Part shown: positions 1 to 64,000 of the stretch, in pieces | How the letters are laid out: each line of letters opens with the position of its first letter | Numbering within the stretch: position 1 is the stretch's first letter | NCBI GenBank assembly: GCA_015229005.1 | Contig: JADGCL010000002.1 | Location: 12,577-76,576, forward strand | Length of the DNA stretch: 64,000 nt | Direction: 5' to 3' | From: Magnetococcales bacterium | GTDB lineage: Bacteria; Pseudomonadota; Magnetococcia; Magnetococcales; JADGCL01 | The notes under the pieces: generated by a model | Told to the model about the DNA's origin: nothing | The model's database searches: none | What the model saw: the letters and a program-made list of their open reading frames with translations, nothing else | Position numbers and translations under genes: made by a program

Positions 1-926
1 AGAAGCGGTCGACGGTGGCCCAGGTGGTGAAAGTCCTCGAAGACCACGGCGCGATGGCCTACACCACCGTGGTGGCCGCCACCGCCTCCGATCCGGCGCC
101 GATGCAGTTCCTGGCCCCCTACAGCGGTTGTACCATGGGGGAATACTTCCGCGACAACGGCATGCACGCCCTGATCGTCTACGATGATCTCTCCAAGCAG
201 GCGGTGGCCTATCGGCAGATGTCGCTGATCCTTCGCCGTCCCCCCGGTCGCGAGGCCTATCCCGGCGATGTCTTCTATCTCCATTCGCGTCTCCTGGAGC
301 GGGCGGCCAAGCTCTCCGACGAGCATGGCGGCGGCTCCCTGACGGCCCTGCCCGTCATCGAGACCAAGGGCGGCGACGTCTCGGCCTACATCCCCACCAA
401 CGTCATCTCCATCACCGACGGCCAGATCTTCCTGGAGTCGGAGCTTTTCTACGGCGGTATGCGACCGGCCATTTCGGTGGGTCTGTCGGTCTCGCGGGTG
501 GGGGGTTCGGCGCAGGTGAAGGCGACCAAGCAGGTCGCCGGGAGCCTGCGTCTGGATCTGGCCCAATACCGGGAAATGGCGGCCTTCGCCCAGTTCGGTT
601 CCGACCTCGATCCGTCGACGCAAAAGCTCATCCACCGTGGCGAGCGGCTCATGGAGCTTTTGAAGCAGGGGCAGTATCAACCCCTCTCGATGGAGGAGCA
701 GGCGGTGGTGCTCTTCGCCGGCGCTCGCGGCTTGCTGGATGCCTTCCCGGTATCACGGATCACCACCCTGGAACGGGGAATCCGCGAACATATGGCAAGT
801 CACCACGCTGATATCCTCGAGACCATCCGCAAGGAGGAGAAGCTGAGCGGCGAGACCGAGAGCCGGTTGGCGGCGGCCCTGAAGGAGTACCTGGACAAGC
901 AGCTGAGAGCGACCGAAGCGTCGTAG
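1..926 (+). CDS. atpA: F0F1 ATP synthase subunit alpha (5' truncated by window edge)
   Basis: Frame open from the window start; [32 protein letters not shown] and SITDGQIFL motifs; followed by atpG/D/C. Confidence 0.98.
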
Positions 927-959
927 CGTGGGAACCGGGTTGGGGAGGTTTTTCCGTCG

Positions 960-1850
960 ATGGCGAACCTGAAAGCTCTGTCGAGTCGGATCCGCTCGGT
1001 CAAGAACACCAAGCAGATCACCAAGGCCATGAAGATGGTTTCCGCCGCCAAGCTCCGGCGGGCGCAGGAGCGGGCCTTCGCGGCACGGCCCTACAGCCAG
1101 GCCATGGGGCGCATGATGGGAGCCCTGACGGTCGGTGGCGCGATGGCCGGGGCCCCACCGCTGATGGCGGGAAGGGGCGGGCCGGTCAAGCGGGTGGAGT
1201 TGGTGGTGTTCACCGCCGACCGGGGGCTGTGCGGGAGTTTCAACAGCGGCGTCATCCGGGCGGTGCGGACCAAGATCGCGGAGTTGACCGAGGCCGGACA
1301 GACGGTCACCCTGACCTTCGTCGGACGCAAGGCGCACGATGTCCTGAAGCGGCAGTTCTCCAAGAATGTCCGAGCGGTGCATATCGGTCTCTCCCGGGGA
1401 TTGACCTTCCAGGTGGCCGAGGAGCGGGTGGCCGGCGGCTTGTTGGATGCCTTTCATCGGGACGAGTTCGATCTCTGCCTCGCCGTTTACAACACCTTTC
1501 AGTCGGCCATGCAACACACCCTGACGTGGCGGCAGCTGATGCCGCTGCCGATCCCCGAGACCGCCGACGATACGGCTCCGGCCTCCGGGATGGGGGGAGA
1601 ATACGAGCCCTCCGGCGAGGAGGTGCTGGCGGCGCTGCTGCCGAAAAATGTGGCCGTGCAGATCTTCCAGGCGATGGTGGAGTCGGACGCCTCCGAACAC
1701 GGGGCGCGGATGACCGCCATGGACAATGCCGTGCGCAATGCCGACGAAATGGTCCGCAAGCTGACGATCACCTTCAATCGGACCCGTCAGGCGGCCATCA
1801 CCACGGAGTTGATGGAGATTATCAGCGGCGCCGAGTCGCTCAAGGGATGA
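960..1850 (+). CDS. atpG: ATP synthase subunit gamma
   Basis: N-terminal KQITKAMKMVSAAKL, DRGLCG, C-terminal RQAAITTELMEIISGA. Confidence 0.98.
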   Translation: MANLKALSSRIRSVKNTKQITKAMKMVSAAKLRRAQERAFAARPYSQAMGRMMGALTVGGAMAGAPPLMAGRGGPVKRVELVVFTADRGLCGSFNSGVIRAVRTKIAELTEAGQTVTLTFVGRKAHDVLKRQFSKNVRAVHIGLSRGLTFQVAEERVAGGLLDAFHRDEFDLCLAVYNTFQSAMQHTLTWRQLMPLPIPETADDTAPASGMGGEYEPSGEEVLAALLPKNVAVQIFQAMVESDASEHGARMTAMDNAVRNADEMVRKLTITFNRTRQAAITTELMEIISGAESLKG

Positions 1851-1862
1851 GATCCGCATCCT

Positions 1863-1918
1863 CGGGTCGTGGATTGCGGGTCGTGGATTGCGGGTCGTGG
1901 ATTGCGGGTCGTGGATTG
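1863..1918. repeat. Tandem repeat, 4 x 14 bp (CGGGTCGTGGATTG), in atpG-atpD spacer
   Basis: Four exact copies read directly at 1863, 1877, 1891 and 1905. Confidence 0.95.
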
Positions 1919-1919
1919 A

Positions 1920-3380
<1,461 letters not shown>

Positions 3381-3394
3381 CGAGGCCGGTCGCC

Positions 3395-3799
3395 ATGGGG
3401 AAGTCCTTGAAGATGGAGTTGGTCACCCCGGAGCGGCGGGTGCTGGCGGTCGAGCCGGAGATGGTGATCATCCCCGGGGTCGATGGCGATTTCGGGGTGT
3501 TGCCGGGGCACATGCCTTTGGTCAGCACGGTGCGGGCCGGTCGGCTGGAGGTCAGGGACGCCGCCGGGACGCGTCGCTATGTGGTCTCCCGTGGCTATGC
3601 CGAGGCGTTGCCGGATCGGGTGACGCTCCTGGTGGATCGGGCGATCCCGGTGGAAGAGCTCAAGGCAGAGGCAGCCAAGGCCTCGCTCTCGGAGGAGAAC
3701 GGGCGGCTCGCGCAGATTCCCGAGGCCGACCCGGCGTATGACCGGCAGAAAGCGGCGGTGGAATTCGCTGCGGCCTGTGTGGCGGCGGTCGGGGAGTGA
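3395..3799 (+). CDS. atpC: ATP synthase subunit epsilon
   Basis: LVTPE...GDFGVLPGH motif; position after atpD. Confidence 0.95.
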   Translation: MGKSLKMELVTPERRVLAVEPEMVIIPGVDGDFGVLPGHMPLVSTVRAGRLEVRDAAGTRRYVVSRGYAEALPDRVTLLVDRAIPVEELKAEAAKASLSEENGRLAQIPEADPAYDRQKAAVEFAAACVAAVGE

Positions 3800-3825
3800 C
3801 CTTGGGCGGTTGTGGTCGTTAGCGC

Positions 3826-5220
3826 ATGAGCGGTCTGGCGGTTGTCATCCTCGCGGCCGGTCAGGGGACCCGGATGCTTTCGCAGCAGCCGAAGGTATTG
3901 CATGCCCTGGCCGGCATTCCCTTGTTGGCGCATGTGGTGCGGGCGGCGATGGGGCTTCGACCAGAGCGGTTGGTCGTGGTGGTGGGTTTTGGCGCCGGGG
4001 CGATCCAGGAGGCGATCGGGAAGGTTCTTCCCAACGCCGGGATCACCTGGGTGACCCAGGAGGAGCGCCTGGGGACGGCACATGCGGTGGGATGTGCCCT
4101 GCCGGCGCTCTCCGGATTCCACGGAGATGTCCTCATCCTCAACGGCGATCATCCGCTGATTCGGACTCCGATTCTCGAGGCGTTTGTTGCGGCGCACCGG
4201 GACGAGGGATGGGCGGTGACCCTGCTATCGACAACACCAGCGACGGCAGCGGGTTACGGTCGGGTGGTCCGCAGGGCTGGAGGGCGGCTGGAGCGGGTAG
4301 TCGAGGAGAAGGATGCTACCCCGGCAGAGCGGGACCTGGTCGAAGTAAGTACGGGTACCTATTGCCTGGCGGCGGATCGATTGCCGGGGTGGATCGCACG
4401 GGTGGGCAACGCCAACGCCCAGGGGGAGTATTACCTGCCCGATGTCGTCGCGTTGGCGGTGGCGGACGGGGTGGGGGCCGGGGCCTTTCACCATCCCGAG
4501 GCGGCATCCTTGGTTGGGGTGAACAACCGTCGCCACTTGGCGCAGTTGGAGGGGTTGCTCCGGGATCGGCTGGTGGGGGAGTGGATGGATCGGGGGGTAA
4601 CCTTCGTCGACCCGAGTTCCTGTTGGGTGGCGGCGGATGTCGAACTCGGTGCCGATACGGTAATTTTTCCACATGTCATCCTGGGGCCCGGGGTGGTGGT
4701 CGGGCGGGATTGCGAGATCGGTCCCTTCTGTCAGGTGGTCCGGAGCCGGCTTGCGGAGCGGGTTCGGGTACTCTCCTTCTGCCACCTGGAGGGGGCGGAG
4801 ATCGCCGCCGATTGCGTGGTGGGTCCCTATTCGCGATTGCGACCGGGTACAGAGCTGGCGTCCAAGGCCCGGATCGGCAATTTTTGCGAAACCAAGAAGG
4901 CCCGGATCGGGGTCGGTTCCAAGGTCAACCATCTTTCCTATATCGGCGATGCCGAGGTGGGGGCCGGGGTCAACATCGGCGCGGGGACGATCACCTGCAA
5001 CTACGATGGGATCCTGAAGCACAAGACTGTCCTCGGGGATGGTGTCTTCGTAGGCTCCGATACTCATTTTGTGGCGCCGATCACGGTGGGTGATCGGGCG
5101 GTGGTGGGTGCCGGAACGACGGTGACCGAGGATATCCCCGCCGATGCCCTGGCCGTGGCCCGGGCGCCGCAGAGGAACATTCCCAACTGGACCGCCCGGC
5201 GTCCGAAGAGGTCCAAGTAG
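3826..5220 (+). CDS. glmU: Bifunctional UDP-GlcNAc pyrophosphorylase / glucosamine-1-phosphate acetyltransferase
   Basis: ILAAGQGTRM, GEYYLPD, hexapeptide repeats, HLSYIGDA, TITCNYDG. Confidence 0.97.
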   Translation: MSGLAVVILAAGQGTRMLSQQPKVLHALAGIPLLAHVVRAAMGLRPERLVVVVGFGAGAIQEAIGKVLPNAGITWVTQEERLGTAHAVGCALPALSGFHGDVLILNGDHPLIRTPILEAFVAAHRDEGWAVTLLSTTPATAAGYGRVVRRAGGRLERVVEEKDATPAERDLVEVSTGTYCLAADRLPGWIARVGNANAQGEYYLPDVVALAVADGVGAGAFHHPEAASLVGVNNRRHLAQLEGLLRDRLVGEWMDRGVTFVDPSSCWVAADVELGADTVIFPHVILGPGVVVGRDCEIGPFCQVVRSRLAERVRVLSFCHLEGAEIAADCVVGPYSRLRPGTELASKARIGNFCETKKARIGVGSKVNHLSYIGDAEVGAGVNIGAGTITCNYDGILKHKTVLGDGVFVGSDTHFVAPITVGDRAVVGAGTTVTEDIPADALAVARAPQRNIPNWTARRPKRSK

Positions 5221-5274
5221 GGGATCGGGGACGGGTCGCGTTCGATAGGTCGGTTACTTTCGCGCTGATTGGTA

Positions 5275-5417
5275 TTTCAGGGGCTTCGCCCCCGAACCCT
5301 CGCTGAGGGAATGTCTGTTGCGCTGGCTGTGATGCTGGTCGATCCGTGTCGTTTCAGGGGCTTCGCCCCCGACCCCCTACTGAGGGGGCAGGCGGAGCCT
5401 CCCCCTCAGGCTCCCCC
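5275..5417. repeat. Two copies of a REP-like palindromic element (TTTCAGGGGCTTCGCCCCCGA...) between glmU and glmS
   Basis: Copies begin at 5275 and 5352; a related copy lies at 47514-47573. Confidence 0.75.
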
Positions 5418-5540
5418 AACTACTCTTGACGTCGTCTTTTCGTTTGATGTCGGTCAATCCGAATTGCCGACGCTCGGGGGGCCTGTTACCGCAGAGGGGC
5501 CTGCTGCGGGATGCTCTCCGGAGGACGGGAGGTGTCTGCC

Positions 5541-7367
5541 GTGTGCGGTATCATTGGTGTCATCGGCGAGCGGAATGCCACCCCTGTCCTGATGGAGGGG
5601 CTCAAGCGTCTGGAGTACCGGGGATACGACTCGGCGGGTATCGCCCTGGCGTGGCGGGATGAGCTGGTGGTGGTTCGGGCGTTGGGGAAGCTCGTCAATC
5701 TGGAGCGGGCCCTGACGGTCGAACCCCGGATCGGTTTCGTGGGGATCGGTCACACCCGCTGGGCAACCCATGGGGCGCCCACCGAGCGCAATGCACACCC
5801 GCACTGCTCGGCGAATGTGGCGGTGGTTCACAATGGCATCATCGAAAATCACCCGGAGCTGAAGGCGGAGCTGCTGTCGGAGGGGGTCGAGTTTACCTCG
5901 GAGACCGATACCGAGGTGATTCCCCACCTGATCGAGCGGGAGCTGCGACGGGAGGGCGACCCGGAGGTTGCGGTCCGGCGGGTACTCCAGCGCCTCGAAG
6001 GGGCCTTTGCCCTCGGGATCCTGTTGCGGGGGCATGACGAGGTTCTGTACGCCGCCCGGCGAGGCAGTCCGCTTCTCATCGGCCTGGGGGAGGGGGAGAA
6101 TTTCATCGCCTCCGATGCGACACCGCTGGTGCCCTACACACGGCGGATGGTTTATCTCAACGACAATGATTTTGCCATCCTGACCCGGGATGGGGTGAGG
6201 CTGACCGATTTTCAGGGCAGCCCCGTGGTCCGGGAGGTGAAATATTCGCAAGTCAGCGCCGATCTCACCGACAAATGGCCTTACCGCCACTACATGCAGA
6301 AGGAGATCTTCGAGCAGCCGACGGCGATAGGCGAGACCCTGAAGCAGTTGATTCGCCCGATGGAACGGGTGGTGGCGCTGGAGGCGTTGACCTCGGTGAT
6401 TTCCCTGGGTGAGGTCAGCGCCGTTTCGATCATTGCCTGCGGCACTTCCTGGCACGCGGGTCTGGTGGCGCGTTATTGGATCGAGCAGTTGGCGCGGATT
6501 CCGACGAGCGTGGAGATCGCCTCGGAGTACCGCTACCGGGAACCGCCGTTGGCGCCGGGGGGGATCACGGTGGTGATCTCTCAGAGCGGGGAGACGGCGG
6601 ACACCTTGGCGGCGTTGCGTTACGCCAAGGGGCATGGGCAGAAGGTGGTGGCGATCGTCAACGTCGCGGAGTCCTCGATTGCGCGGGCGGCGGATGTGGT
6701 GTTGTTGACCCAGGCAGGCCCGGAGATCGGCGTGGCTTCGACCAAGGCCTTCACGACACAGCTGGTGGTATTGGCGGTGTTGGCGCTGGGTTTGGGGCGG
6801 GCCCGGGGAGAGATCACCGAGGCGGTGGAGAAGGAACACGTCGAACAGTTGGTCAGGCTCCCGGGACGGATCGAGCGGGTCCTGGCGCGGGATCGGGAGA
6901 TTCAGGAAATTGCGGCCAAGTTTCTCCATGCCCGGGGGTTTCTTTTCCTGGGACGGGGCTCCTCGTTTCCGATTGCCCTGGAGGGGGCCCTGAAGTTGAA
7001 GGAGATCTCCTACATCCACGCGGAGGGGTATGCGGCAGGAGAGATGAAGCATGGTCCGATCGCGCTCATCGACGAGGAGTTGCCGGTGGTGGTGGTGGCG
7101 CCGCGGGACCGCCTGTTCGACAAGGTTTTGAGTAATCTGGAGGAGGCGCGGGCGCGGGGAGGAAGATTGGTGGTGGTGACCAATACCGAGGTTGTCGCTG
7201 ATTGGCCACTGGTGGATGATTGCATCTCCGTTGGGGAGTGTGAGGAGTTCACTGCGCCGATGTTGACGGTGGTTCCGTTGCAGTTGTTGGCCTATCACAT
7301 TGCGGTCTTGAAGGGGACGGACGTGGACCAGCCCCGAAACCTGGCCAAGAGCGTCACGGTGGAGTAG
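5541..7367 (+). CDS. glmS: Glutamine--fructose-6-phosphate transaminase
   Basis: GTG start gives (M)CGIIG with catalytic Cys; GHTRWATHG; C-terminal PRNLAKSVTVE. Confidence 0.98.
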   Translation: MCGIIGVIGERNATPVLMEGLKRLEYRGYDSAGIALAWRDELVVVRALGKLVNLERALTVEPRIGFVGIGHTRWATHGAPTERNAHPHCSANVAVVHNGIIENHPELKAELLSEGVEFTSETDTEVIPHLIERELRREGDPEVAVRRVLQRLEGAFALGILLRGHDEVLYAARRGSPLLIGLGEGENFIASDATPLVPYTRRMVYLNDNDFAILTRDGVRLTDFQGSPVVREVKYSQVSADLTDKWPYRHYMQKEIFEQPTAIGETLKQLIRPMERVVALEALTSVISLGEVSAVSIIACGTSWHAGLVARYWIEQLARIPTSVEIASEYRYREPPLAPGGITVVISQSGETADTLAALRYAKGHGQKVVAIVNVAESSIARAADVVLLTQAGPEIGVASTKAFTTQLVVLAVLALGLGRARGEITEAVEKEHVEQLVRLPGRIERVLARDREIQEIAAKFLHARGFLFLGRGSSFPIALEGALKLKEISYIHAEGYAAGEMKHGPIALIDEELPVVVVAPRDRLFDKVLSNLEEARARGGRLVVVTNTEVVADWPLVDDCISVGECEEFTAPMLTVVPLQLLAYHIAVLKGTDVDQPRNLAKSVTVE

Positions 7368-7381
7368 TTGCCGGATACTGA

Positions 7382-9361
7382 ATGAGTACGATATTACCCA
7401 TCAATATCGAAGACCTTCTCAACCACCGCAGCGTGGAATCCGCCCGCGTCGAGTTCAAGGCTTCCTGGGACGAGAAGACCACCTCCCACCAGGTGATCAA
7501 GTCCATCTGTGCCTTTGCCAATGATCTCCAAAACCTGAACGGCGGCTATATCGTGATCGGGGTCGCGGAGGAAAATGGCGCCGCCGTCAGACCTGTCAAG
7601 GGCATCACGGCAGAGAGTCTCGATGCGGTTCAGAGGTGGCTCAGGGGACACTGCAACGAGATCGACCCACCCTACCAACCGGTATTTTCCCCCGAAGTGG
7701 TCGATACAAGAAACATCCTGGTCATCTGGGTCCCGGGAAGTGACGTGCGCCCCCACAAGGCTCCCGATGGACCGAAAACAAGAAAAAAATACTACGTCAG
7801 GATCGGATCCGAGTCGGTCGATGCCGAGGCGAATGGCGTTCTCCCACAACTGTTGCAAATGACGGCCCGGGTCCCTTTCGATGACCGGCGCTCACTGACT
7901 GCCAGAATCGAGGACCTGCGGGAATCGAAGGTCAGGGAATTTTTGAACGACATCAACAGTGGCCTGCTTGAGGAGAACAATCAGAGGGAACTCTACAGAA
8001 AGTTGCAGATATCTGCGCAAGTCAATGGGCATGACGTTCCCAAAAACATCGGCCTTCTCATGTTTTCGACAGACCCGGAAACCTGGTTTCCCGGCGCCAG
8101 AATCGAGATCGTGCAATTCGCCGCCGATGGCGCCGGCAATGTCATCGAGGAAAAAGTGTTCCGGGGCGGCATTCACGAACAGTTACGAAACGCGCTCCAG
8201 TATCTTGAAAACATTTCGAGTCAACATCTGGAGAAACGAACGAACTCATTTCTGGTCAAAAGTTGGGTCAGCTACCCCGTCCAGGCGCTGCGAGAAGCCC
8301 TGGTCAACGCCGTTTACCATCGGGGATACGAGGGCACCCCGGAGCCCCCCATCAAGGTCTATCTGTACTCCGATCGGATTGAGGTGATCAGTTATCCCGG
8401 CCCCGTCCCCGGCATCGAAGAGAAACATTTGGCACAGCTCAGCCCCATGCCCCCGGTTCCGGCCAGGAACCGAAGGATCGGGGAGTTCCTCAAGGAACTC
8501 AAGCTGGCCGAGGGGCGGGGAACCGGTTTGCCGAAGTTGTTCAAGGCCATGCGCAACAATGGTTCCCCCGAACCATCCTTCGATTTCGATTCCGGCAGGA
8601 CCTATTTCCGGGTCACCCTTCCCGCCCACCCGGAATATGTCGCCATCTCGGCGATGCGGGATGCGGCCTACATGCGCGCCATCGGCGACCAGGAGGGGGC
8701 CTTCGCCCGGATCAGGGAGGCCTGGAAGCAACGATCTGGTTCGCCGTCCCTGACCGCCGAGCTGATCCGACTCCAGGGCATGAGACATGACATGACCGAA
8801 GCCAGGAAATGTTTCGACGAGTTCCTTTCCTGCGCCTCGGATCCATTCATCCCTCATGTCAGCAACGTGTTCATTGAGATTCTTTTGAACGAACGGATGA
8901 ATGAAGAGGCAAAGGAAATCCTGGACAAACTTCCCTCGTTCCTCTCGAGCGACGAGGCCTGCGACACGGCAATCCTCTCGCGCCGCTTGGGACAACAAGC
9001 GATCGCCCATCGGTATTTCGAGAGGGCCGGAGATGCCGTCCTGCACAATGCCAGGGCGCTTCTTGAATTTGCGCAAACGAAAATCGCCCTGGCCCAGGAT
9101 GTCCTTCACAAGAATCGCGACCGGGAGACCAACAATCGATTGTTGCGCGAGGCCAGGGAGCTGCTGGAACGGGTCATCCGGATGGAGACCGAGACCGTCC
9201 GGCAGGCCTGGGCGTGGAGAGAGCTGGGCAGGATCGGGAACTGGTTGAAACACCCCGCGACGGAGATCGAGACCGCCTACAAGAACGCCATCCGGCTGCT
9301 GCCGGGAGAACGGCGATTCCAGGATGAGTTGGCAAAGCTGAAGGAAAGACGGCGGCGCTGA
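7382..9361 (+). CDS. Schlafen/AlbA_2 domain + HATPase_c_4-like domain + helical TPR-like C-terminus; putative defence nuclease or regulator
   Basis: ESARVEFK, CAFAN..GGYIVIGV (AlbA_2); ALREALVNAVYHR, RN, EGRGTG (HATPase_c_4-like); C-terminal AWAWRELG...AYKNAIRLLP helical repeats; visibly more A/T-rich than neighbours. Confidence 0.8.
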   Translation: MSTILPINIEDLLNHRSVESARVEFKASWDEKTTSHQVIKSICAFANDLQNLNGGYIVIGVAEENGAAVRPVKGITAESLDAVQRWLRGHCNEIDPPYQPVFSPEVVDTRNILVIWVPGSDVRPHKAPDGPKTRKKYYVRIGSESVDAEANGVLPQLLQMTARVPFDDRRSLTARIEDLRESKVREFLNDINSGLLEENNQRELYRKLQISAQVNGHDVPKNIGLLMFSTDPETWFPGARIEIVQFAADGAGNVIEEKVFRGGIHEQLRNALQYLENISSQHLEKRTNSFLVKSWVSYPVQALREALVNAVYHRGYEGTPEPPIKVYLYSDRIEVISYPGPVPGIEEKHLAQLSPMPPVPARNRRIGEFLKELKLAEGRGTGLPKLFKAMRNNGSPEPSFDFDSGRTYFRVTLPAHPEYVAISAMRDAAYMRAIGDQEGAFARIREAWKQRSGSPSLTAELIRLQGMRHDMTEARKCFDEFLSCASDPFIPHVSNVFIEILLNERMNEEAKEILDKLPSFLSSDEACDTAILSRRLGQQAIAHRYFERAGDAVLHNARALLEFAQTKIALAQDVLHKNRDRETNNRLLREARELLERVIRMETETVRQAWAWRELGRIGNWLKHPATEIETAYKNAIRLLPGERRFQDELAKLKERRRR

Positions 9362-9411
9362 GCCAAAGAACCATTCGGGGGGGGCATAGGCAAGGAGAGA
9401 GCGGCTCCCGG

Positions 9412-10143
9412 TCAACCCAACCGCGCCAACCCCGGAAACCACTCCATCAACCACACGCTCAGGCGACTGAAATCCCCCAGAAAGATCATCACCCCAACCG
9501 CCACCAGCAACACCCCGCTCGCCACCTCGACCTTGTGCAAATAGGGCCGCAACCGCCCCGATACCTGGAAAAACCGATTCAAACCTACCCCGGCCAACAA
9601 AAAAGGAATCCCCAGTCCCAACGAATAACACCCCAACAACCCGATGCCCTCCCAAACGCTCTCCCGTCCCCCCGCAATCGTCAAAATGGCCGCCAGAATC
9701 GGCCCGATGCACGGCGTCCAGCCAAACGCGAACGCCAGCCCGATCACAAAGGCGCCGAACAATCCGGGAGGCTTCCGTTCGAGATTGAACCGCGCCTCGA
9801 GGTTCAAAACCCCGATCCGGAACAACCCCATGTAGTGCAGACCGAACAAGACGATCAAAACCCCACCGACCCGGCTCAGCTCCGTCATGTAACGCAACAA
9901 CACCTGCCCCAGCACCGTCGCCGAGGCCCCCAGGGAGACAAACACCACCGAGAATCCCACGACGAAACTCAGACTGACGAGCCCGGATCGCGCCAGCGTC
10001 GCCCCCTCCCCCTTCGCCCCGCGCAAATCATCCACCGACACCCCAGTCATGAAACTGAGATAGGCCGGAACCAGCGGCAAGACGCATGGCGACACGAACG
10101 ACAACAACCCCGCCACGACCGCCGCCGCATATCCCACTTCCAT
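9412..10143 (-). CDS. ccdA: Cytochrome c biogenesis protein CcdA (DsbD transmembrane domain family)
   Basis: SPCVLPLVP and WTPCIGPIL motifs; multiple hydrophobic segments. Confidence 0.93.
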   Translation of the reverse strand: MEVGYAAAVVAGLLSFVSPCVLPLVPAYLSFMTGVSVDDLRGAKGEGATLARSGLVSLSFVVGFSVVFVSLGASATVLGQVLLRYMTELSRVGGVLIVLFGLHYMGLFRIGVLNLEARFNLERKPPGLFGAFVIGLAFAFGWTPCIGPILAAILTIAGGRESVWEGIGLLGCYSLGLGIPFLLAGVGLNRFFQVSGRLRPYLHKVEVASGVLLVAVGVMIFLGDFSRLSVWLMEWFPGLARLG

Positions 10144-10153
10144 CGTTCACTCC

Positions 10154-10489
10154 TCAACCAGCAATCCGCCCCTTCGCCGTCACCCCGAACAGCCAGTCGC
10201 GATAGGCCGGCAACGCCCGCTCGACCGTAATCCCCAAGATCTCCGGGACCTCGTAAGGGTGCCGCTCCGCCAACCGCGCCTGCAGCCGCTCATAAAGCTC
10301 CGCACGCGTCTTGATCACCATCGACCACTCCCCCTCCCGGTGCAGACTCCCTTCCCATTCGTAGAAGGAGAGACCACCCGGCAATACATGAACGCACGCC
10401 GCCAATCCCTCCTCCACCAGGAGCCGCGCCAGCGACTCCGCCGTCGCCGCATCCGGGGCATTGCTCAACACCACCATCAATTCGCCCAT
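10154..10489 (-). CDS. cutA: Divalent-cation tolerance protein CutA
   Basis: LAACV, SFYEWEG, HPYEVPEI motifs. Confidence 0.93.
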   Translation of the reverse strand: MGELMVVLSNAPDAATAESLARLLVEEGLAACVHVLPGGLSFYEWEGSLHREGEWSMVIKTRAELYERLQARLAERHPYEVPEILGITVERALPAYRDWLFGVTAKGRIAG

Positions 10490-10494
10490 CCCCC

Positions 10495-11034
10495 CTACCC
10501 CTCCTTCGCCTCCTCACCGAGATGCTTCCTGACCAGGTTGCGCATCCGCTCCAGGTCCATCCCTCCCATCACCGTCTCCACCACCCGCCCCTCACGATCC
10601 AGCAGGATGCTGGTCGGCAAACCCCGAACCCCCCCCAGGCTCCCGGCAAAACCCATCATCCTCGCCGGTTCCGTGGCAAACACGATCGGATAATTGATCG
10701 CCAGGCGGTTGGCAAAAGCGGTCAGGCGATCCACATCCGCCCTCTCCATGATGTTGGCGCCTATGATGACGAAATCCCGCTTCTCGAACTCCGTCTGCAG
10801 CCTGACGAAGTCCGGGATCTCCTTCAAGCAGGGCGGACACCACGTCGCCCAGAAATTGACCAACACCAACTTGCCCCGCAGATCCGTCAAGCGCATAGAG
10901 CTGCCATTCAGCCGCTCCAGGGAGGTATCCACCCCCCCCGGCTCTTCCGCCCGAAGGCCCTCCGGGGTCGATGCCAATATGAGGGGCCCGAACAACACCA
11001 GGAAAGTGGCCAACCGAACGAATGACCGCAGCAT
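10495..11034 (-). CDS. TlpA/ResA family thiol-disulfide oxidoreductase
   Basis: VNFWATWCPPC and GLPTS motifs; N-terminal signal/anchor; ATG at 11034 with GGAGG upstream. Confidence 0.9.
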   Translation of the reverse strand: MLRSFVRLATFLVLFGPLILASTPEGLRAEEPGGVDTSLERLNGSSMRLTDLRGKLVLVNFWATWCPPCLKEIPDFVRLQTEFEKRDFVIIGANIMERADVDRLTAFANRLAINYPIVFATEPARMMGFAGSLGGVRGLPTSILLDREGRVVETVMGGMDLERMRNLVRKHLGEEAKEG

Positions 11035-11155
11035 CCTCAACCTCCTGCCCAATGAACCGGAACGAAACGGACACCCCCTCCGGAGCATAGCCCCGGATCC
11101 GGGAAATTGCCACCGCCACACGAAACCGGCCCCGCATGAAGCCCGGCAGCCAGAC

Positions 11156-11196
11156 AAAAAAAGGATGGGGAGGCCAAAAATCCCCCCCATCCTTTT
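11156..11196 (-). terminator. Probable Rho-independent terminator downstream of petC
   Basis: 12-bp inverted repeat AAAAGGATGGGG / CCCCATCCTTTT with a T7 run on the minus strand. Confidence 0.6.
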
Positions 11197-11260
11197 CCCA
11201 CACTCGACACCGCGCCCAACCGCCCAACAGCGGCAACCCAGGGACCGGAAAACTCCGGCG

Positions 11261-12088
11261 TCAGTGAACCTTCGCCCAGATCCGCCGCTTCACCGCGTAC
11301 AACATCGCCGTGAACACCAACAGGTAGATCATGACACCGATCCCCATGCCCTTCCTCTGCTCCGCCGTCGGCTCCGCCGCCCACGCCAGGAACGTCACCA
11401 CATCCCGACTCAACTGCTCCAAAGAGGCCTTCGTCCCATCCCCATACTCGACCGCCCCATCCTGCATGGGCTGTGGCATCGCCAGAAAATGGCCGGGGAA
11501 ATACTTGTTGAAGTTGCCGCCACCCTCAAGCTTCGTGATCGCTTCCTTAAGCTTATCCTCATGGCGCGGATCCATATGAAGGACGTGCGCGACCTCCATC
11601 CGCTCGGTTTCGGACAACTTCCCGTCCTCCATCGCCTTCTTGATGTCGGCCGATTCCTGGTCCGTCAAATAGCCCGTAAGGATCCCGTAGGCATAGTCCT
11701 CGTACCCTTTCCGCGCCTTGGTCATCAGGGAGAGGTCGGGAGGCTCGATCCCATACGTCTCCTTGGCCGAGACCGCATCCATCACCGACAGCATCCGGTC
11801 CTTCCGCGACCGCCCGGAGTCCTTCGCCATCGCCTCAATTTCCGCCTCGGGAAGACCAAAGGCCCGCATCTGGTCGAATTTGATATACTTCAGCGAGTGA
11901 CAATTCATGCAGACACCCACCGCCACCTTCGCACCCCGCTTCAGGGCAGCCTCATCGAACTTGCCGAAAATGCCCTTGAAACCCCACTCCTGCACCGGCA
12001 ACGCCGCACCGCCGGAGGCCTGCCCCCATTGCGGCAACAGCAGGACCAACAGTGCAGCAACCTTGATCGTCCCCTTCATGAGATCCAT
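11261..12088 (-). CDS. petC: Cytochrome c1
   Basis: CMNCH heme motif, PPDLSL, AMPQP axial Met, FLAWAAEP, C-terminal TM helix. Confidence 0.96.
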   Translation of the reverse strand: MDLMKGTIKVAALLVLLLPQWGQASGGAALPVQEWGFKGIFGKFDEAALKRGAKVAVGVCMNCHSLKYIKFDQMRAFGLPEAEIEAMAKDSGRSRKDRMLSVMDAVSAKETYGIEPPDLSLMTKARKGYEDYAYGILTGYLTDQESADIKKAMEDGKLSETERMEVAHVLHMDPRHEDKLKEAITKLEGGGNFNKYFPGHFLAMPQPMQDGAVEYGDGTKASLEQLSRDVVTFLAWAAEPTAEQRKGMGIGVMIYLLVFTAMLYAVKRRIWAKVH

Positions 12089-12101
12089 GGTGGTCCCCCT
12101 G

Positions 12102-13316
12102 TCAAATGCTCTTGGGCAGCGGCTTGGGTTTCTCGATCTTCAGCACCGTGACCAACCACAACCCCACGAAATAGCTGAAGTAGACCGCCGTCGCCGTCCG
12201 ACCGATCACGATCAGCGGCAACGCCCCGTCGAACAGCGTGGCATCGGCAGGGTTGTAGCCGACCCAGCCGAGAACGAAGCAATCCAGCACAAACACCCAG
12301 AACAGTTGCCGCGAAAGCGGACGGTAACGGAAAGAACGCACAGGCGAACGGTCAAGCCAAGGCAGGATGAACAGTATCGCAATCGCCCCACCCATCGCCA
12401 CCACCCCGGCCAGCTTGCTGAACGACCCGAGAAAATCAATCGAACGCAGGATCGCGTAGAAGGGCAGGAAATACCACTCAGGAACGATGTGCGCCGGAGT
12501 CTTCATGGGATCCGCAGGGATGTAATTATCCGGCTCCAGGAAGAAGTTCGGCGCAAAAAACACGAATGCCAGATACACCATCAAGAACACCCCGACACCG
12601 TACAGATCCTTGATCGTGTAATACGGATGAAACGGCAGCGTGTCCTTACCCTCGTGGACGTCGATTCCGTCCGGGTTGTTCGAATGGACCGCGTGCAGCG
12701 CCCACATGTGCAGAATCACCAAGCCGAACACCACGAAAGGAAACAGAAAATGCAGCACGAAAAACCGGTTCAGCGTCGGGTCTCCAACCGAAAACCCGCC
12801 CAAGATCCAGACCACCAGCTCCTCACCCACCACCGGGATCGCCGAAACCAGGTTCGTGATCACCGCCGCACCCCAGTAGGACATCTGCCCCCAGGGCAGC
12901 ACGTAACCCATGAAAGCCGTCCCCATCAGCGCAAAGAAGATGATCACCCCGAACCACCACAGAATCTCCCGCGGCGACCGGTGCGAACCGTAATACATTC
13001 CGCGCAGTATGTGAATGTACACACAGACGAAAAAGAAGGTCGCACCGTTGGCGTGAAGATACCGCAACAACCATCCGAAGTTCACATCCCGCATGATATG
13101 CTCGACGGAATCGAAAGCCAGATTCGCGTCCGGCTTGTAGTGCATCGCCAGAAACAATCCCGTCGCCAGCATCACGATCAGTACAAACAGGGCCAGCGAG
13201 CCAAAATTCCACCAGTAATTCAGATTCTTCGGGGTCGGGTATTCCGTTGCCTGCGATTTGATCAGGTCACTGACCGGCAGTCGGGCGTCCACCCACTCCA
13301 TGATTGACTTGAACAC
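12102..13316 (-). CDS. petB: Cytochrome b
   Basis: [24 protein letters not shown]; GTG at 13316 with AAGGAG RBS (alternative ATG at 13334). Confidence 0.97.
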
Positions 13317-13395
13317 CGCGAGATCTCCTTGCATAAGTGCGTCAGTATCGGCGATTCCATCGGTCCGTCGCCCGGTCGATGCCGGGAGCTCCCGA

Positions 13396-13935
13396 TCAGC
13401 CCACCGCCTTGCCGATCACCAGGGTGTTGCCATCATCCTTGAAATCGTAGTCCGGAACCGTCAGATTCGCCGGCGCCGGTCCCTGGCGGATCCGCCCGGA
13501 AGTGTCGTAGTGCGACCCGTGACAGGGGCACAGAAACCCCCCGAAATCCCCCGTCCCGATCGGCTGCGGCACACACCCCAGGTGCGAACAGACCGCCAGC
13601 ACCACCAGGTACTCCGGACGCTTGACTCGCTCCGCATCCTTGCTCGGGGGATTCGGGTCGGGCAATTTGACCTTGTCCCCCTCCCTGGCCGACGCGATCT
13701 GCTCGGCCGTCCGCTTCAGCACGAACACCGGCTTCCCCTGCCAGGGAACGGTGATCATCTGCCCCTCCTGCAAGGCGCTGATATCCACCTCCGTCGTGGC
13801 CTGCGCCAGCACGTCCGCCGAAGGACTCCAGGAACGGATGAACGGCCACGCCGCCCCCGCCACCCCCCCCAACCCGACGACGCTCGTCGCCAGGATCAGA
13901 AAATCCCGGCGATTCTCTTCCGCTTCTATGGCCAT
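13396..13935 (-). CDS. petA: Ubiquinol-cytochrome c reductase Rieske iron-sulfur subunit
   Basis: Tat motif RRDFL; CSHLGC and CPCHGS. Confidence 0.97.
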
Positions 13936-14020
13936 GGCAACTCCTACCTCCCCAATCGGTCTGGCTCGCGGGTGGATCGTGACCTCCCCTGCAGAGTAAT
14001 CACCCCCCCCTCCGTGACTT

Positions 14021-14081
14021 GCTCAACCCCAACCGGCTCAACTCCTGGCCGGATCAACTCCAACCGGCTCAACCCCAACCG
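14021..14081. repeat. Imperfect tandem repeat, 4 x ~15 bp (GCTCAACCCCAACCG), upstream of petA
   Basis: Copies at 14021, 14036, 14052 and 14067; first and last are identical. Confidence 0.8.
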
Positions 14082-14296
14082 GCAGTGCGCGGTCGCACCG
14101 ACAAGCCGCCATAAACGGGCGATACAACCTCGCGGCAAACTTCCCGCCACCGCAGGTCCAACCCCGCCGCCCCCACCGGAATTTCCTGCCACCAAGGGCA
14201 GTGGGACGCCGCCAAATTCAAAGGGATGCCGCCAGATTCAGAAACGGTTAATATTGGGAAAGAAGCCCCTGCCGTCAACCGGAAATTCGTTCAGGA

Positions 14297-14851
14297 TTGA
14301 CTGTGATCAATTCCCTCTCCCGAGACCCGCCCCACGAGGCCGCCACCACCGGCGCCGACCGACCCCCGCAACCGGGCGAGGCCCCCCCCTTCCACATCAT
14401 TCTCCATCAGCCGGAAATCCCCGGCAATACCGGCAACATCATCAGACTCTGCGCTGCCGCCGGCGCCGTCCTCCACCTGGTGGGCCCCCTCGGCTTCCGC
14501 CTCGACGCCGCCGCCCTTCGCCGCGCCGGCATGGACTACCGGCAGCTCGCCGACTGCCGCCGCCATCCCGATTGGAACGCCTACCTCGAACAAGAACCCG
14601 CCGGCTCCCGGCGCTTCGCCCTGACCACGCGCGGCGAATCCCGCCCGGACGAACACGCCTTCCGCCCCGGGGATCGATTCCTCTTCGGCTCCGAAAGCTC
14701 CGGACTGCCCCAAGCCCTGCTCGAAGACCACCCGGGACGCCGCCTGCGCATCCCCATGCGCACCGACGCCCGCAGCCTCAACCTCGCCAACAGCGTCGCC
14801 ATCCTCCTCTACGAGGCCCTCCGCCAGAACCACTTCCCCGGGCTCCGCTGA
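14297..14851 (+). CDS. trmL: tRNA (cytidine(34)-2'-O)-methyltransferase TrmL (start uncertain)
   Basis: PEIPGNTGNIIR, RRAGMDY, FGSES, RSLNLANS (SPOUT fold motifs). Confidence 0.92.
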   Translation: MTVINSLSRDPPHEAATTGADRPPQPGEAPPFHIILHQPEIPGNTGNIIRLCAAAGAVLHLVGPLGFRLDAAALRRAGMDYRQLADCRRHPDWNAYLEQEPAGSRRFALTTRGESRPDEHAFRPGDRFLFGSESSGLPQALLEDHPGRRLRIPMRTDARSLNLANSVAILLYEALRQNHFPGLR

Positions 14852-14942
14852 CCCCGGAAGGAGTGCCCCGCCAACAGCAAACCCATGCCTCCTGCTCTTC
14901 CTGCCCGGGATCGCCGTCCTCACCTCCCCAGGGCAGCCTTCC

Positions 14943-15974
14943 TCACTTGCCCGGGGCCGCCGCCTTCGCCGCCGCAAGCTCCGCGTCGATGGCCGTCTTG
15001 AACTCCTCCAACGGCAGGGAGCCGACCATCGAAATGCCGTTCACGAAGAAGGTCGGGGTCCCGGAAACCCCCAGCCGCTCACCCTCTTCCCGGTCGGCCT
15101 TGACCCGGGCCGCCTGCGTGCCGCCGTCAAGACAGGCATCGAACTTCGCTGCGTCCAAACCGGTCGCCTTCGCCAGCGCCTTGAGATCGGGAACCGTGAG
15201 CTTGTTCTGCTGCTTGAACATCGCGTCGTGGAACGGCCAGAACTTCCCCTGCTCCTCGGCGCACTGACCGGCCTCGGAAGCCTTGGCCGCATTCGCGTGA
15301 AACGGCATGGGGAAATGGCGAAAGACGATCCTGATCCGATCCCCGTAGTGGGCCAGAAGCTGCCCGAGGACATCCTGAACACGGCTGCAATAGGGACATT
15401 CGAAATCCGAGAACTCGACCACCGTCACCGCCGCCTGCGCCCCGCCCTTGACCGGGGTCATCGCCCCCTTGACCTCCACCCGCGGCGGTTCGGGCGCCGT
15501 CAGGAGAATTTCGGCGTTGTACTTCTGCTCAAGGCGACCGATGACCTTCCCCCAGGCGGCCCGCTCCCCCTGAAGCTTCAGGAATTTCCCGACCTTCGCT
15601 CGCAACTCGTCGTCCACATTGGGAAATTTCTGGGCATTGGCCTTGAGAAACTGATCGACCTCCGACGATTCCACCGGCTTCGCCGTCCTGGCGATCTCCT
15701 GCTCGAGATAGGCGTCGGCGGTCATCCCCAGGGACTTCGCCTCCAGCTCCAGGAGATGATCGGCGACCAAGTCCCGCGCCTGATCGTGGCGCAACTGGTA
15801 GAGCTGCCGATCCACCTCGTAGCGCTTCATCCCCAGCGCCTTGTCCACCTCCTCCACGGTGATCTGCTTCCCGCCCACCTTGGCCGCCAGGGTGCCGGCT
15901 TGCAGGGGAGCAGCCACGGAGAGCGCCAACCAGGCGCCAACCGCCAACATCAGGTACCGCTTCGATCGCATCAT
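14943..15974 (-). CDS. Periplasmic DsbA-family thioredoxin with N-terminal helical domain
   Basis: Signal peptide; EFSDFECPYC and GTPTFFVNG; true start MMRSKRY inside the longer listed ORF. Confidence 0.88.
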   Translation of the reverse strand: MMRSKRYLMLAVGAWLALSVAAPLQAGTLAAKVGGKQITVEEVDKALGMKRYEVDRQLYQLRHDQARDLVADHLLELEAKSLGMTADAYLEQEIARTAKPVESSEVDQFLKANAQKFPNVDDELRAKVGKFLKLQGERAAWGKVIGRLEQKYNAEILLTAPEPPRVEVKGAMTPVKGGAQAAVTVVEFSDFECPYCSRVQDVLGQLLAHYGDRIRIVFRHFPMPFHANAAKASEAGQCAEEQGKFWPFHDAMFKQQNKLTVPDLKALAKATGLDAAKFDACLDGGTQAARVKADREEGERLGVSGTPTFFVNGISMVGSLPLEEFKTAIDAELAAAKAAAPGK

Positions 15975-16003
15975 GGGTTGGGTAGTCCTCGAACTCTCTC
16001 TCG

Positions 16004-16435
16004 TCAGCGGCCGTACACGCTCTGGGCCCGTTGTTGGAACGCCTGAACCATGTCCTTGGTAACCTTGGCGAAAAGTGGCCCAAGGGTGGCATTGAGGAGG
16101 CGATTCTTGAACTGAAACTTGATCTCGAAATCCACCCGCGTCCCGCTCCCGACGGGGGTAAAGAGCCAGGTACTCTCCAGGCTCTGGAAAGGCCCCGACT
16201 CGAGTTGGATATCCACCCTCTGCCCGGGAATCAGGCGATCGATTGTCCGGAAGGTCTCCCGCATCCCCTTGATGGCGAAGGTCATCTCCGAGCGGAAACT
16301 GGTCCCGGTCTCCTCCGACTTCGTCGCCTTGACGCACCAGGGGAGGAATTCCGGGTAACGATCCATGTCCACCACGAGATCGTACATCTGCTGCGGCGAC
16401 CAGGTCACGACCGTCGAGGCCTCGCGATGGATCAT
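16004..16435 (-). CDS. RatA/Coq10-family START-domain protein (copy 2)
   Basis: MYDLVVDMDRYPEFLPWC and GPFQSLESTW; ATGA overlap with copy 1. Confidence 0.88.
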   Translation of the reverse strand: MIHREASTVVTWSPQQMYDLVVDMDRYPEFLPWCVKATKSEETGTSFRSEMTFAIKGMRETFRTIDRLIPGQRVDIQLESGPFQSLESTWLFTPVGSGTRVDFEIKFQFKNRLLNATLGPLFAKVTKDMVQAFQQRAQSVYGR

Positions 16436-16887
16436 GATGCCCCGCCCCCTTTCCCCCCGTCGCCGTAGATCGCACGCGCCCGGTCGCGGAAAGCCACCAG
16501 CATCTGTCGGGATATGTGCGTGAAAACCGGCCCCACCATGACCTCCTTGACCCGGTTGCGAAAACGGAAATTGATGAAAAAATCGACCCGGGTCTGGTTG
16601 CCGACCGGGGTGAAGTGCCAGGTGCTGGCCAGGTACTGGAACGGCCCGCTCTTCAGGTTGATCTCGACCCGGCTGCCCGGCACCACCGTGTCCAGCGTCT
16701 GGAAGGTCTCGCGGATGCCCTTGTAGGCCACCGTCAGCTCGGCCATGAACTGCCCCGGCTGGTGGTCGAAGGCCCGGGTCTTCACGCACCAGGGCAGAAA
16801 CTGGGGATAGCTCCCCACGTCAACCACCAGATCGTACATCTGGGTCGCACTGAACGGGAGGATCTCACTGAGGCGGATCTGGGGCAT
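16432..16887 (-). CDS. RatA/Coq10-family START-domain protein (copy 1)
   Basis: MYDLVVDVGSYPQFLPWC, GPFQYLASTWHF, AFRDRA; C-terminal part of the listed 630-aa ORF. Confidence 0.88.
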   Translation of the reverse strand: MPQIRLSEILPFSATQMYDLVVDVGSYPQFLPWCVKTRAFDHQPGQFMAELTVAYKGIRETFQTLDTVVPGSRVEINLKSGPFQYLASTWHFTPVGNQTRVDFFINFRFRNRVKEVMVGPVFTHISRQMLVAFRDRARAIYGDGGKGGGAS

Positions 16888-17107
16888 CGGGCTTTCGGCG
16901 GCGCGGTCTCGATGCGACCTTATCGTCGCGTTTCTCCAAGACTTCTTCAAAGCAAAGGGGGCGCAAACCGCACGCCCCGGACGAAGGCGCCGGACCCCGG
17001 GCGGAGAGTTCTTCGCGGAGGGCTTCATCCAGCACGTTGTCAACGGGCTCCCAATCCAATATCCTGTGAGGATATTCCAAACCGGCGTCCCGGTCCATGC
17101 TCCGCAT
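16865..17107 (-). CDS. Small hypothetical protein (80 aa)
   Basis: Strong GAGGAGG upstream; fills the gap between gap and the ratA-like genes; overlaps the next gene by 23 nt; no motif recognised. Confidence 0.4.
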   Translation of the reverse strand: MRSMDRDAGLEYPHRILDWEPVDNVLDEALREELSARGPAPSSGACGLRPLCFEEVLEKRDDKVASRPRRRKPDAPDPPQ

Positions 17108-17235
17108 GAGGCCCTTTCCTCCTCCCCCGGAAATCGGGGGCGGGGTGTGATCGGACCCCCACGCGGAAACCCGGAACCTGCGGGCGCCCGGTTGGCTACA
17201 CTCGCAATGAAGGACTCATCAAGGAGGCTTGGAAG

Positions 17236-18240
17236 ATGACGATTCGTATCGGTGTCAACGGGTTCGGCCGCATCGGCAGGATGGTTGTCCGCGCAAAGCT
17301 CGGCAACTCCAAGTACGACAACATCGAGTTGGTGGGCATCAACGACCTCGGCGCCAAGGACACCATGGTCCACCTGCTCAAGTACGACTCGGTGGCACTG
17401 CGCCTCAAGCAGGAGGTCCACGCCACCCCCGAGGGGATCTCCATCGACGGCAAGAACATCCCCATCCTCTCGCAGCGCAACCCCGCCGACCTGCCCTGGG
17501 GCAAGATGGGCGTCGACTACGTCGTCGAGTCCACCGGCTTCTTCACCAAGCGCGACGCCGCCGAAGGCCACATCAAGGGCGGCGCCAAGCGCGTCGTCAT
17601 CTCCGCCCCCGCTACCGGCGATGTCAAGACGATCGTCATGGGCGTCAACGAGAACGAGTACGACCCCAAGGCCCACACCGTCCTCTCCAACGCCTCCTGC
17701 ACCACCAACTGCCTCGCCCCCTTCGCCAAGGTGATCCTGGACAAGTTCGGCATCAAGCGCGGCCTGATGACCACCGTCCACGCCTACACCAACGACCAGA
17801 GCATCCTCGACTTCCCCCACAGCGACCTTCGCCGCGCCCGCGCCGCCGCCGTCAACATGATCCCCACCAAGACCGGCGCCGCCGCAGCCATCGGCCTCGT
17901 CATCCCCGCCCTCAAGGGTAAGTTCGACGGCGGCGCCGTGCGCGTCCCGACCCCGAACGTCTCCATCGTCGACGCGGTCATGGAAGTCGAGAAGTCCACC
18001 TCCGTCGAGGAGGTCAACGCCGCCCTCAAGGCCGCCACCAATCAGTACCTCGGCTACACCGACGAGCCCCTGGTCTCCATCGATTTCCAGGGCGACCCCC
18101 GCTCCTCCATCGTCGATGGCGGCTGCACCAAGGTCATCGGCGGTCTCTCCGTCAAGGTGATGAGCTGGTACGACAACGAGTGGGGCTATTCCAATCGCGT
18201 CCTCGACCTGATCCAGCACATCGCCTCCCAGGAGAAGTAA
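17236..18240 (+). CDS. gap: Type I glyceraldehyde-3-phosphate dehydrogenase
   Basis: GVNGFGRIGR, ASCTTNCL, WYDNEWGY; AGGAGG RBS; strong codon bias. Confidence 0.98.
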   Translation: MTIRIGVNGFGRIGRMVVRAKLGNSKYDNIELVGINDLGAKDTMVHLLKYDSVALRLKQEVHATPEGISIDGKNIPILSQRNPADLPWGKMGVDYVVESTGFFTKRDAAEGHIKGGAKRVVISAPATGDVKTIVMGVNENEYDPKAHTVLSNASCTTNCLAPFAKVILDKFGIKRGLMTTVHAYTNDQSILDFPHSDLRRARAAAVNMIPTKTGAAAAIGLVIPALKGKFDGGAVRVPTPNVSIVDAVMEVEKSTSVEEVNAALKAATNQYLGYTDEPLVSIDFQGDPRSSIVDGGCTKVIGGLSVKVMSWYDNEWGYSNRVLDLIQHIASQEK

Positions 18241-18250
18241 GCCTCCGACC

Positions 18251-21200
18251 GTGGCCAACGGCCCCGAGTCCGCAACCGAAATCGATCGGAATCGGCCCCC
18301 CGATTCCGATGCGGTTCGGGCCAATCTGGACCAGACCTACGTGGAGCGGGTCGCAATCGACCCGCTCCACTTGGTCCTCACCCTCCCGGTCGCGGACTTC
18401 TTCGGCCTCTCCCGCGCCCTCGAACACCTCCTCCTCGAACTCAACCACCCGCTGCGCAATTGGCCCCTCCTCCTCCCGGAACTCAAGGGCTTTCTCCTCC
18501 AGAACAGCAACCGCTACCTCCCCCATCCCCGGGGACCCGAGTGTTTTACCCTTTTTTTTGGATTTTTCCTCCAGGCCCTGGCCGAATCCACCCGACCCCA
18601 GACCCGCGCCGAGGCCCTCGTCGCCCTGACCGCGGCGCTCGATCGCCTGGCCGGACTCATGGACGGCAACCTGGCCACCCCCTACGGCGCCGTCTGGGAA
18701 GATATTTTCTCCAGGCTCGCCGCCCTGCCGACAGAGGAGCAACGTCTCCTCGCCCAGAGCCATTTCCCCCTGGCGCGGATCATCCGTACCCTCCTGGAAC
18801 ACACCGGCGACAGCGCCCCCATCGCCCTCGCCCCCATGCACTCCCTCCTGGGTGTCTCCTGCCGAACGACCTACGATCACTGGCTCACCCAGTTTGACCC
18901 GGGCGTCTTCGCCGAGCCCGCCGCCACCGCCTTCGAGCGGATCCGCCACGACGCCCTGAGGCACGATGCCCAGAGGCTCGAACGGCTCCTCGCGGCGCCT
19001 CCCTCCCGGGCCAATCTCTTCAAACTGGCGGCCCTGCCCTCCTATCTTGACATCGTCCGCGGTTACCGCCAGGCAGTCGACCAGCTCGGCGAGCCGGCCG
19101 GAGGCGAGGCCTCGCCGGCAGCGGCCCGCTTCAGCGAAAGCCGCAAGCTCCGCTTCATGTTCCATATCCTCGAGATGGAGTCCCTCGACCTCATCCACGA
19201 GGAGACCCTGAAAAAGGTCAACCTCAGCCTGGTCCATCTCGTCGAACTCAAACAATCCTTCGGGCGGATGGAGGAACTCTTCCTCTCGACCTTCGCCTTC
19301 CTCAAGACCAACGTCGTCCGCTATCCCCACACCGCCCTCCAGTGCATCGAGGTCCTGGGTACCGAGGTCTTCCGCCGCGAAAGCAGCATCCTCATGGAGG
19401 CCTTCCTCGACCAGGTGGTCCGCTTCGGCTTTCAACACGCCCGCATCCAGGGAGTGGGCGCCGACTGGCAACCCCGGGTCAACCCGGCGCACCTGTATAA
19501 TATCCGCGTCTGGCTCAACCTCATCATCCAGCGGCCCAAGTGGTGTTCGACCCTGCTGTCGGCCCTGATCCTCAATATCAAGCTCACCGGCGTCCTCATC
19601 CGCGACACCGATCTCTTCCAGAAAGAGATCACCGCCCTCCTCAACAGCGAGTTTGCCCCGGTCACCAACCTGGTCAAGCAGTTTTGCCGTCTCCTCCCGG
19701 TCTATTACAACGAGATCGGCGCCGAGGGCGAGATCCGCGAGGTCTCCACCGAGCTCGACGAAATCCACCGGCGGGCGGATCGCCTGGTCCACTTCCTCCG
19801 CAAGCAGTGCCATGTGGAGAGTACCAATCTCACCGTCGAGCTTGCCCGCGCCGCCCTCCACTTCTGGCGAACAGGCGACAAGACTCCCCTCGCCGGTGTC
19901 ATCGCCCCACCCCTCTGGGCCTCCCTCGAGACCGGCAGCGATCTCTTCGACCGGGTCCACGCGCTCACCGTGCGCCTCTTCGCGGCCCTCGACCTGGCCG
20001 ACGAGACCGCACTCCTCACGGTCACCCCCGAAAGGATCGCCGCCACTCTCGCCCCGTGGGAGGATTCCGATCCCGGCGAACGTCGGCGCCTCTTTCTCCT
20101 CTGCCGGCTCTATCACCTCCTCCACGCGAAATACAACCTGGGCGCCCAGGGGGTGCGGGAGGCCCTCGCCGGGGTCCACGATCTGAACCTGACCACTCGG
20201 GAGAAGCTCCTCGACCTCCTCGACCAGGGCGTGACCGGGCTGCCCCGCCTCGAGGCCCTGCTCGACACCCTGGAGGAGTTGCGGGCCGTCATCCACTCCC
20301 CGGAACGGTTCGAGGCCCGCGAGGAGCTCTACCGCAAGCGTCATCTCACCGTCGACATCCCCTCGGTATACGGGCGCTATCTCGAACGGAAATTCGACGC
20401 CCTCTCCCTGACCTTCCGCCTGGAGAACCTGGCCAGCGTCGAGTTGGAGGCGCTCGTCCGGCGAATCCCCGAGGAGTACATCTCCCAGGCGATTTTTTTC
20501 CGCGTCGCCAAGTATCTCAAGATCTTCCTCCGCGCCCTCGCCCTCGACGGCATCACCTCGCGCAAACTGACGAACCTGGGGAAGGTCCTCGATCGAACCC
20601 TGGAACTCAATCTCTTTGCCTTCGACCAATACCGCGACATCTTCCAGGGGTTTTCCCAAGCGGTGACGGACATCGTCACCACCTACTTCACCAGTTACCA
20701 CCGGGACAATCTGGCGATCATCGTTCCCGAGATCCCCGTGGAAGCCCTGACCCGCCGCTTCGCACCCCTGCGGACGGCGGAGCTGCCGGCCTCGGTCGAA
20801 CGGATGAGCGAGGCCCTGCTGCGGGATCTCATCGGCGAGGCCTTCGGTCTCCAGGCCCTCGACAATTTCGTCGCCCGGCTGCAGAAGGCGCTTACCCGCC
20901 AGGAGGGGCGTCTCGCCCCGGAGCAGCTCGACCGCCTGATGAGCTATGACCCGGGCAAACTCTTCTGTCCGATCCACCACCCGACCGACCGCACCCGCAA
21001 TCTGATCCACCTGGGGGCCAAGGGCTTCAACCTGGTACAGATGGCCGAGGATGGCCTGCCGGTCCCCGCCGGGGTCATCGTCACCACCGAGTATTTCCGC
21101 TGCCACGACCTCGTCGCCCAATTCCCGCCGGCTCGGCGCGAATTCGCGGCGATGTTGCGCCACGAGGTGCATGGCCTCGAGAGAGAGACCGGACTCCATT

Positions 21201-22534
21201 TCGGCTCGACCACCAGGCCGCTCCTCCTCTCGGTCCGGAGCGGCGCCCTGATCTCGATGCCGGGCATGATGCATACCATCCACAACGTCGGCCTGAACGA
21301 GGAGATCGTCGCCGGGCTCGCCCACGCCACCGGTCGCCCCTTCTTCGCCTGGGACAACTATCGCCGCTTCATCCAGTCCTGGTCGATGACCCACGATGTC
21401 GACCGCCAGGTCTTCACCGCCCTGATGCGCGCCGCCAAACACAGTCACGGCGTCCGCAAGAAACACGAGTTGAGCCCATCGGCGATGGCCAACCTGGCCA
21501 GGCAGTACCGGTGCGCCGCCCAGGGCCTCGGGGTCGAAATCCCCGACAACCCCTGGGAGCAGCTCACGGCGGCGATCCACCGGGTCCTCGCCTCCTGGGA
21601 GAGCGACAAGGCCGGGGAGTATCGACGCCTGATGGGCGTCTCCCACCGTTGGGGAACGGCGGTCGTCCTCCAACGGATGGTCTTCGGCAACGTCCATGAG
21701 CAGGCGGGCAGCGGCGTCGTCTTCACCGCCCACCCGCATCGCAAGCTCGACCGGGTGGTCCTGTGGGGAGATTACACCATCGGCGACCAGGGAGAGGACA
21801 TCGTCGGCGGCCTGGTCTCGACCCGGCCCATCTCCCTGGAACAGTGCCAGTATGACCGCCGCCCCCCGGCCTCCAGTCTGGAACGCTGCTTCCCGGAGAT
21901 CTTCCAGGCCCTCCTCAAAGTCGCCGAGCAGCTCATCTACACCCAGGGGTGGAACCCGCAGGAGATGGAGTTCACCTTCGACGGCCCCTCGACCGAAAAC
22001 CTCTACATGCTGCAAACCCGGGACATGTCCTCGGCCTCCCGGCTCAACCCCCTGGCCGGCGTCTTCGTCGAGCGGCCGGAACTCGCCACCGCCCTCCTCG
22101 GCCAGGGGATCGGGGTCAGCGGCGGCGCCCTCTGTGGCCGGGTCGTCTTCTCCGCGGCGCACATCGAACGTTTTCGCCGCGAGGGGGAAAAGGTCCCCCT
22201 GATCCTGGTCCGCTACGATACCGTCCCCGACGACATCCGCGAGGTCGTCCTGGTGGACGGACTCCTCACCGCCCGCGGCGGACAAACCTCCCATGCCGCC
22301 ATCGTCACCGCCCGCCTGGGGAAGACCTGCGTCGTGGGCTTCGAGGAGCTGACCCTCTGGGAGGGCGATGAGCGTTGCACCATGGGAGGGGTCACCATCC
22401 GCCCCGGGGAGATGATCGCCATCGATGGGCGGCGGGGACGAGTCTATCGCGGCGAGCAGCCGGTGACGCACGCGATCGTCGGGACCTCGGCTGCCGACCT
22501 GGCGGCGATGGATGAGGCAGATGATGGCGACTGA
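18251..22534 (+). CDS. Large PPDK-like protein: ~900-aa N-terminal helical region + nucleotide-binding domain + phospho-His swivel domain
   Basis: [62 protein letters not shown]; no C-terminal PEP/pyruvate TIM barrel. Confidence 0.85.
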
Positions 22535-22725
22535 ATCGGCCCTGGGCCCGTGCCACCCCCGAAGGCCCCGGATGGACCGTTGTCAAGGCCATCCCACGGA
22601 CTATCATGGCCGTTCCCATGACTTTTCAGGACCGTTTTTCATTCGATATCGGTCAATCTGATCAAAATTTCCGGTTCTGTACTTCGGTGAACGCCTACCA
22701 TTCGATGAAGTGCAAGGGAGCGCCC

Positions 22726-23709
22726 ATGAAGATCCAACTGAACGGCGAGGCCTTCGAGTTGCCGGACGGGAGTACGGTCCACGAGCTCCTGGTCCGTCTG
22801 GAGTTCAACCCACAGCGGGTGGCAGTCGAACGAAATCTGGAAGTCGTCTCCCGACAGGGATACCATGAGGAACGGCTTCAGGAAGGAGACCGGATCGAGG
22901 TGGTTCATTTCATCGGCGGCGGGGAGGCAACCTTGACAGAAGATCCTTTGGTGATTGCCGGCAAGAGCTATCGAAGCCGGCTCCTGGTGGGAACAGGCAA
23001 ATACAAGGACTTCGAGGAGACGGCACGGGCGATCGAGGCCTCGGGGGCGGAGATCGTCACGGTCGCGGTGCGGCGGGTCAACGTCAGCGACCCGAAGGCG
23101 CCGATGTTGACCGATCACGTCGATCCGCGACGCTACACCTATCTGCCCAATACCGCCGGTTGCTTCAACGCCGACGAGGCGGTGCGCACCTTGCGCCTGG
23201 CGCGGGAAGCGGGTGGCTGGGATCTGGTCAAGCTCGAGGTTCTCTCCGATCCCAAATATCTCTGGCCGAACAATCCGGAGACCCTGAAGGCCGCCGAAAT
23301 CCTGGTCCGGGAGGGGTTCAAGGTGATGGTCTACACCACCGACGACCCCTACCTGTGCAAGCGCTTCGAGGAGATGGGGTGCGTGGCGGTCATGCCCCTG
23401 GCGGCGCCGATCGGCTCCGGGCTGGGAGTGCGCAACCCCTTCACCATCCGCATCATCATCGAGCAGGCCAAGGTCCCGGTGTTGGTCGATGCCGGGGTGG
23501 GATCGGCCTCGGACGCGGCCATCGCCATGGAGTTGGGGTGCGACGGCGTCCTCATGAACACGGCGATCGCCGGGGCGAAACATCCCATCCTGATGGCGAG
23601 CGCGATGAAAAAGGCGGTCGAGGCGGGTCGGGAGTCGTTCCTGGCGGGGCGGATCCCGAAAAAACTCTACGCCACCGCCTCAAGCCCCCTGGATGGGACA
23701 TTTTTCTGA
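22726..23709 (+). CDS. thiG: ThiS-ThiG fusion (sulfur carrier + thiazole synthase)
   Basis: N-terminal ubiquitin-like ThiS ending [10 protein letters not shown] in frame with ThiG motifs [37 protein letters not shown]. Confidence 0.93.
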
Positions 23710-23711
23710 GG

Positions 23712-24260
23712 ATGGGCAACACCGGGCAAAAACCCTCCTGGGATCTGCGCTGGCCCGACCCGGTGGCGATCAAGGTCGCGGGCGAGCGCCTGTTGCCGGA
23801 GGTGGAAAAATCAGGCAGGGAACTGAACTGGCGTCTGCCGGTGGTGGTGCAGATGGAGTTCCCCCCGGATTCGACCGCCCTGCCGCGGGGTTTGCTGGTC
23901 TCCCCATGGGGCGTGGAGCGGATCTACTGGGGGCGTCCCGGAAAGGGGACGCCGCCGGTGCGCTCGGCGCTGCCCCTGGAGCCCGATGAGGCGGGTCGCG
24001 TCGCCCGGGGACAGGGGGTGCTGTTGACCACCGAAACGGGCGAACGCCCGGTCGTGATCGCCTGGGAACCGGAAACAGGACACCACTTCGTGGAATCCCT
24101 GCTGAGTTCGGTGGTTTGCGTCCTCTCGGTCGAAGAGGCGATCCAACGGGCCCTGGGAGAGGCCGGACCACCGGCGCCGGCCAGGTCGATTTCGAGCCAC
24201 CTGGAGCGTCCGGTGGGGCGCCGGGCGCTCTTCCAGCTCTTCCGAAGGAAATCCTCCTGA
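23712..24260 (+). CDS. HybE/HupJ-like ([NiFe]-hydrogenase assembly chaperone-like) protein
   Basis: NWRLPV, GLLVSPW, SLLSSV and a C-terminal GRRALF motif resemble the HybE family; ATG 2 nt after the thiG stop. Confidence 0.5.
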   Translation: MGNTGQKPSWDLRWPDPVAIKVAGERLLPEVEKSGRELNWRLPVVVQMEFPPDSTALPRGLLVSPWGVERIYWGRPGKGTPPVRSALPLEPDEAGRVARGQGVLLTTETGERPVVIAWEPETGHHFVESLLSSVVCVLSVEEAIQRALGEAGPPAPARSISSHLERPVGRRALFQLFRRKSS

Positions 24261-24393
24261 CCCGGAAGCCGTTCACAACCTCTTCTTCGCATCAAGCAAT
24301 GTTTTCGGCATGGTTTGCGCCAACGCAGGACGGCGAAAAGGCAGACGGCAGACCCGATGGGATCTGGTAAGCTTGGTGGGAAAGGAGATTGCC

Positions 24394-24699
24394 ATGAGTA
24401 TTGCCGTAACGTTCGACACCCATGCCTACATCAAGCGCCTGAGAAGCGCCGGAGTCCCCGAATCTCAGGCCGAGGCCCAGGCAGAGACCCTGAACAGGGC
24501 CTTGGACGAAGCCATCAATGGCAAAATGGCCGAACTGGCCACCAAGGGAGACTTGTGGCAGCTTGAAACCAAGCTCGACTCCAAAATCGACACCAAGATC
24601 GCCGAAGCCAAAGCCGACCTCATCAAATGGATGTTCGGCGTGGCCGCCGGGCAGGCGATGTTCATCATCGCCATTCTCAAAATGTTCCCGTCCCGTTGA
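24394..24699 (+). CDS. DUF1640/CCDC90-like coiled-coil protein
   Basis: FDTHAYIKRL...QAEA, LATKGDL, C-terminal TM LIKWMFG; AAGGAG RBS. Confidence 0.85.
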   Translation: MSIAVTFDTHAYIKRLRSAGVPESQAEAQAETLNRALDEAINGKMAELATKGDLWQLETKLDSKIDTKIAEAKADLIKWMFGVAAGQAMFIIAILKMFPSR

Positions 24700-24796
24700 A
24701 CCCTGGCCGCTCGTGGGATGCAGGCAAGAGGGATTTTCCCACCGAAGCCGGGGCAACCAGAGGTGATACCGGGCCATCCCGCCCAACGGAATGGCA

Positions 24797-26506
24797 TCAC
24801 CGAAGCGCCAGCGGCGAAAGGTCGAGTACCCGGGAGATCTCGTCCAGGCTCGTCGATCCCTCGCGCACGCGACGGACGCCATCTTCGGCCATCGTCCCGA
24901 GCCCCTTGCCGGCGGCAAGCTTGAGAAAGGCGCTCTTGGGGGCGCCGCCGGCGATCAGATCGTCGAATTCGTCGTCCATCTTCAGGACCTCCATGACCGT
25001 CATCCGCCCACGGAAACCCATGCCGAAGCACCGTTCGCAACCGATGGCCCGGTAGATCGTCGCTTTCTCGTTTGCACCGAAACCGAGGATACGCCGCTCC
25101 AAATCGTCGGGAGGGTACCCCTTCTTGCAGTAGCGGCAGAGGCGACGCACCAACCGTTGGCCAAGAATGCCGATGATATTCCCCGCCAGAACCCCCGGAG
25201 TGACGCCGATATCGAGGAGTCGCGGCAGGGCCCCGAGCGCCGAGTTGGTGTGCAGGGTCGACAACACCTGGTGGCCGGTCATGGCCGCCCGCAGCGCCAT
25301 GTTGGCAGTATCCTCATCGCGGATCTCACCCACCAGGATGATATCGGGATCCTGACGCAGGATCGAGCGGATGCCATCGGCAAAACCCAGATTGGCGGTT
25401 GGATTGACGGTCGTCTGCCGGACCATCTGCATCGGATACTCGACCGGATCCTCCAGAGTCATGATGTTGACCTGCTCGGTATTGAGATAATTCAGCATCG
25501 CGTAGAGCGTGGTCGTCTTGCCGCTGCCGGTGGGGCCAGTGACCAGAATGATCCCCTCGGGCCGGGCCATCATCAGCTTGAGGTTGACAAGAGTCTCCTC
25601 CGCCAGCCCCAACCCTTCGAGAAGAAGCCCCCCCCGGCTGCGGTCGAGAATGCGCAGGACGATGTTTTCACCGTAGGTGGTCGGCTGCGACGAGGCACGG
25701 AAGTCGATGGTGCTGTTGGCGAGCGAAAGGGAAAAACGACCATCCTGCGGCGCCCGCGTCTCGGCGATGTTCATCCCGGCCATCACCTTGAGACGAACGA
25801 GCAACCCCGAAAGAAAATCGCGGTGGAGGCTGCGCACCTCCAGCAGCACCCCATCGATCCGATAGCGAATGCGAACATAACCCGCTTCGGGCTCGATGTG
25901 GATGTCGGAAGCCTCCCGGCGGACCGCCTCGGCAAGTAGCGAGTCCACCAGCCGGACCATCGGATGGCTGAATTCACCCGTCTGGCTGGCAAGGCTCTCC
26001 AGATCCACCACCCCGGTTTCGATCTCCCGGAGAATGCCATCCAGGGAGAGTTCGACGGCGTAGTACTTGTCGATCGCCCGAGAGATCTCACTCTCGCCAG
26101 CCAGAACCCCCTTGACCGTGACCCCGTGCTTCATCCGCGCCTGGACCTTGTCCAGGACCCCGACATCCAGGGTATTGGCCATGGCCACGGTGAAGGTCGA
26201 GGTGGCGGCCTCCCACTTGACCGGAAAGACCCGATAGCGGTCAACCAGGACCTTGGGGAAATCAGCAATCACCGCCGGGTCGATGCGGGTGCTGTCAAGA
26301 GAGATGCTCTCCTCCCCCAGTGCCGCCCCGAGGAGGTCACGCATCACCGGTTCGGGGACGAACCCCAGGGTGACAATGATCCGACCCAACTGGGCGCCGC
26401 TTTTTTTCTGCTCGGTCAGGGCAATGTGGAGCTGATCGTCGGAAATGAAACCGCCCTCGGTCAGCAGCTCACCGATCCGACGCCTGGGCTTGCCGGCAGG
26501 GACCAT
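24797..26506 (-). CDS. GspE/PulE/MshE-family secretion ATPase with MshEN-type N-terminus
   Basis: RIGELLTEGG...LHIALTEQ (MshEN pattern), ASDIHIEP, GPTGSGKTT, LRQDPDIILVGEIRD, TGH, CxxC pairs. Confidence 0.93.
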   Translation of the reverse strand: MVPAGKPRRRIGELLTEGGFISDDQLHIALTEQKKSGAQLGRIIVTLGFVPEPVMRDLLGAALGEESISLDSTRIDPAVIADFPKVLVDRYRVFPVKWEAATSTFTVAMANTLDVGVLDKVQARMKHGVTVKGVLAGESEISRAIDKYYAVELSLDGILREIETGVVDLESLASQTGEFSHPMVRLVDSLLAEAVRREASDIHIEPEAGYVRIRYRIDGVLLEVRSLHRDFLSGLLVRLKVMAGMNIAETRAPQDGRFSLSLANSTIDFRASSQPTTYGENIVLRILDRSRGGLLLEGLGLAEETLVNLKLMMARPEGIILVTGPTGSGKTTTLYAMLNYLNTEQVNIMTLEDPVEYPMQMVRQTTVNPTANLGFADGIRSILRQDPDIILVGEIRDEDTANMALRAAMTGHQVLSTLHTNSALGALPRLLDIGVTPGVLAGNIIGILGQRLVRRLCRYCKKGYPPDDLERRILGFGANEKATIYRAIGCERCFGMGFRGRMTVMEVLKMDDEFDDLIAGGAPKSAFLKLAAGKGLGTMAEDGVRRVREGSTSLDEISRVLDLSPLALR

Positions 26507-26508
26507 GA

Positions 26509-29250
26509 TCAGGGGATCCGACGCGACAGGACGGCGAGGCGGCGTACCACCGCCTTGTGATCGAAGACCGGGCCGGACTCGCCCCGAAGATGACGCAGAG
26601 CCAGACGATAGTAGCGGATGGCCTCCCGGTTCTCCTCCAGATGGTCGAGACTCACAGCCAGATTATAGAGAATCTCAGGATTTTCCCGATCCAGGCGCAG
26701 GGCATCGGCAAAGCTCGCCCGGGCCTCCTCCCAGCGACCGCTGGCAACATGGATGTTGCCCAGCGCAAAGTGCAGATGGATCGCATCGGGATGATCGGCA
26801 AGGAGCATCTTCAAACGATTCTCCTCGGTATCCGGATCACCGCCGCCATCGAGACCGAGGAGCGCCGCCTCGGCCACGGTATTATGGGGATCGTCGCGGA
26901 GAATTCCCTGGTAAAGACGCCGGGCCCGGACAAGATCCCGTTGCCGGGCAGCCAGGGAGGCCATCCCGAGACGGGCCTCGATGTTGTCGGGTTCAGCCTC
27001 CAGGATGGTCCGAAAGTGACCCTCGGCCTCCCCCAATCGCCCTTCTCGAAAGGCCTCCGCTCCCTGATCCAGCCGTTCCCAGAGCGACTCCTGCCGACGA
27101 CTCTCCCGCACCACCCGCAGACGATCGGCATCTCCCTCCCCGGCCCTCCGGCTCTCCGCAGCGGCAAGAGAAGCCGTCCCCCCGGACTGCGGTTCCGGGG
27201 CATCCTGGCCTCGGCCCGACACACCACTCCCGGGTGAGAGGCGAAAGGCCGAGGCCCGCTCCTCCCGCGGGGGCAATACACCGTCGGTCGACCCCTTCCC
27301 AACGCCAGGGATCGGCGCCGGCTCAGGTGATGCCGGCCCTGTCGGCGGCGCAGGTGAAACAACGGCCACCGCAGTCGACTCCGGAGGGACGGCAACCGAC
27401 CCCGCAGGGGGAGAAGCAGCCGGCGCCGCAGGGGGAGAAGCAGCAGGCGCCGCAGGGGGAGAAGCAGCCGGCGCCGCAGGGGGAGAAGCAGCAGGCGCCG
27501 CAGGGGGAGAAGCAGCCGGCGCCGCAGGGGGAGTGGCAGCAGGCGCCGCAGGAGAAGTGGCAGCAGGCGCCGCAGGGGGAGTGGCAGCCGGCGCCGCAGG
27601 GGGAGTGGCAGCCGGCGCCGCAGGGGGCGGAACCGGTTCCAATGCCGCCGCCTGCAGTGTCGTCCCGTCACCGCCTTCACCTCCGACCTCACCCTGGGAG
27701 GGGGGAGCAAGGGCTTCCCGATCACCGGCAACCACCTGGGGCTCGCCACCCGAAGTGGCATCCGCCGCCGGGGAGGGCGAATCCGGGGAGGGTAGAGATC
27801 CCGTGGTCCCGCCGGACACCTCCCTGGCCCGGACCGGGAGGTGCGTCGGTTCGTCGCCACTCCTCCGGAGAGGCCCCGCCATCTCCCCACCGGATTCCAG
27901 GGATTCCAGAGCCCGGGTCAAAAACAGCCAGGCCCCGACCAGAACGACGACGGTCACCCCGGTACCGGCAAGAAGCCAGGTCAGAAGGTTCCTCTGGCCC
28001 CCTTCGCGGCGCTCGGCCTGCAGGAGACGCCGACCGTCGGCCGGAGCCGGACTTCGACCCCTCCCCTGCCCTGCCACCGGCACTCCCCGCAGCGGCGAAG
28101 CGCCCCTCTCCGCCCCGAGAGTGCTACTCCCCGACGTCCCAGCAATGGACTGGGGACCCGCAGGGGTCGTCGTTCGACCCACCTCAGTGCGCAGAAAGGA
28201 GTGGGCTCCCGGCTCAGTCGAGGCGGCGACCTCTGGCACCAGTGAGCGGGAAACAGCATCGCCCGGACTCTCACCGACCGCTCGACGATCACCCTCACGG
28301 CCACTCTCTCGAAAAGGGGATCCCTCCCCCAGACCGGGAAGGCTCCCGGCGCCCGTCTCCTGAAAAGGGGAGCCCTCTTCCATATCGGATGGGCTCTCCG
28401 TGTCCCTCTTCTGAAAAGGGGATTCCTCCCACCTGCCGATGCCGGGAAGCACCTCGCCGGCGGGAAGTGACGGCAGTGACCGGGAAGGATCCACTGAGGC
28501 CGTCTGCTCCTGCTCCACCGCCTCGAAAGGGATCCTCTCGATCGCAACCACTCGGGAAGTTGCGGATGGAGCCTCGCCGCCATCGTCGGATCCCGGAAAA
28601 AGCCGGGGGAGTGTGGGAGGAATCTCGATAAGCCCAATCCCGTCGGTCTCCGTGCCCATGGCCGAAAAGAGCGGATCGGTGCGCGCCGCAGGAGAGTCTG
28701 CCTCCGCAGCGCTCCCGGGAACGGACAGCCCGGCGCCAACAAAATCCGGTGGCATCCGCGCCGGCGGGTCGACCAAATCTCCTGCGAAATCGTTCAGGGT
28801 GAGATCGGGAGGGGGCTCCTCGTCATAACGCTCACCGGATGCCTCCCCATCCCCAATGATGGCCTCGGCGTGGGGGGAGGCGTCCGGACGATGGGCAACC
28901 TCGGCAAGGGAAGATGGAGACCCGGCAAGGGAAGATGGAGACCCGGCAAGGGAAGAAGACTCGGCAAGTGAAGAAGACTCGGCAAGGGAGGGGAACTCGG
29001 GGGCAGAGGCGGGATCGGTAAGTGGAGGGGACCCGGCAAGAGAAAGCGGCTCCGGAACAGAAAGCAACCCGGCAGGGGAAGGGGGCTCGGTGAATGAAGG
29101 AGACTCGGCAAGGGAGGGCAACTCGACGCCCGGAGCAACCAACCCCGCAGGGCTCCCGTCGACAGGAGCCGGCTCACCCTGCCGGCGAGCCGCCTCCCGT
29201 TTGCGCCTGGCGCGATCCGCCACCCGCAAGGTTTCGATCAGGAGGCTCAT
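26509..29250 (-). CDS. MshN-like membrane-anchored protein with disordered N-terminus and C-terminal TPRs
   Basis: MSLLIETLR start, one TM segment (LLAGTGVTVVVLVGAWLFL), TPR motifs (HFALGN, YNLAVSLD); lies between secretin and ATPase. Confidence 0.75.
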   Translation of the reverse strand: MSLLIETLRVADRARRKREAARRQGEPAPVDGSPAGLVAPGVELPSLAESPSFTEPPSPAGLLSVPEPLSLAGSPPLTDPASAPEFPSLAESSSLAESSSLAGSPSSLAGSPSSLAEVAHRPDASPHAEAIIGDGEASGERYDEEPPPDLTLNDFAGDLVDPPARMPPDFVGAGLSVPGSAAEADSPAARTDPLFSAMGTETDGIGLIEIPPTLPRLFPGSDDGGEAPSATSRVVAIERIPFEAVEQEQTASVDPSRSLPSLPAGEVLPGIGRWEESPFQKRDTESPSDMEEGSPFQETGAGSLPGLGEGSPFRESGREGDRRAVGESPGDAVSRSLVPEVAASTEPGAHSFLRTEVGRTTTPAGPQSIAGTSGSSTLGAERGASPLRGVPVAGQGRGRSPAPADGRRLLQAERREGGQRNLLTWLLAGTGVTVVVLVGAWLFLTRALESLESGGEMAGPLRRSGDEPTHLPVRAREVSGGTTGSLPSPDSPSPAADATSGGEPQVVAGDREALAPPSQGEVGGEGGDGTTLQAAALEPVPPPAAPAATPPAAPAATPPAAPAATSPAAPAATPPAAPAASPPAAPAASPPAAPAASPPAAPAASPPAAPAASPPAGSVAVPPESTAVAVVSPAPPTGPASPEPAPIPGVGKGSTDGVLPPREERASAFRLSPGSGVSGRGQDAPEPQSGGTASLAAAESRRAGEGDADRLRVVRESRRQESLWERLDQGAEAFREGRLGEAEGHFRTILEAEPDNIEARLGMASLAARQRDLVRARRLYQGILRDDPHNTVAEAALLGLDGGGDPDTEENRLKMLLADHPDAIHLHFALGNIHVASGRWEEARASFADALRLDRENPEILYNLAVSLDHLEENREAIRYYRLALRHLRGESGPVFDHKAVVRRLAVLSRRIP
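27402..27627. repeat. Coding tandem repeat, about 9 x 24 bp (PPAAPAA[S/T]), within the TPR gene
   Basis: CCGCAGGGGGAGAAGCAGCCGGCG units read directly; additional 18-21 bp repeats at 28902-28990. Confidence 0.92.
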
Positions 29251-30950
29251 GGATTCAGGGTCTCGACCTTGACACCCCCGCCGCGATCAGGGGCCTCCGT
29301 GGGGACGCTGCGGGAGTCGGCCTCCTCCCCGGGCCCGCGGCTTCCCAGCCAATCCCCGCGAATCTCCGCATTCACCCCATCGAAGAGCCGGCGATCCCCG
29401 GTCGAGGCCAGATCGACGGGCTCCCGAACGACCACCGGACGCAGAAAGATCACCAGCTCCGTCTTGCGCGCCTCGCGGGTGCGGTAACGAAAGAGGTCGC
29501 CGACGACAGGGAGCGTCGCCAGGTAGGGGACCGAATCGTTCCCCTGCACGAAACTGTTCTCCATCAGTCCCCCCAGAACGGCCACCAGACCGTTGGGAAC
29601 CCGCAGCACCGAATCCATCTCCTGGACCCGGAGCACCGGAACCTGCACCGCACGGGGGTCGGTCACGGCGACCTTGTGCAGTTCCGGGTCCGGGTTCTCC
29701 TTCCACTCGGAGATCCGCTGTATGGTCGGGCGCAGGGTGAGGGTGACGACCTCCCGGTCGCTCACCTGGGGGGTCACATGCATGATGAACCCCTCGGGGA
29801 CGGTACGGATCTGGAATTCGGTCATCGGGTCGCTGGTCTTGCGCCCGTCCCGATCGAACTGCGCCGGAGTGACGCTGGTCTGGAAATAGACCTGATTGGT
29901 CGAGACCCGCAGAATCGCCGTCTGATTGTTGATGATCGTGATCTTGGGCGACGAAAGGACCCGGGTACTGCCGAACTTGGCAAGGAGGCGCAGCGTCAGC
30001 TTGAGGTCCGGCCCCCGGAGAATCCCGGTGACGCTGATGGGCGAATCATCGAACAGATTGGTATTGATCGACGGCAACGGCTCGTCGGAGATGTCGGTCG
30101 AGCCCCGGATCTGGCTCCAGTCGACCCCGGCCTGGTACTTGTCGTCGAGGAGTACCTCCACCACGGTCGCCTCCAGGACCACCTGCCGCCGGGCGCTCTC
30201 CATGACCCGGTCGAGGAAGGCCTGGACCTCGGCGTGGCCACGGCTGTTGGCCATGACGTTGATGATCCCCGACGCCTTGTTGACGATGACCCGCTTGTCC
30301 TCACCGTCCGGGGGGACTCCGATGATCTCCTCGATGTTCTCGACCAGGCCTCCCCAGAAATTGACGTCGGAGGCGCTCTTCAGGTTGACGCCGGAGCTGT
30401 TGCTGCCGCTCGTGGTCGCGACCTGGGTGGAGACGGCGACGTCGGAGGTCATGCCACGGGCAGTGGCGACATAATCGACCCGATAGTTGCGACGGTAGGG
30501 AAGGTCGGGGGTGATGATGATGTCATCGCCCTCCAGCCGATAGCGCAGACTCGCCTGGCCGGCGATACGGTCCAGGATCCTGGGCAGCGTCTGGTTCACC
30601 GCGTTCAGGGTGATGTTGCCCTCGATCCCGGGATAGACATCGATATTGAGCTCCGCGTCACGGGCAAGGGCAAAGAGGACCTCCCGGATAGGGACGTCGG
30701 TCACCGTCACGGTGTAGGTGGCCAACTGCGGCGTGGGACGTTTCCCCCGCACCAGGAAGGGAGCCATCGCCAGAGGCTCGGGGATCGGGGCATCCTCCTC
30801 CACCCCGGGGGTGTCGCCAGAAGTATCGGACGAACCCTTCGCGGCGGATTCCGGGTTGGTGGCAACCTCCGCGCAGGAGGAGACCAAAAGGGCACAGAGG
30901 AGCGTCCATCCCGCCGACGGCCTTGACCTCCCTCTCCGCCCCCGCCGCAT
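29247..30950 (-). CDS. MshL-like secretin lipoprotein
   Basis: Lipobox LLVSSC, QVVLEATVVEV, VLSSPKITIINNQTA, VLGGLM, LPVVGDLF, KTELVIFLRP. Confidence 0.9.
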   Translation of the reverse strand: MRRGRRGRSRPSAGWTLLCALLVSSCAEVATNPESAAKGSSDTSGDTPGVEEDAPIPEPLAMAPFLVRGKRPTPQLATYTVTVTDVPIREVLFALARDAELNIDVYPGIEGNITLNAVNQTLPRILDRIAGQASLRYRLEGDDIIITPDLPYRRNYRVDYVATARGMTSDVAVSTQVATTSGSNSSGVNLKSASDVNFWGGLVENIEEIIGVPPDGEDKRVIVNKASGIINVMANSRGHAEVQAFLDRVMESARRQVVLEATVVEVLLDDKYQAGVDWSQIRGSTDISDEPLPSINTNLFDDSPISVTGILRGPDLKLTLRLLAKFGSTRVLSSPKITIINNQTAILRVSTNQVYFQTSVTPAQFDRDGRKTSDPMTEFQIRTVPEGFIMHVTPQVSDREVVTLTLRPTIQRISEWKENPDPELHKVAVTDPRAVQVPVLRVQEMDSVLRVPNGLVAVLGGLMENSFVQGNDSVPYLATLPVVGDLFRYRTREARKTELVIFLRPVVVREPVDLASTGDRRLFDGVNAEIRGDWLGSRGPGEEADSRSVPTEAPDRGGGVKVETLNP

Positions 30951-30952
30951 CG

Positions 30953-33202
30953 TCAGGAACTCCCAACCCGCGCCAGGCGACCGATGGAACTCCGGATCCA
31001 GGGCAGCGAGCGGATCATGGGACGCGATTGGCGCCACTCCTCGGGAAGCTCACGGATGACCTTTTCCGCTTCGTCCGAGTGGGCAAATTCGTTGAGATAG
31101 ACCAGGAGCCGGTTGTCCACCAGGCGGAAGAGACGAATCTCCGCCGGCCCGATCCGCTCCACCATCTCGCCAAGGCGATGCTCCAATACCTCCACCCCCT
31201 CGTCCTGGGTCAGAATCATCAACTGGATGCTGAACCCCTGCCCCTCGCCATAGAGCCACTCGTGGGAAGCCAGGATCGCGTCCCGATACCGGTCCGCCGG
31301 CATCAAGTAGGGCGATCCCCTCTCCCGGATGGCCGCACCCCCGGAGTCCGGACCTACTCCACCACTGCCACCGGCCACCGACGCCAGGGTAATGCTCCCC
31401 ACCCGGGTCGTCGTGACGGCGCTCTGGCCACCCCCCGCCGTCGCCACCCCGACCAGGGTCCCCTCCCCACCCTCCGTTTCGACGGCGATGAACTCCTGGG
31501 CCGGCAACTCCGGCTCCCCCCTGCCGACATCTTCCGCCAACGCTGCCACCGAATGCAGAGCCACACCGGCCTCCGACCTCTCGATTGCGACCCGCTGCGG
31601 CAATCGCGATACGGGACGAACCGTCGGCGGGCGGAGCGCCATCGCCGGCGCCAGAGTAGCTGCCAGAGCAGGTGCCAGAGCAGGCGCCGGTAGACGCGCC
31701 GGAGCCGGGATCGTCCCGGAAGTCGGCGGGACAACCGTCGCCGATCTGCCGGCCACCGCCGGGGCCGATGCCGGCAGGGCGGACTTCACCAGGGCCGGAG
31801 ACGACGCCAGCGATGCGGTCACTACCGGCAAGGCGGTGACGGTTCTCTCTCCGGGAGAAACCCAGGAACTCTCGATGGCTGGTCCCGACGTTCCATTGGT
31901 CCCCTGTTTCCGGGAAGAACCCGTACCCGCCTCCCGAAGGGCATCGGCCAAACGGGCCAACTGCACGGCCTGGGCCGCCCCCGCGCCGGGGAACTCCCCT
32001 CCCCCCTCGGCACCCACCCGTCCGGCGGCGGGGAGTGCCGCCGCCGGAGGTGAAAGCTCCGGAAGTGATGGCCTTGCCGCCTCCAAGCGCCGACGAACCC
32101 CCTCCTCGGCGGCATCGATGGCACTCATCTCCGGGAGAGCCGGCGCACCAACCGGGGCAACCTCGGGCCTGGGGGGCAGCTTTCCCCGAAAGACCGGAGG
32201 CTGGGAACGAGACTTGCCGCCAGCTCCGGTCAAGCCCCCTTCCCGGACGACATTTGCCTCTGCGACGCTCTCCGCCACAGGATCGGCAGCAAGCCGTATC
32301 GGCGCCGAAAGAAGGGCGGTCGTCACGGGGACCATTACCAGAAGGCCGGCAGCAATCAGGACGGGACGGCGCCAGGCCTGGAACCAACGGGGGGAGAAAT
32401 CACAGGAACGGAGCGCCATGACGACCTCTCCGTAGCCCACCTGCCGCCGGCTGGCGGCAAAGGCGGCCATCATCGCCTTGTGGGCAAGAATGTTGATGCG
32501 CCGCAGGCTGCCTCCGGAGTGCCAGCGAATGGCCCGGATCGCTGCCTGGGAGAAGAGGTGGGGTCCACGATAACCGCAACCACGCAGACGGGTCTGGAGA
32601 TAGTGATCCAGTTCATGGCCCGAAAGCGCATGGATGTAGAAACGGCTGGTGATCCGCTCACGAATCTGTCTGCTCTCGGGGCCGGCCAGAAGCTGGTCGA
32701 GCTCCGGCTGCCCGAACAGGACAACCTGGAGGAGTTTCCGGCGCTCAGTTTCGAGATTGCACAGGAGCCGCACCTCCTCCAGGGTGGCGAGAGGCATCCC
32801 CTGCGCCTCCTCGACGAAAAGAACGACCTGGCGTCCCTCGGCATGGCGTTCGATGAGACAACTCTGGAGCCTGTGCAACAACTGATAGCGATCGTGGCCC
32901 CCCCCGGGCGGAATCGCACCAAGCTCGGAGAGAACGGCAGGCAGGATGTGTTCCGGTCCGAGATTGGGGTAGAAGAGGTAGAGGGTCTCCACCTTCTCCG
33001 GCAAGCGCTCCATGAGGGTCCGGCAGATGAGGGTCTTGCCGCTCCCCACCTCGCCCACGACCTTGATCAGCCCCTCGCCGTTCTCAATGGCGCTTTGCAA
33101 ACGCTCGAGGATGACCCCACGATTCCCCCCCTCGTAAAAAAAATCGACCTCGGGGGTAATGGCAAACGGGACTCTTTGCAGGCCAAAGTGTTCCAGGTAC
33201 AT
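30953..33202 (-). CDS. MshM/ExeA-family AAA ATPase with TM segment, linker and C-terminal SPOR-like domain
   Basis: MYLEHFGL..PF, GEVGSGKT, VEEAQ, LFGQPEL; C-terminal FSIQL...RELPEEWRQSRPMIR. Confidence 0.88.
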   Translation of the reverse strand: MYLEHFGLQRVPFAITPEVDFFYEGGNRGVILERLQSAIENGEGLIKVVGEVGSGKTLICRTLMERLPEKVETLYLFYPNLGPEHILPAVLSELGAIPPGGGHDRYQLLHRLQSCLIERHAEGRQVVLFVEEAQGMPLATLEEVRLLCNLETERRKLLQVVLFGQPELDQLLAGPESRQIRERITSRFYIHALSGHELDHYLQTRLRGCGYRGPHLFSQAAIRAIRWHSGGSLRRINILAHKAMMAAFAASRRQVGYGEVVMALRSCDFSPRWFQAWRRPVLIAAGLLVMVPVTTALLSAPIRLAADPVAESVAEANVVREGGLTGAGGKSRSQPPVFRGKLPPRPEVAPVGAPALPEMSAIDAAEEGVRRRLEAARPSLPELSPPAAALPAAGRVGAEGGGEFPGAGAAQAVQLARLADALREAGTGSSRKQGTNGTSGPAIESSWVSPGERTVTALPVVTASLASSPALVKSALPASAPAVAGRSATVVPPTSGTIPAPARLPAPALAPALAATLAPAMALRPPTVRPVSRLPQRVAIERSEAGVALHSVAALAEDVGRGEPELPAQEFIAVETEGGEGTLVGVATAGGGQSAVTTTRVGSITLASVAGGSGGVGPDSGGAAIRERGSPYLMPADRYRDAILASHEWLYGEGQGFSIQLMILTQDEGVEVLEHRLGEMVERIGPAEIRLFRLVDNRLLVYLNEFAHSDEAEKVIRELPEEWRQSRPMIRSLPWIRSSIGRLARVGSS

Positions 33203-33303
33203 GGCGACCTTCCTTCCCAGCGACGACGACCGGTCGAACCCGGGATGAGACCCGGACGGGAAGCAACCCGAATGGGGCTCCCGGACCAGGGCCAGCGACA
33301 CCA

Positions 33304-33319
33304 AGCAAGCCCTATGCCG
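33304..33319 (-). promoter_or_regulatory. Putative sigma-54 promoter for the msh-like operon
   Basis: CGGCATAGGGCTTGCT = GG-N10-GC with TTGC at -12, about 100 nt upstream of the ATG. Confidence 0.55.
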
Positions 33320-33558
33320 CAATCACTCCTGTCTCAAGGGTCATACGGGGAAAGTGGAAAGGCAGAAAAGACGCGGCAACCCGTCGAAAAACGGACCACA
33401 TTTTCCGAAGATAAAGGCCAATGGAAACCCAGAGGGAAAAAAAGCCGGCGACCCGCAGACAAACGCGCCACCCCCCGCCGGAAACGGCGGACGGCGTCAA
33501 CTGAAGGACTTGAAACATCGACATCGGAAGGATCGGAACAGCCGGGGGGAAAAGAATT

Positions 33559-33927
33559 CTACCCTTGTTTCCTCAGAAGAAACGACTCGCGCCGCTGCAT
33601 CCCGCCATACTCGAAACGCATCGCCTGCAACCGCCGGTTCTCCGCCAGCAACTGCCGGGCGATCTCCGAACGGTGGGTCGCAAGCGCCGCCGTGATCGCC
33701 GGCAGGCGCTCCAACAACCCCGTCAACCGACGTTTCACCCCCAACGGCGCCTTCCGCCCGGAGGCAACCCGCGCCTCGTGGTCCTGAACCAGCCCAAGAA
33801 CCGCCGACTCCCACTCCTGCGCCATCGCCCCGACGCTCTCGCCGTCAAGAAGCTCCGGCCTCTCCAGAAGCCTCGCCAACTCCTCCAGACGCCCCAGGGT
33901 CGTCTCCATCGTCACGGCTCCGTCCAT
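33559..33927 (-). CDS. Hypothetical helical protein, FliT-like by position (start uncertain)
   Basis: About 120-aa helical ORF directly after fliS in a fliD-fliS cluster. Confidence 0.55.
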   Translation of the reverse strand: MDGAVTMETTLGRLEELARLLERPELLDGESVGAMAQEWESAVLGLVQDHEARVASGRKAPLGVKRRLTGLLERLPAITAALATHRSEIARQLLAENRRLQAMRFEYGGMQRRESFLLRKQG

Positions 33928-33947
33928 CGGCGACGCCCCCCTCCGGG

Positions 33948-34391
33948 TCACATACTGCTCACTCGCAGCTGACCTGCCTGACCGGCCGAGGGGGCAGCCC
34001 CCCCCGTCCCCAAACCCTGGCTCTTCACCTGCCGGACCGCCTCCCGCCACCCTTCCAACAAGGTGTTGAGATGCTTGATGACGATGCGGATCGGCTCCAT
34101 ATCCTGGGCGATGTTGGCATGGGTCAACTGGTCCAGCATATAGCCGTAAAGCTCGAAAAGCTGAAGCGCCAGATCGCCGCCCTTCTCGAAGTCCAGGGTA
34201 CTCTGCAGCTCGGCGATGATCGCCAGCCCACGCCTGAGGGCCATCTTGTGATCCGCGAGCTTCTTCTCCTCCTTCAAGACCAGGGAACGCTCCAGAAACC
34301 GGATCGCCCCCTCGTAGAGAAGCAGCAACAGATCCTCCCGCGAGGCCGTATTGGCGCGCGACGTCTTATAGCGTTTCAACCCATAGGACAT
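33948..34391 (-). CDS. fliS: Flagellar export chaperone FliS
   Basis: LLLLYEGAIRFL, IIAELQSTLDFEKGG, LYGYM, LLEGW. Confidence 0.92.
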   Translation of the reverse strand: MSYGLKRYKTSRANTASREDLLLLLYEGAIRFLERSLVLKEEKKLADHKMALRRGLAIIAELQSTLDFEKGGDLALQLFELYGYMLDQLTHANIAQDMEPIRIVIKHLNTLLEGWREAVRQVKSQGLGTGGAAPSAGQAGQLRVSSM

Positions 34392-34401
34392 GCGTTTGTC
34401 C

Positions 34402-34785
34402 TTACGGAATTCCGGCAGTTTTGGCCCCGCGCCACCCCTCCAGGAGGGTCCGCAACTGCTCGACCACACGCTGGATGTACGGGACCTCGTGAGTCAACTC
34501 GGCCTGTGCCAGACTGTCCAGCATGAAGGCGTACAGATCATCCAGCTGCGACGGGACCGCCCCCCCCCTCTCGAAATCCAGGGTCTTGCGAAACTCCTCG
34601 ATGATCCGCCGACCGCGCCCCAACCGCTCCTTGAAGGAGGCCACCTGCCCCGCCTCACAGGCCGCTATCGCCTCGTCGAGGAACCGGATCGCCCCCTCGT
34701 AGAGCCGAATCAAGATATCCAGTTGTGTCAGCACTTCCCCTTCCGCCGCCGCAGGCGAACCCCCTTCTGCCGCATTCCTCTCCAT
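34402..34785 (-). CDS. fliS: Second FliS-like chaperone
   Basis: LYEGAIRFL, TLDFERGG, LYAFM, LLEGWR. Confidence 0.85.
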   Translation of the reverse strand: MERNAAEGGSPAAAEGEVLTQLDILIRLYEGAIRFLDEAIAACEAGQVASFKERLGRGRRIIEEFRKTLDFERGGAVPSQLDDLYAFMLDSLAQAELTHEVPYIQRVVEQLRTLLEGWRGAKTAGIP

Positions 34786-34937
34786 AACAGGCTCCAGTTC
34801 CTCGAAAAAGACACCGGCCCACCCGCCCGCCCCCTCCGGGAAGGACCCTCCGGACCGCTGGCGAGGATCGAGACCACCCCGCCAACCCCGTAAAAGGCCC
34901 CCAACTCCTCCCCTCCTGGCAGCCGGGATCCCGACAA

Positions 34938-36515
34938 CTATAGCTTGGCCAACGTCGATTGCAAGGATCCTGCCGAACCATTCATATTGTTGATCATTTG
35001 TTCCAGATTGGAAAACTTCAGCGTCAATTGCTCCCGAACCCGCTCCAGACGCTTCTGTTCCTTCTCGATACTGTCGTTCAGACGGGTGATGCGCGAATCC
35101 AGACCATCGGTCTTCCCAGTCAAGGAACCGTCGGTGCTGTTCGTGATCGACTCGACCAGGGTCTCCATCCGATAGGCAAGACCCGGCTTGTTCCCCGTCC
35201 CAACTTCAGTCTGAGTGTTGGTGAAGAGGGTCTTCACCGCATCGAAATAATTGTCGAGCGCCGTATCCAGCGTCGTCGAGTCGAAACTGAGCTTCCCGGT
35301 CTTGGAGTCGGTCCGCAACCCGATCTCCGCGAGAAGCGAGTAGGGCGTCAACGCATCCCCGCTCAAGTCGGCCTCGGCGGTGGGCGTGTTCAACTCGTTG
35401 CGCAGCGAGGCGACGATCCCCCGCGCCAGAGAGGCCCCCTGGAAGGCCCCCTCCTTCTTGCTGTTGATATAATCGATGATGTCGTTGAACGCCGTCGTGA
35501 AGCTCTCCAGCGTCTCCTTCATCGTGGTCTTGTCGTTCTCGATCGAGATGGTCACCGGCGCCGCAGTCACATCCTTGAGACTGAGCGTCACCCCGGTCAA
35601 TACCCCGGTAACCGTATTGGTCTTGCTGGAAACGGAGACCCCGTTCACCATCAAGGCCGCGTTCTGCCCGATCCCCTCGTGACGCCGCTCGAAATCGGCA
35701 GTAACGATGGATTTGGCCGCCGTGTTGAAGGAGAGATTGGCGGAGTTGACCAGAACCCGCTGGTCCTTCTCGTTCAGGGAGCCATCGGCACCCAGTGCCG
35801 GCGTCTCGGTGACGGCAGTGCCAGCACCGTTGTCGGTGAACACCCCCCCGTTGTAATCCGTGTCGGCAAGACCGGTGTCCTTGGAGACCAGCATCAGGCG
35901 ATAGCTCGTCCCGTCGTTCAGGACAGACGCCGAAACCCCCTTGCCGCTCTCGTCATCGCCAGCGCCGCTGTCGTTCACCCCGTCGGGACCATACGACCAA
36001 TTGATCGCGTTGATCATGTTGGCCAGGTCCTGCAACGTCTCCCCGCCGACCAGCGGCCCGAATTGACCTCCGGCGGTGGAATCGTAGAGCTTGCCATTGT
36101 AGTAGAACGAGAAGGTCGATCCCAGGTCCAGGGTATCCGTACTCGTGATCGTCTTGGTCGGATCACCTCCCGCCGCCTTCATGATCTGCGCCGAGTGGGT
36201 CGCAAGCTGGCTCACTTCGACCACGTGATACCCGGCGGAGGCCGTGCTGTCAGCGGTGATGGCAACCTTGTCGCTGTCCGAACTCGTCGCCGTATGCGGC
36301 GCCCAGGCGCTCACGTCCTGAAGCTCGGTGGCCTTGGTCTCCAGGGCCAGGAGCTTGGTCTTGAGATCGCCGAAGGCGCTCTTCTGGCTGTTGTAGTAGG
36401 CCTTGTCCTGCTGCAGATCCTTCAGCCGGGTCTGCTGCGCGGCCACGAGCTGGTCAACGATATCGGACGGCAGCCCGCTCGCCAATCCACCGAAGGTTAC
36501 GTTGCCCAGTGCCAT
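34938..36515 (-). CDS. fliD: Flagellar filament cap protein FliD
   Basis: GLASGL...IVDQL, VSQLA, TNTVTGVLTGVTL, C-terminal KFSNLEQMINNMN. Confidence 0.93.
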   Translation of the reverse strand: MALGNVTFGGLASGLPSDIVDQLVAAQQTRLKDLQQDKAYYNSQKSAFGDLKTKLLALETKATELQDVSAWAPHTATSSDSDKVAITADSTASAGYHVVEVSQLATHSAQIMKAAGGDPTKTITSTDTLDLGSTFSFYYNGKLYDSTAGGQFGPLVGGETLQDLANMINAINWSYGPDGVNDSGAGDDESGKGVSASVLNDGTSYRLMLVSKDTGLADTDYNGGVFTDNGAGTAVTETPALGADGSLNEKDQRVLVNSANLSFNTAAKSIVTADFERRHEGIGQNAALMVNGVSVSSKTNTVTGVLTGVTLSLKDVTAAPVTISIENDKTTMKETLESFTTAFNDIIDYINSKKEGAFQGASLARGIVASLRNELNTPTAEADLSGDALTPYSLLAEIGLRTDSKTGKLSFDSTTLDTALDNYFDAVKTLFTNTQTEVGTGNKPGLAYRMETLVESITNSTDGSLTGKTDGLDSRITRLNDSIEKEQKRLERVREQLTLKFSNLEQMINNMNGSAGSLQSTLAKL

Positions 36516-36666
36516 CGCCGTCTCCCATCCCCGACCCGATCATCCGATACCCCGACAGGAGGCCCCCCCGAGGCCCGACTCCCCTTCCGCGAACACGGAC
36601 CCCGTGTCGCGAAGGGCGGTCCCGAACCCCCTCCTCCCCAGCCAACGACCCCACCCCCTCTCTCTT

Positions 36667-36694
36667 CCATCGGCCATCGGCCACACCGACTTGA
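36667..36694 (-). promoter_or_regulatory. Possible sigma-28 promoter upstream of fliD
   Basis: TCAAG-N15-GCCGATGG, an imperfect match to the FliA consensus. Confidence 0.35.
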
Positions 36695-36784
36695 GAAGTA
36701 TCCTCCCCCCACCCGAACCCGCCCCCGGCGGGGCCGCACCGGGACCGAGGCCGCAAACGGGCATCGATCCCCTCCCGAAAGAGA

Positions 36785-37633
36785 TCATCCCAGAAGTTGC
36801 AGCGCCAACTGCGGCTGCTGATTCGCCTGCGCCAGGACCGCCGTGCCGGCCTGCTGCAAGATCGCATTCCGGGTCAGGGTCGCCGTCTCCGCCGCGATGT
36901 CGGCATCCATGATCCGCGACCGCGCCGCCGACATGTTCTCGACCACGTTCGACAGGTTCTGGATCACCGACTCGAACCGGTTCTGCACCGCGCCCAGGGT
37001 CGCCCGCAGATCGGAGATCGAGTTCAGGGCGTTGGTCAGCTTGCTCAGGGCGGACTCCGCCTTGGCGGTGGTGCTGATGGTGATGTTGGAGATCATCGTC
37101 CCGTCGGTCGACAAGGCCCCAACCCCCAAAGCGGAGGCGTGCGCAGCGCCGATGGAGAGCTTGATCGTCTGGTTCTCTTCCGTCCCCACATGGAAGGCCT
37201 GACCGGTGAATCCCCCGGAGAGCAGCGGCGTCTTGTTGAACTCCACATCCGTGGCGATCCGTTGAATCTCCTGGACCAGCTGATCGACCTCTTTCTGAAG
37301 ATCGGCCCGGTCGGACGAATTGTAGGTGGAGTTCGCCGACTGCACCGCCAGTTCCCGGATCCGCTGCAGGGCGTTGGTCGTCTGATCCAGCGCCCCTTCG
37401 GCCACCTGCGCCAACGAGATACCGTCGTTGGCATTGCGGATCGCCTGGTTCAGACCCCGGACCTGCGAGGTCATCCGCGCGGAAATGGCCAGACCTGCGG
37501 CGTCATCCTTGGCCGAGTTGATCCGGAGACCGGAGGAGAGTCGCGCAAAGGTCTGACCCAACTGCCCGGTCGACACGTTGAGGTTTCTCTGGGCGTTCAG
37601 CGAAGCGACGTTTGTATTGATGAACAAAGGCAT
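36785..37633 (-). CDS. fliC: Flagellin (short, 282 aa)
   Basis: INTNVASLNAQR, LSSGLRINSAKDDAAGL, RATLGAVQNRF, SRIMDAD, AQANQQPQ. Confidence 0.96.
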   Translation of the reverse strand: MPLFINTNVASLNAQRNLNVSTGQLGQTFARLSSGLRINSAKDDAAGLAISARMTSQVRGLNQAIRNANDGISLAQVAEGALDQTTNALQRIRELAVQSANSTYNSSDRADLQKEVDQLVQEIQRIATDVEFNKTPLLSGGFTGQAFHVGTEENQTIKLSIGAAHASALGVGALSTDGTMISNITISTTAKAESALSKLTNALNSISDLRATLGAVQNRFESVIQNLSNVVENMSAARSRIMDADIAAETATLTRNAILQQAGTAVLAQANQQPQLALQLLG

Positions 37634-37739
37634 GATCGGCTTCCTCTCGTAAGATTTCCTTCCGCGCTACTTGCCGGCGGCGTCCAGCCTGCGCATTCGG
37701 CGATTCGCGGACCTGTTCGATTCCCTTTGGAAATCTCGG

Positions 37740-38234
37740 TTAACGTCCTCCACTTACCGCCCGGCCCCTCCTGGTCCGGACCTGCTTCTCTTCCCGGTAG
37801 GTCGACCGCATCTCATCCGGGATCAAGGGCTGCCTCGGCGAATACTCCTTGAACAGGATCTGCCGCCCCTGGCGATTGCCGGCATTGACGACCACCGGTC
37901 CAGCAAGGTTGGTCCGCATGTCCTCGGGCCGTCCCTCCGGGATCGTCACCAGGGTGAAGACCTCCACATCCTCCCGCCGCTCCAGGCCGATCGCCTCCGC
38001 ATCCTGATCGGAGACGACAAACTCCAGATCCTTGAAGAAGTCGAAAGGATCGATGACGATGAACGCAATCTCGGGCTCGTCCACCGACTGCAACCAAAAG
38101 AACGAGGAGTCATCCCCATACGGAAAGAGGAGGTACCGGCGGCTCATGGGGAACCCCAACAGTCCCTCGTTCAGTTGGATGATGTCCTCCTCACTGAATT
38201 CCAGCGTCCCAAATCGGGTTCCCTGAATCTCCAT
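37740..38234 (-). CDS. fliW: Flagellar assembly factor FliW (copy 2)
   Basis: TRFG, GLLGF, FWLQS, DPFDFF, TNLAGPVVVN. Confidence 0.92.
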   Translation of the reverse strand: MEIQGTRFGTLEFSEEDIIQLNEGLLGFPMSRRYLLFPYGDDSSFFWLQSVDEPEIAFIVIDPFDFFKDLEFVVSDQDAEAIGLERREDVEVFTLVTIPEGRPEDMRTNLAGPVVVNAGNRQGRQILFKEYSPRQPLIPDEMRSTYREEKQVRTRRGRAVSGGR

Positions 38235-38669
38235 GGTCTTCCGACTCTCCGATAGAAGTTTCGGACCTTGGGGCCTTGCCCCCTCCACTTCGGTCCACCG
38301 GCCTGCAGGTCTCTCTCTGTGATTCCGATTCCAGTCGATCTCTCCAATGATTCAATGCAATCGCTTCCCACTCTTTCCGGCTCCGCTCTTCCGGGACCCT
38401 CCCCTGGCCGATCCCCCCCTGCAATCCTCTCGTTGTAATCTACAGAAAGTCTTTCTATTCACATACCGTGCCGATAATTTTTACCTGAACAATCCACCCG
38501 TTTCCCACTTCCCCGGGCCAAAATTGCCCCCTCCGCGCCTTCCGTCCAACCTTCCCTTCCCCCTTCTCTTCGGGAGCGGAAAAATTTTCCGCCCCCGTCG
38601 TCGCTTCTTTACCGGCGGGGTCGGGAAAAGGGCACAACCGGCCCCCTCCCCGACCCGACCACCGGCAAA

Positions 38670-41552
38670 CTAGCCGCTCAGGAGTTGCAGGGCCAACTGC
38701 GGCTGTTGGTTCGCCTGGGCCAGCACCGCCGTCGAGGCCTGCTGCATGATCGCATACTTGGTCAGATTGGCCGTCTCCTCGGCGACATCCGTGTCCAGGA
38801 TCCGCGAGCGGGCCGCCGAGACATTCTCCACGACGTTGGAGAGATTCTTGATGTTGGCCTCGAACCGGTTCTGGATCGCCCCCAGCTCGGCGCGGGTGCC
38901 GGAGACCCGGTCGATGGCATTCTTGATGATGCCGATCATCCGCCCCGCCGCCGCCTGCCCGTTCAGGGGCGGGTTGGTGCTGTTGGTCGCCGGCGGATTG
39001 AAGGGCAGGGTCGGATCCGTCGGAATCGAGTTGCCGGTGATGTCCACCAACGGTGTCGGCGGAAACCGGGTGGTGCCGCTCTGATCGATCAACCAGTCCG
39101 GAACCGTGATGTGGCTGCCGGCGATCGGCTTGGCACCGACATTGGCCGCATAGCTCACCGCGTAGTCGCGCGCATCGAGGACCTTGGCCATGTTGTGGGC
39201 CGCCGAAAGAGTCGTCGCAATCGTCGCCCCGCCCTGGGCCGCCGCGATCCCCGCCGCCGCAATCACCTTGGCAGTATCGTTGGCCAGGTTACCGCCCTGG
39301 TCAGCCTTCACCGCGTTGGCGGCGATCGTCTCGATATCCTTGCCGGTATTGACCGCCTGGGCAAAGGCCTGAAGGACGATGAGAATATTGCCCACCGGGA
39401 CATCCTTCACCCCGGCCTTGACCACCGCCTCCTCCACGACCTTCGAGGTACTCGTGGCATTGGCCACGGCGGTGACCACCGCCTCCTTCGTCGGCGTCGC
39501 CTTGGCGGCCAGGACCACACTCCCGGAGGTCCCCGTGGTCGCACTCGCCTTGCCCGCCTCCAACGCCGCCGCGGAGATCGTCATCGCCTCGTGATAGGTC
39601 AGGTTATGACCGGCATCCGCCGCCATCGCCGCCCGGGCGATGGTCACCTGATCATCCCCGGAGGTGACCCCGGCATCGATGGCCGAAATCACCGCCGCCT
39701 GTTCGTTGGCCCCAACGCTGGTCGCCTTCACCGCGTCATCGACCACCGCCCCGGTCGTGCTCGCCGCACCGATGGCGGTCGTCAGCGGATCCCGGGCCGC
39801 TTCGGCAATGCTCCCCTGGCTCCCCGTGGTCGCGCCGCTCCGGGCGGCGGCGATCCCCGCCGCCGCGATCACCTTGGCGTCAGCCAGGGTAAGGGTACCG
39901 TTACTGTCCGCCGCCACCCCCGCTGCCGCCACCACATCGACGTTGCTGCCAGCGGCAATCGCCGCATCGAAGGCCGCGATCACATCGTTCAGGTTGGTCG
40001 CATCGGCGGTCGTGTTCTTGACCCCGGTCGCCGCCACGGCATTATCCACCACCGCTGCCGCCGTCGCCGACCCTTCGATCGCCGTGAACACCCCCGTCCG
40101 GTTGTTCGACTCCGAGGCCTTGAACGCCGCCGCCGCAATCACCTCCGCCTGGTCGGCACGGATCGAGGAGTCGGCATTGGCGATCGCCACCCCCGCCGCC
40201 GCGTTCCGGGCGTTGGTCACGCTCCCGGTCAGAGACCCGGCAGCCAGACCCGCCGCCGCAATCGCCTTGGCATCCTTCAGGGTGATCGTCGCGTCCGCCG
40301 CATTGATCGCCACCGCGATCGTCGCCGCATCCTGGCCCGCCGTCACCCCCGCATCCGCCGCCGCGATCGCCGCCGCCTTGGCGCCGGCCGTGCCGCCGCT
40401 CACCGCGTTCACCGCATCATCGACCACACTCGCCGTGTTCGCCGCGTTCGCCACCGCCGACACCAGGATCGTCGCCGACTCCGCCGATTGCGCCGCCGCC
40501 GTCGCCGCAGCCACCGTGCCGCCGCCGGCCAGGCTCTTCGCCGCCGTCGCCATGATCCGCGCCTCGGCCACGCTCAGCGTGCCGGAGGAGGCCGACGCCG
40601 CCAGCGTCGCCAGCGCCCCAACATCCGAGGTCGCCGTCGCCCCATCCAGCACCGCGATCACCGCCGCCTTCTTCGACTCCGGGACATTCGATGCCTGCAC
40701 CGCGTTGTCATTGACATCCGCCGCCGCTGCCGTCGACTGAATCGCACCGATGATCCCCTTGGCCTTGTCCTTGCCGGCGGTCGCATAATCAATCGTCTTG
40801 AGCGACGTGGCGTTGCCGTTGACCGCATTGATCCCCGAATCCGCCACCCCGCTCATCAACGTCGTGAAGGGCGATTTCGACTGGGTGTTGGCATTGGCGA
40901 TCCCGGCAATGATCGTCGCCACATTGTTGTTGAAGAGCTTCGAGCCCGCCAGCGGCGTCGACGGCGCCGTGATCGTGAGCCCCTTGATCTTGGGGTTGTC
41001 GACGCTCTCCTTGGCGTTGGGATCGGCCAACACGTTCTGCGCCAGGAGCGTCTCGGCCCGGGCATCGGCGAGCGTCACGACGATCGTCTGTCCCTCCCTC
41101 GCCCCCACATGGAACACCAGCGGCTCGGTCTCGCCGTTCAGCATCGGCCAGTTGTTGAACTCGGTCTCCTGCGCCACCCGCTCGATCTCGGCGAGGAGTT
41201 GGTTGATCTCCTGTTGCAGGCTCTCCCGATCCGCCGGGCTGTTGGAGGCGTTGGCCGCCTGCACCGACAGCTCGTTCATCCGCTGGAGCATGTTGGCGTG
41301 TTCGGCCAATGCCCCTTCCGCCACCTGCGACACCGAGATGCCGTCGTTGGCATTGCGCACCGCCGAGTTCAGTCCACGAATCTGCGCCGTCATCCGGTTC
41401 GAGATCGCAAGCCCCGCGGCGTCATCGCCGGCGGTGTTGATCCGCAACCCCGAGGAGAGGCGGGCGAAGACCTTGCCCAGCCGATCGGTGGAACCCAGCA
41501 GGCTGCGCTGAGCGTTCAAGGAGGCGACGTTGGTATTGATAAAGAGAGCCAT
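38670..41552 (-). CDS. fliC: Giant flagellin (960 aa) with Ala-rich internal repeats
   Basis: Conserved flagellin N- and C-termini flanking a ~700-aa insert. Confidence 0.93.
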   Translation of the reverse strand: MALFINTNVASLNAQRSLLGSTDRLGKVFARLSSGLRINTAGDDAAGLAISNRMTAQIRGLNSAVRNANDGISVSQVAEGALAEHANMLQRMNELSVQAANASNSPADRESLQQEINQLLAEIERVAQETEFNNWPMLNGETEPLVFHVGAREGQTIVVTLADARAETLLAQNVLADPNAKESVDNPKIKGLTITAPSTPLAGSKLFNNNVATIIAGIANANTQSKSPFTTLMSGVADSGINAVNGNATSLKTIDYATAGKDKAKGIIGAIQSTAAAADVNDNAVQASNVPESKKAAVIAVLDGATATSDVGALATLAASASSGTLSVAEARIMATAAKSLAGGGTVAAATAAAQSAESATILVSAVANAANTASVVDDAVNAVSGGTAGAKAAAIAAADAGVTAGQDAATIAVAINAADATITLKDAKAIAAAGLAAGSLTGSVTNARNAAAGVAIANADSSIRADQAEVIAAAAFKASESNNRTGVFTAIEGSATAAAVVDNAVAATGVKNTTADATNLNDVIAAFDAAIAAGSNVDVVAAAGVAADSNGTLTLADAKVIAAAGIAAARSGATTGSQGSIAEAARDPLTTAIGAASTTGAVVDDAVKATSVGANEQAAVISAIDAGVTSGDDQVTIARAAMAADAGHNLTYHEAMTISAAALEAGKASATTGTSGSVVLAAKATPTKEAVVTAVANATSTSKVVEEAVVKAGVKDVPVGNILIVLQAFAQAVNTGKDIETIAANAVKADQGGNLANDTAKVIAAAGIAAAQGGATIATTLSAAHNMAKVLDARDYAVSYAANVGAKPIAGSHITVPDWLIDQSGTTRFPPTPLVDITGNSIPTDPTLPFNPPATNSTNPPLNGQAAAGRMIGIIKNAIDRVSGTRAELGAIQNRFEANIKNLSNVVENVSAARSRILDTDVAEETANLTKYAIMQQASTAVLAQANQQPQLALQLLSG

Positions 41553-41590
41553 GAGCGTGTTCCTTCTCGAATCCTTATTGTCCCGATGAA

Positions 41591-42157
41591 TCAGCCAGCC
41601 TGCGCCAAACGGATAGGCCTGGAGGTTGTTTTTCTCTGACCCGCTGCCACCTGGGTCCCCTCGTCAAGCCCCCGCTGCCGGGCCCGCTGCCGGGTCCGCT
41701 CCCTGCCGGCTTCCTCAACAAACTGACCCCTCAGCTCCTCGGGAATCAGGAACTGCCTCGGGGAATATTCCTTCAACAGAATCTGCCGCCCGTGCCGGTT
41801 GGCGATGTTCACCACCACCGGCCCCGCCAGATTGGTCCGCATCTCCTCCGGGTGACCCTCCGGGATCGTCACCAGACTGAAGATCTCCACATCCTCGCTC
41901 CGGGCCAGCCCGATCGCCTGGACATCCTCGTCCTGGATGGAAAACTCCAGGTCGGCGAAGAAGTCGAACGGATTGACGACGATGAAGGAGATCTCCGGCT
42001 CATCCACCGACTGCAACCAGAAGAACGAGGAGCCCTCCCCGTAGGGAAAGAGGAGAAATCTCCGGCTCATCGGAAAACCGAGCAAGCCCTCGTCCAGGCA
42101 GATGATCTCTTCCTGATCGTATTCCAGTGTCCCGAACCGGGTGCCGTGAATTTCCAT
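41591..42157 (-). CDS. fliW: Flagellar assembly factor FliW (copy 1; alternative start 42184)
   Basis: Same motifs as the 37740-38234 paralog; follows flgL. Confidence 0.92.
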   Translation of the reverse strand: MEIHGTRFGTLEYDQEEIICLDEGLLGFPMSRRFLLFPYGEGSSFFWLQSVDEPEISFIVVNPFDFFADLEFSIQDEDVQAIGLARSEDVEIFSLVTIPEGHPEEMRTNLAGPVVVNIANRHGRQILLKEYSPRQFLIPEELRGQFVEEAGRERTRQRARQRGLDEGTQVAAGQRKTTSRPIRLAQAG

Positions 42158-42190
42158 GACCGTCTCTCCATTCCCGCGTTTCATGCCCGC

Positions 42191-43387
42191 CTACCGCAGA
42201 AAATCCAACAGCGACGTGTTGAGAATCTGCCGCTGACTCGTCGACATCACCTGCATTGCCTGCGTCGTCTTCTCCAGATCCGTCAACACCGCGAACAGAT
42301 CCGCCTCCACGTTGGTCGCCTTCACCCCCGACAGCGTCGTCTCGTCCAATTGCAGGGTATGATTGACCGCATCCACCTGGGTGTTGCGAATCCCCGTCAG
42401 CGACTGCATGTCCGCAAGCTGCGCCCGACACTCCTGGACCTGGGTCAGACGCGCCGCCAACTCCCGGTTGTCGTGCCGCAACAGCGCCCCGCGCATCCCG
42501 GCCAACACACCGAAGATGTTGATGTCCCGACCAAAACCTTCGCCCTCGATCACCTCGGCGCCGGTGACGTTGCCGAGCATCACCCGACCGTTCAAAGATT
42601 TGACGGCCCGGTCCTCTCCACTACCCTGGTACTTCGGGACAACCTCGAAGAAGTAGGCATCACTTCTGTCGGTCGGGGTCGCCAAAACCGTGACGGTCAA
42701 TCCCCCTCCCAGGTCGAGCTTCGGCGGCGTCCCGGTCGCCTTCAGATCCTCACGCTTCTGGCCGTTGACATCGACCGTCCAGGTCCCTTGCAGATCCTCG
42801 TAGGTCAACTTCACCGAGAGCGGGATATCCGTCAGCCCGTGCTCCTCGGTGACCTCGGCCACCAGAACGTTCGCAGCCTCGTGCATCGTGTCCAGGTTCC
42901 CGGTCCGCCGCAGCACCGGCGTCGTCGTCAGGCGGCTCTCGGTGAAGGGCGACCGCGTCCGTGCCCCGCCAAACACCGGCACCCCGTCCAGCTCCTGGTT
43001 CATCGCCTTGAAGAGATCCTGGTAGATCCCCACCGCCTCCTCCGAGGCCGCCGTCAGGATCGACGGGTCTCCCCCTGCAAAATCGTTGCCCAAACGCAGC
43101 ACCAGATCCTGGGCACTCAACATCCGCGTATGCATCTCCTCGAGATTGGCATCCGCCAGACGCATCCGCTGCGAGGCAAAATCGGTCGTCTTCTTCAGGC
43201 TCGCCACCCCGTCCAGGTCCGACGAGTAGAGCAGGTGCCGGAAGGTCCCCGTCGGGTCATCGGAGGGACGATTGGTCCGATTGCCGGTCAGGGTCTTCTC
43301 CTGCACCCGTTGCAGATCACGCTGCTGGCTCTGCATCGCCTGCGCCGTACCCTGAAACAACTGGTTCTGGGTCACTCGAATCGCCAT
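42191..43387 (-). CDS. flgL: Flagellar hook-associated protein FlgL
   Basis: MAIRVT, TGNRTNRPSDDP, VFGG, C-terminal SLLDFLR. Confidence 0.9.
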   Translation of the reverse strand: MAIRVTQNQLFQGTAQAMQSQQRDLQRVQEKTLTGNRTNRPSDDPTGTFRHLLYSSDLDGVASLKKTTDFASQRMRLADANLEEMHTRMLSAQDLVLRLGNDFAGGDPSILTAASEEAVGIYQDLFKAMNQELDGVPVFGGARTRSPFTESRLTTTPVLRRTGNLDTMHEAANVLVAEVTEEHGLTDIPLSVKLTYEDLQGTWTVDVNGQKREDLKATGTPPKLDLGGGLTVTVLATPTDRSDAYFFEVVPKYQGSGEDRAVKSLNGRVMLGNVTGAEVIEGEGFGRDINIFGVLAGMRGALLRHDNRELAARLTQVQECRAQLADMQSLTGIRNTQVDAVNHTLQLDETTLSGVKATNVEADLFAVLTDLEKTTQAMQVMSTSQRQILNTSLLDFLR

Positions 43388-43402
43388 CGCCGTCTCCCGG
43401 GC

Positions 43403-45139
43403 CTAGACCATGCTCACGATGCTTTTCAGAAGCTCGTCGGCAGCCGTCACCATCTTGCTCGACGCCTGAAAGGCCCGCTGATAGCGGATCAGATCCGTCA
43501 ACTCCTCCTCCAGCGACACCCCGGAGTACGAATCCCGCAGATTCTTGAGAAAATCCTGTGTCGATCCCTGCGCCTTCAGCGCCTCATCGTTGCGTTGGAT
43601 CGTCGACCCCAAAATCCCCACCATCGAGGCGTAGTGGGCCGTCAGCGTCAGGTTGTCGTCGAAAAGCTCGTACTTGCTGGTCCGCAGCTCCCCCAGGGCA
43701 ATGGCGCCCCGGTTGTCGGCGTCATTGAAGGTCACCGTACCGTCGGCGTCCACCTCGAGACGACCGACCCCAAGCTTGTCCGGGTCCTCCACCAGCTCGT
43801 CGCTCACCTCGAAACTCCTCGCCCCCACACTCGAGAAGAGCGCCCCCACACCCAACGCCGCCAGCACCCCGGAGGTGTCCGAAACCACCCCGTACACCCC
43901 AGACTGGGCCGAGAGCTTCAGCCGATTGCCGACAATCTCCGCCTTGATCGCCGGCGAGGCATCCAGCGCCGCCCGAATCGCCTCGATCGAGGCGCCGGGA
44001 TCGATCGCCACCGTATCGGTGGTCAGATGGTCGCCGTCGGCCCCATAGGCGAAGGTGACGCTCCCCGCAGTCACCCGGCCCAGGTCCGGCGGCGAACCGA
44101 CGTAGTCGTCCGAGGTGGCATCCGTCACCAATGCGTTCATCGCCGTCGTCAGGTCGCCGCCCAGGGAGAACGCCCCGGTCTGCCCGGAAAAAAGTGCCTG
44201 GCTCACCGATTGGCTGCTCACCCGATTGAGCTGCCAGCGCAGCTCGTCGGTGATCGTCTTGAACCGGGTCAGGAGCCCGTCCGGTCCGTGGATCACCTCG
44301 TCGCGCACCTCCATCAGACCCCGGATCTGACCGCCGATCATGCTGGTAAAATCACGCCCGTTCAGGGAGATCCCCGGGTACCCCGAGGCCGTCTGCTGCG
44401 CACTCCGGGTGAAGGTGGCGGCGTAGACCGTGTCGGCCAAAAGCTCCTGCCCCTTCGCCGTCATCACCTGCACCGACCCGTCCTGCATATCCAGGGTCTG
44501 GATGTCCACCATTTCCCCCAGGGCGGTGATCTCGTTGCGCAGGTGGTCCTTCAGGTCCAGGGCCGGGCGCGTCGCCTCGGTCCGACCGATCTGGCCATTC
44601 AGCTTGCGGATGTTCTGCAGCCGACCATTGATGTCGGCCATCACCACGTCGATCTCCTTGTCCACCGGCATGGCCCGGTCCCGGAGCGACTCCTGCATCT
44701 TGTTCACGAAACCGGCAAGTCCTTCCGCCCGGCTCACCAGATCCGCCCGACCCACCGGATTGGTCGGGTTGTCGGTCAGGAGATCGGCGGCGCTGTAGAG
44801 CGAATCCAGCCTCTCGGAGAACCCATCCCCGTCCATCTCGTTGAAGACATTCTCGACAATCGTCAAAAACCGCTCCCGCGCCTGCAACCGACCCATCTCG
44901 CCGTTGCCCATCGCCAGCCGCCGATCCAGAAGATTGTCCAGCTGCCGCTTCGCCTCCTGGACCTGTACCCCGGAGCCGATCCGCCACTCGCCCCAGCCCG
45001 GCTCCGATTGCAGACTCACCGTCTGCCGCGAATAGCCAGGGGTGTTGACGTTGGCGATGTTGTGGGAGACCGCCTGCATCGCGCCCTGGTTGGCGAAGAT
45101 GCCGAGCTTGGAGACATTCAGGAGATCGGAGATGCTCAT
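43403..45139 (-). CDS. flgK: Flagellar hook-associated protein FlgK
   Basis: SHNIANVNTPGYSRQ, SGVSLEEE, YQRAFQASSK. Confidence 0.94.
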   Translation of the reverse strand: MSISDLLNVSKLGIFANQGAMQAVSHNIANVNTPGYSRQTVSLQSEPGWGEWRIGSGVQVQEAKRQLDNLLDRRLAMGNGEMGRLQARERFLTIVENVFNEMDGDGFSERLDSLYSAADLLTDNPTNPVGRADLVSRAEGLAGFVNKMQESLRDRAMPVDKEIDVVMADINGRLQNIRKLNGQIGRTEATRPALDLKDHLRNEITALGEMVDIQTLDMQDGSVQVMTAKGQELLADTVYAATFTRSAQQTASGYPGISLNGRDFTSMIGGQIRGLMEVRDEVIHGPDGLLTRFKTITDELRWQLNRVSSQSVSQALFSGQTGAFSLGGDLTTAMNALVTDATSDDYVGSPPDLGRVTAGSVTFAYGADGDHLTTDTVAIDPGASIEAIRAALDASPAIKAEIVGNRLKLSAQSGVYGVVSDTSGVLAALGVGALFSSVGARSFEVSDELVEDPDKLGVGRLEVDADGTVTFNDADNRGAIALGELRTSKYELFDDNLTLTAHYASMVGILGSTIQRNDEALKAQGSTQDFLKNLRDSYSGVSLEEELTDLIRYQRAFQASSKMVTAADELLKSIVSMV

Positions 45140-45211
45140 ATCGCTGGTTTCCCACTCGTTGGTCCGGGGCCTTTTCCTGCCCGCCGGTTCCGGCTTTACG
45201 AACCCGATCGT

Positions 45212-45227
45212 TGCACCACTCGTGCCA
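45212..45227 (-). promoter_or_regulatory. Putative sigma-54 promoter upstream of flgK
   Basis: TGGCACGAGTGGTGCA (GG-N10-GC), about 70 nt upstream of the flgK ATG. Confidence 0.6.
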
Positions 45228-45347
45228 AGTGTCGATTTCCCCCGAAATCACCCCAGGTTCAGCCCCCACAAATACAGAATAAGGCCTTGAATTTTGCATA
45301 ATTGCCAAGTTCTGCCGACACCACGCCGACGCTCCGCCAGCAGCCAG

Positions 45348-45363
45348 CGCAGATCTTGTGCCA
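45348..45363 (-). promoter_or_regulatory. Second putative sigma-54 site upstream of flgK
   Basis: TGGCACAAGATCTGCG (GG-N10-GC). Confidence 0.4.
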
Positions 45364-45558
45364 AAGCTTCCGTTTCCCCTCCAGGGCCGGCAAACTTTAC
45401 CTCTCCCACACCCATTGCCGACCTCCCGGACCGGAAACGAACACCCGATCGACCGCCCCAAAGCGACCGGAACGACCATCGACAGGCCATGACGACGGGG
45501 GAACCCTCGTGATACCCTATGATTTTTCGGAGCCTTCGGTAACCTTCCAGGACCTCGG

Positions 45559-46386
45559 ATGAACTATTCGCCCCTCCTGACCGTCATGGTCCGCGCCGCC
45601 CGCAAGGCCGGCGCCCTCGCCGTCCAGTTCTTCGATCGCCGTCACCAACTGGAGGTGGCCTTCAAGGGCAAGGATGACCCGGTCACTTCTGCCGACACCG
45701 CCGTGGAGAAGGAAATTCTCTTCCACCTCCGCAAGGCCTATCCGCGTTACGGAATCCTGGCCGAGGAGAGTCCCCCGTCGACCGGCAAGGAAGAATGGCA
45801 GTGGGTGGTCGACCCCATCGACGGCACCCTCAACTTCCTCCACGGCAATCCCCACTTCGCCCTCTCGATCGGCCTGGCACGGGGCGACGAGCTCCAGGCG
45901 GGCGTGGTCTACGACCCGGTCCGCGACGAACTTTTCACCGCCGAAAGGGGAAGGGGGGCCTTTCTCAACGACCAGCGTATTCGCGTCAGTGATCGCGGCA
46001 CCTTGAACGGGGCCCTGATCGCCACCGGTTTTCCGTTGCGCCGGAAACACCTGGCCGCCCCCTATCTCTCCTCGTTCGCCGCCGTCTTCGCCGCCAGCGC
46101 CGATATCCGCCGCGCCGGCAGCGCCTCGCTGGACCTGGCCTATACTGCCGCCGGTCGCTTCGATGGTTTCTGGGAGTCGGGGCTGAGCCCCTGGGACATC
46201 GCCGCCGGCTGCATCATCGTCCAGGAGGCGGGGGGGTTCTGCAGTGATTTCCAGGGAGGCAATCAATTCCTGGGTTCGGGGAACATCGTCGCCGGCAATC
46301 CCAACCTGCACCGGCACCTCCTGACGACCCTGGAGGGATCGGAGCTCCCTCAGGCCCTGGGTCAATCCGGGACCGGTCCGGGATAA
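45559..46386 (+). CDS. suhB: Inositol monophosphatase family protein
   Basis: WVVDPIDGTLNF, RRAGSASLDL, WDIAAG. Confidence 0.92.
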   Translation: MNYSPLLTVMVRAARKAGALAVQFFDRRHQLEVAFKGKDDPVTSADTAVEKEILFHLRKAYPRYGILAEESPPSTGKEEWQWVVDPIDGTLNFLHGNPHFALSIGLARGDELQAGVVYDPVRDELFTAERGRGAFLNDQRIRVSDRGTLNGALIATGFPLRRKHLAAPYLSSFAAVFAASADIRRAGSASLDLAYTAAGRFDGFWESGLSPWDIAAGCIIVQEAGGFCSDFQGGNQFLGSGNIVAGNPNLHRHLLTTLEGSELPQALGQSGTGPG

Positions 46387-46392
46387 TCGGGA

Positions 46393-47262
46393 TCACAACT
46401 CCAGAGCCACCATCTCGCTGTAGAGAAAATCCACCTCCCCGGCCCCGGCGGGGACTCCCACCGCCGGCGGGCGATAGAGGCGCGGCTGGGTATCCTCGGC
46501 AGCCCAGGCCAGAACCGGTCGGGTCGCCACGAGACGGGTCGGAATCGACAGCAGGGCCACCCCCAGCCGCCTCCGAACGCCGGCGGCCAGAGGACCCAGA
46601 CCCCCGGCGAGGATCCCGGGGTCGCTCGCATGCAGAACCCGCAACATCGGCAACCGTTTGTAGCGGCAAAACGTTCCCACCAGGTACGACCATCCCGCCC
46701 CGCCATCGCCCAGGGCCAGATGCACCAGCCAGGGATAGCGCCGGTGCCAGCGGAAATCCTCGGCGGCCTGACCGCGCAGCCGCTCGCCGATAGCGGCGTG
46801 ATCCCCGACCACCTCCCAGCGCCGCGAGAAGAACCCGGTCGGGGAGAGGGCCGGGACGACCCAGAATCGACCCGGCAGACGCCGAAAACCCAGCCGCTCG
46901 CAAATGGCCGCCACCTCGGCCGTCGGCGTCAGACTGGTGAAATGACACCCCTTCCGCCCCAGCGCCGCCAGCAACAGCCGCAGGCTCTCCCGACGCCACG
47001 CCGGCAGGACGCACCAACTGCCCAGGTTGCAGAACAGCGCCTTTTGCCCCGCAACCGACCGCTCGGAATAAAGACCCAGAATGACCCCCACTACCCGCCC
47101 CTCATGGCGCAAATGAAAGCCGTAATCGGGCTTGTCCGACAGCCAGGGATAGCGACAAAGTCCCAGCCAGTCGGCGACCGGAATATGGGACGGCAGCTCT
47201 TCGTGCAGAAACCGGCAAACCGGGTCGAGATCCGCTTCCTGGATGGGACAAAGTGTGGCCAT
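46393..47262 (-). CDS. GNAT-like acyltransferase / hypothetical (start uncertain)
   Basis: GRVVG, CNLGSWCVLPAWRR (motif A-like), ERLGF. Confidence 0.55.
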   Translation of the reverse strand: MATLCPIQEADLDPVCRFLHEELPSHIPVADWLGLCRYPWLSDKPDYGFHLRHEGRVVGVILGLYSERSVAGQKALFCNLGSWCVLPAWRRESLRLLLAALGRKGCHFTSLTPTAEVAAICERLGFRRLPGRFWVVPALSPTGFFSRRWEVVGDHAAIGERLRGQAAEDFRWHRRYPWLVHLALGDGGAGWSYLVGTFCRYKRLPMLRVLHASDPGILAGGLGPLAAGVRRRLGVALLSIPTRLVATRPVLAWAAEDTQPRLYRPPAVGVPAGAGEVDFLYSEMVALEL

Positions 47263-47513
47263 ATCGCGCCCGGAAAGAGGATAGATCTCCTGCAAAAGGA
47301 AGGAGCTCCATGACGGAACCGTCAGATCAAGTCCCTCCCTGGAAGACTCTTCCCGTCCATCAACAGGCCAACGAGGGAGAGACCCCCATCCTGGAGAATG
47401 ACCCGGCAAAGGTCAACACCGACCGCCGCCGGACAAACCCGCCCCGAAAGGAGATGAATCGGGCCAGGGGATTGCGGTATGATGGCAACCGCTTGCCACC
47501 GGAACGGATCATG

Positions 47514-47573
47514 TCGGGGGCTTCGCCCCCGAACCCCCACTGGGGGGCGGCAAAGCCTCCCCCCAGACCCCCC
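47514..47573. repeat. REP-like palindromic element related to those at 5275-5417
   Basis: GGGGCTTCGCCCCCGAACCCCCACTGGGGGGCGGC...AGCCTCCCCC aligns with the copy at 5352-5417. Confidence 0.75.
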
Positions 47574-47601
47574 AGCCCCTTTTGGGAAGTGGGAAGTGCT
47601 T

Positions 47602-48423
47602 ATGACGCCCCCCGGAGATCCGGTCGACTCCTACTCGCGACTCGGCGCCGGAGTCTACGAAGACGCGGTCAACAAGAGTCTCCTGCACTACGGGGAGGCG
47701 AGTCGGGAGTTCCTGGAGGGGCTCTGCTGGCGGCCCGGGGAGCGCCGCCTCCTGGACATCGGCTGCGGCACGGGGATGCTCTTCGATCTCCTCGGAGAGA
47801 AACTGGCCGCGTTGGGCATCACCGCCCTGGGGATCGACCCCGCCGCCGGAATGTTGGCCATCGCCCGGGAAAAACACCAGGGAAAACCCCATCTCACCTT
47901 TGCGGAGGGTTCCTTCGAGCGGATCCCGCTCCCCGACGACGAGGTCGACCGCATCGTCTCGGTCTTCGCGCTCCACTGGGTCCCCGATATCGCCGCCGCG
48001 GCCCGGGAGATGGCCAGGGTCCTCAAAAAGGATGGGGAGGCGGACCTGATCCTGATCGCCAAGGGGGACGGCGCCAGGTTTCACAAGGCGGTGAGTCAGG
48101 CCCTCCGCAAACATCTCTCCTTCGCCGAGATCATGAAGACGACCACCATGGTCCGCAGCGTCGACGAGGCAAAACTGCGCCTGGCGCTGGAACCCCTGAT
48201 CGCGGGAAGAGAAAGCCTGATCCGGACCCGCGAGCGCGTGGTCCATGCCAGCTTCGAGGAGCACATGCGCTGGTGGCAGGCGCGGGCGGCCACGGTCTTC
48301 GCCACCGTCCGGGACAAGGAGAAGTTCCTCGGGGATCTCCGCGAGGAGTTGGAAAAAACGGCCACGGATCAGGGGATTCCCTTCGATTCGGTCACCATCA
48401 CCGTGCATGTGGGAGCAGCCTGA
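47602..48423 (+). CDS. Class I SAM-dependent methyltransferase
   Basis: LLDIGCGTG, GIDP..GML, FALHW, RVLKKDG. Confidence 0.9.
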   Translation: MTPPGDPVDSYSRLGAGVYEDAVNKSLLHYGEASREFLEGLCWRPGERRLLDIGCGTGMLFDLLGEKLAALGITALGIDPAAGMLAIAREKHQGKPHLTFAEGSFERIPLPDDEVDRIVSVFALHWVPDIAAAAREMARVLKKDGEADLILIAKGDGARFHKAVSQALRKHLSFAEIMKTTTMVRSVDEAKLRLALEPLIAGRESLIRTRERVVHASFEEHMRWWQARAATVFATVRDKEKFLGDLREELEKTATDQGIPFDSVTITVHVGAA

Positions 48424-48426
48424 ACC

Positions 48427-48651
48427 ATGAAACGGGAAGAGATCGTCGAACGGTTGAAGGCACGATTGGCAAAGGAGAAGATCGTCATCCGCGAGGAGAC
48501 GGATCCCCTCGATCTCGACTCCTTCCTGATCGTCGAACTCATCGCCTGGGCCCAGGACGAGCTGGGGATCGCCCTGGATGTGGCGGCAATGGATTTTTCG
48601 GTCTTTGCCAGTTTCGACGCCCTCGCGGAACACATCTTCGACACCCAGTGA
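48427..48651 (+). CDS. Acyl carrier protein-like protein
   Basis: 74 aa, acidic; LDS phosphopantetheine-site motif (DLDSFLIVEL); 3 nt after the methyltransferase stop. Confidence 0.75.
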   Translation: MKREEIVERLKARLAKEKIVIREETDPLDLDSFLIVELIAWAQDELGIALDVAAMDFSVFASFDALAEHIFDTQ

Positions 48652-48678
48652 GCCGGGCGCGGCGCAAAACCGGGCCAT

Positions 48679-49662
48679 TCAGGGAACGGCGACCCTCGCC
48701 AGGAGTTCGGCGACGAAGCGATCCGCCGTCACCCCTTCCGCCTCCGCCTCGTAGGTCAGGATCAGGCGGTGGCGCAGGACCTCGAACGCCACCGCGTGGA
48801 AATCCCCGGGGGTGACGTAGTCGCGCCCCGAGAGCCAGGCGTGGGCCCGGGCGCACCGGTCCAGGGCGATCGTCGCCCGGGGGCTCGCCCCGTAGCGGAC
48901 CCAGCCCGCCAGCTCGCTCCCGAAGGGTGACGGATCCCGGGTCGCCAGGACCAGACGCACCGGATAGGACTCGAGGGCGGGGGCAAGATGCACCTCCAGG
49001 ACCTGCCGCCGGGCGGCGAAGAGGGTCTCCTGGGTCACGACCGGCGGCGGCAGGAGCGCCGTCGCGTCTCCGGGGGCGGCCAACGCCGCCAGCGCCTCGC
49101 CCCGGGCGAGCCGCAGGATCTCCGCCTCCGCCCCGGCCCCGGGGTAGTCGATCCGGACCTTCATGAGAAACCGGTCGAGCTGGGCCTCGGGCAGGGGGTA
49201 GGTCCCCTCCTGCTCGATCGGGTTCTGGGTCGCCATCACCAGAAAGAGCCGCGGCAGGGGATGCGTCTCCTGCCCCACCGTCACCTGCCGCTCCGCCATC
49301 GCCTCCAGCAGGGCCGACTGCACCTTCGCCGGCGCCCGGTTGACCTCGTCGGCAAGGACTAGATTGTGGAAGACCGGTCCCGGACGGAACCGGAACGACC
49401 CCTCCTCCGGGCGATAGACCTCCGTCCCCACCAGGTCCGACGGCAGGAGATCCGGGGTGAACTGGATACGGTGGAAATCCCCCTCCAGGGAGGCGGCGAG
49501 CGCCCGCACCGCCCGCGTCTTCGCAAGCCCCGGCGCCCCCTCCACCAGAAGATGCCCATCGGCCAGGAGGGCCACCAGCAGGGAGCGGATCAGCCCCTCC
49601 TGACCGATCACCTGCCGTTCCAGATGTTCCCGCAACGCCCGCAAGGCTTCCTGTCCCGACAC
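48679..49662 (-). CDS. MoxR-family AAA+ ATPase (start uncertain)
   Basis: GHLLVEGAPGLAKT, RIQFTPDLLPSD, LADEVNRA, ATQNPIEQEGTYPLPEAQLDRF, GASPR. Confidence 0.95.
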   Translation of the reverse strand: MSGQEALRALREHLERQVIGQEGLIRSLLVALLADGHLLVEGAPGLAKTRAVRALAASLEGDFHRIQFTPDLLPSDLVGTEVYRPEEGSFRFRPGPVFHNLVLADEVNRAPAKVQSALLEAMAERQVTVGQETHPLPRLFLVMATQNPIEQEGTYPLPEAQLDRFLMKVRIDYPGAGAEAEILRLARGEALAALAAPGDATALLPPPVVTQETLFAARRQVLEVHLAPALESYPVRLVLATRDPSPFGSELAGWVRYGASPRATIALDRCARAHAWLSGRDYVTPGDFHAVAFEVLRHRLILTYEAEAEGVTADRFVAELLARVAVP

Positions 49663-49945
49663 CGTCTTCACCCCTCCGCCAGCGTCCACCCGCCCCCACC
49701 CTCCCAATCAGGGATTATTTCATGCGGCCGGCGGCGGCTGTCAACCCATCCCCCCAGGAAAAAAACGGCACCGATTTTTCCCCATCCGGGGTGTCGCCGC
49801 GACCTTCACCCCCTGTAGACTGGCGCCGACGCCCGACCCCGCTCCTTCGAGGGAGCCCGACCGGCCCTCTCCCCGAGCCTCACGCCCCCGGACCGTCCCG
49901 CTAGGACCGTCCGGGAACAGGGGAAGCGGCCCAACCTCTGGACCG

Positions 49946-50563
49946 ATGCCGACCATGACGACCGAAACCCTCGCCGCCACGCTCCCGATGGCCCAGATAT
50001 CGGCCATTCTCACCGCCTACTTCCCGGTGGCCCTGGCGGAGATGGGTGACAAGAGTCAACTGGTCTGCATGACCCTCGCCTCGCGCTATCGCCCCTGGCC
50101 GATATTCCTCGGCGCCGGGAGCGCCTTCATCCTCTTGAACATCCTGGCGGTCCTCTTCGGGGCGACGGTGGCCGCGTGGGTCCCGGAGCGGCTCCTGACG
50201 ATCGGCGTCGCCCTGCTCTTCGCCGGTTTCGGGCTCCACACCCTCTTCGCCGCTGAACCGGACGCAAAAGAAGCTGCGGTGGAAGGCCCGCACCACCACG
50301 GGGCGATCACCGCTTTTCTGATGGTTTTTCTGTCGGAGTTTGGGGACAAGACCCAGATCGTGGTCGCCGGCCTGGCCGGAACCGCCGCGAGCCCTGCCGC
50401 CATCTGGCTCGGGGCGACGGCGGCCCTCCTCACCACCACCGCCCTCGGCATCTGGGCGGGACGCGCCCTCCATGGCAGGCTGCCGCTCGCCCACCTCAAA
50501 CGCGGCGCCGGCATCCTCTTCCTGCTGCTCGCGGCCATGGCAGCGCTGAAGGCGGCGGCCTGA
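49946..50563 (+). CDS. TMEM165/GDT1 (UPF0016) cation transporter
   Basis: Two ExGDK motifs (AEMGDKSQ, SEFGDKTQ); about six TM segments. Confidence 0.92.
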   Translation: MPTMTTETLAATLPMAQISAILTAYFPVALAEMGDKSQLVCMTLASRYRPWPIFLGAGSAFILLNILAVLFGATVAAWVPERLLTIGVALLFAGFGLHTLFAAEPDAKEAAVEGPHHHGAITAFLMVFLSEFGDKTQIVVAGLAGTAASPAAIWLGATAALLTTTALGIWAGRALHGRLPLAHLKRGAGILFLLLAAMAALKAAA

Positions 50564-50831
50564 AGAAGCGCCCCTTCCCAGGAAGTTCACCTCCGCAATG
50601 CGAAGGCCCGCCCTTTCCCAAGAACTCCACCTCCACAAAAGGTTCGATGGAGCGTCTCAAAAGGTGATGATCCGTCCAAAGAGGTCTGGTAGGATGGGCG
50701 GGGGAGGTTCTGTGAGCGGTGCGTGGAACGTCTCCTCTCCCGCGCAGGAAGTCCGCCGACGCGGCGCTGTGCCTCGGTCGGTGAAATGACAAGGGAAGGA
50801 GCCGGCAGGACCGACGCAAAAGGAGATCACC

Positions 50832-51134
50832 GTGAGTGCTGCCGTAACGTTCGACACCCATGCCTACATCAAGGAACTGAAGGCCGCCGGGTTTACCGAG
50901 GAACAAGCCGAAGTCCAGTCAAAAGCCCTCTCCAGCATCTTCAGGGCGAACCTGGATGAGTTGGCCACAAGACGGGACCTCAAGGAACTGGAGCTGTCCA
51001 CCAAGGGAGATTTGCGGCAGCTGGAAACCAAGATCGCCGAGGTCAAGGCCGAACTCATCAATTGGATGTTCGGCGTGGCCGCCGGGCAGGCGATGTTCAT
51101 CATCGCCATCCTCAAAATGTTCCCATCCCGCTGA
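50832..51134 (+). CDS. DUF1640/CCDC90-like coiled-coil protein (paralog of 24394-24699)
   Basis: FDTHAYIKELKAAGFTEEQAE, LATRRDL; C-terminus WMFGVAAGQAMFIIAILKMFPSR identical to the other copy. Confidence 0.85.
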   Translation: MSAAVTFDTHAYIKELKAAGFTEEQAEVQSKALSSIFRANLDELATRRDLKELELSTKGDLRQLETKIAEVKAELINWMFGVAAGQAMFIIAILKMFPSR

Positions 51135-51147
51135 ACCCCGGTGATTC

Positions 51148-51708
51148 CTAGCGAATCACCGCATGCAGGCGGATCGCGAGTACCCGGGGGGACATTTCCC
51201 CGAGCTGCTCCAGGAGCCCTTCCAGGACGGAAACCTTCTCGTCATCGCGAAAGAACTCCCGGACCTCCTCGCTGAAACGGTCGCTCCCGACCTCCCGATT
51301 GGCGAGATCATCGGCCAGGAGATACCCCTCCGCCGTCAGGCTCGGCAGTCCCACGTCCCCGGTCACGACCCCTTCGCGCCGCTTCTCCTCGAAGAGGGGA
51401 CCCCATTCGCGATAGTCGAAGCGGCCCCCCGGCTCCCCCCGCCCCCGCGGCCTGGCCCGCGTCATCGGCATCCGCGCCGCCACCTCCCGCAGCAGGGGCT
51501 CGCGACGCATCCAGCGGACCAGGAGACTCAGGCAGTCACGGGCAAAGAAATGCCCACTCCCCCGATTTCCCTGCCAGGAACGCAAGGCATAGAGCAGGAT
51601 CGCCTGCGGCAGGCTTACCGGTCTCTCCCGAAAATCAAACGTAAACGTGTGCCGCCGCCCCCCTTCGCGGTATGTTGCCAGATCCTCCGGCGCAACCAGA
51701 CTCCCCAT
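51148..51708 (-). CDS. Hypothetical protein, possible Panacea/SocA/YwgA-like winged-helix domain
   Basis: GGAGAGGTGA upstream of ATG 51708; FDYREWGPL and SLTAEG motifs; co-oriented with the RADAR-like cluster. Confidence 0.55.
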   Translation of the reverse strand: MGSLVAPEDLATYREGGRRHTFTFDFRERPVSLPQAILLYALRSWQGNRGSGHFFARDCLSLLVRWMRREPLLREVAARMPMTRARPRGRGEPGGRFDYREWGPLFEEKRREGVVTGDVGLPSLTAEGYLLADDLANREVGSDRFSEEVREFFRDDEKVSVLEGLLEQLGEMSPRVLAIRLHAVIR

Positions 51709-51854
51709 CGTCACCTCTCCTCCCACTCTCCCATCGACACCCAGACCGGAGCTCTCCCGGAATCACCACGAAGGTGGTCTCGCGAAAATCATGCCGGCCC
51801 GACCCCTTTTGTCAAACTCCCGATCGCATCGTGCAGCAGACAAACAACCAGGGA

Positions 51855-52361
51855 TCAGGGCCTGCGATGATGCTCCTCGTAGGCATCCAGAAAGCCGTCC
51901 AGGATCTCTCTGATCCGCTTCTCCAGGTCGGTGGAGGACGAACCCTTATTGAGATAAAAATGACAGCCTCGCTTTCCGATCTCGAAACCTTTATTGTTCA
52001 CTTCAGAATTGGCCGTCAATATGCCAGCCTGGGTTATAGGCGACCTGTCGAGAACGTGATCGACCAGGAAAACCCCTTCCTCACCAACAGGGACCTCCGG
52101 GTAATGGGGGTCATTCTGGGCACGCGCCAAGCTGAGATCCTGGTCGATGATCGCGAGTGCCAAACACAAGTCCGGGGTTGCGATCGGTCCCTTCACGACC
52201 TCCTTGAACTTTTCGAGAACGGCAAGAGTGTCAACGATCCCCCGGGTACGAATGGGATCCACCCCGGTGATACTCTTCAGGGTCACCCGAAGGCTTTTGA
52301 AAGATTCATCGTCATCCTCGACGACCAGGACCTTCAGCCCCGCATAGGTACTCTTGGCCAT
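51855..52361 (-). CDS. Stand-alone response regulator receiver protein (copy 2)
   Basis: VLVVEDD, LAIID (phosphoacceptor), ILTA, FYLNK; 168 aa; GGAGGA RBS. Confidence 0.85.
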   Translation of the reverse strand: MAKSTYAGLKVLVVEDDDESFKSLRVTLKSITGVDPIRTRGIVDTLAVLEKFKEVVKGPIATPDLCLALAIIDQDLSLARAQNDPHYPEVPVGEEGVFLVDHVLDRSPITQAGILTANSEVNNKGFEIGKRGCHFYLNKGSSSTDLEKRIREILDGFLDAYEEHHRRP

Positions 52362-52497
52362 GCCCCATCCTCCTCCGCTGTCGACAAGATCAATGCCTCC
52401 GGTGAAACTCACCCGACCTGGAGCCGGATCTGAATGGTACCCCCTCTCCTCCCCATCACACTCCCGATCGCATCGAGAACAGGCGAACAACCAGGAA

Positions 52498-53004
52498 TCA
52501 GACCGTATGATTATAATCTTTGAAGGCATCCAGAAAGCCGTCCAGGATCTCTTTGATCCGCTTCTCCAGGTCGGGGGATGACCAATTCTTGTCGAAATAA
52601 AAGTGGCCCCCGCCCCGTCCGGTTTCAAAGCCTTTATTGTCCGACCCATAATATGCCGTCAGAATCCCGACCTGGGTTACCGGCAATCTGGCGTTAACAT
52701 GCGGAACCAGGAAAACCCCCTCTTCACCCACAGGGACATCCTGGTAATAGGGTTCATTCTGGGCACGCGCCAGGCTGAGATTCTGGTCGATGATCGCGAG
52801 CGCCAAACACAAGTCCGGGGTTGGGATCGGCCCCCTCGCGACCGCCTTGAACTCATCGAGAATAGCGAGGGTATCAGCAATCCCCCGGGTACGAATGGGC
52901 TCCACCCCGGTGATACCCTTCAGGGTCACCCGAAGGCCGTCGAAGGAATTGTCGTCATCCTCGACGACCAGGACCTTCAACCCCGCGTAGATACTCTTGG
53001 CCAT
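52498..53004 (-). CDS. Stand-alone response regulator receiver protein (copy 1)
   Basis: VLVVEDD, LAIID, ILTA, FYFDK; 168 aa; AAAGGAGG upstream. Confidence 0.87.
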   Translation of the reverse strand: MAKSIYAGLKVLVVEDDDNSFDGLRVTLKGITGVEPIRTRGIADTLAILDEFKAVARGPIPTPDLCLALAIIDQNLSLARAQNEPYYQDVPVGEEGVFLVPHVNARLPVTQVGILTAYYGSDNKGFETGRGGGHFYFDKNWSSPDLEKRIKEILDGFLDAFKDYNHTV

Positions 53005-53052
53005 TCCCTCATCCTCCTTTGCCGCCGACAGGATCGACGATCCCCGTGAAAC

Positions 53053-55248
53053 TCACCCGACCGGGAGTCGGATCTGGATGGTGCTCCCCTCTCCCGGTTC
53101 GCTTCGAACCACCGCCAACTCCCCCCCCATCGCCGTCACGAAGGCCTGTGCAGTCACCGCCCCGATGCCCCTCCCCTCCGGCTTGGAGGTGAAACCCACC
53201 CAACCAAAATCGGCCCGGGCCTGAGCGTCCATGCCGATCCCCCTGTCCACCACCTCCACAATGGCCCAGCGCTCCCCCAAGCGGCGTACCGAGACCCGGA
53301 TCTCGTTCATTCGCCCGGACTGTGAAGCCTCAACGGCATTGTCAAGAAGAATCCTTAAAGACTGGAACAGGCTTAACCCGTCGAACTTGAAGTGGCAATC
53401 TTCTCCGGGATGAAACGAAACCGACCAGGAACGAGGGTCCGGTTCACGCCGGAACCTGGCCACCGCCTCTCCGACAAAAGCGGAGAGACTGGCCCGCTCG
53501 CCCACGCTGCGTGAGAGAAAGGTCTGGTAATCGCGGAAATTGGCGACCATCTCTTTTACGTGCCGGAGGCCTGTCCGCGCCGACTGGCAAAGCCTGACCA
53601 CGTCCTCCCTTTGGTCAGAGTAGTCGATCCAGAGGGGCTCTCCGGCAAAGGCCCGATCCAGGAACCGGTGATTGACCAGGGTATCAACCGGCCTCAGGCC
53701 GTTGATGACCTCATGGGTCAGGCTGCGATGGGCATCGCCGAGGAGTTGGCTGTAACGCAACTTGTCGAAGGCGGTGGTGGCATCCCAGAGATCGAGGACC
53801 GTATTGCCGGCACACCCCAGGGCAAGAAACAGGTAGGAGAGAAAGATCCACGGAAAATCCTTCGCCACCGGATAACTCTGCATCGCGAAAGGACCCAGGC
53901 ACGCCAGGATCAGGGCACTGACGAAACACCCCCACACCACCTGGTTGAACCGGTGTTCCCTCTCCTCCCTGCCGAACTCCCGGGCATGGAACCCTCGTCC
54001 CAGAAGCCGGTCTATCAGGAACGCGAGAAGCCGCGATCGACCAACTCCCCGACCAAACAAGCCCCATAACAGACCAAAAAGGAACACGGACAGGAGGAGG
54101 ACAATCAACGCCTGGACCCACGGCTCGAGCCTCAGGGCACCCAATCCCAGGAAGATTCCCTGAAAACCAAAAGGGGAGATAAACAGGAAGACAAACCCCA
54201 GGAGTTGGTCTTGCCCGGTCAGGATGAATTCCCGGTCACAGTGGATGCGGACCCTCACCGCCAGGGCGGCGGCCAGGAGAAAAAAGAAGAGCGAGACGAC
54301 CACGCCCCAGGCATGCAGCAACCCCGCATCACTCTCCAGATAATAGCCGGAAAACTCTCCCGCCAATGCCTTGGGATCCCAGCCCAGATCGAACCAGCCC
54401 AGATTGAACACGCCCAGATCGACAAGGGCCTGGCCCATCACCAGAAACGAGAAAATACACAAAATGACCCACGCGCCGGCGAGGAGAACGGACGGCATCA
54501 GGGATTCCTCATTCGACCCCGGTCTGCCCGGAATCCTGGCGGTGAAAACAAACCACGGCACAAAGAGCCACTCCCGGAAGAAGTTCAGGTTGCCGAACCG
54601 ACCATCGGTATCCCGAAACTCCCGCCACCACCCCTTCCCCCGGCCTGAGGTGAACCAGCCCGGATAGAAGAAGGAGAGGAGAAGCGCCGTGAAAGGGAAG
54701 GGAAACATCCCCAGAAAAAAGAGCCCGGCCCGATTGGAAAAATAGGCCGCCGCCACCTTCACCGCTGCCTTATCTGCCGCTGCCTCCGCCGAAGCCTTGG
54801 CCAGCACCACCTCCGCCGACGCCGCCACCTCCGCCGTCACCTCCGCCATCGCCGACGCCCCCGCAGCCGCCGCAGCCGCCGATTTCACCGCAACAACCTT
54901 GGCAGCCGCCGACTCCGCCACTTCCAATGCCAATTCTCCCTCACCCTGCAACAGACGACCGCCGGAGAGGCAGAGAATGCCGATCCCCAACGAGAGGAGG
55001 GTGCCCGCAGCCGCCAGGTGGTACTCCTTGCGATGGCGACTGCCGACGCGGTTGACCAACTCGTAGAGAAACAACTGCTGCACCGAGAACGAGAGGCCGA
55101 CCAGGGCCGTGCCGATCCCCAGGAAGGGCAAAGTCCGCCGGTCCCCGAAGAACCAGAGGGAGAAACCGAAGATCAGGAAAAAGCCCGCCATGAAGAGAAG
55201 CTGCGCAGGGGCCAGCGCCACGCCCACTCTGTGATCAGACCCCATCAT
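53053..55248 (-). CDS. Polytopic membrane sensor histidine kinase
   Basis: About ten or more hydrophobic segments; H-box SLTHEVING, N-box LLDNAVEA, G1 DRGIGM, F/G2 GFTSKPEGRGIG; ATG overlaps the upstream TGA (TGATG). Confidence 0.88.
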   Translation of the reverse strand: MMGSDHRVGVALAPAQLLFMAGFFLIFGFSLWFFGDRRTLPFLGIGTALVGLSFSVQQLFLYELVNRVGSRHRKEYHLAAAGTLLSLGIGILCLSGGRLLQGEGELALEVAESAAAKVVAVKSAAAAAAGASAMAEVTAEVAASAEVVLAKASAEAAADKAAVKVAAAYFSNRAGLFFLGMFPFPFTALLLSFFYPGWFTSGRGKGWWREFRDTDGRFGNLNFFREWLFVPWFVFTARIPGRPGSNEESLMPSVLLAGAWVILCIFSFLVMGQALVDLGVFNLGWFDLGWDPKALAGEFSGYYLESDAGLLHAWGVVVSLFFFLLAAALAVRVRIHCDREFILTGQDQLLGFVFLFISPFGFQGIFLGLGALRLEPWVQALIVLLLSVFLFGLLWGLFGRGVGRSRLLAFLIDRLLGRGFHAREFGREEREHRFNQVVWGCFVSALILACLGPFAMQSYPVAKDFPWIFLSYLFLALGCAGNTVLDLWDATTAFDKLRYSQLLGDAHRSLTHEVINGLRPVDTLVNHRFLDRAFAGEPLWIDYSDQREDVVRLCQSARTGLRHVKEMVANFRDYQTFLSRSVGERASLSAFVGEAVARFRREPDPRSWSVSFHPGEDCHFKFDGLSLFQSLRILLDNAVEASQSGRMNEIRVSVRRLGERWAIVEVVDRGIGMDAQARADFGWVGFTSKPEGRGIGAVTAQAFVTAMGGELAVVRSEPGEGSTIQIRLPVG

Positions 55249-58200
55249 CACCCCCAGCGCTGGTCGGCCCGGTAGGACTCCTCGGTCCAATCGAAGAAGA
55301 GATTTCCCCGGCGGCGGATGCCGTCGAGCCACTCGCGGACGCGGGCCGGGGCGACCCCGTGATCGACGGTGGCCGCCTTTTCCAGGTGCCGATACTCGGC
55401 CGCCAGGGTGGTATTGAAAATCCCGGGATCGTCGGTATTGACGCAGAGGTCCAGCGGACCGCCGCGGATCCCGAAACGATTGTACCGGGCCCCCGGGGCA
55501 AGGAGCGCCGCCTCGGGCGGCGACCAGCGAAAGATCGGGTGTTCGGCGTAGGAGCGGATCGGCGCGATCGCCAGGTTGGAGGAGGGGCAGACCTCGACGG
55601 CCACCCCGGCCTTGGCCAGACGCGCCATCAGGTCATCCTGGATCACCTCCCAGGCCTCGGCCTCCAGGGGAGTGATTCTTTCGTAGGAGAAGTCGTTCTC
55701 TCCCCCATGTTCATCGTAGTGAAGCGAGAGGAGCCGATTGGCATAACCCTGATACCGCTCCCAACCTGCGGTCGGCGCCTCCTCGGCGGCGCACCCCCGC
55801 CCCGCAGTCGGGAGTGCGCCCTCCCACTGCCTCCCTGAGACCGGGCGACACTGCTCGTTCCGCAGCCGGTAGCGCTCCCGCCGGCGGGCATTGACCAAAG
55901 AGAAAAAGTGCCGGTCCTCCCGTTTCATGATCCACTCGGTCTGCCCGGCCAACTCCGCAAACCGCCTGAGCGAGGCCTGACCGATGGGGTCCCAGTGCAA
56001 GGCCTCGTGCCCCCGGCGCAGACAACTCTGCATCGGCAGATCGCAGCGGTCCCAGCAGGGACGAAAGGCCTGGTGCAGGGCCTCCCGGGAGAAGGCCCGA
56101 AACCGCCAGAAGCGGTACCACAGCTCCGGGTGCCGGGCCTCGGCCTCCGGCCCGTGCAGCACCTTGGCCAGATCGCGAACCCGATATTCATAGACCGGCA
56201 ACAAGGCGGCCGCCCTGGGCCAGCGCGGCAGGATACGAACCAGCATCGCCCAGGCCCAGACCATGTTGTCGAAATACTCTTCGCGGGTCACCAGGATGTT
56301 CGGATGGCGTTCGAGCCACAGCGTCGGGGCGAGCCCCAGGGCCAGGGCGTGACCGATCCGATCGCCCGGCCCCAACTCACAAAAGGTCAACGCCTCATCG
56401 ACCGCACGGATGCCGGTCAGGAGGCAGGAGAAATCCTCACCGGCATGGACATGCACCGGAAGGCGCCGCCGCCAGGCCGTCCGCCATTGGCGGCTGTGAA
56501 GCGGCGAGCGCTCCTCCGCCTGCCGGTGGGGACGCCGCAGATAGAGGATGCAGGGGGAGAAAAACTCGATCGGCAGATCCGGCTCCACCCCGGCGACATC
56601 GATCCCCGCAATCAACCGGGTCATATCCAACGGCCCGGCCTCGCATCGGCGCCGCCAGGACCGCCAGGCCCCCCCCGGCATCTCCCTCCCCCCGCCGAAC
56701 ATCGGCAGGAAGCGGGGCGGCAGACGCCGCGACTGCGGACTCGACAGAAAGGCATCCAGCTCCAGGGTCTGCCGTTGAATCTTCTCCCAGCGGCGCCCCC
56801 GTTCCAACCGCCGCTCCTCGAGGGCCTGGCGACACGGGTCCCCCGACGGCGGCAGCCAGTTCTCCAGGGTGCGAATGTAGTGCAGGGTGAACTGGAACCC
56901 CCGGGAACAACCGCTCCCCTTGCCCAACCCCGTCGTCGCGTAGGCGACCGGCGGCTCTCCCGGAGGGATCGCCTCGCCACTCCCGTCCGCCTCCCGTGCC
57001 GCCCGATGCAGGATCTCCATCAATGACCCCAATCGTTCAACGTCGAGGAAGGTATCGAAACCGATCCGGGCATTGATCTTGTCCACCCCGGCGCGATACA
57101 TCCCCCGCGCCCGGTCGAGGCCGTTGTTGCCGCGCAGAACCTCCTGGAGTTCCGCCTGATCCTCGGCGTTGCGCAGGGCACTGTCGTAAAAATCGGAAAA
57201 CCAGCGCAGCCCGGTGCCATGCCCCATCACCATGTAGGAACGCAGGATGCCGATCCCGTGAATAAAGAGGCGCACGAAGGGATGCGCCTCGGCCAACCGG
57301 CGCTCCATCATGGAGAGATGACACACCACCAGGGTGGTCAGGAGAAAGGCGGAAAACTCCCCCTCGCGGAACTGGGCCTCCGCCTCCCGCGAGAGCATCC
57401 GGAGGCGCTCCAGGATCTCCTCCGGGATCCGCCCCGAGCCCTCACCCCGCAGGCCACCCAGCTCCCGGACCCAGGGACAGGGCTGGCGGCTCCCCCCCCG
57501 CAGGACCAGCGCCACCTTGTACCGCCCCTCCCGGCACAACCCCGCACGATCCTGCCGCCAGGGCAGGAGCCGGAGAAAGCGGTAGGCGATCCGCACCAGG
57601 TCGATGACCTGGATGATCCGGAGCGTCCCGGCGTTGAGGCATTGAAATTCGGGGATGTTCGGCAATAGCCGCTGAAACCCGGGCGCACGCCACTTCCCGG
57701 GCACCGAGGGGGCCCGGAGAATCGCCGCAAGCTGCGTCGCCGGCTGGATGGCGCCACCGAAATGGACGTGGTTGTCGGCCAGGGGGAGGTCGCTGTCGGC
57801 CTCGGCCAGGAAGGTCAACTCGTGGACCTTGCGGCAATACCCCACCACCTGCGGGAAGCTCAACCGATGCTGGTGAAGACGGTCGGCCAGCTCATGCCCC
57901 ACCACCACGAAAGGGTGGAGATGGTCCAGGGAATCCCGGTTCGCCCGCGAGTGGGCCATCTGCCGCTCCACGGTGTTGCCCTGGAGGCGATAGTGGCGGC
58001 CAAAGACCGCAGCAAGAAATTCATAGCCATAGTGAAAGGGAAAACCATCCAGCGGAGCCCAACCCACACGCTCGTCCCTCTCCAGCGCCCGTTGAAGGTC
58101 GTCCAGGCGATAGCTGTCCGAGGCGTAGTCACGCATCACCGCGAGCGCCAGCTCCCCGCCCGGATCGGCGCCATCCCGCCCCCGCCGCCTCCACTCCCGC

Positions 58201-58322
58201 TCGAACCGCTCCAGGTGGTACGGCTCCCGCGATGCCGCCACCTGCTCAGCCAGCGCCAGCAGCAACCGGTCCGAACGCACCAGCATGATCCCGGGAATGG
58301 CGCTCAGAAACTCCCCGCCCAT
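55248..58322 (-). CDS. rdrB: Large adenosine deaminase, RADAR RdrB-like
   Basis: All ADA catalytic motifs: NHVHFGG, GIDVAG, HAGEDF, DRIGHALALG, EVCPSSN, VNTDDPGIF; 1024 aa; directly downstream of a P-loop ATPase. Confidence 0.8.
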   Translation of the reverse strand: MGGEFLSAIPGIMLVRSDRLLLALAEQVAASREPYHLERFEREWRRRGRDGADPGGELALAVMRDYASDSYRLDDLQRALERDERVGWAPLDGFPFHYGYEFLAAVFGRHYRLQGNTVERQMAHSRANRDSLDHLHPFVVVGHELADRLHQHRLSFPQVVGYCRKVHELTFLAEADSDLPLADNHVHFGGAIQPATQLAAILRAPSVPGKWRAPGFQRLLPNIPEFQCLNAGTLRIIQVIDLVRIAYRFLRLLPWRQDRAGLCREGRYKVALVLRGGSRQPCPWVRELGGLRGEGSGRIPEEILERLRMLSREAEAQFREGEFSAFLLTTLVVCHLSMMERRLAEAHPFVRLFIHGIGILRSYMVMGHGTGLRWFSDFYDSALRNAEDQAELQEVLRGNNGLDRARGMYRAGVDKINARIGFDTFLDVERLGSLMEILHRAAREADGSGEAIPPGEPPVAYATTGLGKGSGCSRGFQFTLHYIRTLENWLPPSGDPCRQALEERRLERGRRWEKIQRQTLELDAFLSSPQSRRLPPRFLPMFGGGREMPGGAWRSWRRRCEAGPLDMTRLIAGIDVAGVEPDLPIEFFSPCILYLRRPHRQAEERSPLHSRQWRTAWRRRLPVHVHAGEDFSCLLTGIRAVDEALTFCELGPGDRIGHALALGLAPTLWLERHPNILVTREEYFDNMVWAWAMLVRILPRWPRAAALLPVYEYRVRDLAKVLHGPEAEARHPELWYRFWRFRAFSREALHQAFRPCWDRCDLPMQSCLRRGHEALHWDPIGQASLRRFAELAGQTEWIMKREDRHFFSLVNARRRERYRLRNEQCRPVSGRQWEGALPTAGRGCAAEEAPTAGWERYQGYANRLLSLHYDEHGGENDFSYERITPLEAEAWEVIQDDLMARLAKAGVAVEVCPSSNLAIAPIRSYAEHPIFRWSPPEAALLAPGARYNRFGIRGGPLDLCVNTDDPGIFNTTLAAEYRHLEKAATVDHGVAPARVREWLDGIRRRGNLFFDWTEESYRADQRWG

Positions 58323-58331
58323 GACGAACCC

Positions 58332-61300
58332 CTACCCGACCGGCGGTGTGTAGGGCACTCTGAAAAGGCGGTGCAACTCATCGACCTGATCCCCATAACC
58401 GAGGCGCTTGAGTTCGGCGAACACCCTGGCGTAGGGAAGCTCGGGATCCTTGAGAATCCGCGTCAGAAGCCACAGCTCCGACGGCCCGAGGGTGCGGGAC
58501 ACCCGGGAAAATCTCTCGGAAACCTCCCCGACCCAACGCCGGAATGCCTCCACCCGGGCGTGAAGATCGGAGCCATACCGCTTCGAGGGTTCCCCCAACC
58601 ACCCGAGGATGGTCTCCCGGGTGATCCGATTTTTCTCGACATGGATGAAAAAGAGGGGCTCCCCCGCCCCCTTCCCGGCGAGCAGGACCCGGACCAGGGG
58701 GTGACACCTCAGGGCATCGTACAAAGAGACGAGGCGATCCGTCCGCCGGCAGCCCCGACAATCCCCCGACGGCACCTCCCTGTCAAGCTCTGGACAATTG
58801 ACCCGGACCGCCGCCGGTATCACCCTCGCCGGATCAGCACCCTCGTCTCTGCAGGACTTGTCGATATCCAGGGATGCCGCGTTCACCCAGCCCCGCTTTT
58901 CCACGATCGCCGCCGCATTGAGAAGACCCAGGACGTAGAACCGCAGATAGGTCACAATATCCACCGAGTGACCGCCTTCGGTCACCAGGAGACGAACCTG
59001 GGCATCCAGATCCTTGATCTGAGAGGAAAAGACGCTCAGGAGATGGTAAACACGGACTGCCGTCCAGCGAAGCGCCAACCGCGCCAGCCGCTCCCGCCAC
59101 TCCCGCAGGCCAACACTCCCGGAGAGCCGCCGGGCCAAATACTCTTCAAGACCTTCCGATCTGGAGCCCTGCTTCTCATCCTCCAGACCCCCGCAAGGGC
59201 CCTCTTTCACCCCGGCTTCGGATTCCCGCGAAACCGGCTCCCCGGCCTCCACCTTCGCTCCCCCGGAACCCCCTCCCCCCTGGGAAGACCCGGTCCAGGG
59301 CGATTCCCGGTCGAACAGGCGGAGGGCATCGACCATTCCCGAGTCGTTCCGGGGCTGAAAAAGGGAGAAGAGCAGGGCGAAGAGGCGATCCAGGGAAATC
59401 ACCGCCGGTTCCGGAGGCCTGGTGGAAGAGCCGCAGCTTCCCACCAGTTCCGCCCAAAACCACTCCGATGGCAAAAGCGATCCCTTCCCTTCCATCTCTT
59501 TCCACCGTTCCGAGTCCAACACCAGAGAGATGGGATCCCGGTTGCGGCGGCGCTCGCCGCCGGCATCCGGAATCAGAAACGGCAGGCGATCACCGAGATC
59601 AGGATCCTCCTCCAGCACCCACCGGATCATGGCCCAGGGATCGAAGGCCTCCCCCATGGCCTCGACCTGCCTCTCCAGGGAAAGAACCCCCCAAAGATCG
59701 AGTCCCTCCTGTTCTTTCTGACGATAAGCTGCCGACGAGGCCTCCCCGGCCTTCAACACGACGGCCCGCATCCGCGACCACAGGCCCTCTCCATGGACCA
59801 CCACAGCGGAACCGTTCTGCCGGACCGACAGAGAAGAGGCGATCCCCGCCGCGAGGAGATCCTGCCACCACCAGGAGGCCTCCGACCGGCAGGCAAGCGG
59901 CTGCCAGGCAACAGGCGATGTGAACATTCTCCGGACCCATTGCTCCTCCTTCTCTTCCCCCCGCATTTGCCTATCGCCGGAAAGCCCCTTATACCACCCC
60001 GCCAGTGCCGGTTCCGCCGGGAGTTTCTCCTTCCGAGTTATCACATCCCGTCCCACTCGCTTCAGCAAGCTGTCTATGCCGGCCAACAGGTCAAAGACCT
60101 CCCCCTCAATCGCGTGGAGCGCCTGGATCAGATTGCGCAGCGAACCGTCAAACAGCGACTGGGATGGAGAGCCGGCGTCGGCCAATCCCACACCGAAGTG
60201 GATCACCGCCCGCTCCAGGGCGAAATAGTTCTCCATATGGATGGCATACGTCTGCCGTTTATCCCCCGTACCCCGCGCGAATTTCAGGATCCACTCCTTC
60301 CAGCCCCCCGCCGGGTGACGATGGCGACCGATATAGATACGGTTATGGAGCGGAAACACCTTGGAAAAATAGCCCTCCACAAACTGACTTACATGCCGTT
60401 TGAGAGAACCCTCCGGATCCTTCACCGGCGAGAGGGACTCCACCCCGGTCAGGTGCGGAGGAAAGAGGTGGCTTCCCGGGGAAATACCCAGATTCTTCGT
60501 CTGGAAATCGTGCCACTTGTTGTCCTTGAAATTGTCGATCTGACCGGAGACCACCGGCAGGAGGCGGGGAGAGTTCAGGTAGCGGCGAATGATATCAAGG
60601 AGATGGTGGGCATGGTCGGGGGCCATATCGAGGTCATCGATGGGCAACACCAGGAGATCATTCCCGGTCGCCCGGGCAACGGCGTCAAAGAGATTATGCA
60701 ACGCCTGCTCCAGGCGGTGACTGTCCTGGCTGTAGCCGATGGTGTCGATCCCCTTGGTCTCACCGGACTTCTGGATGCTGTACCAGATCTGACCGACATC
60801 CTCCATGGCCTTGTCGATCCGGCCCTCCGCCTCCTCTTCCCGATCCGCCCACTGCTTCCCACCCGAATGCGCCCCGCACCGGCCCCCGCCACCGGCATGA
60901 GGCCCGCCACGACCGGCCCCCCTCCTCAGGGCGAGTTGGCCACCTTCATAAACATGGGCAACCATCGAGGGAATCAGATAGGAACTCCTCTCGATCTCGA
61001 TCAGGGTGGGATCGAACGGTCGCAGAAACAACACCTTCCGGAACGACTCCGATTCGCTCTCGCGGGAGCAGCCCCCCTCGCTCCGGTTCTGTTTTTTCAG
61101 ATACGACTCGAGATTCATCAGGAGATGCGTCTTCCCCATCCCCCGCCCGCCATCCAGAAAGATGGTGTTCGACGAACGGCAATCGTGGATATCGTCCAAC
61201 TCTTCCGGACGCCTTTCGTGCAGAAAACACAACGCCTGGCGGATGATCCTTCCGATCTGCTCGTAGAGATCGGGATAGAGGATATGGCCCTCTTCCCTGA

Positions 61301-61382
61301 CCACATTGACCAGGCTCTCCGAGACCCACAACTCCCGTATCCCAGCCGATTCCGCCGCTCCTGCCCCGTCGCCTGCCCCCAC
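58332..61382 (-). CDS. rdrA: Large P-loop ATPase, RADAR RdrA-like (GTG at 61382 with AGGAGG RBS; alternative start 61481)
   Basis: NTIFLDGGRGMGKT (Walker A), FDPTLIE, LVLPIDDLDM (Walker B), IRRYL, KVFP; 9 nt before the deaminase start. Confidence 0.75.
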   Translation of the reverse strand: MGAGDGAGAAESAGIRELWVSESLVNVVREEGHILYPDLYEQIGRIIRQALCFLHERRPEELDDIHDCRSSNTIFLDGGRGMGKTHLLMNLESYLKKQNRSEGGCSRESESESFRKVLFLRPFDPTLIEIERSSYLIPSMVAHVYEGGQLALRRGAGRGGPHAGGGGRCGAHSGGKQWADREEEAEGRIDKAMEDVGQIWYSIQKSGETKGIDTIGYSQDSHRLEQALHNLFDAVARATGNDLLVLPIDDLDMAPDHAHHLLDIIRRYLNSPRLLPVVSGQIDNFKDNKWHDFQTKNLGISPGSHLFPPHLTGVESLSPVKDPEGSLKRHVSQFVEGYFSKVFPLHNRIYIGRHRHPAGGWKEWILKFARGTGDKRQTYAIHMENYFALERAVIHFGVGLADAGSPSQSLFDGSLRNLIQALHAIEGEVFDLLAGIDSLLKRVGRDVITRKEKLPAEPALAGWYKGLSGDRQMRGEEKEEQWVRRMFTSPVAWQPLACRSEASWWWQDLLAAGIASSLSVRQNGSAVVVHGEGLWSRMRAVVLKAGEASSAAYRQKEQEGLDLWGVLSLERQVEAMGEAFDPWAMIRWVLEEDPDLGDRLPFLIPDAGGERRRNRDPISLVLDSERWKEMEGKGSLLPSEWFWAELVGSCGSSTRPPEPAVISLDRLFALLFSLFQPRNDSGMVDALRLFDRESPWTGSSQGGGGSGGAKVEAGEPVSRESEAGVKEGPCGGLEDEKQGSRSEGLEEYLARRLSGSVGLREWRERLARLALRWTAVRVYHLLSVFSSQIKDLDAQVRLLVTEGGHSVDIVTYLRFYVLGLLNAAAIVEKRGWVNAASLDIDKSCRDEGADPARVIPAAVRVNCPELDREVPSGDCRGCRRTDRLVSLYDALRCHPLVRVLLAGKGAGEPLFFIHVEKNRITRETILGWLGEPSKRYGSDLHARVEAFRRWVGEVSERFSRVSRTLGPSELWLLTRILKDPELPYARVFAELKRLGYGDQVDELHRLFRVPYTPPVG

Positions 61383-61782
61383 GCCGTCCTCCTCTCTCCA
61401 CCCTGCCAAACCACCTTCCACGTCCGGAAGAGCGCCACACCCGGCCTCGCTCCCGAACCGCCGCCGGCGAGTGTATACCACACACGGGAGATTTCAAACA
61501 CCCGAACATGTCTTTCATCGATCGATAATCTGACTTAAAGATTCGCTGTAAGGGTGATCCGTAAATCCGTGGGACAAAGAAGACCAACGGCAGCACAAGA
61601 CGTTATCCTGACAATTCAAACGGATAATAACAAATCCCACCCGCGCCCGAAAACCCCGGCGCAGGATGACGGGCACCTCCGAGGAAAAAACAACGGGGTG
61701 GAATCGTAGTTACGGAGGCAGGAGAGAGAGCGGGTCCCGCCGCCCGGGAACGGACGGGACCCGATACATGCGGGAGACGGGA

Positions 61783-64000
61783 TCACGGCGTCAGGGTGAT
61801 GCTCCCCGAACCGATCGTCACACTCGAAACCAACCCCGGGAAATAATAGTCCACGAACTGCGTGGTCGGGATGCTCTGGCTGGCCGTGCTGTCGAAGGCC
61901 AAATCCCCGTCCCCGGCGCGGTTCAGGGTGTTCTGCTGAGCCTCCCGCGCCCGTGCCAGGGAAGGATCACCCAGGGAACTCTCCAGGACGTGCAGCGGCG
62001 GGTTGGCCCCGCCCCCGGTGAAGAAGGTCAGTGACCCCCCGCTGCTCAGACCCGAGAGGACACTGTTATAGTTGGAGATCAACGAGTTCAAGCTCATCGT
62101 CACATCGGGCAGAATGTTGAGGTAGAGGATATCGACGGTCGAATTGGCCGTATCCACACTCACCTGATTGCCGGAAAGAACCGGGACCAGATTGACACAG
62201 ACGTCGGTGGTGAAGTTTGCCGCATAGGGCGCCAGGGTATCGAAGAGGGTCTGCCAACCGCTCTGCACCGTCGCCGGCAAACGGTCGTAGATGGAGCCGA
62301 TCACCCCGACCCGGCCCGTCACCGTGATCTGTGACGGCGCCACGCTCACCCGAAGCTTCTTGACCACCCCCGTCACGTCGTAGGCGAAGGTCCCCCCCGA
62401 CGTGAGCTGCCGGTCCAACTTGGCCAACAACAGGTAATAGAGATTCGCCTCGGTCAAGGTCACCGGCGTGCCACTGCTGAGCGACGCCATGGCCGCAGTG
62501 TAGATCCCCTTCGCCGTCGAGGCGATGGTCCCGGACGATTCGGTCACCGTGGTCACGCTGTCGGCGCTGCAACTCTTGCCGGTGACCGCCAGGGTGAAGT
62601 TGGTGGCGGTCGTGATCCCGCAAGTCGAATCGGTGGCAGTGATCGTGATCGAATAGTTGCCCGTGGTGGTGAAACGGCTGGCATCGGCCACCACCAACTG
62701 CTGGTTGCCGGTGCCGCCAATGGCCAAACCACCGGTGCCATCCGTTGTCAGAACGTAGGTAAAGGTGGCGTTGGCCGCCGAAGGATTGACCGAGGTGATG
62801 CCCGCAACCACCGTCCCGGTCGGGCTGCCGGTGTAGAACGAGGTGGCATTCAGGGTGGTCGTCAGGGTCGGATTGACGATCGTCAAGGTGATGGTCTTGC
62901 TCAAAGGCAGAGAGTCCTGGATCCCGGTCGAAACCACCGTAACGCTCTTGGTGGTGCCAGCCGTCAAGGCCCCGATAACCGTCAGATTGGAACCCGACAG
63001 GGCAAACAGACCACCCGCCGAATCGGTCAGGGTATAGGTGTGGGTGTTGCCGACATCGGGGTCAACCGTCGTCAAGGCCCCGACTACCGTCCCGTTGACG
63101 CTGCAGGCGTAAGCCTCAGTCGCATTCAGGGTGATGTCGGAAGGGGCATCGGCCACCGCCGTGACGGCAATGGTGGCATTGACCGTACTCCCCCCGAGAC
63201 CACTGCCGGCATTGCTCGTGGAGGCCTGCACCGTGAAACGGAAGGTCGTGCCGTCCGCCGTGTTCAAATTCGCCGAAGGCGTAAACTTAAGCCCCGCATT
63301 CCCCTCGGCAAAGGTGACGAAAGTCCCGTCGGTGATCTGCGTCGTGCCGTTGTTCTTGTAAAGTCGACCACCCAGAATCCCGGTGATCTTGAAGTGCGTC
63401 ACCTCCGCAGAGTCGTCGACGTTGCGGCTGATCACCAGACCGCTCGTCGATTGGGTGTCCTCGTTGGTCGACGCACTCGTCACCGACGGCGTGTCGGCAA
63501 CCGCCGTGACCGTGATCGAAGCCCTCGCAACCCCCCCCCCCAGACCCGCAGCACCGGCACTGAGCGAGGCCTGAATCCCGAAACCAAAAGAATCCCCCTT
63601 GCCCGAGTTCAGGTTGGCCGATGGCAGGAACTTCAACCCCGAGGTCCCCTCGGTATAGGTGATGAACTCATTGTCGCCGATGGCCGTGGTCCCGTCGTTC
63701 TTGTAGAGCGTCCCCCCGGTGATGCCCGAAATCTTGAAATGGGTGACCTCCGCACCGTCAACAAGATTGCGGCTGATGACCAGACCCGAGGTCGATTTGG
63801 TGTCTTCGTTCGTCGTCGTCGCCGTCACCGTCGGGGTATCGGCGACGCTGTTCACGGTGATCGCCGCCGTCACCGTACTGCTCCCCACCGCCGCCGCCGA
63901 GGTCACCCCAGCCACAGTGAAACCGAAATTGTTGCCCCCATCACTGTTCAGGTCGGCGGCCGGAGTGAACTTCAGCCCGGCATTACCCTCGGCAAAAGAG
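61783..64000 (-). CDS. Large surface adhesin with tandem ~115-aa Ig/cadherin-like repeats (5' end outside window)
   Basis: Frame open to the window edge; repeated ADTP..TNEDT.STSGLVISRN..AEVTHFKI..GLKF.P.ANLN units; cadherin-like APSDITL..TVDPD; Thr/Ser/Gly-rich. Confidence 0.85.
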   Translation of the reverse strand, partial: SFAEGNAGLKFTPAADLNSDGGNNFGFTVAGVTSAAAVGSSTVTAAITVNSVADTPTVTATTTNEDTKSTSGLVISRNLVDGAEVTHFKISGITGGTLYKNDGTTAIGDNEFITYTEGTSGLKFLPSANLNSGKGDSFGFGIQASLSAGAAGLGGGVARASITVTAVADTPSVTSASTNEDTQSTSGLVISRNVDDSAEVTHFKITGILGGRLYKNNGTTQITDGTFVTFAEGNAGLKFTPSANLNTADGTTFRFTVQASTSNAGSGLGGSTVNATIAVTAVADAPSDITLNATEAYACSVNGTVVGALTTVDPDVGNTHTYTLTDSAGGLFALSGSNLTVIGALTAGTTKSVTVVSTGIQDSLPLSKTITLTIVNPTLTTTLNATSFYTGSPTGTVVAGITSVNPSAANATFTYVLTTDGTGGLAIGGTGNQQLVVADASRFTTTGNYSITITATDSTCGITTATNFTLAVTGKSCSADSVTTVTESSGTIASTAKGIYTAAMASLSSGTPVTLTEANLYYLLLAKLDRQLTSGGTFAYDVTGVVKKLRVSVAPSQITVTGRVGVIGSIYDRLPATVQSGWQTLFDTLAPYAANFTTDVCVNLVPVLSGNQVSVDTANSTVDILYLNILPDVTMSLNSLISNYNSVLSGLSSGGSLTFFTGGGANPPLHVLESSLGDPSLARAREAQQNTLNRAGDGDLAFDSTASQSIPTTQFVDYYFPGLVSSVTIGSGSITLTP

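Follow-up and report, generated by a model that had tools for sequence, protein, structure and literature searches.

A RADAR-like operon linked to a membrane histidine kinase and a stand-alone receiver in a Magnetococcales bacterium

Can a RADAR-type complex be controlled by its own two-component phosphorelay? The available text of PMC9994260 leaves the RADAR trigger unidentified and gives the authors' guess that the C-terminal domain of RdrA is the sensor. The subtypes described in the part of PMC7699616 that deals with RADAR are rdrAB alone, Csx27-associated, and SLATT-associated, none of which includes a kinase, and in our literature search no paper tied RADAR to a histidine kinase. We analyzed a 64,000-nucleotide stretch of a Magnetococcales genome (hereafter the window), in which a first-pass annotation had proposed a RADAR-like ATPase-deaminase pair coupled to a membrane histidine kinase, twin receivers, and a winged-helix protein. 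We put at roughly one in two the probability that this operon of five gene families is an undescribed RADAR subtype whose RdrAB is controlled by a His-Asp phosphorelay.

RESULTS

The locus (positions 51148-61382) consists of six co-oriented genes on the minus strand coding for divergent RdrA, RdrB, HK, REC1, REC2, and ORF6 proteins (Table 1). Re-reading the sequence gave the same gene order, co-orientation, and junctions as the first-pass annotation, and all of the catalytic motifs that it had listed for the ATPase, deaminase, kinase, and receivers are present. A sigma-70-like site lies upstream of RdrA at 61497-61470; the scan (3 sites versus 1.6 +/- 1.2 in shuffles) was overall not above shuffled sequences, so the promoter is assigned by position only. 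The intergenic region is preceded by a large repeat-protein gene, and the downstream neighbor of ORF6 is a convergent gene (50832-51134, plus strand). The operon is flanked by the repeat-protein gene, DUF1640, and GDT1, amid flagellar and housekeeping genes. Given these surroundings and the lack of PADLOC matches among the neighboring window ORFs (0 of 9 tested), no defense island is visible at the window locus. GC content over 52-53 kb is 0.56, compared to 0.62-0.70 nearby.

Table 1. Features of the operon in the window
Feature	Coordinates	Strand	Remarks
RdrA-like KAP/AAA+ ATPase, 1016 aa	58332..61382	-	GTG at 61382 after GGAGAGAGGAGGA stretch; open frame extends to 61481
RdrB-like adenosine deaminase, 1024 aa	55248..58322	-	start 9 nt past RdrA stop
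Polytopic membrane histidine kinase (HK), 731 aa	53053..55248	-	TGATG overlap of HK start and RdrB stop
REC1, divergent stand-alone receiver, 168 aa	52498..53004	-	48-nt gap after HK
Duplicated REC2 leader	52362..52432	-	read from sequence and flank comparison
REC2, tandem paralog of REC1, 168 aa	51855..52361	-	136-nt gap after REC1
ORF6, helical protein, family not assigned, 186 aa	51148..51708	-	ATG 51708; alternative GTG 51726; 146-nt gap after REC2
Upstream intergenic, probable promoter region of operon	61383..61782	-	~400 nt; basis is position only

The first two genes encode RADAR-type RdrA and RdrB with intact catalytic motifs, as the first-pass annotation had suggested. RdrA is the ATPase and RdrB the ATP/dATP deaminase of that anti-phage system. 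RdrA matched the RdrA models of PADLOC (1.1e-31) and NCBIfam (9e-41; 140 bits, below the equivalog cut-off of 600), and a profile of three RdrA sequences (A6) matched the ATPase domain of solved RdrA (8hr7/8fnt, 2e-17). Walker A (G78-T85, GGRGMGKT) and Walker B (V245-D250, LVLPIDDLDM) are kept in all three aligned RdrAs. Likewise, RdrB matched PADLOC RdrB (1e-69), NCBIfam RdrB (2.3e-112; 377 bits, below the equivalog cut-off of 800), Pfam A_deaminase (1.2e-12), and solved RdrB (8fnw, 7e-25), with the HAGEDF and DDPGIF segments aligned. The HxH (H185/H187), HAGE (H626/E629), and DD (D964/D965) sites are invariant in 3 of 3 RdrBs, and the protein shares 30% identity over 442 aa with the annotated rdrB product of an Aliivibrio plasmid.

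The product of the third gene combines a polytopic membrane domain with a histidine kinase core (HATPase_c, 3e-16), with the H-box (HExxN...P), N-box (DNAV), and both G boxes (G1 and G2) unchanged in all three HKs. About nine hydrophobic segments (Kyte-Doolittle) occupy residues 17-485, followed by the H-box (H512) and the catalytic ATPase domain. Only ~25 residues, matching no cytoplasmic sensor domain, separate the last membrane segment from the phospho-His. The sensor is a membrane domain of ~480 residues, to which Pfam, PADLOC, and Atlas gave no assignment. Within the genome to which the window belongs, HK itself was the only full-length match to the HK profile (1076 bits), while 38 other kinases matched at the catalytic end only (at most 48 bits).

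Neither REC1 nor REC2 matched Pfam Response_reg, even at an E value of 10. Their identification as receivers nevertheless stands, because two homologs (L016:4414-4923 and L026:10004-10513) pass the Pfam cut-off and the REC family profile matches 155 solved receivers, e.g., CheY, Spo0F, and PhoB. D16-D18, D73, T116, and K139 are invariant across 13 rows of the family alignment. Further hallmarks of the family are a DQNL motif following the phospho-Asp, ~15-20 inserted residues ahead of the next conserved Gly, and a helix at the C terminus; a fold predicted from two sequences was poor (pLDDT 38). A search of 1.84 billion proteins (E<=1e-3) returned 11 representatives, all of 163-175 aa and devoid of an output domain, as first proposed for the window receivers.

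The twin receivers, by contrast with the first-pass annotation, are not a core feature of the system but a tandem duplication of ~640 nt private to the window genome, the other two loci described below having a single receiver. REC2 is 71% (aa) and 81.5% (nt) identical to REC1 (dS 0.40, dN 0.16, dN/dS 0.41) and retains every phospho-site residue, with a branch of 0.41 versus 0.058 for REC1 in the family tree. Its leader holds a relic of the final HK codons and stop (IQIRLQVG-stop; the live HK ends in IQIRLPVG-stop) together with a duplicate of the ribosome-binding stretch.

The order RdrA-RdrB-HK-REC-ORF6 was also found in a Magnetococcales metagenome-assembled genome (MAG; L016/L027) and in a Sedimenticola MAG (L026), so that all three loci, from two classes of bacteria, agree in gene order and orientation. 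Identities to the window proteins are low (RdrB, 27-29%; HK, 24-26%; REC, 27-30%), with a range of 24-37% across loci. The flanks of the three loci are unrelated to one another, comprising an MFS transporter and V-ATPase-like genes in L016 and PIN, RadC, CMAS-like methyltransferase, and IS66 genes in L026. Because the gene order recurs at such identities amid unrelated flanks, the linkage is not a matter of chance. Both L016 and L026 show 4-nt HK/REC overlaps and 8-14-nt REC/ORF6 gaps. At the ORF6 position, both carry an ORF comparable in length (185-205 aa); these two ORFs match each other by BLASTP (6e-5), whereas window ORF6 reached only 0.009 against that of L026, across a PxSxxQAxLLY motif. 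ORF6 had no match in Pfam, NCBIfam, PADLOC, PHROG, or PDB sequences.

A fourth RdrB-REC linkage is likely. An RdrB homolog (P0018; 39% identity, 98% coverage) and a REC homolog (P0004; 42%) are single-contig Logan proteins, each from a contig of 16,523 nt, and contig sizes agree likewise for the proteins of the three direct-context loci (86,667, 167,783, and 19,956 nt). Direct context thus comes from three loci, all on MAG contigs, and the fourth case from the 16,523-nt size agreement. The first-pass annotation had allowed that the kinase and receiver genes might never be linked to RdrAB elsewhere; they are, in two distant genomes and probably on this contig.

The RdrB and receiver trees agree with this linkage being conserved and co-inherited. 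In the RdrB tree, the window protein pairs with P0018 (SH-aLRT 100) and L016 pairs with L026 (97), and the REC tree has an identical deep split. In free trees, a kinase-less group of eight rows nests within the smallest group holding all HK-linked RdrBs, which implies either one gain and one loss or two gains. Monophyly of the three HK-linked RdrBs was not rejected (p-AU 0.585), and the tree constrained to group them exceeded that of the free search by 3.07 log-likelihood units.

Surveys of larger collections showed that the kinase-receiver module is rare and not needed by RADAR in general. RdrAB adjoins the REC gene in all three family members with context, seven other representatives (P0005-P0010 and P0013) falling outside this count. 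Among 56 genomes of the order, the REC family occurs only in the window genome (191 and 182 bits) and in one other (G110, 199 bits), the next-best receiver scoring 31 bits against the family profile. When 185,579 species genomes were scanned for the REC motif, two loci emerged, both with RdrAB and HK. Neither HK nor REC nor ORF6 turned up at any of the 80 metagenomic RdrB loci (E<=1e-4); an RdrB ORF was extracted from 79 of them, and in 41 of these the downstream sequence spans 3 kb or more. The module was present at 1 of 10 RdrB places fetched from eight other Magnetococcales genomes.

DISCUSSION

The window operon resembles RADAR in pairing an RdrA-type ATPase with an RdrB-type deaminase directly behind it, both with intact Walker A/B and HxH/HAGE/DD motifs and matching the solved E. 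coli proteins and an annotated plasmid rdrB. Identity to the reference systems is low and limited to the ATPase domain and the C-terminal part of the deaminase, a pattern that the available text of PMC9994260 also gives for proven RADAR systems (22-28%). The window proteins differ in scoring under the NCBIfam equivalog cut-offs, defense and ITP production being putative, and in their accessories, namely a histidine kinase, receiver(s), and a helical ORF in place of a small Csx27 or SLATT membrane protein; PADLOC and Pfam matched none of HK, REC, and ORF6 to a RADAR accessory.

Detocs (DtcA kinase, DtcB stand-alone receiver, DtcC receiver-effector) is similar in having a His-Asp relay as the sensing arm of a defense operon, an ATP/dATP-attacking effector, and a stand-alone receiver devoid of an output domain, as far as the text of 10.1101/2023.01.24.525353 at hand describes it. 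In contrast, the window effector is a separate two-protein RdrAB machine rather than a receiver fusion, and its kinase has a polytopic membrane domain as sensor. The sensor of DtcA is formed by tetratricopeptide repeats. Such repeats are included among the Detocs domains in the Fig. 3A legend of 10.1101/2023.01.24.525353. HK and REC had no PADLOC match at E<=0.01, in a release that perhaps lacks Detocs models. HK also recalls intramembrane-sensing kinases, with many membrane segments, no Pfam-matched extracytoplasmic or cytoplasmic sensor, and a HisKA-type H-box and HATPase_c core, and REC recalls CheY-like single-domain receivers, with the complete Asp/Asp/Thr/Lys set and without an output domain. 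However, the HK membrane domain matches no described family (Pfam, Atlas) and is unique in its genome, REC carries its family-specific DQNL, insertion, and C-terminal helix, and the HK-REC pair was found only beside RdrAB (three direct-context loci).

We consider the RdrAB-HK-REC-ORF6 linkage very probably functional; that the kinase-receiver pair controls RdrAB activity through protein contact is a serious but tentative proposal. HK would read a membrane-level infection cue and set the phosphorylation state of the receiver, whose lack of an output domain suggests action by contact. Such contact with RdrA/RdrB, directly or via ORF6, may license or restrain ATP-to-ITP conversion and abortive infection. 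Our inferences are that the operon serves against phage, that the kinase acts ahead of RdrAB, and that control is post-translational, as well as what kind of cue is read.

The relay could instead act on transcription, the phospho-receiver docking on a DNA-binding ORF6 as a split response regulator that sets rdrAB operon expression rather than gating the complex. ORF6 directly follows the receiver at short distance in L016 and L026, and most two-component systems act on transcription, according to the available portion of 10.1101/2023.01.24.525353. The ESM Atlas model of ORF6 (pTM 0.69) is nearest to DtxR/MntR-type winged-helix regulators (TM 0.35-0.42 by query) and ABC-3C middle components are among its closest feature clusters (0.87), scores that are below the Atlas tool's own thresholds and serve as leads only. 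However, its AlphaFold model is weak (pLDDT 54), 0 of 68 Foldseek matches to the PDB reached E<=0.001, and no HTH family was found in Pfam, NCBIfam, or PDB sequence searches, so that the earlier winged-helix call stays unconfirmed. Moreover, the accessible text of PMC9994260 places the RADAR response within 5 min of infection, a timing more in keeping with post-translational control, and we regard transcriptional control as unlikely. A relay that senses no phage could alternatively restrain RADAR in healthy cells or read its output (ATP loss, ITP); in the restraint form, the phospho-receiver would be an inhibitor or phosphate sink, and falling kinase activity upon ATP or membrane failure would free the complex. 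Kinase autophosphorylation uses ATP, the substrate of RdrB, and the HExxN form of the H-box, present in 3 of 3 HKs, is typical of kinases doubling as phosphatases. The faster-evolving extra copy REC2 could serve as a sink, but the other two loci carry one receiver only and a sink is thus not a core part. The stand-alone receiver of Detocs is proposed to buffer stray phosphate, mutation of its Asp being toxic (10.1101/2023.01.24.525353, in the text available). Against both forms, which together seem improbable, the large family-specific membrane domain of HK argues for membrane input rather than a nucleotide-pool sensor, and Pfam found no nucleotide-binding sensor domain in HK.

It is more doubtful still that the genes share no function, the kinase-receiver-ORF6 trio being a separate mobile signaling or defense cassette with a tendency to insert next to this RdrAB lineage, or the RdrAB-like pair being a regulated nucleotide-metabolism complex rather than a defense system. 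The sub-equivalog scores of RdrA and RdrB, the lack of detected defense genes adjoining the window locus, and the nesting of the kinase-less group in free trees could be explained in this way, and the GC drop would fit separate acquisition. Such a view is at odds with the identical order and orientation in highly diverged loci of two bacterial classes, the stop/start overlap joining RdrB with the kinase, the REC family standing beside RdrAB in every available context, the deep split shared by the RdrB and receiver trees, and the location of the L026 locus amid PIN, RadC, and IS66 genes.

Control of RdrAB by the phosphorelay remains our preferred reading, and a RADAR with its own sensor kinase suggests a route to study how RADAR gets switched on.

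RdrA and RdrB homologs head a six-gene operon

Positions 51148-61382 hold six closely packed ORFs, all on the minus strand. The first-pass annotation had described six co-oriented genes here, and the spacing it had read at the first three junctions proved exact. An intergenic region of ~400 nt upstream of the RdrA-like gene separates the operon from a large repeat-protein gene, and on the downstream side of ORF6 a convergent gene ends the unit. Pattern scans for operon promoters and terminators performed no better on this sequence than on shuffles. The source is a Magnetococcales metagenome-assembled genome (MAG) that is 78.6% complete.

Features of the operon and its surroundings, in window positions
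Feature	Position	Strand	Length	Remarks
RdrA-like	61382-58332	minus	1016 aa	9-nt gap to RdrB-like
RdrB-like	58322-55248	minus	1024 aa	TGATG stop/start overlap with HK
HK (membrane histidine kinase)	55248-53053	minus	731 aa	48-nt gap to REC1
Alanine-rich low-complexity insert of HK	about 54740-54935		~55-60 residues	HK residues ~105-170, between membrane segments 2 and 3
REC1 (stand-alone receiver)	53004-52498	minus	168 aa	136-nt gap to REC2
Region upstream of REC2	52362-52432	minus		Remnant of last kinase codons and stop (IQIRLQVG-stop), copy of ribosome-binding stretch
REC2 (stand-alone receiver)	52361-51855	minus	168 aa	146-nt gap to ORF6
Trailer after stop	51787-51854	minus	~40 nt	Copied along in the REC duplication
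ORF6 (helical protein)	51708-51148	minus	186 aa	Convergent gene next
Flagellar filament and hook-junction cluster	34938-45139	minus		FliD, 960-aa flagellin, flagellin-N protein, FlgK
Long ORF after MoxR-type ATPase	47509-48678	minus		No Pfam match
Overlapping ORF	47479-48423	plus		Matches methyltransferase families
MoxR-type AAA_3 ATPase	48679-49707	minus		1.2e-64
Large repeat protein	61783-63999	minus	738+ aa	Continues past window end

The first gene product is an ATPase of the KAP/AAA+ type whose Walker A and B motifs are invariant in all three aligned sequences, as in RADAR, the anti-phage system formed by the RdrA ATPase and the RdrB adenosine deaminase. PADLOC matched it to RdrA (1.1e-31), and a profile built from three sequences matched the ATPase domain of the solved RdrA 8hr7 (2e-17). 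The second product is a large adenosine deaminase with intact HxH, HAGE, and DD motifs, likewise invariant in three of three sequences; PADLOC matched it to RdrB (1e-69), and its alignment to 8fnw, the solved RdrB of E. coli (7e-25), pairs the active-site stretches HAGEDF and DDPGIF. Furthermore, rdrB directly follows rdrA on the same strand in the window, in L016 (a locus in another Magnetococcales MAG), in L026 (a locus in a Sedimenticola MAG), and in an Aliivibrio plasmid with a plain two-gene rdrAB locus, whose annotated rdrB product shares 30% identity with the window RdrB over 442 residues. The NCBIfam equivalog models (NF041743 and NF041744) recognized both proteins at scores below their cut-offs (RdrA, 140 bits versus 600; RdrB, 377 versus 800), and the RdrB cut-off was passed by none of the 401 genomes of a phylum sample. 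Since proven RADAR systems share 22-28% identity according to PMC9994260, we take these cut-offs as a naming threshold rather than a defining trait. With both genes matched by PADLOC and all catalytic motifs intact, the RADAR assignment proposed from the sequence held up.

Neighbouring genes are flagellar and housekeeping genes, none of those tested matched PADLOC, and no tRNA gene marking an island border was found within the 64-kb window. A length of 960 aa seems long for a flagellin. The MoxR-type ATPase also matched the bpMoxR model of MoxR-vWA-beta-propeller ternary systems (2e-18), and the long ORF that follows it may be no real gene, because the overlapping plus-strand ORF has the methyltransferase matches. 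The large protein beyond the operon is rich in Thr, Ser, Gly, and Ala and built of repeated units of ~90 residues; it is of the surface or adhesin type by appearance and had no match in Pfam or PADLOC.

The kinase and its receivers

The HK contains approximately nine hydrophobic segments (residues 17-485), followed by a HisKA-type H-box (H512) and the N, G1, and G2 boxes (HATPase_c, 3e-16). Residues H512, E513, N516, and P520 and the DNAV, DxGxG, and GxGxG motifs are invariant in the three HKs, as expected for two-component kinases; the L016 homolog gave a weak HisKA match below the cut-off (4.8e-4). About 25 residues separate the last membrane segment from the phospho-His, and Pfam matched no sensor domain there; the membrane part matched nothing in Pfam or PADLOC and had no usable match in the Atlas. 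In its own genome, the HK profile gave a full-length match here only (1076 bits), and 38 other kinases matched by their catalytic end only, at 48 bits or less. The alanine-rich insert is missing in the L016 and L026 kinases, and the kilobase that contains it (54-55 kb) has the AT skew maximum (0.436).

In the family formed by REC1, REC2, and their homologs (REC), all 13 aligned rows keep the receiver residues, namely an acidic pair, a phospho-Asp set in a LALAIxDQNL motif, a Thr, and a Lys. Neither REC1 nor REC2 matched Pfam Response_reg even at E 10. However, given that the phospho-site residues are kept, that two REC homologs passed the Response_reg cut-off, and that the family profile matched 155 solved receivers, we consider them divergent but complete stand-alone receivers, to which an insertion past the phospho-Asp and one additional C-terminal helix have been added. 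When 1.84 billion representatives were searched exhaustively with HMMER, only 11 family members emerged, all of 163-175 aa and all singleton clusters, and a second domain was found in none of the 11. The REC fold predicted from a two-row alignment reached a pLDDT of only 38, too low to be of use.

The first-pass annotation had counted twin receivers as a feature of the system, a point that must be withdrawn: REC2 is a tandem copy of REC1 private to the window's genome, and a single receiver is present at L016 and at L026. The repeat unit is ~640 nt, and because the REC2 copy carries the 3' end and stop of the kinase gene, the duplication postdates the kinase-receiver junction. The two genes share 81.5% DNA identity, with a dN/dS of 0.41 and all phospho-site residues kept in both; in the receiver tree, the longer branch is that of REC2. 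GC content is 0.564 over 52000-53000, where the receiver genes lie, versus 0.62-0.70 in the adjacent kilobases.

The gene order recurs in unrelated surroundings but is rare

RdrB homologs were present in nine of the 401 genomes of the phylum sample, all nine belonging to the window's order. Of ten RdrB places taken from the eight other genomes, one (L016, in genome G110) has a kinase and a receiver directly downstream. When the receiver alignment was used to scan 185,579 species genomes for its motifs, two loci came up, the L016 contig and the Sedimenticola (Gammaproteobacteria) contig. Both show the order RdrA-RdrB-HK-REC followed by an ORF of 185-205 aa, and flanking genes are wholly different among the three loci. 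Across 56 genomes of the order, REC profile scores of 182-199 bits were confined to the two genomes with kinase-linked RdrAB, and the next best score was 31. The linkage of kinase and receiver genes to RdrAB suspected earlier is thus real and, as the proposed survey of RdrB neighbourhoods established, exists elsewhere. The initial interpretation of a RADAR variant coupled to phosphorelay signalling is partly supported: it stands as to RdrAB identity and linkage, not as to a receiver pair.

Two other candidates were set aside. The receivers do not appear to be CheY proteins serving the flagellar genes 6-16 kb away, as other genomes show their family linked to RdrAB, and a kinase ~5 kb beyond the RdrB of L021, on the upstream side, matched in the HATPase region only (E 1e-4). 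The RdrB-like genes at L017-L025 (eight other Magnetococcales genomes, with two RdrB places each in G062 and G190) are kinase-less and very divergent; in the RdrB tree they make up groups of their own, deep and long-branched. In L026, a cyclopropane-fatty-acid-synthase-like methyltransferase gene (11076-12401) has a 4-nt overlap with the ORF6 stop and is a possible member of that operon; an IS66 transposase (12796-14349) follows it, and PIN and RadC genes (142-2065) lie upstream of the operon.

A fourth kinase-linked case is probable. P0004, at 42% identity the nearest REC relative, and P0018, the nearest RdrB relative among those found (39% identity, 98% coverage), share one source; each is known from a single contig, 16,523 nt long in both cases, and proteins within each of the three directly observed loci likewise agree in the size of their encoding contig. 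The RdrB tree joins the window to P0018 (SH-aLRT 100) and L016 to L026 (97), and the receiver tree contains the identical two groups. When the three kinase-linked RdrBs were constrained together, the resulting tree beat the free search by 3.07 log-likelihood units and was not rejected (p-AU 0.585). Module loss or a second gain is possible, because a kinase-less group of eight metagenomic RdrBs nests among the kinase-linked ones in the free trees.

Among 80 metagenomic RdrB loci (79 with an extracted RdrB ORF, 41 of these with at least 3 kb downstream), RdrA was matched in 65, and HK, REC, or ORF6 in none (E<=1e-4). No instance of the module was found in plasmids or viral contigs. None of the pattern matches was confirmed, whether from a single-protein RdrB search of genome contigs (31) or from the REC alignment against metagenome (198) and viral (31) contigs; the L026 receiver had no match in plasmids. 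Word-based protein searches returned the query loci alone for REC and ORF6, and at least two proteins at E<=1e-20 for the RdrB profile. The kinase-receiver RADAR module is rare, with three or four loci, all in uncultured genomes.

Possible control of RdrAB by the relay

RADAR subtypes described in PMC7699616 comprise rdrAB alone, Csx27-associated, and SLATT-associated systems, and the kinase-receiver module would be a fourth accessory type. Our literature search, which did not extend to supplementary tables, turned up no publication that connects RADAR to a histidine kinase; Table S1 of PMC9994260, with its 270 RADAR systems, may contain such loci. HK-linked RADAR appears to be an undescribed RADAR subtype. 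It differs from Detocs, a phage-defence system in which DtcC is a receiver fused to an effector, whereas none of our three loci has a fused receiver.

According to PMC9994260, RdrA heptamers dock onto an RdrB dodecamer, which takes only minutes after infection to convert ATP and dATP to ITP and dITP; its authors leave the trigger open and suggest the RdrA C-terminal domain as the sensor. The HK would be a sensor of the intramembrane type, for which a membrane event is the most likely input. A receiver lacking an output domain would act by contact, and since the conserved partners on offer are RdrA, RdrB, and ORF6, our preferred reading, at a probability of roughly 0.45, is that the phospho-receiver controls RdrAB post-translationally, perhaps via ORF6. 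Rather more tentatively, infection sensing may have moved from RdrA to the membrane HK, with the phosphorylated receiver as the physical switch that turns RdrA-RdrB on.

Transcriptional control via ORF6 is an unlikely alternative. That ORF6 is a winged-helix protein, as the first-pass annotation had it, is so far an idea that draws on its Atlas structure neighbours, which are DtxR/MntR regulators at TM 0.35-0.42, below threshold. ORF6 matched no family in any library searched; its AlphaFold model is weak (pLDDT 54) and gave no Foldseek match at E<=0.001. BLASTP relates the L016 counterpart to that of L026 (6e-5), but with the window ORF6 they share only a short motif (0.009). An Hpt phosphotransfer protein was rejected, the three-row alignment containing no invariant His, and a predicted ORF6-REC complex (score 0.02, mark 0.32) weighs neither way.

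Somewhat less probable still is a safety or feedback role of the relay. The Detocs precedent touches both this role and the favoured control of RdrAB, as its stand-alone receiver is a proposed buffer and its relay can sense infection and fire an ATP-destroying effector (10.1101/2023.01.24.525353). Mere neighbourhood of the kinase-receiver genes and RdrAB, to which the kinase-less RdrB loci might speak, is quite improbable given an order that recurs between unrelated flanks.

The rarity of the module, confined to these few uncultured genomes, limits the weight of the finding, and its interest lies mainly in genetic handles on RADAR activation. The kinase His, the receiver Asp (through phosphomimetics or BeF3- loading), and ORF6 are defined, mutable control points through which activation of RdrA-RdrB is testable without the phage trigger being known. 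If the phosphorylated receiver does turn RdrA-RdrB on, this would be the first supramolecular immune complex gated by His-Asp phosphotransfer, and a phosphomimetic receiver would be a phage-free trigger for the study of RADAR activation. After Detocs, HK-linked RADAR would be a second, differently built case of two-component signalling in anti-phage immunity, again targeting the ATP pool.
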